From: Actinomycetes bacterium
GTDB lineage: Bacteria > Actinomycetota > Actinomycetes > S36-B12
DNA: 64,000 bases
Reading direction: 5' to 3'
NCBI GenBank assembly: GCA_037130755.1
Contig: JBAXSI010000001.1
Location: forward strand, 75,156 to 139,155
Both the position numbers and the translations under genes were made by a program. This document shows positions 1 to 64,000 of the stretch, one piece after another. Each line of letters starts with the position of its first letter. Positions within the stretch are counted from its first letter, which is position 1. The notes under the pieces are model-generated. The model saw only the letters and a program-made list of their open reading frames with translations. It searched no databases and was not told the origin of the DNA.

Positions 1-3000
1 CGTGGGCGCGGGTCCCTGCGCGACGCCCTGTCCAAGCGGGTTGTCGTGGCCGACGGAGCGATGGGCACCATGCTCCAGGCCGCGGATCCGTCCCTTGACG
101 ACTTCCAGGGCTACGAGGGCTGCAACGAGATCCTCAACGTCACGCGTCCCGAGCTCGTGGCCAGCGTCCACGACGCGTACTTCGCGGTCGGCGTGGACTG
201 CGTCGAGACCAACACCTTCGGGGCCAACCTCGCCAACCTCGGCGAGTACGACATCCCCGAGCGCATCTTCGAGCTTGCCCAGGCCGGCGCGGCGATCGCA
301 CGCCAGGTAGCCGACGACTGGACGGCGCCCGGGCATCCACGGTGGGTCCTCGGCTCCGTCGGCCCCGGCACGAAGCTGCCCAGCCTCGGACACTCGCCGT
401 ACGCCGTCCTCCGCGACGCGTACCAGCAGCAGGTCGCCGGACTCGTCGCAGGCGGAGCCGATGCGATCCTCATCGAAACCTCGCAGGACCTGCTCCAGGC
501 GAAGGCGGCCATCATCGGCGCCCGACGCGCGCTGCGCGAGGCCGGCGCGGACCTGCCGGTGTTCGCCCAGGTCACCGTCGAGACCACCGGGACGATGCTG
601 CTCGGAACGGAGATCGGCGCCGCCCTCACTGCGCTCGAGCCGCTGGGCATCGACCTGATCGGTCTCAACTGCGCCACGGGCCCGAGCGAGATGAGCGAGC
701 ACCTGCGCACCCTCAGCAAGACCGCGATAGTCGGCATCTCCTGCATGCCGAACGCCGGACTGCCGGTGCTGACGTCGGCCGGCGCGCACTACCCGCTCAG
801 CCCCGCCGAGCTCGCCGATGCCCATGACACCTTCACGCGCGACTTCGGCCTGAGCCTCGTCGGCGGCTGCTGCGGAACGACCCCTGAGCACCTCAAGCAC
901 GTCGTGGATCGTGTCCGCGGGCGCGACATCACGCCGCGCCGACCGCACCACGAGGCTGCCGCAGCGTCGCTGTACCAAGCAGTACCGTTCCGTCAGGACA
1001 CCGCCTACCTGTCGATCGGCGAGCGCACCAACGCCAACGGGTCCAAGGCGTTCCGCGACGCGATGCTGGCCGAGAAGTGGGACGACTGCATCGAGATCGC
1101 ACGGGACCAGATCCGCGACGGGGCCCACCTCCTCGATCTCTGCGTCGACTACGTCGGTCGCGACGGCGTCGCGGACATGCGCGAACTGGCCGGCCGACTC
1201 GCGACCGCGTCCACCCTGCCGATCGTGCTGGACTCGACTGAGCCCAACGTGCTCGTCGCCGGGCTGGAGATGCTCGGCGGCCGGGCCGTCATCAACTCGG
1301 TCAACTACGAGGACGGCGACGGCCCCGACTCCCGCATGAGCCGGATCATGCCCATCGTCATGGAGCACGGCGCCGGCGTCGTCGCCCTGACCATCGACGA
1401 GGAGGGCCAGGCCCGGACCACCGAGTGGAAGGTCCGCGTCGCGGACCGCCTGATCAGGGACCTGCGCGATCGGTGGGGCATGTCGGTCGGCGACATCCTC
1501 GTCGACACGCTCACCTTCCCCATCGCCACCGGCCAGGAGGAGACGCGCCGCGACGGCATCGAGACCCTCGAGGCGATCAAGCAGCTCAAGACCCTCTACC
1601 CCGACGTCCAGACCACGCTCGGCGTCTCGAACGTCTCGTTCGGTCTGAATCCGGCTGCCCGACAGGTCCTCAACTCGGTCTTCCTCCACGAGGCGATCAA
1701 CGCCGGCCTCGACTCGGCCATCGTTCATGCCTCGAAGATCCTCCCGATGTCGAAGATCCAGGACGAGCAGCGTCATGTCGCACTTGATCTCGTCTACGAC
1801 CGACGGACCTTCGACGACGACGGCAACTGCACGTACGACCCGCTGCAGGTGTTCCTCGGGCTCTTCGATGGTGTCGAGGCGCGTTCGCTCAACGCCTCGA
1901 AGGCCGAGGAGCTCGCTGCTCTTCCGCTCTTCGAGCGCCTGCAGCGCCGCATCGTCGACGGCGAGAAGCAGGGCCTCGAGGCCGATCTCGATGCCGCGCT
2001 CGCTGACCGACCGGCCCTCGAGATCATCAACGACACCCTGCTCGCCGGCATGAAGGTCGTGGGCGAGCTCTTCGCGTCCGGCGAGATGCAGCTGCCGTTC
2101 GTGCTCCAGAGCGCCGAGGTCATGAAGACCGCCGTGGCGTACCTCGAGCCGCACATGGAGAAGACCGACGAGGCCGGCAAGGGCACCATCGTCCTGGCCA
2201 CGGTCAAGGGCGACGTGCATGACATCGGCAAGAACCTCGTCGACATCATCCTGAGCAACAACGGCTACACCGTCGTGAACATCGGCATCAAGCAGCCGAT
2301 CAGTGCCATCCTCGAGGCCGCCGAGACCAGCAACGCGGACGTCATCGGGATGAGCGGACTCCTGGTCAAGAGCACCGTCATCATGCGCGAGAACCTCCAG
2401 GAGATGAACTCCCGCAAGGTGTCGGCCAGGCTCCCCGTGGTGCTGGGCGGAGCAGCCCTCACCAGGTCCTTCGTCGAGCAGGACCTCGCCGACATCTACG
2501 AGGGCGAAGTCCGCTACGCCCGCGACGCCTTCGAGGGCCTGCGCCTGATGGACGCCTACATGGCCGTCAAGCGCGGCGTGCCGGGCGCAGTCCTGCCCGA
2601 ACGCCGGGTGCGACGCGTCACCACCGCTGCCCGTCCCACCATGACCGACGAGGCCGACATGCCGTCCCGGTCCGACGTCGCCATCGACGTCCAGATCCCC
2701 ACCCCGCCGTTCTGGGGCGACCGCATCGTCAAGGGCGTCTCACTCGCGGAGTACGTGCCATTCCTGGACGAGCGCGCCCTGTTCCTCGGCCAGTGGGGCC
2801 TCAAGGCCGCCAGGGGCGACGGACCGTCATACGAGGAGCTCGTCGAGACGGAGGGCCGACCGCGACTGCGTCACTGGCTCGACCGCATCCAGACCGAGGG
2901 CATGATCGAGCCGGCGGTCGTCTACGGCTACTTCCCCTGCTACTCCGAGGGCAACGACCTTGTCATCGTGAACGGCGTCGACGACCCCAGCGAGCGCGTC

Positions 3001-3495
3001 CGCTTTCCCTTCCCGCGACAGCGTCGTGATCGGCATCTGTGCCTGTCGGACTTCTTCCGGCCCAAGGAGTCCGGCGAGCTCGACGTCGTCGCCTTCCACA
3101 TCGTCACGATGGGCCAAGCGGCATCCAAAGCCACGGCTGAGCTCTTCGCGGCGGACTCCTACCGCGACTACCTTGAGCTCCACGGCCTGTCGGTGCAGCT
3201 GACCGAGGCGCTGGCCGAGTACTGGCACGCGCGGGTTCGCGAGGAGCTCGGGCTCGCCGCCATGGACAGCACCGACATGGACTACCTCATCGCGAAGCAG
3301 GGCTACCGCGGGTCGCGCTACTCGTTCGGGTACCCGGCTTGCCCGGACCTCGAGCAGCAGGTCCAGCTCATGGAGCTTCTCGACCCCGGACGCATCGACG
3401 TCACCTTGTCCGAGGAGTTCCAGCTCCACCCGGAGCAGTCGACGAGCGCGATCATCGCTCACCATCCTGAAGCCAAGTACTTCAACGCCACGTGA
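1..3495 (+). CDS. metH: Cobalamin-dependent methionine synthase (5' end runs off the window)
   Basis: 1149-aa ORF 46..3495. The frame stays open back to nt 1 (RGRGSLRDALSKRVVVADGAMGTMLQ), so the true start is upstream. Homocysteine-binding, pterin-binding (GERTNANGS), B12-binding (GDVHDIGKN = DxHxxG) and AdoMet-activation modules occur in canonical order. Confidence 0.95.
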   Translation, partial: RGRGSLRDALSKRVVVADGAMGTMLQAADPSLDDFQGYEGCNEILNVTRPELVASVHDAYFAVGVDCVETNTFGANLANLGEYDIPERIFELAQAGAAIARQVADDWTAPGHPRWVLGSVGPGTKLPSLGHSPYAVLRDAYQQQVAGLVAGGADAILIETSQDLLQAKAAIIGARRALREAGADLPVFAQVTVETTGTMLLGTEIGAALTALEPLGIDLIGLNCATGPSEMSEHLRTLSKTAIVGISCMPNAGLPVLTSAGAHYPLSPAELADAHDTFTRDFGLSLVGGCCGTTPEHLKHVVDRVRGRDITPRRPHHEAAAASLYQAVPFRQDTAYLSIGERTNANGSKAFRDAMLAEKWDDCIEIARDQIRDGAHLLDLCVDYVGRDGVADMRELAGRLATASTLPIVLDSTEPNVLVAGLEMLGGRAVINSVNYEDGDGPDSRMSRIMPIVMEHGAGVVALTIDEEGQARTTEWKVRVADRLIRDLRDRWGMSVGDILVDTLTFPIATGQEETRRDGIETLEAIKQLKTLYPDVQTTLGVSNVSFGLNPAARQVLNSVFLHEAINAGLDSAIVHASKILPMSKIQDEQRHVALDLVYDRRTFDDDGNCTYDPLQVFLGLFDGVEARSLNASKAEELAALPLFERLQRRIVDGEKQGLEADLDAALADRPALEIINDTLLAGMKVVGELFASGEMQLPFVLQSAEVMKTAVAYLEPHMEKTDEAGKGTIVLATVKGDVHDIGKNLVDIILSNNGYTVVNIGIKQPISAILEAAETSNADVIGMSGLLVKSTVIMRENLQEMNSRKVSARLPVVLGGAALTRSFVEQDLADIYEGEVRYARDAFEGLRLMDAYMAVKRGVPGAVLPERRVRRVTTAARPTMTDEADMPSRSDVAIDVQIPTPPFWGDRIVKGVSLAEYVPFLDERALFLGQWGLKAARGDGPSYEELVETEGRPRLRHWLDRIQTEGMIEPAVVYGYFPCYSEGNDLVIVNGVDDPSERVRFPFPRQRRDRHLCLSDFFRPKESGELDVVAFHIVTMGQAASKATAELFAADSYRDYLELHGLSVQLTEALAEYWHARVREELGLAAMDSTDMDYLIAKQGYRGSRYSFGYPACPDLEQQVQLMELLDPGRIDVTLSEEFQLHPEQSTSAIIAHHPEAKYFNAT

Positions 3496-3501
3496 TCTGA
3501 C

Positions 3502-4170
3502 GTGACCTCCTCGCCCGCCGCGATCCTCTTCGACATGGACGGCACCCTCATCGACAGCGAGGGCCTCTGGCTGAAGGCCGAGATCACGGTGATGTCCGAG
3601 CTGGGCGCCACCTGGACCGACGAAGACCAGGCCTACTGCCTGGGCGGACCGTTGGAGCGGGTCGTTGACTACATGCTCCAGCGGAGCGCGAGCCTGGAGC
3701 CGCCATCCTTCGTGATGGACCGCCTTCTTGACACCATGGAGGAGTACTTCCGGCAGAGCCCGCTTTCCTGGCGTCCGGGCGCCCGCGGACTGCTCGCCGA
3801 GGCACGTCATCGCGGCGTGCCCACAGCATTGGTCTCGGCATCCTGGAACCGCCTGATCGACGCGGTCAGCGCCAAGATCGACGACGATCTCGGAATGCGG
3901 GCGTTCGACGTCGTCGTCGCCGGGGACGACGTCGCCAACAGCAAACCGCACCCGGAGCCGTACCTGACCGCCGCCGAGCTGCTCGGTGTCTTGCCGCGTG
4001 AATGCCTGGCCCTGGAGGACTCGCCCACGGGGGTCGAGTCGGCGATGGCCGCCGGCTGCCGGGTCATTGCGATCCCGCACATCGCCGATGTCGACGCCCG
4101 CCGAGCCCTGGTCGTCGACACGCTCGAGGGCTGGTCGGTCGACGAACTCTGGGCCGCGGCTCCCGCCTGA
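3502..4170 (+). CDS. HAD-superfamily hydrolase (phosphatase, subfamily IA-like)
   Basis: 222 aa. Motif I is FDMDGTLIDSE. A late GDDVANSKPHPEPY and EDSPTGVESAMAAG are typical of beta-phosphoglucomutase-like HAD proteins. Confidence 0.8.
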   Translation: MTSSPAAILFDMDGTLIDSEGLWLKAEITVMSELGATWTDEDQAYCLGGPLERVVDYMLQRSASLEPPSFVMDRLLDTMEEYFRQSPLSWRPGARGLLAEARHRGVPTALVSASWNRLIDAVSAKIDDDLGMRAFDVVVAGDDVANSKPHPEPYLTAAELLGVLPRECLALEDSPTGVESAMAAGCRVIAIPHIADVDARRALVVDTLEGWSVDELWAAAPA

Positions 4171-4174
4171 CGGA

Positions 4175-5014
4175 CTAGTCGACGGGCTGTGCCTCGACAC
4201 GTGAACTGGTGGGCCAGTCCTGCCGCGCAGGCAGCGGTGGGGGAGTGCCGCCCCAGGCCGGGCACAGCGCCCGGTGGCTGCACCAATCGCACAGCCGCGA
4301 GGGCGACGGGTCGAACGCCGACGCGTCGGCCGCGCGCGAGATGGCATCGCGGAGGGCGAGCACCTTGCGCTCGGTCGATCGCAGGTCGTCGGCGTCCGGC
4401 TCGTAGCGCAGCACCTCCGAGTTGCCCAGGTACATCAACTGCAGGAGCCGCGGGACGTCGCCGGTCATGCGCCACCACACCAGCGCGTAGAAGCGCATCT
4501 GGAACATGGCCTTGGTCTCGAAGCCCGGACCGGGTGAGCGTCCGGTCTTGTAGTCGACGATGCGCACATCGCCGCCGGGGGACAGGTCCACCCGGTCGAT
4601 GAAGCCGCGCGCCTCGAACGACGGTTCGAGCTGCACGGACACGCCGAGCTCACGTGCATGCGGCTCGAGCCGGCGAGGGTCCTCGAGGCCGAAGTACGAG
4701 TCGATCAGTGCGGCCACCTCGGGTCCGCCGACCTGCTCGCGCACAATGTCGGCCGACTCGGCCGAGTCGCGCTCCAGCTCGCTGAAGGCGCGTCCGACGA
4801 GCGTCGCGACGGCGGCGGGCGTGCGCTCGCTGGCGGGCAGGTCATACAGGGTCTCGAGGGCGCGATGGATCAAAGAGCCGCGAATCGCAGCGACGGACGG
4901 CTCCTCGGGCAGTCGGTCGATCGACCGGAAGCGGAAGAGCAGCGGACACGTCATGAAGTCCGAGGCGCGCGACGGCGACAGCGAGGATGGGAACGGAAGA
5001 TCCAGCGCTGACAT
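4175..5014 (-). CDS. PD-(D/E)XK (RecB/Cas4-like) nuclease with Fe-S cysteines
   Basis: 279 aa. One N-terminal Cys (FMTCPLLFRF) plus C-terminal CDWCSHRALC (CX2CX5C) match the AddB/Cas4-type 4Fe-4S arrangement. IVDYKTG core motif. It sits beside trmI, as in other actinobacteria. Confidence 0.75.
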   Translation of the reverse strand: MSALDLPFPSSLSPSRASDFMTCPLLFRFRSIDRLPEEPSVAAIRGSLIHRALETLYDLPASERTPAAVATLVGRAFSELERDSAESADIVREQVGGPEVAALIDSYFGLEDPRRLEPHARELGVSVQLEPSFEARGFIDRVDLSPGGDVRIVDYKTGRSPGPGFETKAMFQMRFYALVWWRMTGDVPRLLQLMYLGNSEVLRYEPDADDLRSTERKVLALRDAISRAADASAFDPSPSRLCDWCSHRALCPAWGGTPPPLPARQDWPTSSRVEAQPVD

Positions 5015-5056
5015 GCCCGCAGCCTATTCACCGGGGCTGACGGATAGCCTTCGATC

Positions 5057-5980
5057 GTGACAGCCGACGAAGAGCCGAACCCTGCCATCTGGCGGCGAAC
5101 CGGCCCCTTCGTCGAGGGCGACCACGTCCAGTTGACCGACGCCAAGGGCCGAATGCACACGATCAGGCTGCAGTCGGGGCAGATCTTCCACACCAATCGC
5201 GGCGGATTCCCTCACGACGACGTCATCGGCCTGCCCCAGGGCAGTGTCGTCCGGTCGGCCAACGGGACGCCGTACATCGCGCTACGACCCCTCCTCGATG
5301 ACTTCGTCCTGTCGATGCCACGTGGGGCGCAGGTGATCTACCCCAAGGACGCGGCGCGCATCGTCGGTCTCCTGAGCCTTGGCCCGGGGGCGCGGGTCGC
5401 TGAGGCCGGCGTGGGCTCTGGTGCGATGACCTGCTCCCTCCTGCGCGCGGTAGGCCCGACGGGGCACGTCTACAGCTACGAGCTGCGCGAGGAGTTCGCC
5501 GAGGTGGCCGAGAAGAACGTCGACAAGTGGTTCGGCTCCCGGCCGGACTCCTGGACGCTCCGCCACGGCGACATGGGCACGGACCTTGCCGAGCGGGACC
5601 TGGACGGGGTCGTCCTCGACATGCTCGCCCCGTGGGACTGCGTCGACTCGGTCGGGACGGCCCTCGCGCCCGGAGGGGTGCTGGTCGGGTACGTCGCCAC
5701 GACGACCCAGCTGTCGCGACTGGTCGAGACCCTCCGCGTGGCCGGCGGCTGGACCGAGCCCCGTGCCGAGGAGTCCTTGATGCGGACCTGGCACCTCGAG
5801 GGCCTGTCGGTCCGCCCGGACCACAAGATGAACGGGCACACCGCCTTCCTCGTCACGGCGCGCCGACTGGCGCCGGGCGTGAACGTGCCCCCGCGCCGGC
5901 GCCGGCCCGCCAAGGAGGCCTACGGCGACGACTACACCGGCCCTCGACCCCCTGATGAGGCCTTCGAGCCCGACGAGTGA
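5057..5980 (+). CDS. trmI: tRNA (adenine58-N1)-methyltransferase
   Basis: 307 aa. GAQVIYPKDAARIV and the AdoMet motif VAEAGVGSGAMT. Conserved position upstream of the proteasome ATPase. Confidence 0.85.
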   Translation: MTADEEPNPAIWRRTGPFVEGDHVQLTDAKGRMHTIRLQSGQIFHTNRGGFPHDDVIGLPQGSVVRSANGTPYIALRPLLDDFVLSMPRGAQVIYPKDAARIVGLLSLGPGARVAEAGVGSGAMTCSLLRAVGPTGHVYSYELREEFAEVAEKNVDKWFGSRPDSWTLRHGDMGTDLAERDLDGVVLDMLAPWDCVDSVGTALAPGGVLVGYVATTTQLSRLVETLRVAGGWTEPRAEESLMRTWHLEGLSVRPDHKMNGHTAFLVTARRLAPGVNVPPRRRRPAKEAYGDDYTGPRPPDEAFEPDE

Positions 5981-6047
5981 TCCGTGTCCGGACGGCATAA
6001 CGCCGCGACCGGGTTAAGGTGGCGACGAGCACTCACCAGGAGGCGAG

Positions 6048-7709
6048 ATGTCCGAATCGGAAGGCCTGCTGTCGCGGGTCCACACGCTGGAGTCCGCCCT
6101 CAGCGAGGTGCGCGGCGAACTGGCCGCCCAGAAGGACCACAACCAGCGCCTCATCAGCACCCTGCGCGATGCCCGCGAGCAGATCGTCACCCTCAAGGCC
6201 GAGGTCGACCGCCTGGCCGAGCCGCCGAGCGGCTTCGGCACCTTCCTCGAGGCGCACGATGACGGCACCGCCGACATCGTCTCCGCCGGTCGCAAGCTGC
6301 GCGTCGCCGTCAGTCCGACCATCGATGCCGACGACCTGCGCCCGGGACGCGAGGTCATGCTCAACGAGTCGATGAATGTGATCTCGGTTCGCGCCTTCGA
6401 GGACATCGGCGAGATCGTGACGTTCAAGGAGTTCCTCGACGACGGGTCCCGAGCGCTGGTGCTCGGCCACACCGACGAGGAGCGCGTGGTTCGCGTGGCA
6501 CAGCCGCTGCGCGAGATGCGCGTCCGAGCAGGCGACTCACTGCTGTGCGACGTCCGCGCCGGCTACGTCTACGAGCGGATCCCGAAGTCCGAGGTGGAGG
6601 AGCTCGTCCTCGAGGAGGTCCCGGACATCCGCTACGAGGACATCGGCGGCCTCGGTGAGCAGATCGAGGCGATCCGCGATGCCGTCGAACTGCCCTTCAT
6701 GCACCCCGAGCTGTACGCCGAGCACGAGTTGAAGGCACCCAAGGGGATCCTGCTGTACGGGCCGCCCGGCTGCGGCAAGACGCTGATCGCGAAGGCCGTG
6801 GCGAACTCCCTGGCGAAGAAGGTGGCCGAGCGCACCGGTCGCGAGGAGGGCAAGTCGTACTTCCTCAACATCAAGGGCCCGGAGCTTCTGAACAAGTACG
6901 TGGGCGAGACCGAGCGCCACATCCGTCTGGTGTTCCAGCGGGCCCGTGAGAAGGCATCCGAGGGCATGCCCGTCATCGTGTTCTTCGACGAGATGGACTC
7001 GCTGTTCCGCACCCGTGGCAGCGGTGTCTCCTCCGACGTCGAGAACACGATCGTCCCGCAGCTGCTCAGCGAGATCGACGGCGTCGAGCGCCTCGAGAAC
7101 GTCATCGTGATCGGGGCGTCGAACCGCGAGGACATGATCGATCCGGCGATCCTGCGACCCGGCCGCCTGGACGTGAAGATCAAGATCGAACGGCCGGACG
7201 CCGAGGCCGCGCGAGACATCTTCACCAAGTACCTCGTCGCCACGTTGCCCCTGCATCGCGACGATCTCGCCGAGTACGGGGAGGACCCCGAGGCGGCATG
7301 CCGGGCGATGATCCTGCGCGCCGTGGAGCGCATGTACGCGGAGACCGAGGAGAACCAGTTCCTCGAGGTGACGTACGCCAACGGCGACAAGGAGATCCTC
7401 TACTTCAAGGACTTCAACTCCGGCGCCATGATCGAGAACATCGTCGCCCGTGCGAAGAAGAGCGCCATCAAGGACTTCCTCGACACAGGTCAAAAGGGCA
7501 TCCGTGTCCAGCACGTCCTCTCCGCGTGCATCGATGAGTTCCGCGAGAACGAGGACCTCCCGAACACCACCAACCCCGACGACTGGGCGCGCATCTCTGG
7601 CAAGAAGGGTGAGCGCATCGTCTTCATCCGCACCCTGATCCAGGGCAAGAAGGGCTCCGAGCCGGGCCGCTCGATCGAGAACGTGGCCAACACCGGCCAG
7701 TACCTCTAG
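6048..7709 (+). CDS. mpa: Proteasome-associated AAA ATPase (Mpa/ARC)
   Basis: 553 aa. N-terminal coiled coil, Walker A GPPGCGKT, Walker [10 protein letters not shown], and the characteristic C-terminal GQYL. AGGAGG lies 8 nt upstream of the ATG. Confidence 0.95.
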
Positions 7710-7746
7710 TGCGGCCCGGTCCCAGTCAGCGCGAAATGACCCGCAC

Positions 7747-9276
7747 GTGAGCGTTCACCGCGTGATGGGGATCGAGACCGAGTACGGCATCTCAGTGCCT
7801 GGGCATCCGACCATGAACGCGATGGTCGCAAGCTCCCAGATCGTCAACGCCTACGGGCAGTGGGCACTTCGCGGGGCACGTCGGCGCACCAACTGGGACT
7901 ACGACGTCGAGACCCCGCTTCGGGACGCCCGCGGCTTCGACATGTCGCGAGCCGAGGCTGATCCGAGCCAACTGACCGACGACGACCTCGGGATGGCCAA
8001 CGTCATCCTCACCAACGGGGCGCGACTGTATGTCGACCACGCGCATCCGGAGTACTCCACGCCTGAGGTCACTAATCCCCGCGACGCCGTCCTGTGGGAT
8101 CGGGCCGGCGTCCAGATCATGCGGGAGGCCATGCGGCGCGCGGCAGGCATCCCCGAGGCGAGCCCGATCCTGCTCTACAAGAACAACACCGACAACAAGG
8201 GTGCCTCCTACGGCTGTCACGAGAACTACCTCATGCGGCGGGCCACGCCTTTCGCCGACATCGTGCGTCACCTGACCCCGTTCTTCATCTCCCGCCAGGT
8301 GTTCACCGGCGCAGGGCGCCTCGGGGTGGGGCAGGAGGGCCGCAAAGTCGCGTACCAGCTCACGCAGCGGGCGGACTTCTTCGAGGTGGAGGTCGGCCTG
8401 GAGACCACCCTGAAACGTCCGATCATCAACACGCGCGACGAGCCGCACGCGGACCCCGAGCGGTTCCGTCGCCTCCACGTCATCGTTGGCGACGCCAACC
8501 TCAGCGACACGGCGACCTACCTGAAGATGGGGACCACCGCGATCGTCCTGGCGATGATCGAGGAGGAGGCGCTCACGGGTGTCGACTGGTGGCCGGAGAA
8601 GGCAGTCGCCGAGATGCACGCGGTGTCGCACGACACGACGCTGCGGCACATCATCACCCTGCACAGCGGCCGTCGCCTGTCTGCGCTGCAGCTTCAGGGG
8701 GAGATCCTCGAGCGGGCGAGGCGGTTCTGCCAGGCCGAACGGCACGCCCCGTTCGACGACGAGACCCGGCACGTGCTCGACGAGTGGGAGCGCGTCCTGA
8801 CGGCGCTGGAGACCGACCCCGCGCTGCTCGTGACCGAGTTGGACTGGGTCGCCAAGCAAGCCCTCATGGACGGGTTCGTCAAGCGCGACGGCCTGGACTG
8901 GGAGAGCCCGCGGCTCCAGCTCATCGACCTCCAGTACTCCGACATCCGTCCCGAGAAGGGACTGGCGGCCCGCCTTGAGGAGCGGGGCCGCCTCACCCGG
9001 ATGTTCACCGACGAACAGGTCGCCCACGCCGTGGGCCGGCCGCCGGAGGACACCCGGGCGTACTTCCGAGGGGAGTGCATCCGCCGCTATCCGGACGCGA
9101 TTGCCGCCGCCTCCTGGGACTCCGTCGTGTTCGACGTGCCCGGAACCGAGGCGCTCATGCGGGTCCCGACCCTCGAGCCGCTCCGCGGGACGCGCGCCCA
9201 CGTCGAGGGCCTGCTCGATGCCGCGCCGGACGTAACGGCCCTGATCGACCAACTCACGTCGGGCAACGGGAGATAG
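7747..9276 (+). CDS. dop: Pup deamidase/depupylase
   Basis: 509 aa. VMGIETEYGIS start and a glutamine-synthetase-like Dop/PafA fold. It lies immediately upstream of pup, the Dop position. Confidence 0.9.
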   Translation: MSVHRVMGIETEYGISVPGHPTMNAMVASSQIVNAYGQWALRGARRRTNWDYDVETPLRDARGFDMSRAEADPSQLTDDDLGMANVILTNGARLYVDHAHPEYSTPEVTNPRDAVLWDRAGVQIMREAMRRAAGIPEASPILLYKNNTDNKGASYGCHENYLMRRATPFADIVRHLTPFFISRQVFTGAGRLGVGQEGRKVAYQLTQRADFFEVEVGLETTLKRPIINTRDEPHADPERFRRLHVIVGDANLSDTATYLKMGTTAIVLAMIEEEALTGVDWWPEKAVAEMHAVSHDTTLRHIITLHSGRRLSALQLQGEILERARRFCQAERHAPFDDETRHVLDEWERVLTALETDPALLVTELDWVAKQALMDGFVKRDGLDWESPRLQLIDLQYSDIRPEKGLAARLEERGRLTRMFTDEQVAHAVGRPPEDTRAYFRGECIRRYPDAIAAASWDSVVFDVPGTEALMRVPTLEPLRGTRAHVEGLLDAAPDVTALIDQLTSGNGR

Positions 9277-9285
9277 CCTTCCCCC

Positions 9286-9483
9286 ATGCCGCAACGTGAG
9301 TCCGCAGACCATCGCAAGGTCGAGCGCGAGGTTGAGGTCGAGGAGGAGACGGCCGCCATCGTCGACTCGACGCCATCCGAGCTCGACTCCGACGTCGACT
9401 CCATCCTCGACGAGATCGACAGTGTCCTCGAGGAGAACGCTGAGGACTTCGTGAAGTCCTTCGTCCAGAAGGGCGGCCAGTGA
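9286..9483 (+). CDS. pup: Prokaryotic ubiquitin-like protein Pup
   Basis: 65 aa, acidic and disordered-looking, ending FVQKGGQ. Its stop overlaps the prcB start (GTGA). Confidence 0.95.
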
Positions 9484-10316
9484 GCTCACCCCTCGGCCTG
9501 CCGGACCCCTATCGCGCGACCGGGACGGCTTCCTTCGTTGACTTCCTCGCCGCCCTGCATCCGGAGCGCCTGCCTAGGCTCGACGCATCGCCGTCCACGC
9601 CGCTCGCGCCGCATGGCACGACGATCGTCGCCCTGCGCACGGCCGACGGGGCCGTCATGGCAGGGGACCGGCGCGCGACCATGGGGAACCTCATCGCGCA
9701 GAACGACATCGAGAAGGTCTTCGCCGCCGATGAGTACTCGGTCATCGGCATCGCTGGAACCGCCGGCCTGGCGGTCGAGCTGGTCCGGATCTTCCAGGTG
9801 GAACTCGAGCATTACGAGAAGATCGAGGGTGTCTCGCTGTCGATCGAGGGCAAGGCCAACCGGCTGGCGACGATGCTGCGTGGCAATCTGGGCCTGGCCA
9901 TGCAGGGCCTGGCAGTCGTGCCCTTGTTCGCCGGCTACGACGAGTCCCGCGACACCGGGCGGATCTTCTCCTACGACGTCACCGGCGGCCGGTACGAGGA
10001 GCACGACTTCTACGCGGTTGGATCAGGATCCAGCTTCGCGCGCGGATCACTGAAGAAGCTGTTCAGCCGCGATGCGTCCGCGGCCGACGCCGTGCGTGTC
10101 GCGGTCGAGGCCCTGTACGACGCCGCCGACGACGACAGCGCGACCGGCGGTCCCGACATGGCGCGTGGGATCTACCCCGTGGTCGCGGTCGTCGACTCCA
10201 GCGGAGTCCGGATCCTGTCCGACGACGAGCTCGCGCCGGTCGTGCGCACGATGGTCGATGCCCGGGTTGGCCGGCCGGACGGCCCCAGGGCCATGCCTGC
10301 GGGGGAGGCCTCATGA
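9480..10316 (+). CDS. prcB: 20S proteasome beta subunit
   Basis: 278 aa. Propeptide followed by HG/TTIVALR (catalytic Thr1 context). ATGA overlap with prcA. Confidence 0.95.
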
Positions 10317-11005
10317 GCGTGCCGTTCTATGTCTCGCCCGAGCAGATCATGCGCGACAAGGCGGACTTCGCCCGCAAGGGCATCGCCCGCGGCCGCAGCG
10401 TGGTGGTGATGCAGTACGACGGCGGCATCGCCTTCGTCGCCGAGAACCCCTCCCGCGCACTCCACAAGATCAGCGAGCTGTACGACCGCATCGGGTTCGC
10501 CGCCGTGGGCAAGTACAACGAGTTCGAGTCGCTGCGGGTGGCCGGGGTACGCCTCGCTGACATGCGCGGCTACTCCTACGACCGCAGCGACGTGACGGGC
10601 CGCAGCCTTGCGAATGCCTACGCACAGACTCTCGGCACCATCTTCACCGAGACGGCGAAGCCCTTCGAGGTCGAGATCGTGGTGGCCGAGGTGGGCGCGA
10701 GCCCTGCCGACGACCAGCTCTACCGGCTGATGTTCGACGGCTCCGTCGCCGATGAGCACGGCTTCGTCGCGATGGGCGGCCAGGCTGAGCCGATCACCAC
10801 CGGGATGCAGGAGGGCTGGCACGACGGCCTCCATCTCGATCAGGCCGTCAAGCTCGCGCACGGGCTCCTGGAGCAGCACGGTGACGACGGGACTCGCACC
10901 CTGACCGCCGACCACCTGGAGGTGGCGATCCTCGACCGCGCCCGCGCGCGTCGCACCTTCCAGCGCGTCAACAGCGGTCGGCTTGCGGAGCTGCTGGCCG
11001 AGTAA
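10313..11005 (+). CDS. prcA: 20S proteasome alpha subunit
   Basis: 230 aa. [27 protein letters not shown]-terminus is typical of actinobacterial PrcA. Confidence 0.95.
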
Positions 11006-11011
11006 GGCCCT

Positions 11012-11572
11012 TCAGTCCACGGCGTAGTGAAGCAGGGTCACGCCACTGCCGAAGCTGCGCGTGCCCACCAGCCTCAACCTGAGATCGCCGCCTGAGTCGG
11101 AGAACAGGTGCCGTCCGGCCCCGAGCACGACCGGGTGCACGTAGAGGCGGAGTTCGTCGACCAGACCGAGCCGCAGGAAGGTGGCAGCCAGGTCGGCACC
11201 GCCCACGGCGAGGTCGCCGCTGGCGCGCGCACGCAGTTCCTCGACATCCTCGGGCAGCACCTCCCTGACGAGTTCGGCGTGCCACGCCACCGAGTCCAGT
11301 GTCCGCGAGTAGACCACCTTGGGCATGTCGCGCCAGATCCCGGCGAAGTCGACCTCGGCCGGTGTCGCCGTCGGGTCGGCGTCGGCCGTCGGCCAGTAGC
11401 CGGCCATCAGCTCGTACGTCAGGCGCCCGTCAAGGAACGCGCCCATCGGCCGGAGCACGTCGTTGAAGTGCTGGTGCAGCTCCTCGTCGATGGTCTGCCA
11501 GGAAAGGGAGCCATCCGGTCCCTCGAACCGGCCGTCCAGCGACACCGATGCCATGAGGATGATTCGGTTCAC
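11012..11572 (-). CDS. Dihydrofolate-reductase-family protein (RibD C-terminal domain)
   Basis: Only the last 186 codons of ORF 11012..12391 look real (VNRIILMASVSLDGRFEGPDGSLSW ... LRLYVHPVVLGAGRHLF). GTG at 11572; an ATG alternative is at 11554. The upstream part of the ORF is antisense to pafA. Confidence 0.7.
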   Translation of the reverse strand: MNRIILMASVSLDGRFEGPDGSLSWQTIDEELHQHFNDVLRPMGAFLDGRLTYELMAGYWPTADADPTATPAEVDFAGIWRDMPKVVYSRTLDSVAWHAELVREVLPEDVEELRARASGDLAVGGADLAATFLRLGLVDELRLYVHPVVLGAGRHLFSDSGGDLRLRLVGTRSFGSGVTLLHYAVD

Positions 11573-11620
11573 CAAGTCGCCCTTCTGCGCGCATAACGGA
11601 TATCGCCGTACTGTAGAGCC

Positions 11621-12991
11621 GTGGACCGCAGGATCTTCGGCATCGAGACGGAGTATGGGGTCACCTGCACCTTCAACGGCCAGCGCCGCCTGAGTCCGGA
11701 CGAGGTGGCCCGCTACCTCTTTCGCCGGGTCGTGGCGTGGGGCCGCAGCAGCAACGTCTTCCTCACCAACGGCTCGCGGCTGTACCTGGACGTGGGCAGC
11801 CACCCCGAGTACGCCACAGCCGAGTGCGATCAGATCCCGCAGCTGGTCACTCACGACAAGGCAGGGGAGCGGATCCTCGAGGGCCTGGTCACCGATGCCG
11901 AGATGCGATTGCGCGAGGAGGGCATCTTCGGGGACATCTACCTGTTCAAGAACAACACCGACTCGGCCGGCAACTCCTACGGCTGCCATGAGAACTTCCT
12001 TGTGGACCGGCGTGGCGAGTTCGCCCGACTGGCCGAGCGGTTCATCCCGTTCCTGATCTCGCGTCAGCTCATCGCCGGCGCGGGCAAGGTGATGCAGACG
12101 CCGCGGGGCGCCGTGTACTGCCTGAGCCAGCGGGCCGACCACATGTGGGAAGGCGTCTCCAGCGCGACGACGCGATCGCGTCCGATCATCAACACACGCG
12201 ACGAGCCCCATGCCGATGCCGACCTCTACCGCCGACTGCACGTCATCGTTGGTGACAGCAACATGAGCGAGACCACCACACTGCTCAAGGTCGGTTCCGC
12301 GGATCTCGTGCTGCGCATGCTCGAAGCGGGCGTGGTGATGCGCGACATGTCGCTGGAGAACCCCATCCGCGCCATCCGGGAGATGAGTCACGACATCACC
12401 GGCAAGCGGCCGGTGAAGCTCACGACCGGTCGCGAACTCTCAGCGCTTGCGATGCAGTGGGAGTACTTCGAGAAGGCTGCCGATTTCGCCGAGCGGCGCG
12501 GCCTCGTCGACGAGCCGACTGGGGTGACGCGGCGTGTTCTGGAGCTGTGGGGCCGTACGCTGAAGGCCGTCGAGGCCGAGGACACGTCGTTGATCGATCG
12601 CGAGATCGACTGGGCGATCAAGCGTCGCCTGCTGCAGCGATACATGGACAAGCACGACCTGGGCCTCGACTCGGCGCGCATCGCCCAGCTCGATTTGGCG
12701 TACCACGACATCAACCGCCACCGCGGCCTGTACTACATGCTCGAACGCCGTGGCATGGTCGAACGGGTCACAAACGACCTGTCCATCTTCGAGGCGAAGT
12801 CGGTGCCGCCGCAGACCACGCGAGCCAAGCTGCGCGGCGACTTCGTCAGGCGCGCGCAGGAGCGCCGCCGCGACTTCACGGTCGACTGGGTGCACCTGAA
12901 GCTCAACGACCAGGCCCAGCGGACCGTGCTCTGCAAGGACCCATTCGCGAGCGTCGACGAACGCGTCGAACGGCTCATCGCGAGCATGTGA
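11621..12991 (+). CDS. pafA: Pup-protein ligase
   Basis: 456 aa. [13 protein letters not shown] start, paralogous to the Dop ORF but shorter, and in the position downstream of prcA. Confidence 0.9.
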
Positions 12992-13011
12992 CCATCAGTT
13001 AGGCTAGCCGG

Positions 13012-13710
13012 GTGAAGAAGCCCCTGCTCGCGGCCACGGCCGTCGTCCTGATCCTCTCCGTCGCCGCCTGCGGCAAGCAGACCGACGATCGCGTGTCGGG
13101 ATCCTCGGCTCCCGCGGCGTCGGCCCCCGCGGCGTCGGCTCCGGCCGCGTCGGCTCCGGCCGCGTCGGCCCCCGCGGCCTCCGCGCCTGCTGCCTCAGCG
13201 AACCCATCGGCTGTCCAGTCGTCCCTGGCGGCGCTCGCGCCCTTCGTGACCGTGGACTGCACCAGTGGCCAGGTGAGCCCGACCGACCAGCCGTCGCCCA
13301 ACGGGACCACCATCGGCTCGGTCACCGGCGTGATCCAGCCCAACGGGGCCCCGGCAATCACCGTCGCCACCGACGCGGTTCCCGCGACCGAGCTGGGCGT
13401 GGCCGACATGACGGAGGGCAGTGGCGCGGCCGTCAAGGCGGGCGACACCCTCACCGTGAACTACTGCGGCGTAGGCCTCGGTGGCAAGGCCCTCTTCGAC
13501 TCCTCGTACAGCCGCGGCACGCCTGCCACCTTCCCGCTCGACGGCGTCATCGCCGGCTGGCAGCAGGGCCTGGTGGGCATGAAGGAGGGCGGCACCCGCC
13601 TCCTGGTCATCCCGGGCGCACTGGCCTACGGCGCCAACCCGCCCGGCGGCAGCGGCATCCAGCCCGACGAGACGCTGATCTTCATCGTCGAGCTCGCCAA
13701 GATCGGCTAG
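13012..13710 (+). CDS. FKBP-type peptidyl-prolyl isomerase, lipoprotein
   Basis: 232 aa. Signal peptide with lipobox VAAC, an (SAPAA)x6 linker, and a C-terminal FKBP domain (FDSSYSRGTPATFPL, VIAGWQQGLVGMKEGGTR, IPGALAYG). Confidence 0.85.
   Translation: MKKPLLAATAVVLILSVAACGKQTDDRVSGSSAPAASAPAASAPAASAPAASAPAASAPAASANPSAVQSSLAALAPFVTVDCTSGQVSPTDQPSPNGTTIGSVTGVIQPNGAPAITVATDAVPATELGVADMTEGSGAAVKAGDTLTVNYCGVGLGGKALFDSSYSRGTPATFPLDGVIAGWQQGLVGMKEGGTRLLVIPGALAYGANPPGGSGIQPDETLIFIVELAKIG
13105..13194 (+). repeat. Six tandem 15-nt units encoding (SAPAA)6 inside the FKBP lipoprotein gene
   Basis: The peptide SAPAASAPAASAPAASAPAASAPAASAPAA can be read directly. The nucleotide units differ only at wobble positions. 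Confidence 0.8.
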
Positions 13711-13769
13711 ACACCTCGCACGGACCGCAGTTCCCTTCGCTCGTCCACGTCCACTCCCAGGGAGACCGC

Positions 13770-14132
13770 ATGGCAGCCAAGCCGGAGATCGACTTCATCG
13801 AGGGTCCCGCCCCCGACGAGCTGGTCATCACCGATCTCATCGTCGGTGACGGCGCCGAGGCGGTGCCCGGCGGTCGAGTCGAGGTGCACTACGTGGGCGT
13901 CGAGTTCGAGACCGGCGAGCAGTTCGACGCGTCGTGGGATCGCGGCGAGTCGATTACCTTCCCCCTCAACGGGCTCATCGCAGGTTGGCAGGAGGGCATC
14001 CCCGGCATGCGCGTCGGCGGCCGTCGCCAGCTGGTCATCCCCCCGGCACTGGCCTACGGCGAGGCCGGCGGCGGTCACCGGCTGAGCGGACGCACATTGG
14101 TCTTCGTGATCGACCTACTCAACGTCGGATAG
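13770..14132 (+). CDS. FKBP-type peptidyl-prolyl isomerase (cytoplasmic)
   Basis: 120 aa. VHYVGVEFETGEQFDASWDRGESITFPLNGLIAGWQEGIPGMRVGGRR. Confidence 0.9.
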   Translation: MAAKPEIDFIEGPAPDELVITDLIVGDGAEAVPGGRVEVHYVGVEFETGEQFDASWDRGESITFPLNGLIAGWQEGIPGMRVGGRRQLVIPPALAYGEAGGGHRLSGRTLVFVIDLLNVG

Positions 14133-14139
14133 TCAACAG

Positions 14140-15123
14140 ATGACCGAGCGGGTCGATCGCACCGAGCGGCTCCTCAACCTCGTCATCTGCCTGATGGCCA
14201 CGCACGGGACCGTCTCCCGCAGCGACATCCAGCGGCAGATTCCCGGCTACGGCGAATCGGCGTCTCCGACGGCCTTCGAGCGCATGTTCGAGCGCGACAA
14301 GGACGAACTGAGGTCGATGGGCATTCCCATCGAGACCGTGACGGACGCCTCAGGCGAGGTCCAGGGCTACCGCATCCCGCGGGACTCCTACGTGCTGGAG
14401 AACCTCGACTTCACCTTCGAGGAGCGTGCCGCGATCGCGGTTGCGGCACAAGTGTGGGGGACTGCGGCGATCGGCCCTGTCGCTGGTACAGCGGTGCGCA
14501 AGCTCGAGGCCGTGGACTCCGACGGCTGGTCGCCAGCCGCCCTCGCGGGCTCGGTCCAGGTGACCTCGTCCGATGCCGCCCTGCTGCCGTTGATGAGCGC
14601 CATCCGTGCGGACCGCATCGTGACCTTCGCCTACCGCACCCCCGCCGACCCGGAGGCCCGACAGCGTGAGGTCTCGCCATGGGGACTGCGAGCCTCGTCC
14701 GGTCGATGGTTCCTCGTCGGCTTCGACGAGCAGCGTGACGCAGTCCGCACCTTTCGGCTGTCGAGGATCGCCGGCCCCGTCACCGTGACGGCCCGGACGA
14801 GAACCCATCCGCCCGCGCCGGACTTCGACATCGCCACCGTCAATCGACCTGATGACGAGCCCACTGTGACCGCGACCGTCCGTGTTGCGCCCGGCAGGGT
14901 CGCCTCACTCCGACGGATGGCTGCTCCTGGCCCCGAAGGTGCTCCCGCGGATGAGCTCACGATCCAGGCCTCGTCTCGTGACGGCCTCATCTCCCTCATC
15001 TGTGCGGCGGGTGCAGATGCAGTGGCCTTGGCTCCCCAGGAACTCGTGGCCGACGTGGTCGCCTCGCTGGCGGCCGTTCGAGACGCCCATTCGTCAGGCG
15101 CTGCGGACGGGAGAGTCTCATGA
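14140..15123 (+). CDS. pafB: HTH/WYL-domain regulator PafB
   Basis: 327 aa. N-terminal winged HTH (RLLNLVICLMATHGTVSRSDI) and a WYL-like core (RWFLVGFD). ATGA overlap with the paralogous next gene. Confidence 0.85.
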   Translation: MTERVDRTERLLNLVICLMATHGTVSRSDIQRQIPGYGESASPTAFERMFERDKDELRSMGIPIETVTDASGEVQGYRIPRDSYVLENLDFTFEERAAIAVAAQVWGTAAIGPVAGTAVRKLEAVDSDGWSPAALAGSVQVTSSDAALLPLMSAIRADRIVTFAYRTPADPEARQREVSPWGLRASSGRWFLVGFDEQRDAVRTFRLSRIAGPVTVTARTRTHPPAPDFDIATVNRPDDEPTVTATVRVAPGRVASLRRMAAPGPEGAPADELTIQASSRDGLISLICAAGADAVALAPQELVADVVASLAAVRDAHSSGAADGRVS

Positions 15124-16067
15124 CGGCGGCCGACCGGCTAGCCAGGCTCCTGGCCCTCGTGCCCTGGCTGATGGCCCACGACGGGGTCAGCATCACCGAC
15201 TGCGCCGAGCACTTCGGGGTGAGCGAGCAGCAGCTCGAAGTGGACCTGTGGCTGCTGGTCGTCTGCGGCCTGCCCGGATACGGGCCCGACCAACTCGTCG
15301 ATATCGACTTCTGGGAAGACGGCCGCATCCACGTGCTCGATCCGCAGACTCTGGCGCGGCCGCTGCGACTGACGAGCGAGGAGGCGACGACGCTGCTGAT
15401 CGCCCTTCGGATGCTGGCGCAGCTGCCGGGAGTGCAGGATCGCGCAGCCGTCCTGTCCGCCGCCGCGAAGCTCGAGGAGGCCGCGAACCTCGCTGCGGCC
15501 GGTCGGTACGTCGCCATCGACGTCGGGGTGGCACCCGAGGTGCGCGAGGCCGTCGACGCCGCCCTGCGCGACCATCGCCAGATCACGATCGAATACGCAG
15601 CTGCCACCCGCGACGAGGTGACCACCCGGACCGTCGAGCCGCGCCGGCTGTTCACGGTCGACGGCGTGAGCTACCTCGAGGCCCACTGCCTGTCAGCCGG
15701 AGCCCTACGGACGTTCCGGCTCGATCGAGTCGTTCAGGCCGTCGTCGGCGAGGCCTTCGAGCCTGCCCCAACGGAGCCGGGCCCTAAGTCGGACTCAGGT
15801 GAACCTCAGGGACCGCGGCCACCGGCGCGAACGGCCACGCTGCTTCTGGAGCCCTCGGCCCGATGGATCATCGACGTTCACCAGGCCGCCGAGGACCCCG
15901 CCCCACGGCCAGATGAGCGCACACAGGTGACTTTGCCCCTGCATTCGGACGACTGGGCGGTCCGGCTGGTGCTGTCCCTTCGCGGGGCGGCCACCGTCAT
16001 CGAGCCGCCGGAACTGCGGGCGGCCGTGCAGGAGGCGTCCACGCGGGCTTGGGCGGCGTACCCTTAA
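15120..16067 (+). CDS. pafC: HTH/WYL-domain regulator PafC
   Basis: 315 aa, paralogous to PafB (RLLALVPWLMAHDGVSITD; VSYLEAHC). Conserved position before tatA. Confidence 0.85.
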   Translation: MTAADRLARLLALVPWLMAHDGVSITDCAEHFGVSEQQLEVDLWLLVVCGLPGYGPDQLVDIDFWEDGRIHVLDPQTLARPLRLTSEEATTLLIALRMLAQLPGVQDRAAVLSAAAKLEEAANLAAAGRYVAIDVGVAPEVREAVDAALRDHRQITIEYAAATRDEVTTRTVEPRRLFTVDGVSYLEAHCLSAGALRTFRLDRVVQAVVGEAFEPAPTEPGPKSDSGEPQGPRPPARTATLLLEPSARWIIDVHQAAEDPAPRPDERTQVTLPLHSDDWAVRLVLSLRGAATVIEPPELRAAVQEASTRAWAAYP

Positions 16068-16124
16068 CCCCTAAGGTAAGCGGACCCGGTTTTCCGGGCC
16101 GGGGACAAACGAGGGAGATCGACC

Positions 16125-16469
16125 ATGTTGGGTCAACTGCGGGGCTGGGAATGGCTCATCATTGTCGCCTTGATTCTGCTCCTTTTCGGGGCGAAGCGAC
16201 TTCCCGATGCGGCGCGCGGCCTAGGCCGTTCGATGCGCATCTTCAAGGCTGAGACCAAGGGCCTCATGGAGGACGGCACAACCGCCCCGGCTGAGACGCC
16301 TGACGCGGCCGCACCGGCCGCGCCCGCGGTCCAGGCCGCACCGGCGGCACCCGCTGTCCAGGCCGCTCCCGCTGCGCCCGCTGAGCTGCCGCCCGCGGCC
16401 CAGGCTCCGGCAGCGCCGCCCGCCGCTCAGCCCGCACCGGTCGAGCAGCCGGAGCGGACCGAAGGCTGA
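16125..16469 (+). CDS. tatA: Twin-arginine translocase subunit TatA/E
   Basis: 114 aa. WEWLIIVALILLLFGAKRLPDAARGLGRSMRIFKAE is the canonical TM plus amphipathic helix. Long Ala/Pro tail. Confidence 0.9.
   Translation: MLGQLRGWEWLIIVALILLLFGAKRLPDAARGLGRSMRIFKAETKGLMEDGTTAPAETPDAAAPAAPAVQAAPAAPAVQAAPAAPAELPPAAQAPAAPPAAQPAPVEQPERTEG
16308..16388 (+). repeat. Three imperfect 27-nt tandem units (AAPAAPAVQ, AAPAAPAVQ, AAPAAPAEL) in the tatA tail
   Basis: Read directly from the translated tail and the underlying DNA. Confidence 0.7.
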
Positions 16470-16481
16470 TCCGGCCGCTGA

Positions 16482-17378
16482 ATGGCCCTCAAGGAATCCG
16501 GAGCTAAGGAAAGCGGTACGGCCCGACCGGGCGCGATGCCGCTGACCGAGCATCTGCGCGAACTCAGGAACAGGCTCGTCAAGGCGGGTCTGGCCATCGC
16601 CGTAGGCATGGTCGTCGGCTGGATCTATTACCCGCAGATTTTCGCGTGGCTCAGTGCGCCGTTCGACGCCGTGGTGACCCAGGCGAGAGCTGAGGGACGC
16701 ACTGTCACGCTGGCACTGACGGGCGTGGCCGACCCCTTCGTGCTGCAGATGCAGATGGCGGCGGTCTTCGGACTCATCCTTTCCTCGCCGGTGTGGCTGT
16801 ACCAACTGTGGCGGTTCGTGACCCCGGGGCTGCACCGCCATGAGCGGCGCTGGGCCCTCGGCTTCGTAGCCGTGGCCGTCCCGCTGTTCGGCGCCGGCGT
16901 GGCGCTGGCCTATACGATCCTGCCCCTGGGTCTGCAAGTCCTCTTCGGCTTCACCCCCGAGGGGGTCGAGAACATCGTCGCGGTGGACCGCTACCTGTCG
17001 TTCTTCCTTCGGATGATCCTGGTATTCGGCATCGGCTTCCTTGTGCCATTGATGCTCGTGCTCTTGAACTTTGCCGGGGTCCTTCCCGGGCAGCGTCTCC
17101 TGTCGTGGTGGCGCTGGATCATCGTCTCCGTCCTGGTTTTCGCCGCCGTCGCTACTCCCACCGGTGACCCGATCAACCTCATGCTGCTGGCCGGGCCGAT
17201 CCTCGCCCTCGTGATGCTCGCTGTCCTCATCGCGGTCCTCAACGACAAACGCCGGGCCCGCCGTCGCCGCTTGGCGGGGGAGCCGGACTACGAGGAACTC
17301 GACGACGACGAGATCTCACCCCTGGACGTGAACCCCACGCCCATTGACGACTCTCCGCCCCTGAATGAGACCCCCTAG
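16482..17378 (+). CDS. tatC: Twin-arginine translocase subunit TatC
   Basis: 298 aa. MPLTEHLRELRNRL start and six hydrophobic segments. Confidence 0.9.
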   Translation: MALKESGAKESGTARPGAMPLTEHLRELRNRLVKAGLAIAVGMVVGWIYYPQIFAWLSAPFDAVVTQARAEGRTVTLALTGVADPFVLQMQMAAVFGLILSSPVWLYQLWRFVTPGLHRHERRWALGFVAVAVPLFGAGVALAYTILPLGLQVLFGFTPEGVENIVAVDRYLSFFLRMILVFGIGFLVPLMLVLLNFAGVLPGQRLLSWWRWIIVSVLVFAAVATPTGDPINLMLLAGPILALVMLAVLIAVLNDKRRARRRRLAGEPDYEELDDDEISPLDVNPTPIDDSPPLNETP

Positions 17379-17455
17379 AAGGCTGCCCGAAAAGTCTCCA
17401 TCCCGTCCACATGCCTTAGATAATCGCCAATGAGGCAGGGTTAAGGGGATTCCTC

Positions 17456-18778
17456 ATGGGGCAGCGAGTGGAGCGGGTCGACGTGGGCGGGGTCACAGCG
17501 GACCTTGCCGATGTCCGTCTACGCGCGACGTTGGACTCACTGCTCGACCCCCATGTGATCCTCACGGCCATCCGCGCCGCCGATGGGCACATCGTCGACT
17601 TCCGGTACGACGACGTCAACGAGGCTGCGTGCGAGGACGTCCACATCGCTCGCGAGGACTTCCTTGGCCAGACCCTGCTCGACCTGTTCCCGAACGCTGC
17701 GGACGGGCTCTTCGGTCTTTTGGCAGATGTCGTCGAAACCGGAATTCCTGTGGTCCTGGACGCCGCACCCTTCGAGAACAATCAACTCGGGCAGTGGCGC
17801 TTCTATGACGTCCGCGGCGTTCGCCTCGACGACAGCGTGGTCGTCACGATGCGCGATGTCACCGACAGGCACGAAGCAAGTCGCCAACTTGCCCAATCCG
17901 AGGAGCGATACCGACTTCTTGCCGAGAACGCCTGGGACTGCATCTGGACGATGGAAATCGACGGGACCATCTCGTACATCAGTCCATCGGTCGAGCGGAT
18001 GCGTGGGATCACGCCGGCTGAGGCTGCGGTCCAGACTCTGGACCAGATCCACACCCCGGATTCGGCGGCACAGGTCGGTCAGTACTTCGCCGACCTGTAC
18101 GCCGCGATGGCAGCGGGAACCGTGCCCCCGATCTATCACGGGGAGCGCGAGTACTACCGCAAGGATGGGTCGATCATGTTCGGCGAACTGCAGGTTATCC
18201 CTCAGGTCGACGCTGACGGTCGCGTCGTGCGCATTCTCGGCGTCACACGCGACATCAGCGAGCGCAGGAGCTACGAGGAGCAACTCGCCCGACTGGCGAT
18301 TACCGATCCCCTCACAGGAGTTCTGAACCGCCGACACGGCGAGCAGATCTTCACCGCTGACCTCGCTGAAGCGCGGCGGTACGGACCACCGCTGACGATG
18401 CTCATGGTCGACATCGACCACTTCAAGGCGGTGAATGACACGCACGGGCATCAAGTCGGCGACGAGGTCCTGACGGAGTTGACGCGTCGGCTGACCGCAA
18501 ACCTGCGACCATCAGATGTACTGGCGCGATGGGGTGGAGACGAATTCGTCATCGTGATGCGCCATTGCGCCATCGCCGATGGATTGATCGTTGCCGAGAA
18601 GCTCCGCGACCTCGTCGCCGGTGCGCCCTTCGACAACGTGGGCCAGGCAACTGTGAGCATCGGCGCCGCCGAACTCAAGGCGGACGATGACCTCGCATCG
18701 TGGCTCGCCCGTACCGACGCCGCGATGTATACGGCCAAGTCCACCGGACGAAACGCCGTGAGCGCCGGCGTCGCCTGA
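17456..18778 (+). CDS. PAS-PAS-GGDEF diguanylate cyclase
   Basis: 440 aa. Two PAS-like regions. The GGDEF domain has an intact RWGGDEFVIV and an RxxD I-site (RPSD) five residues upstream. No EAL or HD-GYP domain. Confidence 0.85.
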   Translation: MGQRVERVDVGGVTADLADVRLRATLDSLLDPHVILTAIRAADGHIVDFRYDDVNEAACEDVHIAREDFLGQTLLDLFPNAADGLFGLLADVVETGIPVVLDAAPFENNQLGQWRFYDVRGVRLDDSVVVTMRDVTDRHEASRQLAQSEERYRLLAENAWDCIWTMEIDGTISYISPSVERMRGITPAEAAVQTLDQIHTPDSAAQVGQYFADLYAAMAAGTVPPIYHGEREYYRKDGSIMFGELQVIPQVDADGRVVRILGVTRDISERRSYEEQLARLAITDPLTGVLNRRHGEQIFTADLAEARRYGPPLTMLMVDIDHFKAVNDTHGHQVGDEVLTELTRRLTANLRPSDVLARWGGDEFVIVMRHCAIADGLIVAEKLRDLVAGAPFDNVGQATVSIGAAELKADDDLASWLARTDAAMYTAKSTGRNAVSAGVA

Positions 18779-18881
18779 CCCTTCCCGTTACGGCGGTTCG
18801 GGCCCGATCCGCGAGTAGTGTGACGCCACCACGTGTTCGTCAATCACGCTGCTGCTCGCTGCCCGGGTTCCTGGAGGTCCG

Positions 18882-19793
18882 ATGCCCACGCAGGACGGTG
18901 GGGTCGTTTGGGTGATCGCCAACCCGATCGCCGGCTCCGGGCGTGGGTCGCGCCATGCGAGCGTGGTCATCAACGCGCTCCACTCCGCCGGAATAGCCTG
19001 CCGGCTGGTCACTCCGTCCTCCGTCGAGGCCACCCACAACGCCACGGCCCAGGCAGTGGCCTCCGATGCCCGAGCAGTCCTCGCCTGTGGGGGCGACGGC
19101 ACCGTGCACGTTGTCCTCCAGGAGATCGTGCACACGACCATCCCGTTCGGGATCGTCGCGGGCGGCTCCGGCGACGACATCGCCGCAAGCCTCGGCTTCC
19201 CAGTCCACGGTGGGCCAGCGATCGCCGAGCACGTTGTGAACGCCATCTCGCTGGGACGGACCCGACAGGTCGACGTCGGCACCGTCACCTGTGCCGACGG
19301 GTCGACCGAGTACTTCGTCGGAGTGCTGTCGACGGGCTTCGACTCGGCCGTCAACGAGCGGGCTAACCGCATGGCGCGCCTGGGCGGCCAGCGCTACAAC
19401 GTTGCGATCCTGCGGGAGTTGGCGTCCTTCAAGCCGGTTGCCTACGACGTCGTCATCGACGGGGAGCGCATTCAGGGCGAGGGGATGCTCGTCGCGATCG
19501 GCAACGGGCACCGCTACGGGGGCGGGATGCTCGTCTGCCCCTCCGCCAAACCCGATGACGGGATTCTTGACGTGACCTGGCTCGGCGCCGTTTCAACGCC
19601 GACCTTCCTGCGGGCACTTCCCTCGGTCTACAAGGGCACGCACGTGACGAAGTCGTTCGTCACGACGTACCGCGGCCGAAGCCTCACCATCGACGCAGCT
19701 GCGCAGATCGCCTACGCCGACGGCGAACGCGTGGGGCCACTGCCCATCGCCGTCGAGGCGCTGCCCGGCGTGCTCCGCGTGCTGGGCGGCTGA
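18882..19793 (+). CDS. Diacylglycerol-kinase-family lipid kinase
   Basis: 303 aa. VIANPIAGSGRG and the GGDGTVH catalytic-domain motifs. Confidence 0.8.
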   Translation: MPTQDGGVVWVIANPIAGSGRGSRHASVVINALHSAGIACRLVTPSSVEATHNATAQAVASDARAVLACGGDGTVHVVLQEIVHTTIPFGIVAGGSGDDIAASLGFPVHGGPAIAEHVVNAISLGRTRQVDVGTVTCADGSTEYFVGVLSTGFDSAVNERANRMARLGGQRYNVAILRELASFKPVAYDVVIDGERIQGEGMLVAIGNGHRYGGGMLVCPSAKPDDGILDVTWLGAVSTPTFLRALPSVYKGTHVTKSFVTTYRGRSLTIDAAAQIAYADGERVGPLPIAVEALPGVLRVLGG

Positions 19794-19821
19794 GCCCGGC
19801 CGAAGGCCGTAACCTGCTGTC

Positions 19822-22554
19822 ATGCCCTCCGCCGCCGAACGCTACGCGTCCGCGATGGCCAGGGGGAGGGACGAGCGCACCCGGCTGGGCGCCTTTTCCC
19901 GGGAGTACCTGTTCGGACTGGACGACTTCCAGTTCCGCGCCTGCCGGGCCCTCGAGGACGGCAAGGGCGTCCTGGTAGCAGCGCCGACCGGGTCGGGCAA
20001 GACGGTGGTGGGGGAGTTCGCGATCCACCTGGCCCTGGCCGAGGGGCGCAAGTGCTTCTACACGACGCCCATCAAGGCGCTCTCGAATCAGAAGTACAAC
20101 GACCTCGTCGAGCGTCATGGTCCTGCGAGCGTCGGACTCCTGACCGGCGACAACAGCATCAACGGTGAGGCACCCATCGTCGTCATGACGACCGAGGTGC
20201 TGCGCAACATGCTCTATGCGGGGTCCTCCACGCTGCACGGACTGGGCTACGTCGTGATGGACGAGGTCCACTACCTCGCCGACCGGTTCCGCGGGGCCGT
20301 GTGGGAGGAGGTCATCATCCACCTGCCGGAGCCCGTCACCGTGGTGGCGCTCTCGGCGACCGTCAGCAACGCAGAGGAGTTCGGCGCGTGGCTAGCGACG
20401 GTCCGCGGCGAGACCGCGATCGTTGTCGAGGAGCATCGACCGGTGCCGCTGTGGCAGCACGTCATGGCAGGGAACCGGATGTACGACCTGTTCGTCGACG
20501 ATGAGCAGCGCGTGGTCAACCCCGAGCTGGTGCGCTTCGCACGCGACGAGGAACGTCACGAGCGTCCGGGACGTCGAGGCCGCACGTATGCGGACCGGTC
20601 GCGATCACGAGGCCCCAAGACACCCTGGCGCAGTGAGGTCGCCGAGCGCCTCGACCGCGAGGGCCTGCTCCCGGCGATCTACTTCCTGTTCAGCCGCGCC
20701 GGATGCGACGAGGCGGTTCGGCAGTGCCTGCACGCCGGCCTTCGCCTGACCACTGCAGATGAGCGCCGCGAGATCAGGTCGGCCGTCCTCGCCGCAACCC
20801 TGGAACTGCCCGATGAGGACCTCGCCGCGCTCGGCTTCGACGAGTGGCTCGAATCCCTTGAGCGTGGCCTTGCCTCCCACCACGCGGGGCTGCTCCCGGT
20901 GTTCAAGGAGATCGTGGAGGGCCTCTTCCAACGCGGGCTGATCAAGGTGGTGTTCGCCACCGAGACGCTGGCACTCGGCATCAACATGCCGGCGAAGTCG
21001 GTCGTCCTTGAGCGCCTCGTGAAGTGGAATGGGGAGACTCACGTCGACCTGACACCGGGCGAATACACGCAGCTCACCGGACGCGCAGGTCGGCGCGGCA
21101 TCGACGTGGAAGGGCACGCGGTCGTGCTCTGGCAGCCCACGCTCGATCCGCGGCAGTTGGCCGGCCTCGCATCGACCCGTACGTATCCACTTCGCTCGTC
21201 GTTCCAGCCGTCGTACAACATGGCCGTGAACCTCGTGTCACGCATGGGACGGCATGCCGCGCGCGAAGTGCTCGAGACGTCGTTCGCACAGTTCCAGGCC
21301 GACCGAAGTGTCGTCGGACTGGCGACCGAACTGCGGAAGGTCGAGGAGGCGCGCGACGGATATCGCGATGCCATGGAGTGCCATCTGGGCGACTTCTATG
21401 AGTACTCCGAACTGCGGGAGTCGATCGGCCGGCGCGAGAAGGACCTCAGCCGTCGGGCCGCGGCCGAGCGGCGCGATGCGGCCGAGGAGTCGTGGCAGGC
21501 GCTTCGGCAGGGCGATGTCTTCATGATCCCGACCGGCCGTCGAGCCGGTCCGGCGGTGGTGCTCGACAGCCGTCGGCATCGCAGTCCGCGCGAGGTGAAC
21601 CGGCCCATGGTGCTCACGGCCGACGGCCAGGTGCGCCGAATGTCCAATGCGGACACAAGCCAGCCGGTGCAGGCGTTCACGCACATCGCCGTCCCCAAGG
21701 GCTTCGTGGCGAAGGACGCGCGCGCACGGCGGGACCTCCTGTCGACGCTGAAGTCCGCAGTGGCCGACGTGCCGCACGACCAACGGCGCAAGCGATCCTC
21801 CACGTCCGACGACGACGAGATCCAGCGACTGCGGGCGGAACTGAGGGCGCATCCGTGTCATGGCTGCTCCGATCGCGAGGTGCATGCGCGCTGGGCCGAG
21901 CGCTACCACCGGACCGCCCGGCAGATCCGCGAGATCGAGCGCAAGGTCGATGGCCGGACCAATTCGATCGCCAAGCGGTTCGACCGCGTATGCGAGGTGC
22001 TCACCGAACTGGGCTATCTGACGTCGTCGGGCGACTCGGCGCAGGTCACCGATCCGGGTCGCATGCTCATGCGTCTGTACACCGAGTCCGACCTGCTGGC
22101 CGCCCAGTCGCTCCTCGACGGGCATTGGTCCGCGCTGACGTCAGCGGAGCTCGCGGCCGTCGCCTCCGCGGTGGTATTCGAGTCACGCGGACCAGAGGAC
22201 GAGCAGCCCGTGCCGTCGCCGACGCAGGGCATTCGACTCTCGGTCGATCGGCTTGTGCACCTGTGGGGAGACCTCCACGAGCTTGAGGGCCGCCATGGGC
22301 TGGAGATCACTCGACGGCCCGACCCCGGCCTGGTGGACGCCACCTACCGATGGGCGACGGGCGCGAACCTGCTCCAGGTCCTCACGCATGGCGACATCAC
22401 TGCTGGCGATTTCGTGCGCTGGTGCCGACAGGTCATCGACCTGCTCGGGCAGATCGCGCAGGCGCTGGAGCCCGGCGATCCGCTGCGCTCACGTGCCAAC
22501 GAGGCAGCGGATCTGGTCAACCGCGGCGTGGTCGCCTACTCGTCGGCGGTCTGA
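19822..22554 (+). CDS. helY: Ski2-like DEAD/DEAH-box helicase
   Basis: 910 aa. Walker A APTGSGKT, DEVH box (VVMDEVHYLAD), and a C-terminal DSHCT-like region. Conserved position after tatC. Confidence 0.9.
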   Translation: MPSAAERYASAMARGRDERTRLGAFSREYLFGLDDFQFRACRALEDGKGVLVAAPTGSGKTVVGEFAIHLALAEGRKCFYTTPIKALSNQKYNDLVERHGPASVGLLTGDNSINGEAPIVVMTTEVLRNMLYAGSSTLHGLGYVVMDEVHYLADRFRGAVWEEVIIHLPEPVTVVALSATVSNAEEFGAWLATVRGETAIVVEEHRPVPLWQHVMAGNRMYDLFVDDEQRVVNPELVRFARDEERHERPGRRGRTYADRSRSRGPKTPWRSEVAERLDREGLLPAIYFLFSRAGCDEAVRQCLHAGLRLTTADERREIRSAVLAATLELPDEDLAALGFDEWLESLERGLASHHAGLLPVFKEIVEGLFQRGLIKVVFATETLALGINMPAKSVVLERLVKWNGETHVDLTPGEYTQLTGRAGRRGIDVEGHAVVLWQPTLDPRQLAGLASTRTYPLRSSFQPSYNMAVNLVSRMGRHAAREVLETSFAQFQADRSVVGLATELRKVEEARDGYRDAMECHLGDFYEYSELRESIGRREKDLSRRAAAERRDAAEESWQALRQGDVFMIPTGRRAGPAVVLDSRRHRSPREVNRPMVLTADGQVRRMSNADTSQPVQAFTHIAVPKGFVAKDARARRDLLSTLKSAVADVPHDQRRKRSSTSDDDEIQRLRAELRAHPCHGCSDREVHARWAERYHRTARQIREIERKVDGRTNSIAKRFDRVCEVLTELGYLTSSGDSAQVTDPGRMLMRLYTESDLLAAQSLLDGHWSALTSAELAAVASAVVFESRGPEDEQPVPSPTQGIRLSVDRLVHLWGDLHELEGRHGLEITRRPDPGLVDATYRWATGANLLQVLTHGDITAGDFVRWCRQVIDLLGQIAQALEPGDPLRSRANEAADLVNRGVVAYSSAV

Positions 22555-23471
22555 CGATCAAGGGCTGCACGAAGGGCGTCTGCCTGTCTCGCGACACCCC
22601 AGTCCGCGGCGATCTGCTCGAAGACCTCCGGTGTTGCCGGTGGCCGTGCTGAGCCGACGTCGAGGTCGGTCACTGCCAGGGCAACCGTCCGTGCCCGCAG
22701 GACGGCGTCCGGGTCGGCGAGGAGCGACGCCGCAAGCCGCGGCGTCATCGGACGCATGACTGGGTCGGCAGCGGCCGCCGCAAGGATGCCGTCGATTCCG
22801 CCGAAAGCCGCAACCAGCGCAACGGCGGTCTTCGCACCGATGCCGGCCACGCCGGGCAGTCCGTCGGACGGATCGCCGCGAAGCACGGCAAGATCCACGT
22901 AGTTCGACGGTTCCACTCCGAACCGCTCGATCACCGACGGCGGATCGAGAACGGGCCACTTGTCCATGCCGCCGTTGACGGTCAGAAGCAGGGACACGCG
23001 CTCGTTGACGACCTGCACCAGGTCGCGGTCACCGGACACCGCGAGGACCGGCCTTGCCTCCTGCGCGGCGACCGAAGCGATCACGTCATCGGCCTCGAAC
23101 CCGGGTCGGCCCAGCGGTGCGATCCCGACCGCTGTGAGCAGCTCGGCGATCGCCTCCGCCTGAGCGCCCAGCGATTCCGGTTCGAGCTCCGCGTCGACCT
23201 CATCACCGTCGCCTTCCTCCGCCACTCGGTGCGCCTTGTAGGTGGGGATGAGGTCGACCCGCCACTGCGGCCGCCAGTCCGCGTCCCAGCAGGGCACGAC
23301 GTCGACAGGTCGGTACTGGTCCACCAGCCGGGTCACGGTCGACAGGAAGCCGCGAACCGCGTTGTGCGGTCGGCCGTCCGGAGCCGTCATCGACTCGGGC
23401 AGGGCATGGAAGGCCCGGTAGTACAAAGAGGCTGAGTCGAGGACGAGAACTGGTCGCGATCCGGCAGGCAT
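22536..23471 (-). CDS. 5'-3' exonuclease (FEN/Pol I N-terminal-like)
   Basis: Start placed at MPAGSRPVLVLDSASLYYRAF (ATG at 23471; the ORF extends to 23525). It has the PIN-like and H3TH regions (GDPSDGLPGVAGIGAKTA). Confidence 0.85.
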   Translation of the reverse strand: MPAGSRPVLVLDSASLYYRAFHALPESMTAPDGRPHNAVRGFLSTVTRLVDQYRPVDVVPCWDADWRPQWRVDLIPTYKAHRVAEEGDGDEVDAELEPESLGAQAEAIAELLTAVGIAPLGRPGFEADDVIASVAAQEARPVLAVSGDRDLVQVVNERVSLLLTVNGGMDKWPVLDPPSVIERFGVEPSNYVDLAVLRGDPSDGLPGVAGIGAKTAVALVAAFGGIDGILAAAAADPVMRPMTPRLAASLLADPDAVLRARTVALAVTDLDVGSARPPATPEVFEQIAADWGVARQADALRAALDRQTADE

Positions 23472-23539
23472 CACGGCAGTCTGGCAGACGGATCCTCGCA
23501 AGGGCAGCGCATAGACTCCCAGCACGAGAGGGGGGACCC

Positions 23540-24643
23540 ATGCAGGGGAGCGACTTCGGCGGCCGGCTGGCGGCGGTGGCCCACGAGGCAGCGGCAGGCG
23601 GCATCGACGCCGTGCTGGTCACCCCTGGCCCGGATCTGCAGTACCTGGTCGGCTACGAGGCCATTCCGCTGGAACGCCTGACCTGCCTGGTCGTACCCGC
23701 TGTCGGTGATCCGTCGCTCGTCGTCCCCCGTTTGGAGATGCTCGCCGCGCAGGCCAGCCCTGCGCAGGCACTGGGCTTGGCGATGCACCCCTGGGGCGAG
23801 ACCGATGACCCCTTCGCACTCGTCGCAGGCCTTGTTCCGTCCGCGACCACGGTCGCACTCGACAACCACATGTGGGCCGAGAAGGTGCTGCGGCTCCGCA
23901 CCGCCATGCCCATCGCCACGCAGGTGCTCGCGGGCGACACCATCGCGCGCCTGCGCATGCGCAAGGACGACGGCGAGGTGACCGCCCTGATGCGAGCCGG
24001 AGCCGCGATCGACGCCGTGCACGCGCAGGTGGCCGGCCTCCTGCGTCCCGGCCGCACGGAGCGTGAGGTCGGAGCGGATATCTCCACCGCGATCACCGAG
24101 GCTGGGCATGTCCGCGTGGACTTCATCATCGTGGCGAGCGGACCGAACAGCGCGAGCCCGCACCACGAGGTCTCCGATCGAGTCCTTGAGCACGGCGACG
24201 TGGTGGTCGTCGACATCGGCGGCACCATGGCCGACGGGTATCGCAGCGACTGCACGAGGACGTACGCCGTGGGTGAGGCGCCACCCGGCTTCGTCGAGGC
24301 CTACGCGGCGCTCCAACAGGCTCAGGCCGCTGCTGTTGCTCACGCACGTGCCGGAGTGTCCTGCGAGAGCGTGGACTCCGCGGCGCGCGACGTCCTCACC
24401 GAAGCAGGCCTCGGCGAACTGTTCATCCACCGGACCGGCCACGGCATCGGGCTGGAGACGCACGAGGAGCCTTACATCGTGTCGGGGAACACCCTCGTCC
24501 TCGAACCTGGAATGGCGTTCAGCATCGAGCCGGGCTTCTACCGGGAGGGAGTGTTCGGTGCGCGAATCGAGGACATCGTCATCGCCACCACCGATGGCGT
24601 GCTCGTGGCCAACAACCAGCCGAGAGATCTGGTGATCGTATGA
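23540..24643 (+). CDS. M24-family Xaa-Pro dipeptidase/aminopeptidase
   Basis: 367 aa. Creatinase-like N-domain, then VVVVDIGG and HRTGHGIGLETHEEPY metal-ligand motifs. Confidence 0.85.
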   Translation: MQGSDFGGRLAAVAHEAAAGGIDAVLVTPGPDLQYLVGYEAIPLERLTCLVVPAVGDPSLVVPRLEMLAAQASPAQALGLAMHPWGETDDPFALVAGLVPSATTVALDNHMWAEKVLRLRTAMPIATQVLAGDTIARLRMRKDDGEVTALMRAGAAIDAVHAQVAGLLRPGRTEREVGADISTAITEAGHVRVDFIIVASGPNSASPHHEVSDRVLEHGDVVVVDIGGTMADGYRSDCTRTYAVGEAPPGFVEAYAALQQAQAAAVAHARAGVSCESVDSAARDVLTEAGLGELFIHRTGHGIGLETHEEPYIVSGNTLVLEPGMAFSIEPGFYREGVFGARIEDIVIATTDGVLVANNQPRDLVIV

Positions 24644-25815
24644 CGTTCCCCTGGAAGGGCGCGGCCGTCACGCGCCTCATGCCCACGCCGGAGTCCGTCG
24701 ACCTGATGGCCATGGTCGAGGAGTTCGCGGCCGCGGAACTCGCGCCGCACGCCGCGCAGGCCGAGGAGGACTCGGTCTTCCCGCGCGAGGCCTTCGTCAC
24801 CATGGGCGAGCTCGGCCTGCTCTCGCTGCCGTTCGACGAGGAGTACGGAGGCGGCGGGCAGGCCTACGAGGTCGTCCTGCAGTCCCTCGAAGAGGTTGCG
24901 CGGGCGTGGCTGAGCGTGGGCGTGAGCCTGAGCGTGCACTACCTTTCGTGCTTCGCCCTGGCCAACTACGGCTCGGCCGAGCAGCGGGCGCGTTGGCTCC
25001 CCGACATGATCGGCGGCAGCCTCCTGGGCGCCTACTGCCTGTCGGAGTCGCACTCGGGCTCGGACGCGGCAGCCCTCGCGACGCGAGCCGAGCAGGTGGA
25101 CGGCGGCTTCCGGGTCAACGGCACCAAGGCCTGGATCACCCACGGCGGCCGCGCCGACTTCTACTCCGCGATGGTCCGCACCTCGGACGACGGCGCGCGC
25201 GGCATCAGCTGCCTACTGGTCGACGGCACCAGCCCGGGCCTGTCCTCCGCACCCCCCGAGCGCAAGATGGGCGCGACCTCCTCGCCCACGGCGCAGGTGG
25301 TGTTCGAGGACGTCTTCGTGGAGTCCGATCGACTGATGGGCCCCCTCGGTGGCGGCTTCCCGGTCGCCCTGGCCGCGCTCGACGCCGGCCGGCTCGGGAT
25401 AGCGGCGTGTGCCGTCGGACTCGGGCAGGCGGCGCTCGATGCGGCAGTCGCCTATGCACGCGAGCGGCAGCAGTTCGGGCACTCGATCGGTGACTTCCAG
25501 GGCATCGCCTTCATGCTCGCCGACATGGCCACGTCAGTCGCCACGGCGCGAGCGCAATACCTCCACGCGGCACGACTCAAGGATGCCGGCCTGCCGTTCG
25601 GCACCCAGGCGGCAATGGCCAAGCTCGCGGCCACCGATGCCGCCATGAAGGTCACGACGGACGCCATCCAGGTGCTTGGCGGCGCCGGCTACACGCGGGA
25701 CTTCCCGGTGGAGCGGTACTTCCGCGAGGCGAAGGCACTGCAGATCGTCGAGGGCACCAACCAGATCCAGCGCATGGTGATCGGCCGAGCACTGCAGAGT
25801 GGTTCCGGGCGTTGA
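24640..25815 (+). CDS. Acyl-CoA dehydrogenase
   Basis: 391 aa. CLSESHSGSDAAAL, GTKAWITHG, and C-terminal QIVEGTNQIQRMVIGR. Confidence 0.9.
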   Translation: MTFPWKGAAVTRLMPTPESVDLMAMVEEFAAAELAPHAAQAEEDSVFPREAFVTMGELGLLSLPFDEEYGGGGQAYEVVLQSLEEVARAWLSVGVSLSVHYLSCFALANYGSAEQRARWLPDMIGGSLLGAYCLSESHSGSDAAALATRAEQVDGGFRVNGTKAWITHGGRADFYSAMVRTSDDGARGISCLLVDGTSPGLSSAPPERKMGATSSPTAQVVFEDVFVESDRLMGPLGGGFPVALAALDAGRLGIAACAVGLGQAALDAAVAYARERQQFGHSIGDFQGIAFMLADMATSVATARAQYLHAARLKDAGLPFGTQAAMAKLAATDAAMKVTTDAIQVLGGAGYTRDFPVERYFREAKALQIVEGTNQIQRMVIGRALQSGSGR

Positions 25816-27443
25816 CCTCACCCACCTGGTCCGGCAACGAGCGTGTCCTCCTGCACGGCGGCACCATCTACTCACCTGTGAGTCCGTTTGCCACGGCGAT
25901 GCTCATTGACGGCGACGCCGTCGCATGGCTGGGGGAGGACTCGGCGGCCGATGCCCATCGCGATTCCGCCGACGTCGTGGTGGACCTGCACGGCGCACTG
26001 GTGGCGCCAGGGTTCGTCGACGCGCACGTGCACACCACCAGCACCGGCCTGACGCTGACCGGCCTGGACCTTGCGAGCACCAACTCCCTTCAGGAGGTTC
26101 TCGAACTGCTCGAACGCCATGCGCGCAGCCTCAGCAGCGGAGTGATCCTCGGCCACGGCTGGGACGAGACCCGCTGGAGCCAGGCACGGTTGCCGTCGCG
26201 AGGCGAACTCGACCGCGCGGCACCGGGAAGAGTCGTCTACCTCTCACGCATCGACGTCCACTCGGCAGCCGTGTCGAGTGCGCTCCTCGACGCGGTCCCA
26301 GGCGTCCGTGACCTTGGCGGCTTCCACCCGGACCTGCCGCTGACGCAGCAGGCGCACCACGCCGTTCGCGAAGCCGCCTTGGCGTCCGTCAGGCCCAGCC
26401 AGCGTCGAGAGGCGCAGCGAACAGCCCGCCGTCATGCGGCGAGCCTCGGGATCGTGGCCATGCACGAGATGGCTGGACCGAGCATCTCGGGCCTAGACGA
26501 CCTCTCGGATCTCACCACGTTGTCCTCGACCGAGCTGGGTCCGGCCGTGTTCGGCTACTGGGGCGAGCTCGCACAGGAGGGGGGCATCGATCGCGCCCGC
26601 GAGTGCGGCGCGTATGCGGTCGGCGGCGACCTTTCCGTCGACGGAGCGCTCGGCTCGCGCACCGCATGCCTGTCTTCGCCGTACGCCGACGCTCCGGACT
26701 CCAACGGCGCCCGCTACCTCACGTCCGAGGCCATCGCCGAGCACATCCTGCTGACCACCGACGCAGGGTTCCAGTCCGCCTTCCATTGCATCGGTGACGC
26801 CGCGTGCCAGTCGGCGGTCGATGGCTACGTGTCCGCCGCAAGAACGCTTGGCGCCGATCGCGTTCGGCAACTCGGGCATCGACTGGAGCACGCGGAGATG
26901 GTCTCTGACGACTCGATCGCGGCCATGGCCGACTTGGGGATCATCGCCAGCATGCAGCCCATGTTCGACGCGCTGTGGGGCAATCGGGGCGGGATGTATG
27001 AGCAGCGTCTGGGACGCACCCGCGCCACTTCGATGAACCGGATCGCAGACCTCACGGCGGCGGGCGTCGTCGTCGCACTCGGCTCGGACTCACCGGTGAC
27101 GGCTCTCGGTCCGTGGGAGGCCGTTCGCGCGGCGATGCTGCACCACAATCCGGCTCAGCGAGTGTCGGCCCGATCGGCCTTCTCGGCGCACACCCGCGGG
27201 GGATGGCGCGCGGTGGGGCGCACCGACGCCGGTGTTCTCGCTCCGGGCGCGCCGGCTCACTACGCCCTGTGGGACGTCGCCGATGTCGTCGTCCAAGCCC
27301 CTGACGAACGGCTCGCCGCGTGGTCGACCGACCCGCGCAGTGGCACGCCGGGACTTCCGGCGATGAGCACCGACGGCGTCGTGCCCCAGTGCCTGCGCAC
27401 CGTCGCCTTCGGCCGCACCATCCACGACACACTCGAGGCCTAG
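25812..27443 (+). CDS. Amidohydrolase-3 (YtcJ-like) metal-dependent hydrolase
   Basis: 543 aa. PGFVDAHVHT (HxH) and later HCIGD, HAE and GSDSPV motifs. The start is a TTG overlapping the preceding stop, so the start is uncertain. Confidence 0.75.
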   Translation: MTSPTWSGNERVLLHGGTIYSPVSPFATAMLIDGDAVAWLGEDSAADAHRDSADVVVDLHGALVAPGFVDAHVHTTSTGLTLTGLDLASTNSLQEVLELLERHARSLSSGVILGHGWDETRWSQARLPSRGELDRAAPGRVVYLSRIDVHSAAVSSALLDAVPGVRDLGGFHPDLPLTQQAHHAVREAALASVRPSQRREAQRTARRHAASLGIVAMHEMAGPSISGLDDLSDLTTLSSTELGPAVFGYWGELAQEGGIDRARECGAYAVGGDLSVDGALGSRTACLSSPYADAPDSNGARYLTSEAIAEHILLTTDAGFQSAFHCIGDAACQSAVDGYVSAARTLGADRVRQLGHRLEHAEMVSDDSIAAMADLGIIASMQPMFDALWGNRGGMYEQRLGRTRATSMNRIADLTAAGVVVALGSDSPVTALGPWEAVRAAMLHHNPAQRVSARSAFSAHTRGGWRAVGRTDAGVLAPGAPAHYALWDVADVVVQAPDERLAAWSTDPRSGTPGLPAMSTDGVVPQCLRTVAFGRTIHDTLEA

Positions 27444-27445
27444 CC

Positions 27446-28981
27446 ATGCCACCGCTCATGACGCTCCCGCGCGCGACGGCGCTTGCGGTGCTGTCCGGCG
27501 TCGTGATGTGGCTGGCCTTCCCGCCGGTGGCGTTCGGGCCCTACGCGATCGCGGCGGTCGCCCTGCTCACCACGGCGCTCTGGCGGTCGTCCCTGCGCCG
27601 CGGGCTCGGCTTGGGATTCCTCTCCGGAATGGTGTACTTCCTGCTCCTGCTGGGCTGGATGCGGGTGATCGGCTGGGACGCGTGGATCCTGCTCACACTG
27701 CTGTGCGCCTGCTGGTTCGCCCTTGCGGGACTGGGGACGGCGCTCGTCAGCCGCCTCCCTGGCGCTCCGGTCTGGATCGGAGCGGTGTGGGTCTTGTCTG
27801 AGGTGCTGCGCGGTCGGGTGCCGTTCGGCGGCTTCCCCTGGGGGAACCTCTCGTTCGCGCAGCCAGGCGGTCCGATGGTGGCGCTCGCGCCGTGGGGCGG
27901 ATCCTCGCTGGTCTCCTTCGCCGTGGCGTTCATCGGCGCAGCGATCGTCACGATCGCCCTGGACTATCGCGCGGGCCGACGAAACTGGTCGGCGGCGTGG
28001 CTCGTGTCGTGCGCACTTCTGGTCTTCGTGCCGGCCGTCCTCGGGGTGCCGAGTACCGGCGACACCAACGGCGGCCCAGCGACCGCGACCATCGCCATCG
28101 TGCAGGGAGGAACACCCGAGGTCGGCCTTGGCGCGATGGACGTCCGACGGGCCGTTCTCGACAACCACGTAGCCCAGACGCTCGACCTCGCCAAAGCCAT
28201 CGACGCAGGCAAGGCCAGGCGTCCGGCCTTCGTCCTATGGCCGGAGAACTCTTCCGACATCGACCCGTTCACCGACGCCGATGCGGCCGCCGCGATCTCC
28301 GCGGCGGCACGAGCGGTGCAGGCGCCGATCCTCGTCGGCGCAGTCATCTCGGTCCCGGACAACCCGAACGGCGTATGGAACGTCGGCATCGTCTGGGACC
28401 CGGTCGCCGGACCGCAGGAGATGTACGTGAAGAACCACCCGGTCCCGTTCGGCGAGTACATCCCCTTCCGCGACTTCCTCGCCCAGCACATCGCGCGCTT
28501 CGACCGGATCCCCAGGGACTTCATCCCAGGGACCAAGCCCGGCAACCTCACGATCGGCGGTGTGCCGGTCGGCAACGTCATCTGCTTCGAAGTCGCCTAC
28601 CGCGACGTCGTGCACGCGGTCGTCGACGGGGGAGCGAGGGTCCTCACAGTTCAGACGAACAACGCCACGTACGGCGGCACCGCCCAGCCTGAGCAGCAAT
28701 TGGCCATCGAGCGCCTTCGTGCGATCGAGTTCGGCCGCTCCGTCGTCGTCGCCGCGACTAGCGGCATCTCCGCCGTGGTCGCACCCGACGGCTCCTTCCT
28801 GGACCGCATCGACGAGGGCGATGTCGGCTGGCGGGTTGCTGACGTCCCCTTGCGCGGGCAGACCACCTGGGCCACCGCACTGGGCCACGGCGTAGAGGTT
28901 GTGCTGTCCTTGATCGCCCTGGCAGCCATGACTGTGGCGGTGCTGTGGTCGGCTCGTGGGCGGCGTCGGCCCATCGCCTAA
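27446..28981 (+). CDS. lnt: Apolipoprotein N-acyltransferase
   Basis: Start placed at MPPLMTLPRA (ATG 27446). The ORF's 42-aa Arg/His-rich extension overlaps the previous gene. Multi-TM N-half, then a nitrilase-like domain with WPENS and the catalytic Cys in VICFEVAY. Confidence 0.9.
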   Translation: MPPLMTLPRATALAVLSGVVMWLAFPPVAFGPYAIAAVALLTTALWRSSLRRGLGLGFLSGMVYFLLLLGWMRVIGWDAWILLTLLCACWFALAGLGTALVSRLPGAPVWIGAVWVLSEVLRGRVPFGGFPWGNLSFAQPGGPMVALAPWGGSSLVSFAVAFIGAAIVTIALDYRAGRRNWSAAWLVSCALLVFVPAVLGVPSTGDTNGGPATATIAIVQGGTPEVGLGAMDVRRAVLDNHVAQTLDLAKAIDAGKARRPAFVLWPENSSDIDPFTDADAAAAISAAARAVQAPILVGAVISVPDNPNGVWNVGIVWDPVAGPQEMYVKNHPVPFGEYIPFRDFLAQHIARFDRIPRDFIPGTKPGNLTIGGVPVGNVICFEVAYRDVVHAVVDGGARVLTVQTNNATYGGTAQPEQQLAIERLRAIEFGRSVVVAATSGISAVVAPDGSFLDRIDEGDVGWRVADVPLRGQTTWATALGHGVEVVLSLIALAAMTVAVLWSARGRRRPIA

Positions 28982-28987
28982 GGTGAC

Positions 28988-29764
28988 ATGGTGACGTCTG
29001 CCACCTTCGCCGACCTCGGCCGCATCCTCGTGATCATCCCCACGTTCAACGAGCTCACGACGATCACGCCGATCGTCGCGCGGGTCCGCTCGTCGGTGCC
29101 TGAGGCGCACATCCTGATCGCCGACGACAACTCCCCTGACGGCACGGGACGGGTCGCCGACGAGATCGCCGCAGATGACCCGAACGTCCAGGTCATGCAC
29201 CGACTGGGCAAAGAAGGCCTTGGCGCTGCGTACCTGGCCGGCTTCGCATGGGCCCTCCAGGAGGGCTACGAGGTGGTCGTCGAGATGGATGCCGACGGCT
29301 CGCACCAGCCCGAGCAGCTCCCTCGCCTGCTCGACGCCCTCCGGACGGCAGACCTCGTTCTCGGATCGCGCTGGGTGCCCGGTGGCAGGACCGAGAACTG
29401 GCCCAAGACACGGCAGTTCATCTCCCGCAGCGGGAGCGCGTACACGCGCGTGATGCTGGGCGTTCCGATCCACGACGCGACCGGCGGCTACCGCGCCTTC
29501 CGCGCCGACACGCTGCGCAAGCTGGACCTGCATGAGGTCGCATCCCAGGGCTACTGCTTCCAGATCGATCTCGCGTGGCGGGCAATCCAGCGCGGCCTGA
29601 CGGTACGCGAGGTGCCCATCACCTTCGTCGAGCGCACCTCGGGCTCGAGCAAGATGAGCCGGAAGATCGTCGTCGAGGCCCTGTGGCGGGTCTCGGCGTG
29701 GGGCGTCGATGACAAGGTCACCCGCATCAGGCGGCGCGCCCATGCCAAGCGGGCCCAAGAGTGA
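28988..29764 (+). CDS. ppm1: Polyprenol-phosphate mannosyltransferase (GT2)
   Basis: 258 aa. VIIPTFNE, ADDNSPDGT and MDADGSHQPE motifs. Adjacent to lnt. Confidence 0.9.
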   Translation: MVTSATFADLGRILVIIPTFNELTTITPIVARVRSSVPEAHILIADDNSPDGTGRVADEIAADDPNVQVMHRLGKEGLGAAYLAGFAWALQEGYEVVVEMDADGSHQPEQLPRLLDALRTADLVLGSRWVPGGRTENWPKTRQFISRSGSAYTRVMLGVPIHDATGGYRAFRADTLRKLDLHEVASQGYCFQIDLAWRAIQRGLTVREVPITFVERTSGSSKMSRKIVVEALWRVSAWGVDDKVTRIRRRAHAKRAQE

Positions 29765-30252
29765 GCGGGTTTCGCCGCAGGCTCCTGCTGATCGGCTACC
29801 CGCTCCTGGAGTGCGTGACGATCTACCTGGTTGCGCAGTGGATCGGCTGGGGCTGGACCTTCCTGCTTCTCCTTGCCGGGATTCCCGTCGGCTTCGCCTT
29901 CATGCGCAATGCTGGCGATGCGGCGATGCGCGACATCGTGGTCGCCTCCAATGAAGGCACCCAGGTCGATGCCAGCCGCCACACGCTTTCGTTCGTCGGC
30001 GGCCTGCTGGTGGCGATCCCCGGATTCTGGTCCGACCTCCTGGGGCTTCTTCTCGTGTTCCCCCCGACACAGCGGCTCTTCCGGTCGCGGGCCAGGTCGT
30101 GGGTCTCAGCGCGCTTCACGACCGTGCGCGTCCCAGGCGTCCACAACCCCGGGGGAGACGTCATCCAGGGTGCCGTCATCCACAGCACCGTGGTCCCAGA
30201 CGACGAAGCGGGCCCCCCGTCACCGGGGAGCCCGCCGCAGATCGAGCGCTAG
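29761..30252 (+). CDS. fxsA: FxsA-family membrane protein
   Basis: 163 aa. GTGA overlap with ppm1. TM helices and the PGFWSDLLGLLLVFPPTQRLFR signature. Confidence 0.8.
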   Translation: MSGFRRRLLLIGYPLLECVTIYLVAQWIGWGWTFLLLLAGIPVGFAFMRNAGDAAMRDIVVASNEGTQVDASRHTLSFVGGLLVAIPGFWSDLLGLLLVFPPTQRLFRSRARSWVSARFTTVRVPGVHNPGGDVIQGAVIHSTVVPDDEAGPPSPGSPPQIER

Positions 30253-30253
30253 G

Positions 30254-30622
30254 TCAGGCCGACTTACGCAGGGCCGGGCGGCTCTTCGTCGCGCCCTCGA
30301 GCCCGTGCAGGAGGTCCAGGCGCTCCTGAAGCAGCACCTCAAGGTCGGCGATAGTGCGCCGCTCGAGAAGCATGTCCCAATGGGTCCTTACGTGCTTGGT
30401 TGGCTTCTCCTCGGGCATTTCAGCGTCCGGTCGGGTTGAGGATCGGCCGCAGCGGCAAGACCAATCGAACGGAATCTCCTCAGCCTCGACGGAGAACGGC
30501 ACCAGCGTCTCGTGGCCTTCTGGGCACAGGTAGGCGATGACAAGTCGATCGGCCGGTGCCACGTGGGCGTCGGTCTCGTAGCTCAGGGCACCCAACCGGC
30601 TGCCGCGCATGGACTCACTCAT
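30254..30622 (-). CDS. rbpA: RNA polymerase-binding protein RbpA
   Basis: Start placed at MSESMRGSRLGALSYETD (ATG 30622). CPEGHE...CRCG core, then the basic linker and sigma-interaction helix (HVRTHWDMLLERRTIADLEVLLQERL). Confidence 0.85.
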   Translation of the reverse strand: MSESMRGSRLGALSYETDAHVAPADRLVIAYLCPEGHETLVPFSVEAEEIPFDWSCRCGRSSTRPDAEMPEEKPTKHVRTHWDMLLERRTIADLEVLLQERLDLLHGLEGATKSRPALRKSA

Positions 30623-30859
30623 GGTCTTTCCCTCTCCGTGCCGGGCCGTCCATGCTGGACGACCCTTCGTGTTGACACATATGACGCGCTTGTTATTCCC
30701 CTGGTTCCCCCTCGTCAAACCTCCGTGAGGGAATCCGCGGCCACGGAAGTTCTCGGCTTCCCACGGGGGCCGGGGGAGCCGAATGTCCGTTTTGTCAGGT
30801 TAAGCCTGGGTAAGACCTGGGCCGGCGACCGCTGTGCGTCTGGGCGGTCGACGATTGCC

Positions 30860-31741
30860 ATGCATGATGCAGCAGTGACACCGCGCACCACGACCCATCG
30901 GTTCGCTCGGAGGGCTGCGTCCCTGCTGGCGCTGATCGGCGTGCTCCTGGGCGGGGCTTCCGGGCTGGCCGGGCCCGCCCGGGCGGCTACGGCAGGTCCT
31001 TCACCCGTGATCCACGTCCAATCGGACCGGACGGTGCGGGCCCACAGGCCCGTTCACGTATCCGTGCTCAGGTTGAGCAGCGGCAGGTCCGTCACGGTCG
31101 CCTGGGGGGATGGGGCCAGCACCAAGGTCGCCAGCCGCTGCACGGCCGTCTCGGCCCGTAGGCATCCGATGCGGTGTTCAGCGAACGTGAAGCACGCCTA
31201 CGCCGAACCGGGCGCATTCACGATCGTGGTCTCAGGGGCCTCACGTACCGTCCTCCGCGCGGTCATGCGCGTGTCGGCCGCAAGTCCCACAGCCGGCACC
31301 GACGCGGCGCCGCGCACGGCAACGTCAGTTCCCGCCGACACATCGTGGCAGGACCAGATGCTCGCGCGCATCAACGACCTGCGCTCTGCTGTCGGCGCCC
31401 CGCCGCTCGCGCTGTGCGCGCGACTGACCAAGACGGCCCAGGACTACGCGACGCTCATGGCCTCGACGGGGCACTACGGCCATGTGGGGCCGGATGGAAG
31501 CGAGCCGTGGGATCGAATGTCGGCACACGGATATCACTGGAGCAAGGCCGCCGAGAACATCGCAGCTGGATACGACGGCGTCGACAGCGTCATGACGGGG
31601 TGGCGCAATTCACCCGGCCACTACGCCAACATCATCGACGCATCCTTAGAGCATGTGGGCTTCGGCACGGCGACCAACACATCAAGCCAGTACGGGACCT
31701 ACTGGGTCCAGAACTTCGGACAGGGCGGCACCTGCTCGTGA
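30860..31741 (+). CDS. Secreted PKD-like plus CAP/SCP-domain protein
   Basis: Start placed at MHDAAVTPR (ATG 30860) before a hydrophobic signal segment (LLALIGVLLGGASGLAGPARA). PKD-like VTVAWGDG...HAYAEPGAFTIVV. CAP domain GHYGHVGPDG...ENIAAGY...WRNSPGHYANI...YWVQNFG. Confidence 0.75.
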   Translation: MHDAAVTPRTTTHRFARRAASLLALIGVLLGGASGLAGPARAATAGPSPVIHVQSDRTVRAHRPVHVSVLRLSSGRSVTVAWGDGASTKVASRCTAVSARRHPMRCSANVKHAYAEPGAFTIVVSGASRTVLRAVMRVSAASPTAGTDAAPRTATSVPADTSWQDQMLARINDLRSAVGAPPLALCARLTKTAQDYATLMASTGHYGHVGPDGSEPWDRMSAHGYHWSKAAENIAAGYDGVDSVMTGWRNSPGHYANIIDASLEHVGFGTATNTSSQYGTYWVQNFGQGGTCS

Positions 31742-31751
31742 CCGGGCCGAC

Positions 31752-32888
31752 TCACAGCCAGTCGCGACGCTTGAACACGGTGTACAGCGAGATACAGACG
31801 GCCGCCATCATCCCCAGCGCAAGGGGATAGCCCCACACCTTGTCGAGCTCGGGCATGAACTGGAAGTTCATTCCGTAGATCGTCCCGATAAGTGTTGGTG
31901 CGAAAAGGATTGCGGCCCATGCGGAGATCTTCTTGACCTCGACGTTCTGCTCGTTGCTTGCGATCGTCAGTGCTCGCATCTCCTCGTTCTGCTGCTGCGC
32001 GACCATGGTCGCGTTGACGGTGAGCATGTCGCGGAGCAGCAGTTGGAAGCCCTCTACGCGTTCGGTGACCTGGATGTTGTGGTCCGCAACGTCGCGCAGC
32101 GAGCGCTGCAGTTCCTCGCCCACGCCGTACTTGTCGAAGCCGCCCTCGAGTGCCTCGAAGATGCCGATGAGGGGGAGGGTCGCTCGCTTGAACTCGATGA
32201 CCTCGCGCGAGAGCTCGTAGATGCGACGTGACACCTCCGGGTCTCCGGAGAAGACCTCGCTCTCGATCTCGTCGATGTCGTTCTCCAGGCCAGTCACGAC
32301 TGGCAGGTAGCCATCGACGACCCGGTCGAGCATTGCGTACAGGACGGCCTCCGGTCCCAGCGCCAGGAGCTCGGGATCCTCCTCGAGTCCAGACCGTACG
32401 CCGGACAGGTCCGGCGACTCGCTGTGCCGCATGCTGATGACGAAGTTGGGACCGACGAAGACGTGCAGTTCGCCGAACTCCACCTCCTCGACGTCGTCGA
32501 GATAGCGGGCGGCGCTGAGGACCACGAAGAGGGTGTCGCCGTAGCGCTCCAGCTTCGGTCGCTGATGCGCGACGATCGCATCCTCAACGGCCAGCTCGTG
32601 GAGCGAGAACTCCTCCGCGAGCGAGATGACCTCCTCCGGGCTCGGCCGGTAGAGGCCGATCCAGGCGAAGGCGTTCTCGTCCTCGTGCAGGTCCTCGTAC
32701 ACCTCGGCGAGGGTCTTGGGCTCGGCGACCCGGACGCCGTCGCGATAGACCGCAAGATTGACAACGCTTGTGTTGGGGGAGAAGGCGACTGCCGGCGACA
32801 GGACCGGGCGGCTGGGCTCAAGGGTGGCGTGACGACGACGCCCCCGCGCTCCGCGCAGGCTAGACAGCATTCGATCGCGCATCTTCAC
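31752..32888 (-). CDS. corA: CorA-family magnesium/cobalt transporter
   Basis: 378 aa. YGMNF (GMN motif) before the last TM. The exact start among several N-terminal Met codons is uncertain. Confidence 0.85.
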   Translation of the reverse strand: MKMRDRMLSSLRGARGRRRHATLEPSRPVLSPAVAFSPNTSVVNLAVYRDGVRVAEPKTLAEVYEDLHEDENAFAWIGLYRPSPEEVISLAEEFSLHELAVEDAIVAHQRPKLERYGDTLFVVLSAARYLDDVEEVEFGELHVFVGPNFVISMRHSESPDLSGVRSGLEEDPELLALGPEAVLYAMLDRVVDGYLPVVTGLENDIDEIESEVFSGDPEVSRRIYELSREVIEFKRATLPLIGIFEALEGGFDKYGVGEELQRSLRDVADHNIQVTERVEGFQLLLRDMLTVNATMVAQQQNEEMRALTIASNEQNVEVKKISAWAAILFAPTLIGTIYGMNFQFMPELDKVWGYPLALGMMAAVCISLYTVFKRRDWL

Positions 32889-32927
32889 CCCTCCCGAGCC
32901 AAGTACATCACCCCTGAGAGATCGGGG

Positions 32928-34358
<1,431 letters not shown>

Positions 34359-34374
34359 CTAAACCTAGGGGCCG

Positions 34375-34407
34375 ATGCCTGCGGAGTGACGACCGCCCCG
34401 CAGGCAT
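34375..34407 (-). terminator. Perfect 10-bp-stem hairpin after the Cys-rich secreted-protein gene
   Basis: ATGCCTGCGG (34375..34384), a 13-nt loop, then CCGCAGGCAT (34398..34407). It lies 10 nt past the stop at 34417. No U-tract, which is common in high-GC actinobacteria. Confidence 0.45.
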
Positions 34408-34416
34408 GCGCAGTCG

Positions 34417-35295
34417 CTAGTTGGTGTCGCAGGCGTTGGCCCAGATGCCGGCAGGCACCGGGGAGTCAGCCGGCCGCTGGTCCGGATGCCCGCTGACCGG
34501 TGTGCCGCACACCTGGCTGCGGTTCTTGGGAATCCAGAACTGGCCTTCCGCCTCGAAGACGTCGGTCACGCCGATGTCGTGGCCCTTGCCGTCACCGATT
34601 GTCGCGAAGGCGTACGCCCAGCCGCTGTCGCATTGGAACTTGTCGACCGAGACGAGGACCTCAGCCTTGGGCAGCCCGGCCGCGATGACGTCGCTGAAGC
34701 CCGTCTGCGTGCAGGTAGCGGTGCCGCCGATCACCGAGGGGGCCGCAACGGGCTTCATCGACTTCGCGACCTTCAGCAGCGCCGCGAAGCTCAACGGCTT
34801 CGACCCGAACGTCTGCAGTACGACATCGGTCGAGCGCAGCTTGCCGTAGGCAGGCAGGCGCACGGACAGGGCGCCGCCGTACTTGGCCATGTCATTGCGC
34901 GAGCAGTTCTTCGACTGGGTCGCATTCGACAGGTCGCAGAAGACCGTGACGTGCGCCTTGGCGCCGAGCACCGAGACCGTGCCCAACGACTTCCCCGCGC
35001 CCACCGGATCGCTGCAGATGGGCCGGCCCTCGACGATGTCCAGAGGCGTGGTCCGCTGCCTGCCGTAGGCAGCGACCATGTTCTGCTCCGTGCCGACCGG
35101 GCATGCGGACTGGCTTCCGGTTCGGGTCAGCTTGAGCCCGGCGGTGTACAGCGGTTGATAGACCGTGTAGGTGACGCCCACCTGGAGATCCTCATACGGG
35201 TTGCCAGAGCCCATGGCGTGCGCCGGTGCGCCCGGCACCAAGCCGATCGATGAACCAAGGACCACTGCCATTGCCAGCCGCAGAATGGTGCGCAT
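34417..35295 (-). CDS. Secreted Cys-rich protein of unrecognised family
   Basis: Start placed at MRTILRLAMAVVLGSSIGLVPGAPAHA (ATG 35295). Signal peptide and 10 Cys in the mature part. I can name no family motif. Confidence 0.6.
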   Translation of the reverse strand: MRTILRLAMAVVLGSSIGLVPGAPAHAMGSGNPYEDLQVGVTYTVYQPLYTAGLKLTRTGSQSACPVGTEQNMVAAYGRQRTTPLDIVEGRPICSDPVGAGKSLGTVSVLGAKAHVTVFCDLSNATQSKNCSRNDMAKYGGALSVRLPAYGKLRSTDVVLQTFGSKPLSFAALLKVAKSMKPVAAPSVIGGTATCTQTGFSDVIAAGLPKAEVLVSVDKFQCDSGWAYAFATIGDGKGHDIGVTDVFEAEGQFWIPKNRSQVCGTPVSGHPDQRPADSPVPAGIWANACDTN

Positions 35296-35367
35296 CAGAC
35301 CTCCAGAATCGTCCCCCTGCGGGAATGCTCGCATGGCTGCGCGGGGGAGTCGCGCTGTTGGTCGGGC

Positions 35368-35523
35368 CTATTCCGACGGTGGAACGGCGGGCCTAAGCCA
35401 AGCCATGCCCACCGCGAAGGCGCCCACGACGATGGCGGGGAACACCACCCCGGCCAGGAGGAGCGCGGACGCTCCCGCCGCCAGCGCAATGCTCGCCGGT
35501 CGGCTCACTCGGGCGAGGTTCAC
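35368..35523 (-). CDS. Possible 51-aa hydrophobic small protein
   Basis: GTG at 35523. VNLARVSRPASIALAAGASALLLAGVVFPAIVVGAFAVGMAWLRPAVPPSE. About 44 of 52 third positions are G/C, which is coding-like. It lies in the divergent gap between the Cys-rich protein gene and the first b5 gene. No homology is recognised. Confidence 0.3.
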   Translation of the reverse strand: MNLARVSRPASIALAAGASALLLAGVVFPAIVVGAFAVGMAWLRPAVPPSE

Positions 35524-35628
35524 GGGGAGATTGTGTCGGACCGGTGTGACAGGCGCCGGAAATCTGGACAGAACGGACCCAGACGTCAGAATTCCGCACT
35601 TCCGGCTGACCTTTCGTACACTGCCAGC

Positions 35629-36498
35629 ATGAGCAACGCAAAGACCCGACTCCGCGTCCTGGCCTCCGCAGCCTCCATCGCCGCCGCAGCCACACTCGTG
35701 GCACCGAGCGCCGCCCGTGCGGAGACCGTGTACACCTTCGCCGACGTACAGAAGCACGCGACACAGCAGGACTGCTGGTCGATCGTCAATGGCGGCGTCT
35801 ACAACCTGACGAACTTCATCCCGCGGCACGAGGGTGGATCCAAAGTGATCATCGCCATGTGCGGCATCGACGGCAGCTCGTCCTACAACGGTCGGCACGG
35901 CCGCAGCCAAGGCGAGGAGAACGAACCCGCGCGGGCGTTGGCGCAATACCGGATCGGCGTGCTGGACCCGAGTTCCGTCCCGTCCGCCACGACGAACTAC
36001 ACGATGACGCAGGTCGCCGCCCACAACTCCGCTGGCGACTGCTGGTCGGTTGTCAGCGGCAAGGTCTACAACCTGACCGCCTGGATTCCCAAGCATATTG
36101 GTGGGCCCGGTGTGATCACGTCCATGTGCGGCATCGACGGCACGAGCCTGTACAACAGCAAGCATCAGGGCTCTGCGAGCGCCGCCGGTGCGCTTGCCAA
36201 CTACGTGATCGGAACCCTCAGCGGTTCGTCGACGGCGACCCCGTCCACCCCCACCGCCCCCAAGAAGACCTACACGATGAAGCAGGTCAAGAAGCACCGC
36301 TCGGCGACCGACTGCTGGACCGTCGTCAACAAGGGCGTCTACAACGTGACCGCGTGGATCCCCAAGCACCCGGGCGGCTCAGCAGTGGTCGTCTCCATGT
36401 GCGGCAAGAAGGCAACGGCCCTGTACAAGACCCAACATGCGGGGGATGCCGCCGCGGCGAGCGTTCTCAAGGGCTACCGGATCGGACGAATCGCCTAA
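35629..36498 (+). CDS. Exported protein with three cytochrome b5-like heme-binding modules
   Basis: Start placed at MSNAKTRLRVLASAASIAAAATLVAPSAARA (ATG 35629). Three modules carry DCW...VYNLT..IP.H(E/I/P)GG...MCG.(D/K)(G/A)...(N/K)..H..., the HPGG-type plus second-His signature of the b5 fold. Confidence 0.85.
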   Translation: MSNAKTRLRVLASAASIAAAATLVAPSAARAETVYTFADVQKHATQQDCWSIVNGGVYNLTNFIPRHEGGSKVIIAMCGIDGSSSYNGRHGRSQGEENEPARALAQYRIGVLDPSSVPSATTNYTMTQVAAHNSAGDCWSVVSGKVYNLTAWIPKHIGGPGVITSMCGIDGTSLYNSKHQGSASAAGALANYVIGTLSGSSTATPSTPTAPKKTYTMKQVKKHRSATDCWTVVNKGVYNVTAWIPKHPGGSAVVVSMCGKKATALYKTQHAGDAAAASVLKGYRIGRIA

Positions 36499-36546
36499 TT
36501 GGCCTAGCGTTACAACATATGCAGGATCGTCTGGTTTGATCTGCCC

Positions 36547-37695
36547 GTGAACACCACAGCCACGATCGTGACCTCCGTCCTTGCAGACAACCCGTTCTTC
36601 CTGATCACCGGGCTGCCGGTGCACACGCTCATCGTGCACTTCGCGGTGTCGATGATTCCGCTGTCGGCCATCGCGCTGATCGCGATCGTCCTGGTCCCGA
36701 AGTGGCGCGGGGCCTTCTTGTGGGCCACGCTCATCGGCCTCACCATCGGGACCGGGGCGGCCTTCATCTCCAAGCTGTCCGGACAGGCACTAGCTGCCGT
36801 GGTCGGTGTTTCCCAGACGCATTCCAAGTGGGGCGACATCCTGCCTTGGCTCTCGCTGCTCTTGCTCGTCGTCGCGCTCATGTGGGCATGGGTCTCGCGG
36901 CATGCCGCGAAGCAGGATCCCGCACCGACGATCTCGCTGGGCAAAGGCCCGCAGCTGGCCTTGGGGCTCATCGCCATCGTGCTTTCCGTCGCAGCATTCG
37001 CACTGACGGTCGTCGTCGGCCACACCGGCGCAGGCGCCGTCTGGGAGTCGCGCAGCCTCGACACCGAGAACACCGAGGACACCTCCACCGCACCCTCGTC
37101 GAGCGCCGTTCCGGCGCCCTCGTCCTCCGCCGGCGCGGCTGGCGGCCTCACCCTGGCGGACGTGAAGGCGCACTCGACTCCGCAGGACTGCTGGAGCCTG
37201 GTCAGCGGCCAGGTCTACGACCTCACCTCATGGATCTCCCAGCACCCGGGCGGCCCCGGCGTCATCGAGGCCATGTGCGGCAAGGACGGCACGGCGGCGT
37301 ACGAGGGCAAGCACGGCGGCTCGGCCAGCGCCGGCGCCGCTCTCGCCGGGCTGGCGGTCACCCCGGCTGGTGGGGGAGCGGCCTCGGCTGCCCCGGCCAG
37401 CTCGGCCGCCGCGGTCGCCTCAACGGCGCCGGCAGCCTCTGCTGCTGCCACGGGTGCCGCTGCCGCGATCACGATTGCCGAAGTGGAGAAGCACGCCACA
37501 CCGCAGGACTGCTGGTCGGTTGTCGACGGCTTGGTCTACGACCTCACCCCGTGGATCCCGCAGCATCCGGGCGGCCCCGGCGTCATCGAGGCCATGTGCG
37601 GCGTCGACGGAACCTCCCTGTACAACAGTCAGCACGGCGGCTCGCCGCAGGTCGCGAGCCTCCTGCCGACGTTCGAGGTCGGAACCCTCGGCTGA
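36547..37695 (+). CDS. Membrane protein: 4-TM His-containing (DUF2231-like) anchor fused to two cytochrome b5-like modules
   Basis: 382 aa, GTG start. Four hydrophobic helices in the first 165 aa, Ala/Ser linkers, then two modules (WISQHPGGPGVIEAMCGKDG...GKHGG; WIPQHPGGPGVIEAMCGVDG...SQHGG). Confidence 0.85.
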   Translation: MNTTATIVTSVLADNPFFLITGLPVHTLIVHFAVSMIPLSAIALIAIVLVPKWRGAFLWATLIGLTIGTGAAFISKLSGQALAAVVGVSQTHSKWGDILPWLSLLLLVVALMWAWVSRHAAKQDPAPTISLGKGPQLALGLIAIVLSVAAFALTVVVGHTGAGAVWESRSLDTENTEDTSTAPSSSAVPAPSSSAGAAGGLTLADVKAHSTPQDCWSLVSGQVYDLTSWISQHPGGPGVIEAMCGKDGTAAYEGKHGGSASAGAALAGLAVTPAGGGAASAAPASSAAAVASTAPAASAAATGAAAAITIAEVEKHATPQDCWSVVDGLVYDLTPWIPQHPGGPGVIEAMCGVDGTSLYNSQHGGSPQVASLLPTFEVGTLG

Positions 37696-37726
37696 GCCCG
37701 GTGGATCGGCGCGGTCCACTACGCCC

Positions 37727-37803
37727 TACCGGAAACCGGCATTGGGGATGTACCGGGATATTCCCCTCAGGAATCTCTGCATACCGGGCATACGATTTAC
37801 CGG
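37727..37803 (+). repeat. Four TACCGG direct repeats in the leader of the 8-module gene
   Basis: TACCGG at 37727, 37751, 37782 and 37798 (contexts cTACCGGAAA, gTACCGGGAT, aTACCGGGCA, tTACCGGAAT), in a locally lower-GC intergenic stretch. Function unknown. Confidence 0.5.
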
Positions 37804-37930
37804 AATCTTGGATTCCTCAGACATCGCCCTTGGGCGCCCCTACCTAGGTTGACGGGGACTGATGTTGTCCGTCGTTCGCTCGCGCGCCTGCGGGGGAGCG
37901 GGCGGATCGGGTCACGAGGCTAGGGGCGCA

Positions 37931-40258
37931 ATGAATCTGTTCCAGACGGGGTTGGGGCGCGTTGTCATGGGTGCGGCGCTGCCGCTGGCCGTGATCGCTG
38001 GGGTCATGACCGCATCCGCATCGTCGGCCGCGACGCCGACGCTCTCGGCACCCAAACCGACCATTGCGCGTTCGGCCGTGGGAAGCTACACCCTGGCGCA
38101 GGTGGCCCAGCACGGCACTGAGCGCGACTGCTGGTCGGCCATCAACGGCAGCGTCTACAACCTCACCGCGTTCATTGCTCGGCACGAGGGTGGTGCAGCG
38201 CCCATCATCGGGCTGTGTGGAATCGACGGCTCGGGCATGTTCAACGGCCAGCATGGCAGCCAAAGCCTGCCGAACTCGACCCTCACGCAGTACCGAATCG
38301 GCGCCCTGAACGCGACGCTGCCGCCGGTACCGGCAACCACCTACACGTTCGCCCAGGTCCAGACGCACAGCACCGCGGCGAGCTGTTGGTCAGTGGTCGG
38401 GACGACCGTCTACGACCTCACCTCGTGGATTCCCAAGCATCCCGGCGGCACTGCGGTGATCACCGCGATGTGCGGCAACGACGGCTCTGCCAGCTTCAAC
38501 GGCAAGCACGGCAGCACGTCGGCTGCACCCTCAACGTCGGCGCAGAACCAGTTGGCGCAGTTCTCCATCGGCAGCCTCAGTGGCACGACCGGTGGCGGCA
38601 CCGCGGGCGGAGGAACCACACCGACTCCGAACACCACCGCGACGTACACGTTCGCGCAGGTTCAAGGACACGCGACGTCAGCCAGTTGCTGGACCGTGAT
38701 CGGCACGAAGGTCTACGACCTCACACTGTGGATTCCGAAGCATCCCGGCGGAACTACCCAGATCGTTGCACTGTGCGGGCTCGATGGGTCCGCCAGCTTC
38801 AACGGCAAGCACGGCAGTGCCTCACCCACTCCGTCTGCGACGGCCCAGGCCGCCTTGGTCCCGCACCAGATCGGCGTACTTACCGGCACCACGGCGCCGG
38901 CCGCCACAGGCACATACACACTCGTGCAGGTCAAGACGCACAACACTCAGTCCAACTGCTGGTCAGCAATCCTTGGCAGCGTGTACAACCTGACGACGTG
39001 GATCCCACAGCACCCGGGTGGCACCTCGCAGATCATCGCGCTCTGCGGCACCGAAGGATCCGTAGCCTTCTGGGGCAAGCACGGTGCCAGCAGCACAGCG
39101 CAAGCCGCTCTCGCAGGTTTCAAGATCGGCACCCAGAGCGACTACGTGCCCGTGGCACTACCCACGCCCGCTGTGACACCGTCCGTTCCTGCGATCACCA
39201 TCCACGGTGACTACACGATGGAAGAGGTGTCGAAGCACAGCACGGCCGCGGACTGCTGGTCCGTGATCAGTGGTGGCATTTACGGCCTCAGCACGTGGAT
39301 TCCCGTCCACCCCGGCGGCGCGGGCGTCATCACCCCGATGTGCGGACAGGACGGCTCGGCGGCCTACAACGGCAAGCATGGATCCGACGGTGTAGCAGGC
39401 TCGCAGCTGGCCAAGCTCCGCATCGGCAGCGTCGTCGGGGCCACCGGTGTCGTCCTGAAGAACTTCACGATCGAAGACGTTGCAGCGCACAAGTCGCCCA
39501 CCGACTGCTGGTCGGCTGTAAACGATGGCGTCTTCGACCTCACCAAGTGGATCCCGCAGCATCCTGGTGGTCCCGCGGTGATCCAGGCGATGTGCGGCAT
39601 CGACGGCTCTGCCGCCTTCACCGCCAAGCACGGCGGCAACGCTGGTGCGGCCGCGGCGCTCAAGTCGTACCGGATCGGCACCCTCGTGGTGAAGCAGCAG
39701 GCCGCGACTCCGGCGAGCACCAAGTCGGGCAAGGTGTACACCGTCAAGCAGGTCCGCCGCAACCACTTCGCCACCCGGTGCCTGACAGTTGCCAACCGGA
39801 ACGTGTACAACCTGACCCACTGGACCGTCCGGCACCGGACGCACGTGGCGTTCATCAGGTCCGTGTGCGGCCGGAACAGCACCCGTATGTACAACAAACT
39901 CTCGGGAGGACCGGCCAAGACGACGGCGAAGCTGAAGCCGTTCTGGGTCGGAACGATGGTCTCCGCGACGGCGCCAGCGGCAGTTGCCCCGGCCCCCGCT
40001 GCAGCTCCCGCCCCGAGCACCAATGCCAAGTACACGGCGGCGCAGGTGAAGGGACATTCTGCCCCGACCGACTGCTGGTCGATCGTCAGCGGCGGCGTCT
40101 ACAACCTCACCGCCTGGGTGGGCGTCCATCCGGGCGGCCCGGCCGTCATCAGATCCATGTGCGGCAGCGACGGCACCGCGGCCTTCACCAGCATGCATTC
40201 GGCCAGCGCCTCTGCCAAGGCTGCCCTCGCCACGATGCAGATTGGCGTGGTCGGTTAG
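37931..40258 (+). CDS. Exported protein with eight tandem cytochrome b5-like modules (seventh degenerate)
   Basis: Start placed at MNLFQTGLGRVVMGAALPLAVIAGVMTASASS (ATG 37931; the ORF opens at 37862). Modules begin near ORF residues 76, 161, 262, 352, 451, 535, 626 and 724. Seven keep H(P/E)GG plus the second His. Confidence 0.85.
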   Translation: MNLFQTGLGRVVMGAALPLAVIAGVMTASASSAATPTLSAPKPTIARSAVGSYTLAQVAQHGTERDCWSAINGSVYNLTAFIARHEGGAAPIIGLCGIDGSGMFNGQHGSQSLPNSTLTQYRIGALNATLPPVPATTYTFAQVQTHSTAASCWSVVGTTVYDLTSWIPKHPGGTAVITAMCGNDGSASFNGKHGSTSAAPSTSAQNQLAQFSIGSLSGTTGGGTAGGGTTPTPNTTATYTFAQVQGHATSASCWTVIGTKVYDLTLWIPKHPGGTTQIVALCGLDGSASFNGKHGSASPTPSATAQAALVPHQIGVLTGTTAPAATGTYTLVQVKTHNTQSNCWSAILGSVYNLTTWIPQHPGGTSQIIALCGTEGSVAFWGKHGASSTAQAALAGFKIGTQSDYVPVALPTPAVTPSVPAITIHGDYTMEEVSKHSTAADCWSVISGGIYGLSTWIPVHPGGAGVITPMCGQDGSAAYNGKHGSDGVAGSQLAKLRIGSVVGATGVVLKNFTIEDVAAHKSPTDCWSAVNDGVFDLTKWIPQHPGGPAVIQAMCGIDGSAAFTAKHGGNAGAAAALKSYRIGTLVVKQQAATPASTKSGKVYTVKQVRRNHFATRCLTVANRNVYNLTHWTVRHRTHVAFIRSVCGRNSTRMYNKLSGGPAKTTAKLKPFWVGTMVSATAPAAVAPAPAAAPAPSTNAKYTAAQVKGHSAPTDCWSIVSGGVYNLTAWVGVHPGGPAVIRSMCGSDGTAAFTSMHSASASAKAALATMQIGVVG

Positions 40259-40405
40259 CCCTGAACGGTCCCGACGCAGTCCTGCCGGGCCGATAACACC
40301 AGATGAACAGGGGAGCAGGCCTGCCCGTGGGCATGTGAACCTTGGACCGACGAGAGCGACGGCACGCCAGTGCCGCCGCCGAAGACACGACGAAAGTGAG
40401 AGCAC

Positions 40406-40756
40406 ATGAGCTCGCGCAAGACAGTGACCCGAATCCTCGCGACGGGTGCGGCCCTGCCGATCGCCCTCGCCGCCGTTCTCGCCGCGCCTGCCGCGAGTGC
40501 CGCGACTGACACCAGCAAGCCCTCCGCCAAGTACACGATGGCGCAGGTCAAGAAGCACAACAAGGCCACTGACTGCTGGTCGGTCGTCGGCAAGAACGTG
40601 TACAAGATCACCGCATGGATCCCCAAGCACCCGGGCGGCCCCGCCCTGGTCGTCTCCATGTGCGGCAAGAACGGCACCGCGCTGTACAACAGCAAGCATG
40701 GTGCCGACCCGATCTCCAAGGGCATCCTCGCCAAGTACAAGATCGGCACCCTCTAG
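40406..40756 (+). CDS. Exported single-module cytochrome b5-like protein
   Basis: 116 aa. Signal peptide ...LAAPAASA, then YTMAQVKKHNKATDCWSVVGKNVYKITAWIPKHPGGPALVVSMCGKNGTALYNSKHGADP...YKIGTL. Confidence 0.85.
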   Translation: MSSRKTVTRILATGAALPIALAAVLAAPAASAATDTSKPSAKYTMAQVKKHNKATDCWSVVGKNVYKITAWIPKHPGGPALVVSMCGKNGTALYNSKHGADPISKGILAKYKIGTL

Positions 40757-40765
40757 ACAACAGCC

Positions 40766-40802
40766 GATGGGCCGGGCACCGCACACGCGGGCCCGGCCCA
40801 TC
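40766..40802 (+). terminator. Perfect 12-bp-stem hairpin closing the b5 gene cluster
   Basis: GATGGGCCGGGC (40766..40777), a 13-nt loop, then GCCCGGCCCATC (40791..40802). It starts 10 nt after the stop codon. Confidence 0.6.
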
Positions 40803-40850
40803 GCCGTCTCCGCTCCCATGACGCCAGCCGAACCCATCTAGGCTTCCCAC

Positions 40851-41606
40851 ATGACGATTCCGAGCCTGAAAGACCGATGGGGGAGCAGCCCCGCTCTCGG
40901 CGCCTGGATGTTCCTGCGTGAGCCCATGACGGCCGAGGCTGCAGCCCGGGCGGGCTACGACTACGTCGTTGTCGACATGCAGCACGGGATCGCCTCGGAG
41001 TCGGAGATGCTGGCGATGATCCAGGCCGTCGAGGCGGCCGGTTCCATCCCTGTGGTGCGCGTGGCACACAACGACGCGACCTCGATCGGGCGGGCCCTCG
41101 ACGCCGGCGCACTGGCGGTCATCGTCCCGATGGTCAACGACGCCGAGTCGGCCGCTCGGGCAGTGGCCGCCTGCCGCTACGCACCCGAGGGATCACGCAG
41201 TTACGGGCCGGTCGCGGCCATTAGTCGCTACAGCGATGACTACGCGCGCGTCGCCAACCAGACGGTCGCCTGCATCGTCATGATCGAGACCAAGGAGGCC
41301 GTCGAGGACATCGAGGACATCCTCGCCGTTCCGGGCATCGACGGCGTCTATGTGGGGCCTGTCGATCTGTCCTTGACTCTGGGGCTGCCCCCTGGCACCG
41401 ACCACGACGATGCCCGATTCATTGACGCCATCCGACGCATCGTCGAGGCCTGCGGGCGCCACGGCATCGTGCCCGGCATCCACGCCGATGCCAGCCTCGC
41501 CGCCAAGTGGCGTGCTGCCGGGTTCCGACTGATCACCGTCGGGTACGACCAATTCGCCGTGCTCAGCGGCCTGCGAGCAGACCTGGCCCAGGCACGAAAT
41601 CCCTAG
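40851..41606 (+). CDS. HpcH/HpaI-family aldolase
   Basis: 251 aa. GYDYVVVDMQHG, VVRVAHND, ALAVIVPMVN and RYAPEGSRSYGP are typical of class II 2-keto-3-deoxy-acid aldolases. Confidence 0.8.
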   Translation: MTIPSLKDRWGSSPALGAWMFLREPMTAEAAARAGYDYVVVDMQHGIASESEMLAMIQAVEAAGSIPVVRVAHNDATSIGRALDAGALAVIVPMVNDAESAARAVAACRYAPEGSRSYGPVAAISRYSDDYARVANQTVACIVMIETKEAVEDIEDILAVPGIDGVYVGPVDLSLTLGLPPGTDHDDARFIDAIRRIVEACGRHGIVPGIHADASLAAKWRAAGFRLITVGYDQFAVLSGLRADLAQARNP

Positions 41607-41645
41607 GCAACTTGCATTCCCTTAACCTTCCGCTAATCTTCGCGG

Positions 41646-42185
41646 GTGCTTGGGGAACACAACACGGGGTGGCTGCGGCTTGTGCGCGGCCTGGTATTGG
41701 GGATGTGCGTACTCGCCATCTCCGTCGCCGGTCATGCTGCCGGCGGGCAGGGGAGCCTTCCTGACATCGTCTCCCTGCTCGTCCTGCTCCCGATCGCCAT
41801 CGCCCTGAGCGTGACCTTGACCGACCGCCGCAGGGGAGTGGCCTGGCTGCTGGGCTACCTGCTCGCGGTGCAGGCCCTCTTCCACGTCCTGCTCACCCTG
41901 TCCACCGGCCACGCGGGTGCGCATCAAGGCTTCACCCCGACCATGTCCATGCTCGCGCTGCATCTTCTGGCGACCTTGGCGTCTGCCGTCGTACTGACCC
42001 GCGGTGATGCCCACCTCGTTGCCTGGCTTCGGTTCCTCAACAGCCTTGGCCGCAGCTATGCCGTCGAAGTCTGGACGCCGAAGTGGGTCACTGTCGCGGT
42101 GGCGATCGCCGACCAGGCGCCACGGATGCGGCGCGTCGCGACCCAGCCGTGGCAGCACCGGGGACCACCCGCACTGTCGATCTGA
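41646..42185 (+). CDS. Four-TM His-rich membrane protein of unrecognised family
   Basis: 179 aa, GTG start. Hydrophobic helices with GHAAGG, ALFHVLLTLSTGHAGAH and ALHLLATL. Directly upstream of the ycnI-like gene. Confidence 0.55.
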   Translation: MLGEHNTGWLRLVRGLVLGMCVLAISVAGHAAGGQGSLPDIVSLLVLLPIAIALSVTLTDRRRGVAWLLGYLLAVQALFHVLLTLSTGHAGAHQGFTPTMSMLALHLLATLASAVVLTRGDAHLVAWLRFLNSLGRSYAVEVWTPKWVTVAVAIADQAPRMRRVATQPWQHRGPPALSI

Positions 42186-42289
42186 TTCTCGCCGCCATCG
42201 GCGGCCCCTCTCCTGCGTCCTGAAGACGCGGAATCCGACGCCCACTGGCGTCTCAGACGACAACTCACATTCCAACGAAAGGCTTCATC

Positions 42290-43021
42290 ATGCATGCATT
42301 CACGAATGTCCTGATCCGCTCGGTTCTCGCCGGTGCCGTCGCCACCGCGGGCGCCGTCGCCATCGCCGCCCCGGCCAGCGCGCACGTCGGAGTCGATCTC
42401 CACGGCGCCACCGCGACCGCCGGCAGCAGCACGGCCGTATTCCTGCGGCCAGGACACGGCTGCGACGGGGACGCCACGAACGCCGTCACCGTCACCATTC
42501 CCGATGGCGCCACCAACGCCAAGGCCCAGCCGAAGGCCGGCTGGAAGCTCACCTCCGATGGCAAGACGATCACCTGGTCAGGCGGCAGCCTGCCCGATGA
42601 TCAGTTCGACGACTTCGGCATTCGACTGTCGTGGCCGAAGGCCGCCGTCGGCTCGGCTCCGCAGAAGTACTACTTCAAGACCGTCCAGACCTGCAACGCC
42701 GAGATCAAGGTCACCCGGAAGGGCGCGAACGCGACGGTGACCGGCTACCTGCCGGCGTACGCCGGCCAGCAGGTGTCGCTCGACGTCAACGACATCCCGT
42801 TGACGGCACGGCCGGTGACGGTCGGGGAGACCGGCTCCATCCTTGTGGATACCACGTCGGCGAAGGTGCCCGCGGACGCGGACGTGACCGCACGCGTCGG
42901 GACGCGGACCGTGGGCAACTCCGTTGCCGCCGTGGAGGCCTGGGTCAACGTGCCGGGAGACGGATCTGACCAGCAGAGCCCGGCTCCGTCGGTGACCGTC
43001 GTCGCCCCGACAGCTGGCTGA
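42290..43021 (+). CDS. YcnI-like (DUF1775) copper-binding protein
   Basis: 243 aa. The signal peptide ends ...APASA and the mature protein starts HVGVDLHG. It also has GWK...TWSGG...FDDFG...YYFKTVQTC ... PAPSVTVV. Confidence 0.75.
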   Translation: MHAFTNVLIRSVLAGAVATAGAVAIAAPASAHVGVDLHGATATAGSSTAVFLRPGHGCDGDATNAVTVTIPDGATNAKAQPKAGWKLTSDGKTITWSGGSLPDDQFDDFGIRLSWPKAAVGSAPQKYYFKTVQTCNAEIKVTRKGANATVTGYLPAYAGQQVSLDVNDIPLTARPVTVGETGSILVDTTSAKVPADADVTARVGTRTVGNSVAAVEAWVNVPGDGSDQQSPAPSVTVVAPTAG

Positions 43022-43680
43022 TGATCAAACGGGCCTTCGCGGTCGCGGTGCTGGGCTCACTGATCCTCCTGGTGAGCCCAGCGCCGGCGTTCGCGCACGC
43101 AGAACTCCTGCGCAGCAACCCGCGGAACGGATCCGTCGTGGCCGCCTCGCCGAGGACGATCACCCTGACGTTCGGCGAGGGCGTCACGATGGCCCAGACG
43201 GCACCACAGCTCACCGATGCCTCGGGTGCGGTCATACCCGTCGCGGCCGACCTGCGTGGGCCCAGCCTGGACATCACGCCGTCCCGGACCCTGCGTCGCG
43301 GACCTGCCACGGTGACCTACCACGTGCTCTCCGAAGACGGGCACGAAGTCGCGGGGGCCGTGACCTTCGTCGTGCGAGACGCTGGGCCACGCGGATCTGC
43401 CGTAGCGATCTCGACCACCCCAGCGGTACCCACGACGCTCAACGGTCGACGACCGGGCCAGTTGACGGTCTCACTGGCGAGACCGTCAACCTCCGGGCAG
43501 GTGGTCTGGACGTCAACGAACCTCGCCGAGCCGATCACGTGGCGCGTGACCTCGGACGGCAACTCGTCGGTCGCCACCGGGGTGCTGCCGCGCTCTGGGC
43601 CGTGGCAGATGGCTGCGACCCTGCAGGGCAAGGGCTTCACGGTGCTCGTGGTCCGCGGAAGCGTCACCTTGAGCCCCTGA
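43021..43680 (+). CDS. CopC-domain protein with extra C-terminal domain
   Basis: 219 aa. The signal peptide ends ...PAFA and the mature protein starts HAELLRSNPRNGSVV. YHVLSEDGHEVAG is typical of CopC. The start overlaps the ycnI-like stop (TGATG). Confidence 0.8.
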   Translation: MIKRAFAVAVLGSLILLVSPAPAFAHAELLRSNPRNGSVVAASPRTITLTFGEGVTMAQTAPQLTDASGAVIPVAADLRGPSLDITPSRTLRRGPATVTYHVLSEDGHEVAGAVTFVVRDAGPRGSAVAISTTPAVPTTLNGRRPGQLTVSLARPSTSGQVVWTSTNLAEPITWRVTSDGNSSVATGVLPRSGPWQMAATLQGKGFTVLVVRGSVTLSP

Positions 43681-43723
43681 AGCCCGCGCCATCGATGGGG
43701 CACTCTAACGCCGATAATGCACA

Positions 43724-44728
43724 TTATGACAAACGAGAGATCAGCTCACGCTCTTCCTGCCATGTGAGGCCCGCCTGCCTGGGTCGGTCCAGTCCCCTCG
43801 ATCGCTCGTCGGCAAGGACATCTGCGATGGTCTCGTGCAACGGGCGCCGCACCAGTCCGGCCACGACAGCGCGTTCGTCGCTCGTCCCGCCGAAGAACTC
43901 GGCGTCCGCCTCCGGCAGCCACAGCGGCAGCGACCGTGGCCCGGCCCACGGCTCGACGCGCTCGGCGACGAGAGATTCCTCACTGGCGACCGCTTGGGCG
44001 CCGGTGAAGCCGGCGGCGTCCGCACAGGCGGCCAGTACCTCCCCGAACGGCACCGTGGCTCCCACGACGTTCACGGCGCCGCTGACGTGGGGTCCGGCCG
44101 CGACGAGCAGCCATGCCGCGGCGTCGCGGACGTCGACCACCTGTGTGCGATGCTGCGCCGCATCCGGGACCAACACCGATCGTTCGCCAGCGAGAGCGAA
44201 CCTGGCGACCCAGTAGCCGAACCGATCCGACGGATCCCCTGGGCCTGCGATCAGGCCCAGTCGGGCGACGACGCTCCGCTCCCCCAGCACATTACGGACA
44301 ATTGCCTCACACGCCGATTTGGCAGGTCCATACTCGGCCATCGTCGCCACGTCATGGGGCCAGGGATCGTGCACGGCGGCGTCCTCGACCTGGGCATCGG
44401 GCGTCTCGCCCGCGTACGCCGAGATCGACGACACGTAGACCCACCGCGCGGCCCGCTCCCCCAGCGCGCCGACCGCCGAGCGGGCCATCCCCGGCTGCCA
44501 GGTCACGTCCACGACCGCGTCCCAGTCCTGCTGCGCCACCTCGTCGTAGGCGTGCGGGCTGCTGCGATCCGCGCGGATCAGCCGTACCCCTTCGGGTACC
44601 GGCCCGGACTCCCCTCGCGCCAGGCAGGTCACCGCCCATCCCGAGGCCGCTGCCTGTCGCGCCAGCTCGCTGCCCAGCCAGGCGGTGCCGCCGAGAACGA
44701 GGATGGACCCTTCGCCGGATTGCGCCAT
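43724..44728 (-). CDS. NAD-dependent epimerase/dehydratase-family (SDR) protein
   Basis: 334 aa. The Rossmann motif LVLGGTAWLGSELA is at the N-terminus. Confidence 0.7.
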   Translation of the reverse strand: MAQSGEGSILVLGGTAWLGSELARQAAASGWAVTCLARGESGPVPEGVRLIRADRSSPHAYDEVAQQDWDAVVDVTWQPGMARSAVGALGERAARWVYVSSISAYAGETPDAQVEDAAVHDPWPHDVATMAEYGPAKSACEAIVRNVLGERSVVARLGLIAGPGDPSDRFGYWVARFALAGERSVLVPDAAQHRTQVVDVRDAAAWLLVAAGPHVSGAVNVVGATVPFGEVLAACADAAGFTGAQAVASEESLVAERVEPWAGPRSLPLWLPEADAEFFGGTSDERAVVAGLVRRPLHETIADVLADERSRGLDRPRQAGLTWQEERELISRLS

Positions 44729-44780
44729 GCGTCATCCTTGCACCGCTGTCGACTTCGGCACGGTCGTCAGGCACCACGAA

Positions 44781-44807
44781 GGCCCCACACCCAATGGGTG
44801 CGGGGCC
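44781..44807 (-). terminator. Hairpin after the SHOCT-domain gene
   Basis: GGCCCCACACCC, loop AAT, then GGGTGCGGGGCC. 12-bp stem with one mismatch, 24 nt past the stop at 44831. Confidence 0.5.
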
Positions 44808-44830
44808 CTCGAGGTTGCTGGTGAGAACTA

Positions 44831-45214
44831 CTACGCGAGGGCCTTGGCCTTCAGCGAGTCGAACTCCTGCTGGCTGATCGTGCCGGCGTCCAGGAGGGAC
44901 TTGGCAGACGCGATCTGGTCGGCGGGCGAGACGCTGCCGACGGCCGACTGGATGTATGCCTTCTGCGCCTCGTTGGCAGCCTTCGCAGACGCGATGCGGC
45001 GCTCCTGCATGCTCTTGCCGCGGGCGATCAGGTAGATCAGCGTGGCGATCGGCGGGACGATGATCAAGAAGATGATCCAGATCGCCTTGGCGAAGCCACC
45101 CATGGTGTGGTCGCTGAACAGGTCCATGATGACCATGAACCAGATGAAGATGAACATGATGATCAGCCAGATCCACAGGAGCTGGATGATGAAAGTGCCG
45201 AAGTCCGAAGCCAT
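44831..45214 (-). CDS. Small membrane protein with PLD-N-terminal-like TM region and SHOCT domain
   Basis: 127 aa. Two Ile/Phe-rich TM helices (LWIWLIIMFIFIWFMVIMDLF, AIWIIFLIIVPPIATLIYLIARG). C-terminal LLDAGTISQQEFDSLKAKAL. Confidence 0.7.
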   Translation of the reverse strand: MASDFGTFIIQLLWIWLIIMFIFIWFMVIMDLFSDHTMGGFAKAIWIIFLIIVPPIATLIYLIARGKSMQERRIASAKAANEAQKAYIQSAVGSVSPADQIASAKSLLDAGTISQQEFDSLKAKALA

Positions 45215-45268
45215 GCGAATTACTCCTCGTTGGTGGATGCAGTCGGCACAGGCTACCGGAAAGTGGGA

Positions 45269-45682
45269 TCAGAACAATTCGGCCCGGTAGCCGAGTCCTG
45301 TCACTCGTTCCACGACACTCGGGTCGTCATCCACGATCAGGACCACCTCATCCGGGCTCCCCACCCCGACGAGGAGGTCCGCCTTGAGGTCCGCGGCCGG
45401 CCGCCGGTCGTGGTCGGGGCGCAGGACGACCCTCGGCCGGCCCATCCCGCCACGCTCGAGCCAGGCCTCGGTGTCCGCTCGGGTGCGTTCGGGCCGTCCC
45501 GAAACGACCACGATCTCGTGCTCCCCGGCGGCCTCGAGCAGCCTCGCCCGCCCCGCCTCGATGACGGGGTCCTCCCCGACCGCAGCGAAGAAGGCGTCCC
45601 AGTCCTTGGGCCTGGACTCCACATGGTGCTGTCGATGGGTCGCATCGGCCAGGACCCCATCGATGTCGAACACGGCGATCAT
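45269..45682 (-). CDS. Small HAD-like phosphatase
   Basis: 137 aa. MIAVFDIDGVLAD (DxDGV motif I). 13 nt downstream of gcvP, so probably co-transcribed. Confidence 0.65.
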   Translation of the reverse strand: MIAVFDIDGVLADATHRQHHVESRPKDWDAFFAAVGEDPVIEAGRARLLEAAGEHEIVVVSGRPERTRADTEAWLERGGMGRPRVVLRPDHDRRPAADLKADLLVGVGSPDEVVLIVDDDPSVVERVTGLGYRAELF

Positions 45683-45695
45683 CGTGCACGCCCTG

Positions 45696-48572
<2,877 letters not shown>

Positions 48573-48599
48573 GCGTCACCTTGACCGATCAGGCATGCC

Positions 48600-48835
48600 G
48601 GCGGCATACAGGGCTGACGGCCACGGTCGTGGCCGCCTCCCCCTCTGTTGCCCACGCATCCGCGCGACCTGAGAGCTTCACCGAGCGCCTGCCGGCACTC
48701 GGCTTTCACCGTCGGTAGGGACCGGGGTCCCGCTTTCCAGAGGTGCCTCTCCCGAGCGGTCCTGTTGCCTGAGAGGTTGTCGGGGAGATTGCTCCTTCGG
48801 CGCCTGGTTTGCCAGGTCTCTCCCGCCCGGGATCA
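48600..48835 (-). promoter_or_regulatory. Glycine riboswitch leader of gcvP
   Basis: The minus-strand RNA reads CGGGAGAGACCTGGCAAACCAGGCGCCGAAGGAGCAATCTCC...CTCTCAGGCAACAGGACCG, a textbook first aptamer. It is followed by CTCGGGAGAGGCACCTCTGGAAAG...ACCGACGGTGAAAGC...CTCTCAGGT...GGGCAACAGAGGGGG, a second and less canonical unit. A GGCCACG/CGTGGCC hairpin (48619..48634) precedes the ATG. Confidence 0.8.
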
Positions 48836-48884
48836 GTCAGCGACGCCATGCTAGCCGCTATCGGCGGATGTGCCGCGTACGGTG

Positions 48885-49487
48885 CTAGACGGCCTGTCGG
48901 CGCGCCCTGCGCGCGGAGAGCTCGTCATACCCGCCGCGAGCCTCGACGATCGTCCCACCGGGCTCCTCGCCGGGCAGGGTCGCCAAAGTTCCCTCGACCT
49001 CGCGCCAGACGCTGCCGACGGCGATCCCGAAGACGCCCTGCCCACCGCGAACGAGATCGACGACCTCGTCAGCGCTGCGGCACTCGTAGATGCTGGCCCC
49101 GTCGCTCATGATCGTCAGGCTGGCGAGGTCGGCACCCGTGCGCTCGGCGAGGTGATCGACGGCGGCGCGGATGTTCGGAAGGGAGACACCCGTGTCGATG
49201 AGCCGCTTGACGATCCGGAGGACGAGGATGTCGCGGAAGCCGTAGAGCCGCTGGGTGCCGGAACCGGCAGCGCCGCGCACCGACGGGACGACGAGCCCGG
49301 TGCGCGCCCAGTAGTCGAGCTGGCGGTAGGTGATCCCGGCGGCCGCGCACGCGACCGGCCCGCGGTATCCGATGTTGGCGGGCAGCGGGCGAAGGCTCTC
49401 ATCGTCGAACAGGACGCCTTGCGGGTCGACCGTCTCCGAAAGCTCGCGCGTGGATGCGGTCTTCGGGGTCACGCCCTCTGTCGCCAC
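48885..49487 (-). CDS. MerR-family transcriptional regulator
   Basis: 200 aa. HTH region AAAGITYRQLDYWARTGLVVPS. Conserved neighbour of gcvP and the DUF151 nuclease in actinobacteria. Confidence 0.8.
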   Translation of the reverse strand: MATEGVTPKTASTRELSETVDPQGVLFDDESLRPLPANIGYRGPVACAAAGITYRQLDYWARTGLVVPSVRGAAGSGTQRLYGFRDILVLRIVKRLIDTGVSLPNIRAAVDHLAERTGADLASLTIMSDGASIYECRSADEVVDLVRGGQGVFGIAVGSVWREVEGTLATLPGEEPGGTIVEARGGYDELSARRARRQAV

Positions 49488-49713
49488 TGTCGCCTCCCCT
49501 TGCTCGTGCGCCGCCCCACCGGTCCGAGCTCCTTCGCACAGGGTAGCGAAGGCTCAAGGGCCTTGACGGTGCTGACGTTTCCGTCCTCACTTAGTGGTCT
49601 TGACGGTAGGAGGGTGCGCGCTGTCGGTCAAACCACGTGCGCGGCGTGTCGCGGACCAAAGTCTCAACCTCCCGCTGAGGTTGCGGTGGCGGCCTCACGC
49701 GGCACTGCAGGGT

Positions 49714-50187
49714 TCAGCCGAAGTCCTCCGGGGACACCTGGTCGAGGAATTCGCGGAACTTCTCCACCTGGTCCTCGTCGGGCGGCTCGTCGTCGTCCGG
49801 GAGCTCGATACCCGCCGCTTCCATGACCTCTTCGGCACCCCGGATGGGTGCGTCGACCCGCAGGGCGAGGGCGATCGCGTCGGAGGGGCGGGCACTCACC
49901 TCGACCCCGTTGCTGAAGACGAGGAGGGCGTAGAACACGCCCTCCTGAAGCGACGTGATCCGCACCTCGGCCAACGTGACGCCGAGTGCCTCGAGGATGT
50001 CTCGGAGGAGGTCATGGGTGAGGGGCCGCGGTGGCACGATCCCCTGCTGCGCGTAGGCGATGGCAGTGGCCTCGACTGCTCCGACCCAGATGGGCAGGTA
50101 GCGCCCTGACTCGCGGTCGCGAAGGAGGACGATCGGATTGTTCGAGGGCATCTCAACCCTGACGCCGACGACTTCGAGATCCTGCAC
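49714..50187 (-). CDS. Bifunctional nuclease-family protein (DUF151)
   Basis: 157 aa. PIVLLRDRESGRYLPIWVGAVEATAIA signature. Confidence 0.8.
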   Translation of the reverse strand: MQDLEVVGVRVEMPSNNPIVLLRDRESGRYLPIWVGAVEATAIAYAQQGIVPPRPLTHDLLRDILEALGVTLAEVRITSLQEGVFYALLVFSNGVEVSARPSDAIALALRVDAPIRGAEEVMEAAGIELPDDDEPPDEDQVEKFREFLDQVSPEDFG

Positions 50188-50225
50188 GCCGACAGCCTAA
50201 CCCGGCTCAGGTCAGCGCGTCGGTT

Positions 50226-50951
50226 TCAGGCTCGACCGCCTCGGATCAGTTCAGCGCGAAGCAGCGCAGCGTGCAACTGTACGAACAACGAGGCCAGCTC
50301 CCGGATGGTCTCCTGCTCACGTGCCCGTCCGTCGCGATCCCGAGGCTGCGAGTAGGGCGTGGCGATCTGCTCGACCAGGCCACTCTCCCGGTCCGTGACG
50401 ACGCGGAACGACCGCAGGTGCCGGGCCTCGACCCCGAAGGCCGACAGCCGCGCCACGACGGAGGCGATGGCGAGGGCGTCCTCGTCGTAGTGGCCGGCGG
50501 GCGATGCCCAGATCAGGCCGATCCCCTCGAGCTGCGCGATGAACGCCTCGCTGAGATCACTGGCCGAGCCGAGCTCCTCGCGGGTCATCCGAACACGCCC
50601 GGCACCGGGCCTGAAGTCGTCTGGTCGCATGCCCGTTCCGGCCAGCGGCGCCTTCGCGGGCGCATCCGGATCCGGCAGTCCGTCGCCCAGCGAGTCGCGG
50701 ATCACCTTCAGCGGCAGGTACTGATCACGCTGCATGGTGAGCACCGATCGCAGTTGCTGAACGTCGTGCTCGTTGAAGCGTCGGTAACCGGAGGCGGTGC
50801 GCTCCGGAGACACCAGGCCCTCGGACTCCAGGAACCTGATCTTGCTGATCGTGACGTCCGGGAACTCCTTCTTGAGCAGGCTCAGCACCTCGCCGATGCT
50901 GATCGTGCCGCTTACGACGGGGCGCCGGGTATCGTCAACGCCCTCACTCAT
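50226..50951 (-). CDS. MerR-family regulator, FtsR-like
   Basis: 241 aa. ISIGEVLSLLKKEFPDVTISKIRFLESEGLVSPERTASGYRRF. Positioned directly after the FHA gene (ATGA overlap), like corynebacterial FtsR next to odhI. Confidence 0.75.
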   Translation of the reverse strand: MSEGVDDTRRPVVSGTISIGEVLSLLKKEFPDVTISKIRFLESEGLVSPERTASGYRRFNEHDVQQLRSVLTMQRDQYLPLKVIRDSLGDGLPDPDAPAKAPLAGTGMRPDDFRPGAGRVRMTREELGSASDLSEAFIAQLEGIGLIWASPAGHYDEDALAIASVVARLSAFGVEARHLRSFRVVTDRESGLVEQIATPYSQPRDRDGRAREQETIRELASLFVQLHAALLRAELIRGGRA

Positions 50952-51457
50952 GACGGGGCATCTAGTCCGAGCAGGAAGACGAACCGGAACTTGCCGATCT
51001 GCACCTCGTCGCCGCCGCCTAGATGCTGATCCTCCACGCGGATGCGGTTGACGTAGGTCCCATTCAGGCTGCCGGTGTCTCGAACGCTCCAGCCCTCGGC
51101 CCCGTGCCGGAGCTCAGCATGATGGCGACTGACCGTGACATCGTCGAGGAAGATCCCCGCCTCGGGCGCACGGCCAACCGTGACGACCTGAGCCGCCGGG
51201 TCAAGCACGAACTCGGTCCCCTCCCCCGGTCCACGGTGCACGACGAGAAGCGCGCTGCCGCTGGGCAGCTCGAACTGGCGTCCGCTGCCGACGGGGCTCA
51301 TGGCGCCCGAGCCCGTGCCGGGTCCGGTGAGGATGGATGTGATCGAGCCGGTGTGCTCGAGGATCTCGAAGGCCTCGGCGGACAAGGGAGCGCCGCACGC
51401 GGCGCAGAACCGGTCCTCGGCAGCGGACACGTGGCCGCAGGCGGGGCAGGTCGTCAC
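50948..51457 (-). CDS. GarA/OdhI-like FHA-domain protein with N-terminal zinc ribbon
   Basis: 169 aa. CPACG...CAACG at the N-terminus. The FHA core GSALLVVHRGPGEGTEF...GIFLDDVTVSRHHAEL...GSLNGTYVNR...GDEVQIGKFRFVFL closely matches GarA/OdhI. Confidence 0.85.
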   Translation of the reverse strand: MTTCPACGHVSAAEDRFCAACGAPLSAEAFEILEHTGSITSILTGPGTGSGAMSPVGSGRQFELPSGSALLVVHRGPGEGTEFVLDPAAQVVTVGRAPEAGIFLDDVTVSRHHAELRHGAEGWSVRDTGSLNGTYVNRIRVEDQHLGGGDEVQIGKFRFVFLLGLDAPS

Positions 51458-51460
51458 GGA

Positions 51461-51844
51461 CTAGCCCTTCTCGACCAGTGCCTGGTAGTCGGCGGCGCTC
51501 AGGAGGCCCTCGAGTGCGGCCGGGTCCGCCGGGCGGACCTCCACCATCCATCCACCCTGGTACGGATCGGAGTTGACGGTCTCGGGGCTGGCGTCCAACG
51601 CCTCGTTGCGGGCGACGACCTCGCCGGCGACGGGCGCGTAGAGGTCGCTCACACTCTTGGTCGACTCGACCTCGCCGCAGGCGTCTCCCGCACTGAGGGA
51701 AGCGCCCAGTTCAGGGAGCGATACGTAGACGATGTCGCCCAGTGCGTCCTGCGCGTACTCGGTGATCCCGAACACGACGGTTCCGCTTTCCGTGCCGCGC
51801 ACCCACTCGTGCTCGGCGGTGTAGCGCAACTCCTCTGGGTACAT
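51461..51844 (-). CDS. gcvH: Glycine cleavage system H protein
   Basis: 127 aa. Lipoyl-lysine context GEVESTKSVSDLYAP. Confidence 0.95.
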   Translation of the reverse strand: MYPEELRYTAEHEWVRGTESGTVVFGITEYAQDALGDIVYVSLPELGASLSAGDACGEVESTKSVSDLYAPVAGEVVARNEALDASPETVNSDPYQGGWMVEVRPADPAALEGLLSAADYQALVEKG

Positions 51845-51852
51845 GCGTCCTC

Positions 51853-52581
51853 CTAGTCTGCTGTGCTGGGAACTGTAACCGAGATGGCCATCGACTGAGC
51901 GGTTGTGGTGTCAAAACCGGCCCCGCGCGTGCGGACCGTGTCGGCCAGGCCGCCCGGGATGCTCATCGCTGCCTTCATCGTGTCCGGGTCCCCTATCGCC
52001 CGGATTACGAGCGGTTGAGGAATGGGGTTTCCGTCGACGAGCGTGCCCCGCGGGCCATCGGCGAACCACGTGTTCACCACCACCCGCGTGTCGCCCACCT
52101 GGATGGCCTCCGCCCCCGCATCCCGGAGTTCTTGAACCGCGTCCAGCAGCAACGGGGAGTCCACAGCGCCCTTCGAGTCGGCGATGGAGATGGTCAGCCC
52201 GGGCCCGGTCACGGGGGTGGTTCCGGCCAGGACCTGAAGTGCCACGACCCTGCGTTGCGCCTCGGCCAGGGCCTCGGCGGTGGAGCCGCGCTCGAGATCG
52301 GCCTGCAGGGTGGCAAGTCGCGCTGACTCTGCGAGGAGACGCTGCTGCCGGGCGTCGAGACCGTCGAGGATCTGGACGAGGTCCTCGGTCCGGGCGTTCT
52401 GCCAGGGCGACGTCCCATCCGGACGGATGACGGCGACGGTCACGAGCAGCCCCAGCACCAAGAACAGCAGTCCGATCGCGAAGTGCGGCCGCCGCGGCTC
52501 GAACGCGAGCTGCCGGAGAAGGGCCGCCGGCGACTCCTCGACTGGCGTGACGCCGGGCGGCTGCGCATCGGCCATGCTCAC
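51853..52581 (-). CDS. DUF881-domain membrane protein
   Basis: 242 aa. One TM, a coiled stretch, then TGPGLTISIAD...ELRDAGAEAIQV...IRAIGDP. Confidence 0.75.
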   Translation of the reverse strand: MSMADAQPPGVTPVEESPAALLRQLAFEPRRPHFAIGLLFLVLGLLVTVAVIRPDGTSPWQNARTEDLVQILDGLDARQQRLLAESARLATLQADLERGSTAEALAEAQRRVVALQVLAGTTPVTGPGLTISIADSKGAVDSPLLLDAVQELRDAGAEAIQVGDTRVVVNTWFADGPRGTLVDGNPIPQPLVIRAIGDPDTMKAAMSIPGGLADTVRTRGAGFDTTTAQSMAISVTVPSTAD

Positions 52582-52910
52582 GCCCGGAAGAGGATTCGGC
52601 GGATGGCGGCCGCGTTGGCGAAGATCCGCATGGCGAGCACGACGACGACGCCCGTCGACATCTGGGCCCCGACGCCGAGCTGGTCGCCGAGGAACACCAG
52701 GAACGATGCGATCACGACGTTGGACAGGAAGCTGACGATGAAGATGCGGTCGTCAAAGCGTCTCTCCATCAGTGCGCGGAACCCTCCGAACACCGCATCC
52801 AGCGCCGCAACGATCGCGATCGGCAGGTACGGCTGAAGGGCGATGGGCACGACTGGGTGCCACACGATCCCCACTGCCACGCCGATGAGAAGCCCGATGA
52901 TCGCGATCAC
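52578..52910 (-). CDS. Small basic membrane protein (DUF1290)
   Basis: 110 aa. IVAALDAVFGGFRA motif, sandwiched between two DUF881 genes with 4-nt overlaps. Confidence 0.75.
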   Translation of the reverse strand: MIAIIGLLIGVAVGIVWHPVVPIALQPYLPIAIVAALDAVFGGFRALMERRFDDRIFIVSFLSNVVIASFLVFLGDQLGVGAQMSTGVVVVLAMRIFANAAAIRRILFRA

Positions 52911-53728
52911 GAGACCCCTCCAGACGCGGGAGCCGGACTCGGCATTGCGAAGCGTGGCTGGTGCAGCTCCCCCGCCGGCAACGCTACGTCACGCGCCTTG
53001 GTCTCGGCGACCAGTCCGTAGTCGCTGCCGAGGTGCGCGAGCAGTCGGCCGACACCGGATGACGACTGCACGGCTGCTCCCGCCCCGACTGCCTCAACGC
53101 GATAAGGCCTGGCAAGCGGCTCGTAGTTCACGACAATCGCCTCGCCGGCCGAACGGATGGCCGTGGTGGAGATCAGCCGATGGCCATTGATGGCGATCCC
53201 GGTGGCACCTTCGCGCCACAGGGCGTTCGCGATGTCCTGAAGGTCCCGGTCGAGCACCTGGTTCAGAGAGTTCGCCGTCGCATCCGGCGCGTCGTCGACG
53301 GTGATCTCAACTCCCGCGCCCGTTAGGGGCAGGGTGCCCGACGTTGCCGCCAACGCATCTGCCTGCTCCCGAATCCCTGGCGTCACGTCGCCGTCAGCGA
53401 GAACCTGCCGCTCAAGGTCGGACACGTGTGCCTGCTTCGCATTCACCAAGGATTGACGCTCGGCGACTGTGGCTGTCGCGGTCGTCACGCGGTCTGCCAG
53501 CGCACCACGCGTTCGCTCGCGCTGCTCGTTCGCCCCCAGGTTGCTGATGAGCACCGACGTGATCAAGAGCCCGATGGCTGCGGCAGCAACGAGCGCAAGG
53601 GCGCTGACGAAGACGGGTCCTCGCCGTGCGGATTCCACGGGTGGTGCAACGTCGGCGTAGTCGTCCGCAAGCGCCGCGGACATGAATGACTCGAGCAGTC
53701 CTGAGGCGTGCGGTGCGGCTTCGGTCAC
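52907..53728 (-). CDS. DUF881-domain membrane protein
   Basis: Start placed at GTG 53728 (VTEAAPHASGLLESF), which forms a GTGA overlap with the stop of the upstream gene. The 74-aa Arg-rich extension of ORF 52907..53950 overlaps that gene. TGAGVEITVDD...WREGATGIAING...VEAVGAG. Confidence 0.75.
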   Translation of the reverse strand: MTEAAPHASGLLESFMSAALADDYADVAPPVESARRGPVFVSALALVAAAAIGLLITSVLISNLGANEQRERTRGALADRVTTATATVAERQSLVNAKQAHVSDLERQVLADGDVTPGIREQADALAATSGTLPLTGAGVEITVDDAPDATANSLNQVLDRDLQDIANALWREGATGIAINGHRLISTTAIRSAGEAIVVNYEPLARPYRVEAVGAGAAVQSSSGVGRLLAHLGSDYGLVAETKARDVALPAGELHQPRFAMPSPAPASGGVS

Positions 53729-56217
53729 GAGGCTCCCTCGACCGCGGCCTGCCAGCGGTCGAGCAGCACGGCAGCGCCCTTGGCATCGCCCGCCTCGGCG
53801 TACAGAACGAAGCTGGCCTGATCGTCCTCGGGAAGAACGAGGCACCAGCTGCCGTCCTCCTCGATGAGGCGGATGCCGTCGAGGGTGTCCATGCGGTCGC
53901 CGTCGGCCAGTTGGCGGACGCTGCGCATGGCCGCCCCCCGGCGATGCCATGCCACCGGCACTCGCCGGGACAGGACCGTCGTCGCGGGGATACGGGCGTT
54001 CAGCTGGCTCAGTGTGAGCTCGGTGTCGGACATCAGCGCGAGCAGCATCATCAGCGCCGACACCGCGTCTGGACCTGGTCCCAGCGCCGGCAGGACGAAG
54101 CGCCCGCGTCCGTCCCCGCCGAGGATGACGTCCTTGGCCTCTGCGGCGGCAGCCAGCGCGGCCGACCCCGCACCGATGCGACGGATGGCGACACCGTGGT
54201 ACTCGGCCACCTGCTCGGCCAGCCGACTCGTCGTGACCGGCACGGCCACGCAGCCATGGTGCCGTGCGGCGGCCATCAGGTCCAGCATGATGAGCAGCAT
54301 CCGGCCGTCGTCGATGACGTTGCCCAGTTCGTCGACGATGCTGAGCCGCTCTCCCGTCGGGCCGAGTCGAGCCCCGAGTCGAGCCCCTGACGAGATCACC
54401 AGGCCGCTGAGTCGGCGAAGGGCGGCCTCGCGGTGCGGAGCGGGATCGGCGGCGGCCTCCTCCTCCAGCGCAACGCCGACGGTCAGGGCGTCGAGCCCCA
54501 GTCGTCCCATGATCATCGAGAGCACGCCGATCGACGGCCCGCCGCCGGCATCGATCACCAGACGAGGACTGGCCCGTCGGATGGCGTCCATGTTGATCTC
54601 AGCCTCGACGTCATTGGCATAGTCGTCGAGGATCCGGTGCGGTGTCCGGATGTCACCGATGTCACTGGGCAGCGGGCGGCGGAACTCCTTGCGGGTGAAG
54701 ATCCGCTCGATCGCCTCGCGCTGATGGCTGCTGATCTCCCCGCCCTGCGGGTTCAGGAACTGCACGTCGAGGCTGTCCGGACGTCCCGGAGTCGTGCGCA
54801 GGATGACGCCACCATCGGAGTAGCGCGCCGTGTCGTTGCGGATCAGTGCTGAGGTCACCGCGCGAAGGTCCCGCAGGTTGATGCCAGCCGCCGTCAGGGC
54901 ACCCGCGAGCGCCCGGTTGAGAGCTCGTGCGGCCTTGCTGTGGTCGCGCCCGACGCTGACGGTGGCGCCCTTCGGCAGCGTCGTGGCGAATGCCGCCGCG
55001 AGCCGCACGATTCGCTCGGGCGTCATGTCGACGTTCACGATCCCGCGAACCCCGATGTCACTGAAGACCTGCCTCTGCGACGGCGACTCCCACACCACGG
55101 ACTCGTCGACGACCGTGCCCTCGTCGATGGTCTTCCCCGGGTAGATCAGTACGTCCGTGCCGATCACGGCGCCGTCCATGATCGTGCAGTTGTCGGCGAT
55201 GACGGCGCCCTCGAGGATCCGTGCGCCGTGCCGGATCTCTGACGCCCGTCCGATGACACAGCCACGAAGGTCAGCGTCGTTGCCGACGAACACGTTGGGA
55301 TGCAGGATCGAGTGGTCGACGATCGCCCGCGCACGGATCAAAGTGTTCGTGCCGATGACGCTGAACGGGCCGACGACCACGTCGGCCTCGATCTTCGCGA
55401 ACGGGCCGATGTACACCGGCGGGATGACCGTGGCCTCCGGCGACAGTTCCGCTCCGGTCGCAACCAGGACGCCCGGAGCCACCTCGAACGCCTCGATCGA
55501 GCTGTTCACAAGGCCGTCGAGGACGTCGCGCTGCGCCTTGGCATAGCTGGCAAAGCTGCCGACGTCCTCCCAGTAGCCCTCCATCACCTCGCCGTACACG
55601 GGCGCCCCGCGAGCGAGCAGCTCCGGGATCACGTCGTTGGCCCAGTCCCGCGGCTCGTTCAGGGGGATCTCGGCGAGCACGCGCGGGCTGACTACGTAGA
55701 CCCCCGTGTTGACGGTGTCGTCGGCCACCTCGCTCCAGCTCGGCTTCTCGATCATGTTGCGGACGCGGCCACTCCCATCGATCGTGACGACGCCGTAGTT
55801 GCGGGGGTCGCTTCTCCGGGCGAGTGCGATCGTCAGGTCTGCGTCGGTCTCGCGATGCCGGAACATCAGTGCCCGCAGGTCGATGTCCGTCAGGCAGTCA
55901 CCGGAGATGACGAGGATGTCGTCGTCGTCGAGCCAGTTCTGCGCGTAGCGGACGCTGCCGGCGGTGCCGAGCGGTCGGGGCTCGGTCAGGAAGCGGAGGT
56001 CGATGTCGAGTACGCGGTCGCTGCTGAAGTACTTCAGCACGATGCTCGCCTGATGCTGGAGCGTCACGACCACGCGTTCGACACCGTGATCGGCAAGCAG
56101 GTGCACGACCCGCGCGAGCATCGGCTCCCCGACGATCGGCAGGAGTGCCTTCGGCGTTGCCGTCGTCAGGGGGCGCAGGCGCGTGCCCGCTCCTCCCGCC
56201 ATGACGACCGCCTGCAT
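53725..56217 (-). CDS. Sugar-1-phosphate nucleotidyltransferase (ManC-like) fused to a left-handed beta-helix and a PMM/PGM-like C-terminal region
   Basis: 830 aa. MAGGAGTRLRPLT N-terminus, hexapeptide-repeat middle, and a C-half that aligns to the phosphohexomutase domains I-IV layout. Confidence 0.8.
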   Translation of the reverse strand: MQAVVMAGGAGTRLRPLTTATPKALLPIVGEPMLARVVHLLADHGVERVVVTLQHQASIVLKYFSSDRVLDIDLRFLTEPRPLGTAGSVRYAQNWLDDDDILVISGDCLTDIDLRALMFRHRETDADLTIALARRSDPRNYGVVTIDGSGRVRNMIEKPSWSEVADDTVNTGVYVVSPRVLAEIPLNEPRDWANDVIPELLARGAPVYGEVMEGYWEDVGSFASYAKAQRDVLDGLVNSSIEAFEVAPGVLVATGAELSPEATVIPPVYIGPFAKIEADVVVGPFSVIGTNTLIRARAIVDHSILHPNVFVGNDADLRGCVIGRASEIRHGARILEGAVIADNCTIMDGAVIGTDVLIYPGKTIDEGTVVDESVVWESPSQRQVFSDIGVRGIVNVDMTPERIVRLAAAFATTLPKGATVSVGRDHSKAARALNRALAGALTAAGINLRDLRAVTSALIRNDTARYSDGGVILRTTPGRPDSLDVQFLNPQGGEISSHQREAIERIFTRKEFRRPLPSDIGDIRTPHRILDDYANDVEAEINMDAIRRASPRLVIDAGGGPSIGVLSMIMGRLGLDALTVGVALEEEAAADPAPHREAALRRLSGLVISSGARLGARLGPTGERLSIVDELGNVIDDGRMLLIMLDLMAAARHHGCVAVPVTTSRLAEQVAEYHGVAIRRIGAGSAALAAAAEAKDVILGGDGRGRFVLPALGPGPDAVSALMMLLALMSDTELTLSQLNARIPATTVLSRRVPVAWHRRGAAMRSVRQLADGDRMDTLDGIRLIEEDGSWCLVLPEDDQASFVLYAEAGDAKGAAVLLDRWQAAVEGAS

Positions 56218-56227
56218 GCACCTCTCC

Positions 56228-56803
56228 TCACACCTGGGCGCGCAACTGCCATGCCTTCTGGGCGTAGCGTATTCCGGCCCACCAGTAGAGCACCGTGCCC
56301 CACAGCGCGAAAGCCCATCCGGCGGCCTGTGCGACCTCTCCGACCCACGAGTCGATGCCGCTGAGCAAGAACAGCGGGAAGCCCCAGAACAGGCAGAAGG
56401 TCGCGGTCTTGCCGACGTAGGTCACCGGGAGCGTCGTCCGGCCGGACTTGCGCAGGATCGGCACGAGCGCCAGCAGGAACAGCTCGCGAGCGACCAGGAT
56501 CCCCACCAGCCACCACGGGATCAAGCCGCGCAGAGCGAGGCCGAGGAGAGTCGCCGCGATGTACAGGCGGTCGGCCAGCGGGTCGAGGAGGATTCCCAGG
56601 TTGCTCCGCTGGTTCAGGGCGCGTGCCAGGTAGCCGTCGAGCCAGTCGGAGACGCCGGCCAGCGCCAGCACGACGAACGCCCAGATGTCGGCCTGCGGCA
56701 CCAGCACCAGCCACAAGAACACGGGCACGCCCAGCAGCCGGGCGAAGCTGAGAACGTTCGGAACCGTGAGGATGCGATCCGACGGCGGCTCGAGTTCAGC
56801 CAT
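56228..56803 (-). CDS. pgsA: CDP-alcohol phosphatidyltransferase
   Basis: Start placed at MAELEPPSDRILTVPN (ATG 56803). The motif SDWLDGYLARALNQRSNLGILLDPLADR fits D-x2-DG-x2-AR...G-x3-D-x3-D. Confidence 0.85.
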   Translation of the reverse strand: MAELEPPSDRILTVPNVLSFARLLGVPVFLWLVLVPQADIWAFVVLALAGVSDWLDGYLARALNQRSNLGILLDPLADRLYIAATLLGLALRGLIPWWLVGILVARELFLLALVPILRKSGRTTLPVTYVGKTATFCLFWGFPLFLLSGIDSWVGEVAQAAGWAFALWGTVLYWWAGIRYAQKAWQLRAQV

Positions 56804-57506
56804 CGATGGGCTGGTCCTCGGTCGGCAGATCGCCTTGATGGCGTCCCTTGCGACCGCGCATCCGGAACAGCACGACGAGGGCGAGGATCCCGAGCAGCAG
56901 AAGGATGCCGGAGGCGATGGCCAGGCCGGTGATCCACTGAGACGCATTGCGCACGGTGAAGTCGATGCTCAGCGTGACCGGCCCGGACGGGATGGCCGAC
57001 GGGTGCATGACGACGAGGGTCAACGGCCGCTGGTCGGGTACGACGATCGAGGGACGAGCGCCCACGGCCTGTACGTCCCAGAAGGTCTGCGTGCGCGGCA
57101 GCGCGGGCTGCCCTGTTCCGGGCACGTCGCGCGTGGTCCACTCGGACCCGTCGCGAATGGCGACGGCGTACGGCGTCCCCTTGACGTAGCCGTCGACCGC
57201 CTCGGTCTTCGCGGCACCGATGAACAGCGTCTGCGTCGAATCCCCGGGCTCGTCGGACGTGACCGACAGCGTGGTGGTGCCGTAGGCGCCGATGTAGGGC
57301 ACGGTGGCGCCGAACTTGTCGATGTCGAGGATCGTCGATTTGGCGGTCGAGCCGGGCGCGATGGTCCCGGCATCGAAGCTCATGAGCCCGTTCATCCCGA
57401 AAGTGGAGTAGGCCCAGATTGCGGCAGCGGCGGCGGCGCCGCCGGCCAGGAGCAGCACAGCGGCCAGCAACCCGACCAGGATCCTCTTGATCACGACGGC
57501 TGGCAT
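56796..57506 (-). CDS. Bitopic membrane protein of unrecognised family
   Basis: 236 aa. N-terminal TM (ILVGLLAAVLLLAGGAAAAAAIWA), an extracytoplasmic middle, and a C-terminal TM (ITGLAIASGILLLLGILALVVLF). 8-nt overlap with pgsA. Confidence 0.55.
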   Translation of the reverse strand: MPAVVIKRILVGLLAAVLLLAGGAAAAAAIWAYSTFGMNGLMSFDAGTIAPGSTAKSTILDIDKFGATVPYIGAYGTTTLSVTSDEPGDSTQTLFIGAAKTEAVDGYVKGTPYAVAIRDGSEWTTRDVPGTGQPALPRTQTFWDVQAVGARPSIVVPDQRPLTLVVMHPSAIPSGPVTLSIDFTVRNASQWITGLAIASGILLLLGILALVVLFRMRGRKGRHQGDLPTEDQPIDG

Positions 57507-57564
57507 CCCCTTCCTAAGGCGCGCCGGTGCGCGTCCTGCCCCACGCTACAAGTGACGGGCCCAA

Positions 57565-58317
57565 CTACAGGTGAACCACGAGGTACAGCGTGGCTCCCAC
57601 GCCGATCGCGACGACCATCGCCCGCAGCGCGTAGTTCGGGAGGCGGCGGGCCAGGCGGCCTCCCACGTAACCCCCGGGGATCGCCCCGATAGCGACCGCG
57701 AGGGCCGCTGCCCACACGACCTTGCCACTCAGTGCGAAGACCACGGCGGCGGTGACGTTCGCACTGGCCGCGAGGAGGTTCTTCGCCCCGTTGGCCCGCT
57801 GCGTGCTCGGGTCGTAGCGCAGTCCGAGCACGGCCATGAGCATCACGCCCTGCGCCGCGCCGAAGTACCCGCCGTAGACCCCGACCGCCCCTGTCCACGG
57901 CCACAGGACGTGCTCGCCGGGGGCGCGATTCGCCTTGGCCCAGCGCGAGACCAGCGGCTGCACCGCGATGAGGACCGTGGCCAAGGCGACCAGCCAGGGC
58001 ACGATGGAGGTGAAGACGCGCTCCGGCAGTGCCACGACGAGCAGCGCTCCAACCGCTGAGCCCACGACGGTCGCAGCGAGCGGCTTGGCCAGGACCTTCA
58101 GCCGATCGGCCAACTCCTGTCGGTAGGCCCAGGCAGCGAAGAACGACCCGGGTGCGAGGCCGGTCGTGTTCGTCCCGTTGGCCGCCACCGGAGGTATTCC
58201 GGCGGCGAGCAGGGCCGGGTAGACGAGCAGCGTTCCGGACCCCACCGCGGCATTGATGGCCCCGCCAGCGAAGCCGGCGAGCGCGAGCAGTCCCAACGAT
58301 CCAGCGGTGAGATCCAT
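57565..58317 (-). CDS. TauE/SafE-family anion exporter
   Basis: Start placed at MDLTAGSLGLLALAGFAGGAINAAVGSG (ATG 58317, ATGA overlap with the ABC ATPase stop). Polytopic, Gly-rich TM helices. Confidence 0.75.
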   Translation of the reverse strand: MDLTAGSLGLLALAGFAGGAINAAVGSGTLLVYPALLAAGIPPVAANGTNTTGLAPGSFFAAWAYRQELADRLKVLAKPLAATVVGSAVGALLVVALPERVFTSIVPWLVALATVLIAVQPLVSRWAKANRAPGEHVLWPWTGAVGVYGGYFGAAQGVMLMAVLGLRYDPSTQRANGAKNLLAASANVTAAVVFALSGKVVWAAALAVAIGAIPGGYVGGRLARRLPNYALRAMVVAIGVGATLYLVVHL

Positions 58318-59105
58318 CACCCCTGCGATCGCCTCGCGTACCACCGACCGCCGTCGTGCTGCACATCGAGTTGGAGGCCAAACGTCGCCGACAGGTGCTC
58401 GTCGGTCAGCACGTCTGTCAGAGGTCCAGCAACAACAACGCGTCCGCCGCGCAGAAGCAGCGCGTGCGTGAAGCCGTCAGGGATCTCCTCGACGTGATGG
58501 GTCACCACGACCTGCGTGGGTGCAAGCGGATCGACTGCCAGCAGGTGCATCCGCTCGACGAGGTCCTCTCGCCCGCCCAGATCGAGTCCGGCGCCGGGCT
58601 CGTCCAGCAGGAGCAGTTCGGGATCGGACATGAGTGAGCGGGCGATGAGGGCTCGCTTGCGCTCGCCCTCGGACAGCGTTCCGAACGTGCGGTTGGCGAG
58701 GGACTCCAGGCCCCACGCTCGCATGAGTGCTTCGGCCCGCTCGTGGTCCATGCCCTCGTAATGCTCACGCCACCTGCCGGTGACGGCGTACGCGCCCGTC
58801 ATGACGACGTCGAGGACGGACTCGCCCCGCGGGATGTCGTTGGCGATGGCGCTGCTGGCCCAGCCGACCCGTGGCTTCACCTCGTTCATGTCGACCGCGC
58901 CCATCAGCTCGCCGAGGACCTCGACCTCACCCGCCGTCGGGAACAACCGGCCGGACGCGATCAGCATCAGCGTGGTCTTGCCGGCTCCGTTCGGGCCGAG
59001 CACGACCCAGCGCTCGCCCTCACCGATCTCGAGGTCCACATCGGACAGGAGAAAGGCCGAGCCGCGGCGGACGGACACCGCTCTCATGACCACGACACTG
59101 GACAC
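58317..59105 (-). CDS. ABC transporter ATP-binding protein (no cognate permease adjacent)
   Basis: 262 aa. Walker A GPNGAGKT, signature LSEGERKR, Walker B LLLLDEP. Confidence 0.85.
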   Translation of the reverse strand: MSSVVVMRAVSVRRGSAFLLSDVDLEIGEGERWVVLGPNGAGKTTLMLIASGRLFPTAGEVEVLGELMGAVDMNEVKPRVGWASSAIANDIPRGESVLDVVMTGAYAVTGRWREHYEGMDHERAEALMRAWGLESLANRTFGTLSEGERKRALIARSLMSDPELLLLDEPGAGLDLGGREDLVERMHLLAVDPLAPTQVVVTHHVEEIPDGFTHALLLRGGRVVVAGPLTDVLTDEHLSATFGLQLDVQHDGGRWYARRSQG

Positions 59106-59157
59106 GGCCCAACCCTAGGCCGTCGGTCCGAGGGCAGCGCACTAGCGTTGGAGCGCT

Positions 59158-60396
59158 ATGACCGAGAACCCAGGCACCAAGGGGCGAACCCTCCTCATCA
59201 CGCTGTCGGGCAACGATCGACCGGGGGTCACCCGTGGCCTCTTCTCCACGCTCGCCCAGCACCCGGTCGAGGTCCTCGACGTCGAGCAGCTCGTCGTGCG
59301 CAGTCGCCTCGTGCTGGCGGTCCTCGTCCAGGTGTCCGGCGGCGAGCCGGAGATGTCGGCCACGCGCACAGCGGTGCGCCACGTGGCAGCCGACCTCGAC
59401 ATGGACGTCGAGACGGTGCCGGGTGCAGCCGAGGACGACGAGCGGCGGCACAACCGCATCCACGTCACCATGATGGGCGCGCCCCTCCTGCCCGATGCCG
59501 TCGCGAATGTGGCCGGCGAGATCGCCAGCCGCGGCGGCAACATCGACCGCATCCGCCGGATCGCGAACTACCCGGTCACCGCGATCGTCTTCGAGGGGTC
59601 CGGCGTCTCAGTGGAGGAGCTGAGACGTCCGCTCGCCACGACGGCGGCGGCCCACGGCGCCGACATCGCCGTGCAGGAGGCCGGGCTCGACCGCCGAGGC
59701 CAATACCTGGTCGTCATGGATGTGGACTCCACCTTCATCCAGAACGAGGTCATCGACCTGCTGGCCGACGAGGCTCATGTGATGCCGCAGGTAGCCGACA
59801 TCACCGAGCGGGCCATGGCGGGCGAGCTGGACTTCGAGGAGTCACTGCGAGCGCGCGCCGCCCTCTTGGCCGGACTTCCCATCACCGCGCTCGACCGCGT
59901 CCGAGATCGCATCTCGCTCACTCCTGGAGCACGGACCCTCTGCCGCACGCTGCACCGACTCGGCTACCGCGTGGCGCTCGTGTCCGGTGGATTCACCGAG
60001 GTGATCGCGCCGCTGGCGACCGAACTCGGGGTGAGCGACATCCGCGCGAACACCCTCGAGGTCAAGGACGGCCTGCTGACCGGCCAGGTCATCGGCCCGA
60101 TCATCGATCGCCTCGGCAAGCGCACCGCGCTGGAGGAGATCGCCCGCGAGCACGACATCCCGGCGCGCCGGACGATCGCCATCGGCGACGGCGCCAACGA
60201 CGTCGACATGCTGGCCGCCGCCGGCCTCGGGATCGCCTTCAATGCCAAGGCGGCTGCGCGGGCAGCGGCCGACACATCCCTCAATCAGCCGTATCTGGAC
60301 TCGGTGCTCTACCTCATCGGCGTCACGCGCGAGGAGATCGAGACGGCGGACGCTCGCGAGGGCCTTGAGACCCCCGCTCCCCCGGTTCGCCCCTGA
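59158..60396 (+). CDS. serB: Phosphoserine phosphatase with N-terminal ACT domains
   Basis: 412 aa. Two ACT-like regions, then LVVMDVDSTFIQNEVID and GDGANDVDML. Confidence 0.9.
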   Translation: MTENPGTKGRTLLITLSGNDRPGVTRGLFSTLAQHPVEVLDVEQLVVRSRLVLAVLVQVSGGEPEMSATRTAVRHVAADLDMDVETVPGAAEDDERRHNRIHVTMMGAPLLPDAVANVAGEIASRGGNIDRIRRIANYPVTAIVFEGSGVSVEELRRPLATTAAAHGADIAVQEAGLDRRGQYLVVMDVDSTFIQNEVIDLLADEAHVMPQVADITERAMAGELDFEESLRARAALLAGLPITALDRVRDRISLTPGARTLCRTLHRLGYRVALVSGGFTEVIAPLATELGVSDIRANTLEVKDGLLTGQVIGPIIDRLGKRTALEEIAREHDIPARRTIAIGDGANDVDMLAAAGLGIAFNAKAAARAAADTSLNQPYLDSVLYLIGVTREEIETADAREGLETPAPPVRP

Positions 60397-60399
60397 GCC

Positions 60400-60939
60400 T
60401 CAGCCGCGCGGCACTGTGAACGCGGACACCCTGAAGCCACGCACCGACCAGGGCGCGTCGGCCCACGCCAGGCCGGTCTCCAGGACGGCAACCGAGCTCG
60501 TGGGGAACTTGGCGGTCGCCTCCAGCTGAAGTGCAACCTCGACGCAGGTCCTCGCGACGAAGTCGCACAGCGTCGGGTTGTGGCCGACGATGACGGCGGT
60601 GCTCACGTCCTCAGGGAGCGCACCCACGATGTCGAGAAGGGTGGTCAGCCCCGCCTCGTAGATCCGCGGCTCGGTGCGAACATCAGCGTCCAGCCAACCG
60701 TCAGCAAGTCCGTTCGTGGCCCGGGCCCACGTCAACTGCGCGCGATTGGCACTCGACACGAGGATCAGAGGTCGTTCGCCCGAGGCAAGGGTGACGTTCT
60801 TCGCGATCCACGAACCGATGAACGGAGCATCGCGGCGTCCGCGCTCATTGAGCGGACGGTCGTGATCAGCGACCCCAAGCGGGTAGTCGCTCTTGGCGTG
60901 GCGAACCAGCAGCAACCGGTGCCCAGACGCGTCGTTCAT
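60400..60939 (-). CDS. Histidine phosphatase-family (SixA-like) protein
   Basis: 179 aa. LLLVRHAKSDY ... RPLNERGRRDA ... IVGHNP. Confidence 0.8.
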   Translation of the reverse strand: MNDASGHRLLLVRHAKSDYPLGVADHDRPLNERGRRDAPFIGSWIAKNVTLASGERPLILVSSANRAQLTWARATNGLADGWLDADVRTEPRIYEAGLTTLLDIVGALPEDVSTAVIVGHNPTLCDFVARTCVEVALQLEATAKFPTSSVAVLETGLAWADAPWSVRGFRVSAFTVPRG

Positions 60940-60948
60940 CAGCAGGCC

Positions 60949-61716
60949 CTAGTTCATCTGGGCGTGGATGCCGCCGTCGACGTGGACGATCTCGCCAGTG
61001 GTCGCGGGGAACCAGTCCGAGAGGAGCGCGACGCAGCCCTGTGCGGCCGGAACGGGATCCTCGAGGTCCCAGACCAACGGCGCGCGCCCATTCCACATGT
61101 GCTCGAACTCCTCGAAGCCGGGAATGCTCTTCGCAGCGATCGTCTTCACCGGCCCCGCGGCGATCAGGTTGACGCGGATGCCGTCCGGTCCCAGATAGCG
61201 CGCGAGGTAGCGCGACGTGCTCTCGAAAGCCGCCTTGGCCACGCCCATCCAGTCGTACTTCGGCCACGACACGGTAGCGTCGAAGTCCAGGCCCACGATG
61301 GCCGATCCGGGGCCCATGAGCGGCTTGGCTGCGACGGCCAGTGCCTTCAGCGAGTACGCCGACACGTGGACTGCGGTCGCGACGTCGGGCCACTCCGTGT
61401 TGAGGAAGTTGCCGCCCAGAGCTGTCTCGGGGGCGAAGCCGATCGAGTGCAGGACGCCGTCGATACCGTCCACGTGCTCGCGGACGCGGTCGGCGAGGGC
61501 GTCGAGGTCCTCCTGGTTCGTCACGTCGAGTTCCACGACAGGGGCCACCTGGGGCAGGCGGCCGGCAGAGCGCTTGGTCAGGCCCATGGCGCGTCCGAAC
61601 GACGTGAGCACCACGGTCGCGCCCTCCTCCTGCGCGAGCCGTGCGACGTGGAAGGCGATCGACTGGTCGGTGAGGACACCAGTGACCAGAATCCGCTTGC
61701 CCTCAAGAATGCCCAT
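60949..61716 (-). CDS. inhA: NADH-dependent enoyl-ACP reductase
   Basis: Only the last 255 codons of ORF 60949..62499 are real (MGILEGKRILVTGV... from ATG 61716). SIGFAPE and YDWMGVAKAAFES. Directly downstream of fabG, as in the mycobacterial mabA-inhA pair. Confidence 0.9.
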   Translation of the reverse strand: MGILEGKRILVTGVLTDQSIAFHVARLAQEEGATVVLTSFGRAMGLTKRSAGRLPQVAPVVELDVTNQEDLDALADRVREHVDGIDGVLHSIGFAPETALGGNFLNTEWPDVATAVHVSAYSLKALAVAAKPLMGPGSAIVGLDFDATVSWPKYDWMGVAKAAFESTSRYLARYLGPDGIRVNLIAAGPVKTIAAKSIPGFEEFEHMWNGRAPLVWDLEDPVPAAQGCVALLSDWFPATTGEIVHVDGGIHAQMN

Positions 61717-61736
61717 TGCCTCGCTCCGCTCGTCGC

Positions 61737-62441
61737 TCAGTGACCCATGCCGAGGCCGCCATCGATCGGGATGACCGCGCCGGTGATGTAGCCGGCCTCG
61801 TCGGATGCCAGGAACTGCACGAGGGCCGCCACTTCGTCCGGCTGAGCATAACGACCGAGCGGGACGGCACCGAGGATGTCCTTCTTGCGGTCCTCGTCGA
61901 GCGTGCCCGTCATGTCGGTCTCGACGAATCCGGGCGCGATGACGTTGACCGTGATGCCCCGTGAGCCCACCTCGCGAGCGAGGGAGCGGGCCGCTCCGAT
62001 CAGGCCCGACTTCGCCGCGGCGTAGTTGACCTGACCTGCCGAGCCGAGCATTCCCACGACGGACGACATGAGGATGATTCGCCCCTGGCGAGCCTTGATC
62101 ATTCCGCGCAGCGACCTGCGGGCCACGCGGATCGCGCCGGCCAGGTTCGTCGTCAGGACCACGTCGATGTCCTCGTCGGGCATCCGCATGAGCAGGCCGT
62201 CGCGAGTGATTCCCGCATTCGCGACGACGATGCCGATCGGGCCGTACTCCTTCTCGATCTGGTCGAAGCCGGCGTCGATCGACGCCGAGTCGGCGACGTC
62301 CATCACCACGGCCGGCAGCCCGTCGGGTGCCGACCCGGAACGGCAGGCAACCACGACGGGGATCCCGGCGTCCCTCAGTCGCGTGGCGATGGCCAGGCCG
62401 ATACCGCGATTGCCTCCGGTGACGACGGCGATTCCAGACAT
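61737..62441 (-). CDS. fabG: 3-oxoacyl-ACP reductase
   Basis: 234 aa. VTGGNRGIGLAIA, NYAAAKSGLIG, and a C-terminal IPIDGGLGMGH. Confidence 0.9.
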   Translation of the reverse strand: MSGIAVVTGGNRGIGLAIATRLRDAGIPVVVACRSGSAPDGLPAVVMDVADSASIDAGFDQIEKEYGPIGIVVANAGITRDGLLMRMPDEDIDVVLTTNLAGAIRVARRSLRGMIKARQGRIILMSSVVGMLGSAGQVNYAAAKSGLIGAARSLAREVGSRGITVNVIAPGFVETDMTGTLDEDRKKDILGAVPLGRYAQPDEVAALVQFLASDEAGYITGAVIPIDGGLGMGH

Positions 62442-63127
62442 CAGTTCTCCTCAGCTGCGTGGTTGCTATTCGTTGACTGCGCGTCCGCTGCAGCCGCATC
62501 CTCCCGTGCCGGCCGCAGCCAGATCGAGAGGGGGATGATCAAAAGCGCGAGCCAGCTGGCGATGTTGCCCCAGCGCAGCGAGACCACGCCGATGAACAGG
62601 AAGCACAGGGCAAAGGCGGGACCGCGCAGGCGTGACCTCGCGTCGTTGGCGATTGCGCCCTCGCCGATGGCCGCCATCTCCGGATGGCGGCGGATGTGGC
62701 GTCCCATGAGGCTCGCGAGCACGCTGATGAAGGCGAGCAGGACCCAGTACGCGAACACCGCTCCCCCGACGGATCCCGAGCCGCTGTCGCGCATCGCCGT
62801 CAGCCACGGCAGCAGCACGATCGCGGCCAGCCACGTGGTGTTCAGCCAGAAGATCGAGGCGTCGTAGCCGGAGATCACGTTGAGGATGCGGTTGTGGGCA
62901 GTCCACATGATCGCGACCACATAGAACGTGAACAGGAACGTGACGAGCTGCGGCCAGTGGTCGTTCATGATCGTGAGGATTGTCTGATCGCCCTCGGGCC
63001 CGGCGATATCGGTGAGTGGGAGGACCATCAACGTGATCGCCACCGCGACCACGGCGTCGCTGAAGTTGATGAGGCGGTCGACCGCCCGACCGGTGCTGAT
63101 GGACGGAGTCGCCGGCCGGCCGGCCAT
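62441..63127 (-). CDS. DUF1211/TMEM175-like membrane protein (putative K+ channel family)
   Basis: 228 aa. RLINFSDAVVAVAITLMVLPL signature in the first helix, and six hydrophobic segments. Confidence 0.7.
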   Translation of the reverse strand: MAGRPATPSISTGRAVDRLINFSDAVVAVAITLMVLPLTDIAGPEGDQTILTIMNDHWPQLVTFLFTFYVVAIMWTAHNRILNVISGYDASIFWLNTTWLAAIVLLPWLTAMRDSGSGSVGGAVFAYWVLLAFISVLASLMGRHIRRHPEMAAIGEGAIANDARSRLRGPAFALCFLFIGVVSLRWGNIASWLALLIIPLSIWLRPAREDAAAADAQSTNSNHAAEEN

Positions 63128-63339
63128 CAGACGTCCTCGAGACGCGATCCCACCTTGAGCGTCACCTGGAAGTGATCGACCTCGCCGTTGCGGATGTACC
63201 CACGGACCTGGGTGACTTCGAACCAGTCCAGATGATCGATGCTCTTGTGCGCCCGAGCGATGGCTCCCCTGATGGCCTCGTCGATGCCTGCCTTCGACGT
63301 CCCGACGAACTCGGTCAATGTGTACGTGCGATCCGCCAC
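63127..63339 (-). CDS. Dodecin-family flavin-binding protein
   Basis: Start placed at GTG 63339 (VADRTYTLTEFVGTSKAGIDEAIRGAIARAHKSI...WFEVTQVRGYI), giving about 70 aa. The ORF opens at 63387. Confidence 0.7.
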   Translation of the reverse strand: MADRTYTLTEFVGTSKAGIDEAIRGAIARAHKSIDHLDWFEVTQVRGYIRNGEVDHFQVTLKVGSRLEDV

Positions 63340-63406
63340 GGACCCTCCCTCAGCGCTGGGCGCAGCCGGATGAGCGCCCTGCCACATCTTGGCCTACCGT
63401 GGTGGC

Positions 63407-63730
63407 ATGGCGAAGGGCGAACCGGTCTACACGATCACCGGGGCCCAGCGCGCGCTCAGCGACGAGCAGACCGGCCGCACGCAGCGCTACCTCATCTCCA
63501 TGAGCATCCGCACGGCCTGCTTCATCGCGGCAGTCATCGTGCCGGGCTGGCCCCGTTGGATTCTTGTCGCCGGCGCCCTCGTCCTTCCCTACCTGGCCGT
63601 CGTGGTGGCCAATGCCGGTCGCGAGAACGACGAGCCAGGCGAGGCGCATGTTGCCGCTCTCGACCGCAACGCCCTGCCGGGCTCCAGAACGGCGCTCGAG
63701 GACGGCGGCGACCCGCACTTCGCGGCCTGA
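63407..63730 (+). CDS. DUF3099-like small membrane protein
   Basis: MAKGEPVYTITGAQRALSDEQTGRTQRYLISMSIRTACFIAAVIV followed by a second TM. The ORF opens at 63389; the ATG at 63407 is preferred. Confidence 0.6.
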   Translation: MAKGEPVYTITGAQRALSDEQTGRTQRYLISMSIRTACFIAAVIVPGWPRWILVAGALVLPYLAVVVANAGRENDEPGEAHVAALDRNALPGSRTALEDGGDPHFAA

Positions 63731-63768
63731 GCGAGACGTCCGAAATCGGCCGGCGCATAGGATCACAG

Positions 63769-64000
63769 CGTGCTGGGACTCCTGCGGACCAAGCGCTGGG
63801 CGGGATTCACCGTCACGGTGATCGTCGCCATCATCGCGTTCGGCCTGTTGAGCATGTGGCAGTGGCATCGCGCTGACCAGAAGCGCGCCCAGCGGGTGGA
63901 ACTCCAGACCGCGATCGCCGCACCGCCGGTGCCGATCGCTGCCGTGGCCCTGCCCGCCGGCGGCGGCATCACGGCTGTCGACGAGTGGCGGCACGTCTTC
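63769..64000 (+). CDS. SURF1-like membrane protein (3' end runs off the window)
   Basis: The open frame from GTG 63769 is not in the ORF track because it has no stop in the window. VLGLLRTKRWAGFTVTVIVAIIAFGLLSMWQWHRADQKRAQRVEL resembles SURF1 N-termini. Confidence 0.5.

Follow-up and report, generated by a model that had tools for sequence, protein, structure and literature searches.

Introduction

What could four adjacent genes, built almost entirely from cytochrome b5-type modules, do outside the membrane of an actinobacterium? The question is raised by a 64,000-nucleotide stretch of DNA (the window) from an uncultured high-GC actinobacterium, in which the plus-strand genes A, B, C, and D (35629–40756) encode 3 + 2 + 8 + 1 = 14 such modules. 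A sequence-only reading had seen in them a candidate extracytoplasmic heme-b relay or a heme-capture system. To our knowledge, the well-studied bacterial electron routes beyond the membrane all use covalent heme c, flavins, or pili, and exported b-type cytochromes are rare curiosities.

Results

Layout of the cluster

The ORF check found all four reading frames where the sequence-only reading had placed them, with gaps of 48 (A–B), 235 (B–C), and 147 bp (C–D). The strong hairpin said to close the cluster was recovered by folding (Table 1). It is a likely candidate for a transcription terminator, one without a U-tract. Inspection of the longest gap revealed a footprint shared by three genomes, which reads TTACC..A.TCT.GG.TT.CTCAG and continues with CCTAGGTTGAC, including a –35-like TTGAC. 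The B–C region is likely a separate, regulated promoter driving gene C. Within the product of this gene, the modules are separated by linkers of 10–25 aa that are rich in T, P, A, and G.

Table 1. Features of the b5 gene cluster (nucleotide positions refer to the window).
Feature	Position	Strand	Description
Gene A	35629..36498	+	secreted protein, 289 aa; Sec-type leader aa 1-31, cleavage ARA/E; three b5 modules
b5 modules of gene A	A1 35731-35964, A2 35998-36219, A3 36271-36492	+	A3 strongly basic (+10)
Gene B	36547..37695	+	membrane protein, 382 aa; N-terminal DUF2231 four-helix domain, then two acidic b5 modules
DUF2231 domain of B	aa 22-168, 36610-37050	+	PF09990 match; conserved H26, H31, H92, H159
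b5 modules of gene B	B1 37147-37368, B2 37468-37689	+	charge -3 (B1) and -7 (B2)
B–C intergenic region	37696..37930	+	footprint conserved in three genomes; four TACCGG motifs
Gene C	37931..40258	+	secreted protein, 775 aa; Sec-type leader; eight b5 modules
C modules, first half	C1 38087-38308, C2 38342-38578, C3 38645-38881, C4 38915-39136	+	
C modules, second half	C5 39212-39433, C6 39464-39685, C7 39737-39958, C8 40031-40252	+	
Module C7	39737..39958	+	ligand positions degenerate (HRTH / KLSG); both Cys kept; net charge +14
Gene D	40406..40756	+	secreted protein, 116 aa; Sec-type leader, cleavage ASA/A; one b5 module
b5 module of D	40532-40753	+	basic (+9), both heme ligands intact
GC-rich hairpin	40765..40803	+	directly 3' of the D stop codon; -40.4 kcal/mol, z = -6.7

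Family, ligands, and cysteines of the modules

The Pfam search assigned all four proteins to the Cyt-b5 family (PF00173), with E-values of 4.6e-51 for A (three stretches), 1.9e-35 for B (two), 5.7e-121 for C (eight), and 4.2e-14 for D (one). The 14 modules that had been predicted were thus all found, and the proposed module motif reads in the sequence as described. None of the four proteins matched an NCBIfam entry, and the names that databases give to these proteins are only 'hypothetical' or, generically, as 'cytochrome b involved in lipid metabolism'.

The two axial His residues (H-P-G-G and a later His) separate cytochromes from the MAPR/steroid-binding branch of the fold. We reproduced the earlier count: the pair (H-x-G-G plus the later His) is present in 13 of the 14 modules, and C7, which lacks the second His, is the exception. 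In alignments, both residues fall on the heme-ligating positions of flavocytochrome b2 and b5 structures. The CXXCH motif for heme c attachment is absent from all four proteins, in line with the initial observation. Each module has exactly two Cys residues (6, 4, 16, and 2 in A, B, C, and D). Compared with the PDB, the module profile matched the bacterial cytochrome b558 best (1cxy, E = 1.8e-20), with both Cys positions aligned, and the pair would form a disulfide stabilizing each module. In the AlphaFold model of protein B, the b5 domains superposed on cytochrome b5 with a TM score of 0.88 and an rmsd of 1.4 Å (Foldseek).

The same residues were followed through the relatives. In the C-type orthologues (40–64% identity to C), both His residues occur in 98 of 101 ordinary modules and both Cys residues in all 112 of 112. 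In the DUF2231 fusions, the His pair is found in 117 of 121 modules, the other four being either visibly cut short (three) or degenerate (one), and the Cys pair in 118 of 121. The ordinary modules keep the axial His across 35–64% sequence identity, a retention that only heme ligation explains. Judged from these alignments, the bis-His ligands are under strong purifying selection, and the modules that retain them are predicted to be occupied by heme. Pairwise identity among the modules of the cluster is 26–69%; together with their positional orthology across genomes, this rules out a recent tandem duplication.

Export and topology

The leaders of A, C, and D, read by hand, each show the n-region, hydrophobic core, and AxA site of a Sec-type leader. 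No twin-Arg (Tat) motif, lipobox, or LPXTG was found in these three proteins, giving no sign of export by the Tat route or of a lipoprotein or sortase anchor. Protein B has four long helices, and the positive-inside rule, applied over 22 DUF2231 sequences, gave an N-out/C-out orientation. The proposal that three Sec-type leaders and one four-helix anchor place every module outside the membrane was therefore upheld. Some relatives are fused to FN3, PKD, or peptidoglycan-binding domains. Judging by their motifs, A, C, and D are without a covalent anchor and could diffuse away from the cell.

The membrane domain of B

The anchor of B was identified as Pfam DUF2231 (E = 6.4e-12). This family counts thousands of proteins and, as far as we know, has no known function. 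AlphaFold predicted four long helices with a pLDDT of 87. A Foldseek search with this model against the PDB returned no significant match (best E = 0.37), and the likeness to cytochrome b561 and NOX5 (E ~0.4–0.6) was treated as noise. Residues H26, H31, and H92 are invariant and H159 is nearly so; all of them lie at the outer ends of the helices. Transmembrane di-heme b proteins have His pairs toward both membrane faces, a feature that DUF2231 is without. As its conserved His residues all sit on one face, the domain alone cannot move electrons across the membrane. It may nevertheless hold a redox cofactor and couple to quinol.

The relatives of DUF2231 comprised 2527 representative clusters, and 15 of the 22 long ones carry fused Cyt-b5. 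When 96 stand-alone DUF2231 proteins served as the search profile, the hits were further stand-alone proteins only. Rieske and cytochrome c domains are presumably fusion partners of DUF2231.

Charge pattern and module C7

The pairing of acidic and basic partners is the classic electrostatic design of b5 electron transfer. In the window and the orthologues, the membrane-anchored b5 modules are acidic (–3 to –10). The charge is +8 to +11 in the D proteins, +6 to +11 in the A module that stands last or next to last, and +12 to +17 in C7; modules C1–C6 and C8 are neutral. Each secreted protein has one strongly basic module, which in C is the ligand-degenerate C7. A candidate role for C7 is docking or anchoring without heme.

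Recurrence and neighborhood

The search for co-occurrence of the four genes recovered the A–B–C–D order in two other uncultured actinobacterial genomes (L001/L008 and L091). Partial sets were present in about eight more contigs, with C–B–D, B–C, C–D, and A–B subsets among L002, L053, L003, L092, L093, and L094. The DUF2231–b5 fusions extend to at least 80 actinobacterial species genomes; the cultivable Tessaracoccus defluvii has a gene of this kind with a single b5 module. Across the orthologues of the eight-module protein C, the module order is kept, including the basic, ligand-degenerate penultimate module.

These results modify the claim of novelty. Our literature searches found no description of an exported multi-module b5 architecture, so the statement that no characterized system has this design stands; the array is not unique, however, as it recurs in several uncultured Actinomycetota. 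At the module level there is a precedent, as the structure of one exported bacterial b5 (1cxy) had been solved before. What is new here is the conserved multi-gene exported b5 array with its DUF2231 fusion, and what was already known is the single exported b5 (b558).

Neighbor clustering of 84 related loci gave no conserved functional neighbor; the recurrent genes reflected either synteny within a lineage (27 loci share an ABC-F ATPase) or antisense artefacts. Genes for a terminal reductase or oxidase are absent from the surroundings of the cluster. In the window, YcnI and CopC genes follow on its 3' side, and L004 has two CopC genes close to its multi-b5 gene. Copper genes are absent from L001, L002, L003, and L091, and a copper link was dropped as a defining feature.

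Discussion

Comparison with known systems

Cytochrome b558 of Ectothiorhodospira vacuolata (1cxy) resembles the modules in its b5 fold and in the Cys at both positions (DCW... and ...CG). Its 1999 description reportedly gave it a signal peptide and a disulfide, i.e., those of an exported protein. It is one soluble domain from a Gram-negative phototroph and has no known function, whereas the cluster has 14 modules in four actinobacterial genes. Only D has the single-domain soluble form, as A, B, and C contain three, two, and eight modules, and B is membrane-anchored. The DUF2231 fusion, the putatively heme-free basic module, and the conserved charge pattern are found in the cluster only.

The multiheme c-type conduits (MtrCAB, OmcS, and OcwA) share with the cluster many hemes per polypeptide outside the membrane and clustered genes, and the reach of the chain is plausibly wall-spanning in both. 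OcwA is the conduit of the Gram-positive Thermincola (PMC6703420). The two designs are non-homologous: the cluster has no CXXCH, no covalent heme, no porin partner, and no dependence on cytochrome c maturation. In the c-type conduits the hemes form a close-packed chain, whereas here each would occupy a globular domain of its own, with flexible linkers in between. The flavin-based extracellular electron transfer of Listeria (Ndh2/EetA/EetB, PplA) is similar to the proposed relay in that, again in a Gram-positive setting, a small membrane component feeds a surface protein with repeated redox modules, whose cofactor is non-covalent or loaded after translation. It uses FMN rather than the heme b proposed here and has no homology with the cluster, and Eet, Fmn, and Dmk genes were not found in the window. 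MsrQ/YedZ and cytochrome b561/CybB are, like B, small helical membrane proteins with conserved His that serve an outside redox partner. Homology with the four-helix DUF2231 is unsupported (Foldseek E 0.4–0.6), and the His residues of the latter lie at one membrane face and do not form two heme sites.

The NEAT Isd proteins of Firmicutes (IsdX1/IsdX2, IsdB/H/C) are also secreted or surface-exposed, with repeated heme modules and genes lying side by side. They differ in fold (no PF05031 match was found for the cluster), in ligation (Tyr, not bis-His), and in having a sortase signal. The Isd system also has an IsdDEF/HmuTUV-type importer and a heme oxygenase, neither of which is encoded beside the cluster.

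A proposed extracytoplasmic electron relay

We favor the explanation that the cluster is a cell-envelope heme-b system acting as an extracytoplasmic electron relay, and put its probability at about one half. Five findings argue for it: the strong purifying selection on the bis-His ligands, cytochrome b558 as the closest solved relative, the conserved acidic and basic partner modules, the invariant His cluster in the membrane domain, and the lack of heme importer, heme oxygenase, or NEAT-type features. The system would be built from exported, disulfide-stabilized b5 modules of the b558 type. Protein B would be held in the membrane by the DUF2231 four-helix bundle and would display two acidic b5 modules outside the cell, while its outer-face His cluster probably binds a heme or metal center that exchanges electrons with the menaquinone pool. 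The predicted heme load is three for A, seven plus one heme-free basic module for C, and one for D. By charge attraction, the basic module of A, C, and D may dock on the acidic modules of B or on anionic polymers of the wall. Hopping from one b5 module to the next, with short and flexible linkers between them, electrons would then cross the wall toward a terminal partner or come from it. This partner might be Fe(III) or Cu(II) that is reduced for uptake, a humic substance or mineral, superoxide, or a secreted redox enzyme. Docking, the direction of the electron flow, and the terminal partner are what we infer.

A more specific and tentative version, which we hold to be clearly less probable, is that Actinomycetota have an all-b5 extracytoplasmic multi-heme pathway in which DUF2231 is a quinol:b5 oxidoreductase, the heme-free basic module docks or anchors, and C spans the wall. 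Several points count against a relay in general. Heme binding outside a monoderm cell would require heme export, and the modules, as individual domains strung on flexible linkers, do not make up a rigid wire of close-packed hemes. The missing covalent anchors of A, C, and D, the one-faced His of DUF2231 with its lack of a significant structural match, and the absence of a nearby terminal reductase or oxidase and of a conserved functional neighbor weigh in the same direction.

Other explanations

The secreted b5 proteins could instead capture, buffer, or store heme, as hemophores or a heme sponge passing it to B, whose outer-face His cluster would relay it to an importer encoded elsewhere. We consider this unlikely. 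IsdX2 and IsdX1 are secreted NEAT hemophores, and the multi-domain and single-domain pair secreted here, which has no cell-wall anchor, resembles them. The six-coordinate b5 site with two His ligands is, however, classically that of an electron carrier, and known heme-scavenging domains use Tyr or mixed ligation. No heme ABC importer (permease or ATPase), heme oxygenase, NEAT, HtaA, HasA, or sortase signal was found in the window or the related loci. In favor of heme capture, a BtuF/hemin-binding-like gene lies downstream of the cluster in L091 (0.4 kb) and L001 (3 kb), but its product has neither a signal peptide nor a transporter partner and is absent from the window, and this link to a heme/B12-binding protein was rejected. 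Also in its favor, stand-alone DUF2231 genes of Micromonospora and Actinoplanes are divergent to an adjoining gene for a FUR-family regulator, which, however, scored below every equivalog cut-off for Fur, PerR, and Zur. Simple heme binding leaves the conserved heme-free module and the acidic/basic design unexplained. The lineages speak for heme capture: many DUF2231–b5 carriers are labeled as freshwater planktonic genera (MAGs named Nanopelagicales, Planktophila, and Nanopelagicus), and the acI lineage/Nanopelagicales has been reported to be heme auxotrophic (bioRxiv 10.1101/2021.01.11.426183). With such a lineage among the carriers, respiratory extracellular electron transfer would be unexpected there.

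Surface redox or gas sensing, with the b5 modules informing a regulator (a two-component system, for instance) of the redox state outside and no metabolic flux of electrons running through them, appears quite improbable. In L003, a response regulator and histidine kinase pair lies directly upstream of the gene with several b5 modules, and in L007 such a pair adjoins a stand-alone DUF2231; a conserved operator-like footprint of its own accompanies gene C. Thirteen heme sites over four proteins would be excessive for a sensor, though; none of the b5 or DUF2231 proteins examined is fused to a kinase or transducer domain, and the window, L001, L002, and L091 do not have the two-component system. 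Still less probable are non-redox wall proteins, in which the b5-like fold would be reused as a structural, adhesive, or small-ligand repeat, as in the steroid-binding MAPR branch. The conservation of C7 despite its lost ligands and the FN3, PKD, and peptidoglycan-binding fusions are compatible with such a role, but not the axial His pair of the ordinary modules (98/101 and 117/121). Hardly credible is the role that the automatic label implies, lipid metabolism by a b5 in the cytoplasm. This generic COG-type name comes from one source only and is contradicted by the signal peptides, the N-out/C-out anchor, and the Cys pair common to cytochrome b558; nor is a desaturase or P450 partner encoded nearby.

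Implications

If the electron relay is true, it would present a new principle of design, in which b5 modules are beads that dock electrostatically, and a b-type analogue of the multiheme cytochrome c conduits without the need for cytochrome c maturation machinery. Heme capture, if true, would represent a new hemophore type, relevant to the heme auxotrophy reported in abundant freshwater lineages. A conserved surface heme-b system would provide the first functional handle on DUF2231, and it would bear on how small-genome actinobacteria of soil, wetland, and freshwater deal with iron, copper, reactive oxygen species, and external acceptors.

Gene cluster and cytochrome b5 modules

Four adjacent plus-strand genes, A to D, are present with the 48, 235, and 147 bp gaps described in the sequence-only reading, in an actinobacterial chromosome of high GC content (~0.68). 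The Pfam search returned the 14 cytochrome b5-like modules (PF00173) in the proposed 3 + 2 + 8 + 1 distribution; NCBIfam held no model matching A, B, C, or D. The cluster is flanked by ArgG and an aldolase, and the hairpin noted 3′ of gene D was recovered (z = –6.7 vs. shuffles).

Coordinates of the features in the window and in related loci
Feature	Source	Position	Strand	Description
Pup-proteasome region	Window	6048-16067		Mpa/ARC ATPase, Dop, PrcB, PrcA, PafA, two FKBP isomerases, PafB/PafC
ArgG	Window	32928-34355	–	Argininosuccinate synthase
Secreted protein	Window	34417-35334	–	305 aa, contains Cys, divergent from gene A
Gene A	Window	35629-36498	+	289 aa, Cyt-b5 x3, Pfam whole-protein E = 4.6e-51
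Gene B	Window	36547-37695	+	382 aa, Cyt-b5 x2, Pfam whole-protein E = 1.9e-35
Gene C footprint	Window	37783-37861		
Gene C	Window	37931-40258	+	775 aa, Cyt-b5 x8, Pfam whole-protein E = 5.7e-121
Gene D	Window	40406-40756	+	116 aa, Cyt-b5 x1, Pfam whole-protein E = 4.2e-14
Hairpin	Window	40765-40803		–40.4 kcal/mol
Aldolase	Window	40851-41606		HpcH/HpaI family
Membrane protein, YcnI, CopC	Window	41646-43680	+	179-aa protein without family match, then YcnI (DUF1775), CopC
Gene C footprint	L001	9630-9708		
Gene C orthologue	L001	10001-12091		Three overlapping frames
BtuF-like gene	L001	15864-16694		Hemin-binding-like, Peripla_BP_2
Gene C footprint	L091	~8600-8680		
BtuF-like gene	L091	11874-12641		Hemin-binding-like, Peripla_BP_2
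Exported b5 array	L004	18754-22104		
DUF2231 and FUR-family genes	L088	4398-5483		Divergent pair
DUF2231 and FUR-family genes	L089	4402-5474		Divergent pair

The 14 modules could be aligned over ~74 residues, with pairwise identities of 26–69%. As claimed, 13 modules retain the His of H-x-G-G together with the later His, and CxxCH occurs in none. C7, the penultimate module of C, reads HRTH and KLSG at the ligand sites and lacks the second His. The His pair aligns with the known heme ligands of flavocytochrome b2 and b5 structures, and the b5 domains in the AlphaFold model of B (pLDDT ~90) superpose on rat cytochrome b5 with a TM of 0.88 and an rmsd of 1.4 Å. Each module contains exactly two Cys residues. 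In the PDB, the module profile matched cytochrome b558 of Ectothiorhodospira vacuolata best (1cxy, E = 1.8e-20), and the two Cys of this protein align with those of the module; b558, described in 1999, is reportedly periplasmic and disulfide-bonded. The A–D modules are very probably exported cytochromes b5 of the disulfide type, predicted to bind heme b through two His residues.

Export and topology

The proposed extracytoplasmic location was supported by the leaders of A, C, and D and by the topology of B. Read by hand, each of the three leaders runs from a short positive stretch through a hydrophobic core to an AxA site, with predicted cleavage at ARA↓E (A), ASA↓S (C), and ASA↓A (D); in orthologues, the mature protein begins exactly at module 1 (AQA↓ET). 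Inspection of A, C, and D by hand for a twin-arginine motif, lipobox, LPXTG, or C-terminal anchor found none. For DUF2231, the N-terminal membrane domain of B, the charges of 22 family members were tallied by segment. Mean K+R and D+E were 0.09 and 1.9 in the N-terminal segment, 2.5 and 0.05 in loop 1–2, 2.6 and 3.9 in loop 2–3, and 3.4 and 0.95 in loop 3–4. According to the positive-inside rule, this distribution places both termini of B, and thus its b5 modules, outside. The outward location agrees with two independent observations, namely the 1cxy match and the fusion of C relatives to FN3, PKD, and peptidoglycan-binding domains. Other exported b5 arrays of up to 1173 aa (P0017–P0025, P0058, P0063–P0065, and one in L004) carry FN3, PKD, SH3, or peptidoglycan-binding fusions, which suggests a wider wall-associated b5 repertoire in uncultured bacteria.

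The DUF2231 membrane domain

The N-terminus of B matched Pfam DUF2231 with E = 6.4e-12. Modelled alone, it yielded a confident four-helix bundle (pLDDT 87, pTM 0.81). Four His residues are invariant in 18/18 DUF2231–b5 proteins: H26 and H31 at the start of helix 1 (G-L-P-x-H-x-L-x-V-H), H92 at the start of helix 3 (P-x-x-H-x-x-x-G), and H159 at the end of helix 4 (V-G-H-x-G-A-x-x-x-W). The first three are still invariant in 96 stand-alone relatives. Given the N-out/C-out topology, all four would lie at the outer membrane face, forming a single site rather than two transmembrane ones.

A full HMMER search gave 2527 representative clusters in this subfamily; most of the 150 matches listed were stand-alone proteins of 150–190 aa, and 15 of the 22 longer relatives carried Cyt-b5. 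Foldseek revealed no significant structural relative of the domain (best E = 0.37; cytochrome b561 and NOX5, E ~0.5), and a literature search on DUF2231 function found no paper. In Micromonospora and Actinoplanes (L088–L090), the stand-alone gene is divergent from an adjacent FUR-family gene, whose product fell below every Fur, PerR, and Zur equivalog cut-off. This neighbor hints at metal or peroxide control.

Recurrence and conserved design

The A–B–C–D order between ArgG and the aldolase recurs on a 1.99-Mb contig of the closest MAG, MFD02134.bin.2.74 (L001/L008; B 68%, C 83% identical). Metagenome contigs carry A(4)–B(2)–C(8)–D(1) after CorA and ArgG (L091; C 64% identical), C(8)–B(2)–D(1) (L002), C–D (L003, L092), A–B (L093, L094), and C(8) with a six-module b5/FN3 protein (L004); B–C(8) occurs on a genome-collection contig (L053). 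The frames of the broken L001 C orthologue give 5, 2, and 2 module matches, due either to long-read assembly frameshift errors or to gene decay. A scan for two DUF2231 motifs, using one genome per species, confirmed 384 relatives of B. The best 80 of these all combine DUF2231 with 1, 2, or 3 b5 modules, and their MAGs are labelled Rhodoluna, Aquiluna, Nanopelagicales, Propionibacteriaceae, Tetrasphaera/Phosphoribacter, Micropruina, and Kocuria; the fusion is also present in an isolate, Tessaracoccus defluvii. The gene is mostly solitary. The single fusion is thus widespread, and the multi-gene array is a rarer elaboration seen in a few lineages.

Module order is preserved in C orthologues (40–64% identity), with HEGG in module 1, W-G-K-H in module 4, a GTQSDYVP linker, and M-H-S in the last module. 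Both His residues are kept in 98/101 ordinary modules, and both Cys in 112/112 modules overall. DUF2231-fused modules retain both His in 117/121 cases, the other four being three visibly shortened modules and one degenerate one.

Net charge obeys one pattern in every multi-gene locus. DUF2231-anchored modules range from –3 to –10, D from +8 to +11 with intact ligands, and the last or penultimate module of A from +6 to +11; C7 is at ~+14 with degenerate ligands. C orthologues invariably have a strongly basic penultimate module (+12 to +17), with both His in only 3/11; in one subclade, this role falls to the last module. Each secreted protein thus has exactly one strongly basic module, and the anchored B is acidic. 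A poly-Glu/Asp C-terminal tail ends 25/85 fusions of other lineages. Such tails (e.g., AQGEEEEED) are common in freshwater-lineage fusions (P0032–P0059); the window B is tailless, with unusually acidic modules. Electron transfer by b5 classically proceeds through electrostatic pairing of an acidic b5 with a basic partner, and we infer that such pairing operates among the A–D proteins.

Genomic context

The window is core chromosome (MetH, Pup-proteasome cluster, TatC, HelY, Lnt, RbpA, CorA, ArgG, GcvP, GcvH). The Pup-proteasome cluster is complete; beyond it come TatC, a PAS-GGDEF protein, and HelY, all ordinary actinobacterial core. Genes for the biosynthesis or import of heme, for heme oxygenase, for cytochrome c maturation, and for Eet/Fmn are all absent from the window, and neighbor clustering over 84 loci showed lineage synteny only, with no functional partner. 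The 305-aa secreted protein had no Pfam or NCBIfam match; a 67%-identical orthologue holds the same position in L091 and is absent from L001.

YcnI–CopC lies 3′ of the cluster, with no CopD within the window, and the L004 gene has two CopC genes nearby; four other loci show neither arrangement. In L001, an equivalent of the 179-aa membrane protein is found 3′ of the aldolase, where the copper genes are absent. BtuF-like genes, 76% identical to each other, lie 0.4 kb (L091) and 3 kb (L001) downstream of the b5 cluster; they lack signal peptides and transporter partners and have no counterpart in the window. The copper, BtuF-like, and FUR-family links are weak functional leads.

A footprint 5′ of gene C is common to the window, L001, and L091: TTACC..A.TCT.GG.TT.CTCAG, ~20 nt, then CCTAGGTTGAC (–35-like TTGAC). 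It is a candidate operator and separate promoter of the eight-module gene. The window B–C intergenic region also contains four TACCGG copies and the palindrome GGAATC-TTG-GATTCC.

Function

We consider an extracytoplasmic electron relay the most likely function of A–D (probability about 0.5). B would trade electrons with the membrane quinone pool via its DUF2231 His site, the basic modules of A, C, and D would dock onto B, and the eight modules of C, joined by T/P/A/G linkers of 10–25 residues, would lengthen the chain across the wall. However, these linkers are flexible, A, C, and D are not covalently anchored, the His site is confined to one membrane face, and many single-fusion carriers bear the labels of freshwater planktonic genera.

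Heme capture or storage seems less likely to us. It would fit the pattern of secreted multi-domain and single-domain proteins and the occurrence of DUF2231–b5 in Nanopelagicales, for which heme auxotrophy has been reported (bioRxiv 10.1101/2021.01.11.426183), but neither an importer nor a heme oxygenase nor hemophore-type ligation was found in the window or the related loci. Low probability is assigned to sensing, to a purely structural role of the modules, and to 'lipid metabolism', the role in the database label.

The b5 domain family and one exported single-domain bacterial member are already known. For the multi-gene, multi-module exported array, claimed as novel from the sequence, the literature search found no description, nor did it for the DUF2231 fusion, the heme-free basic module, or the conserved charge design. 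The cluster is experimentally highly tractable.
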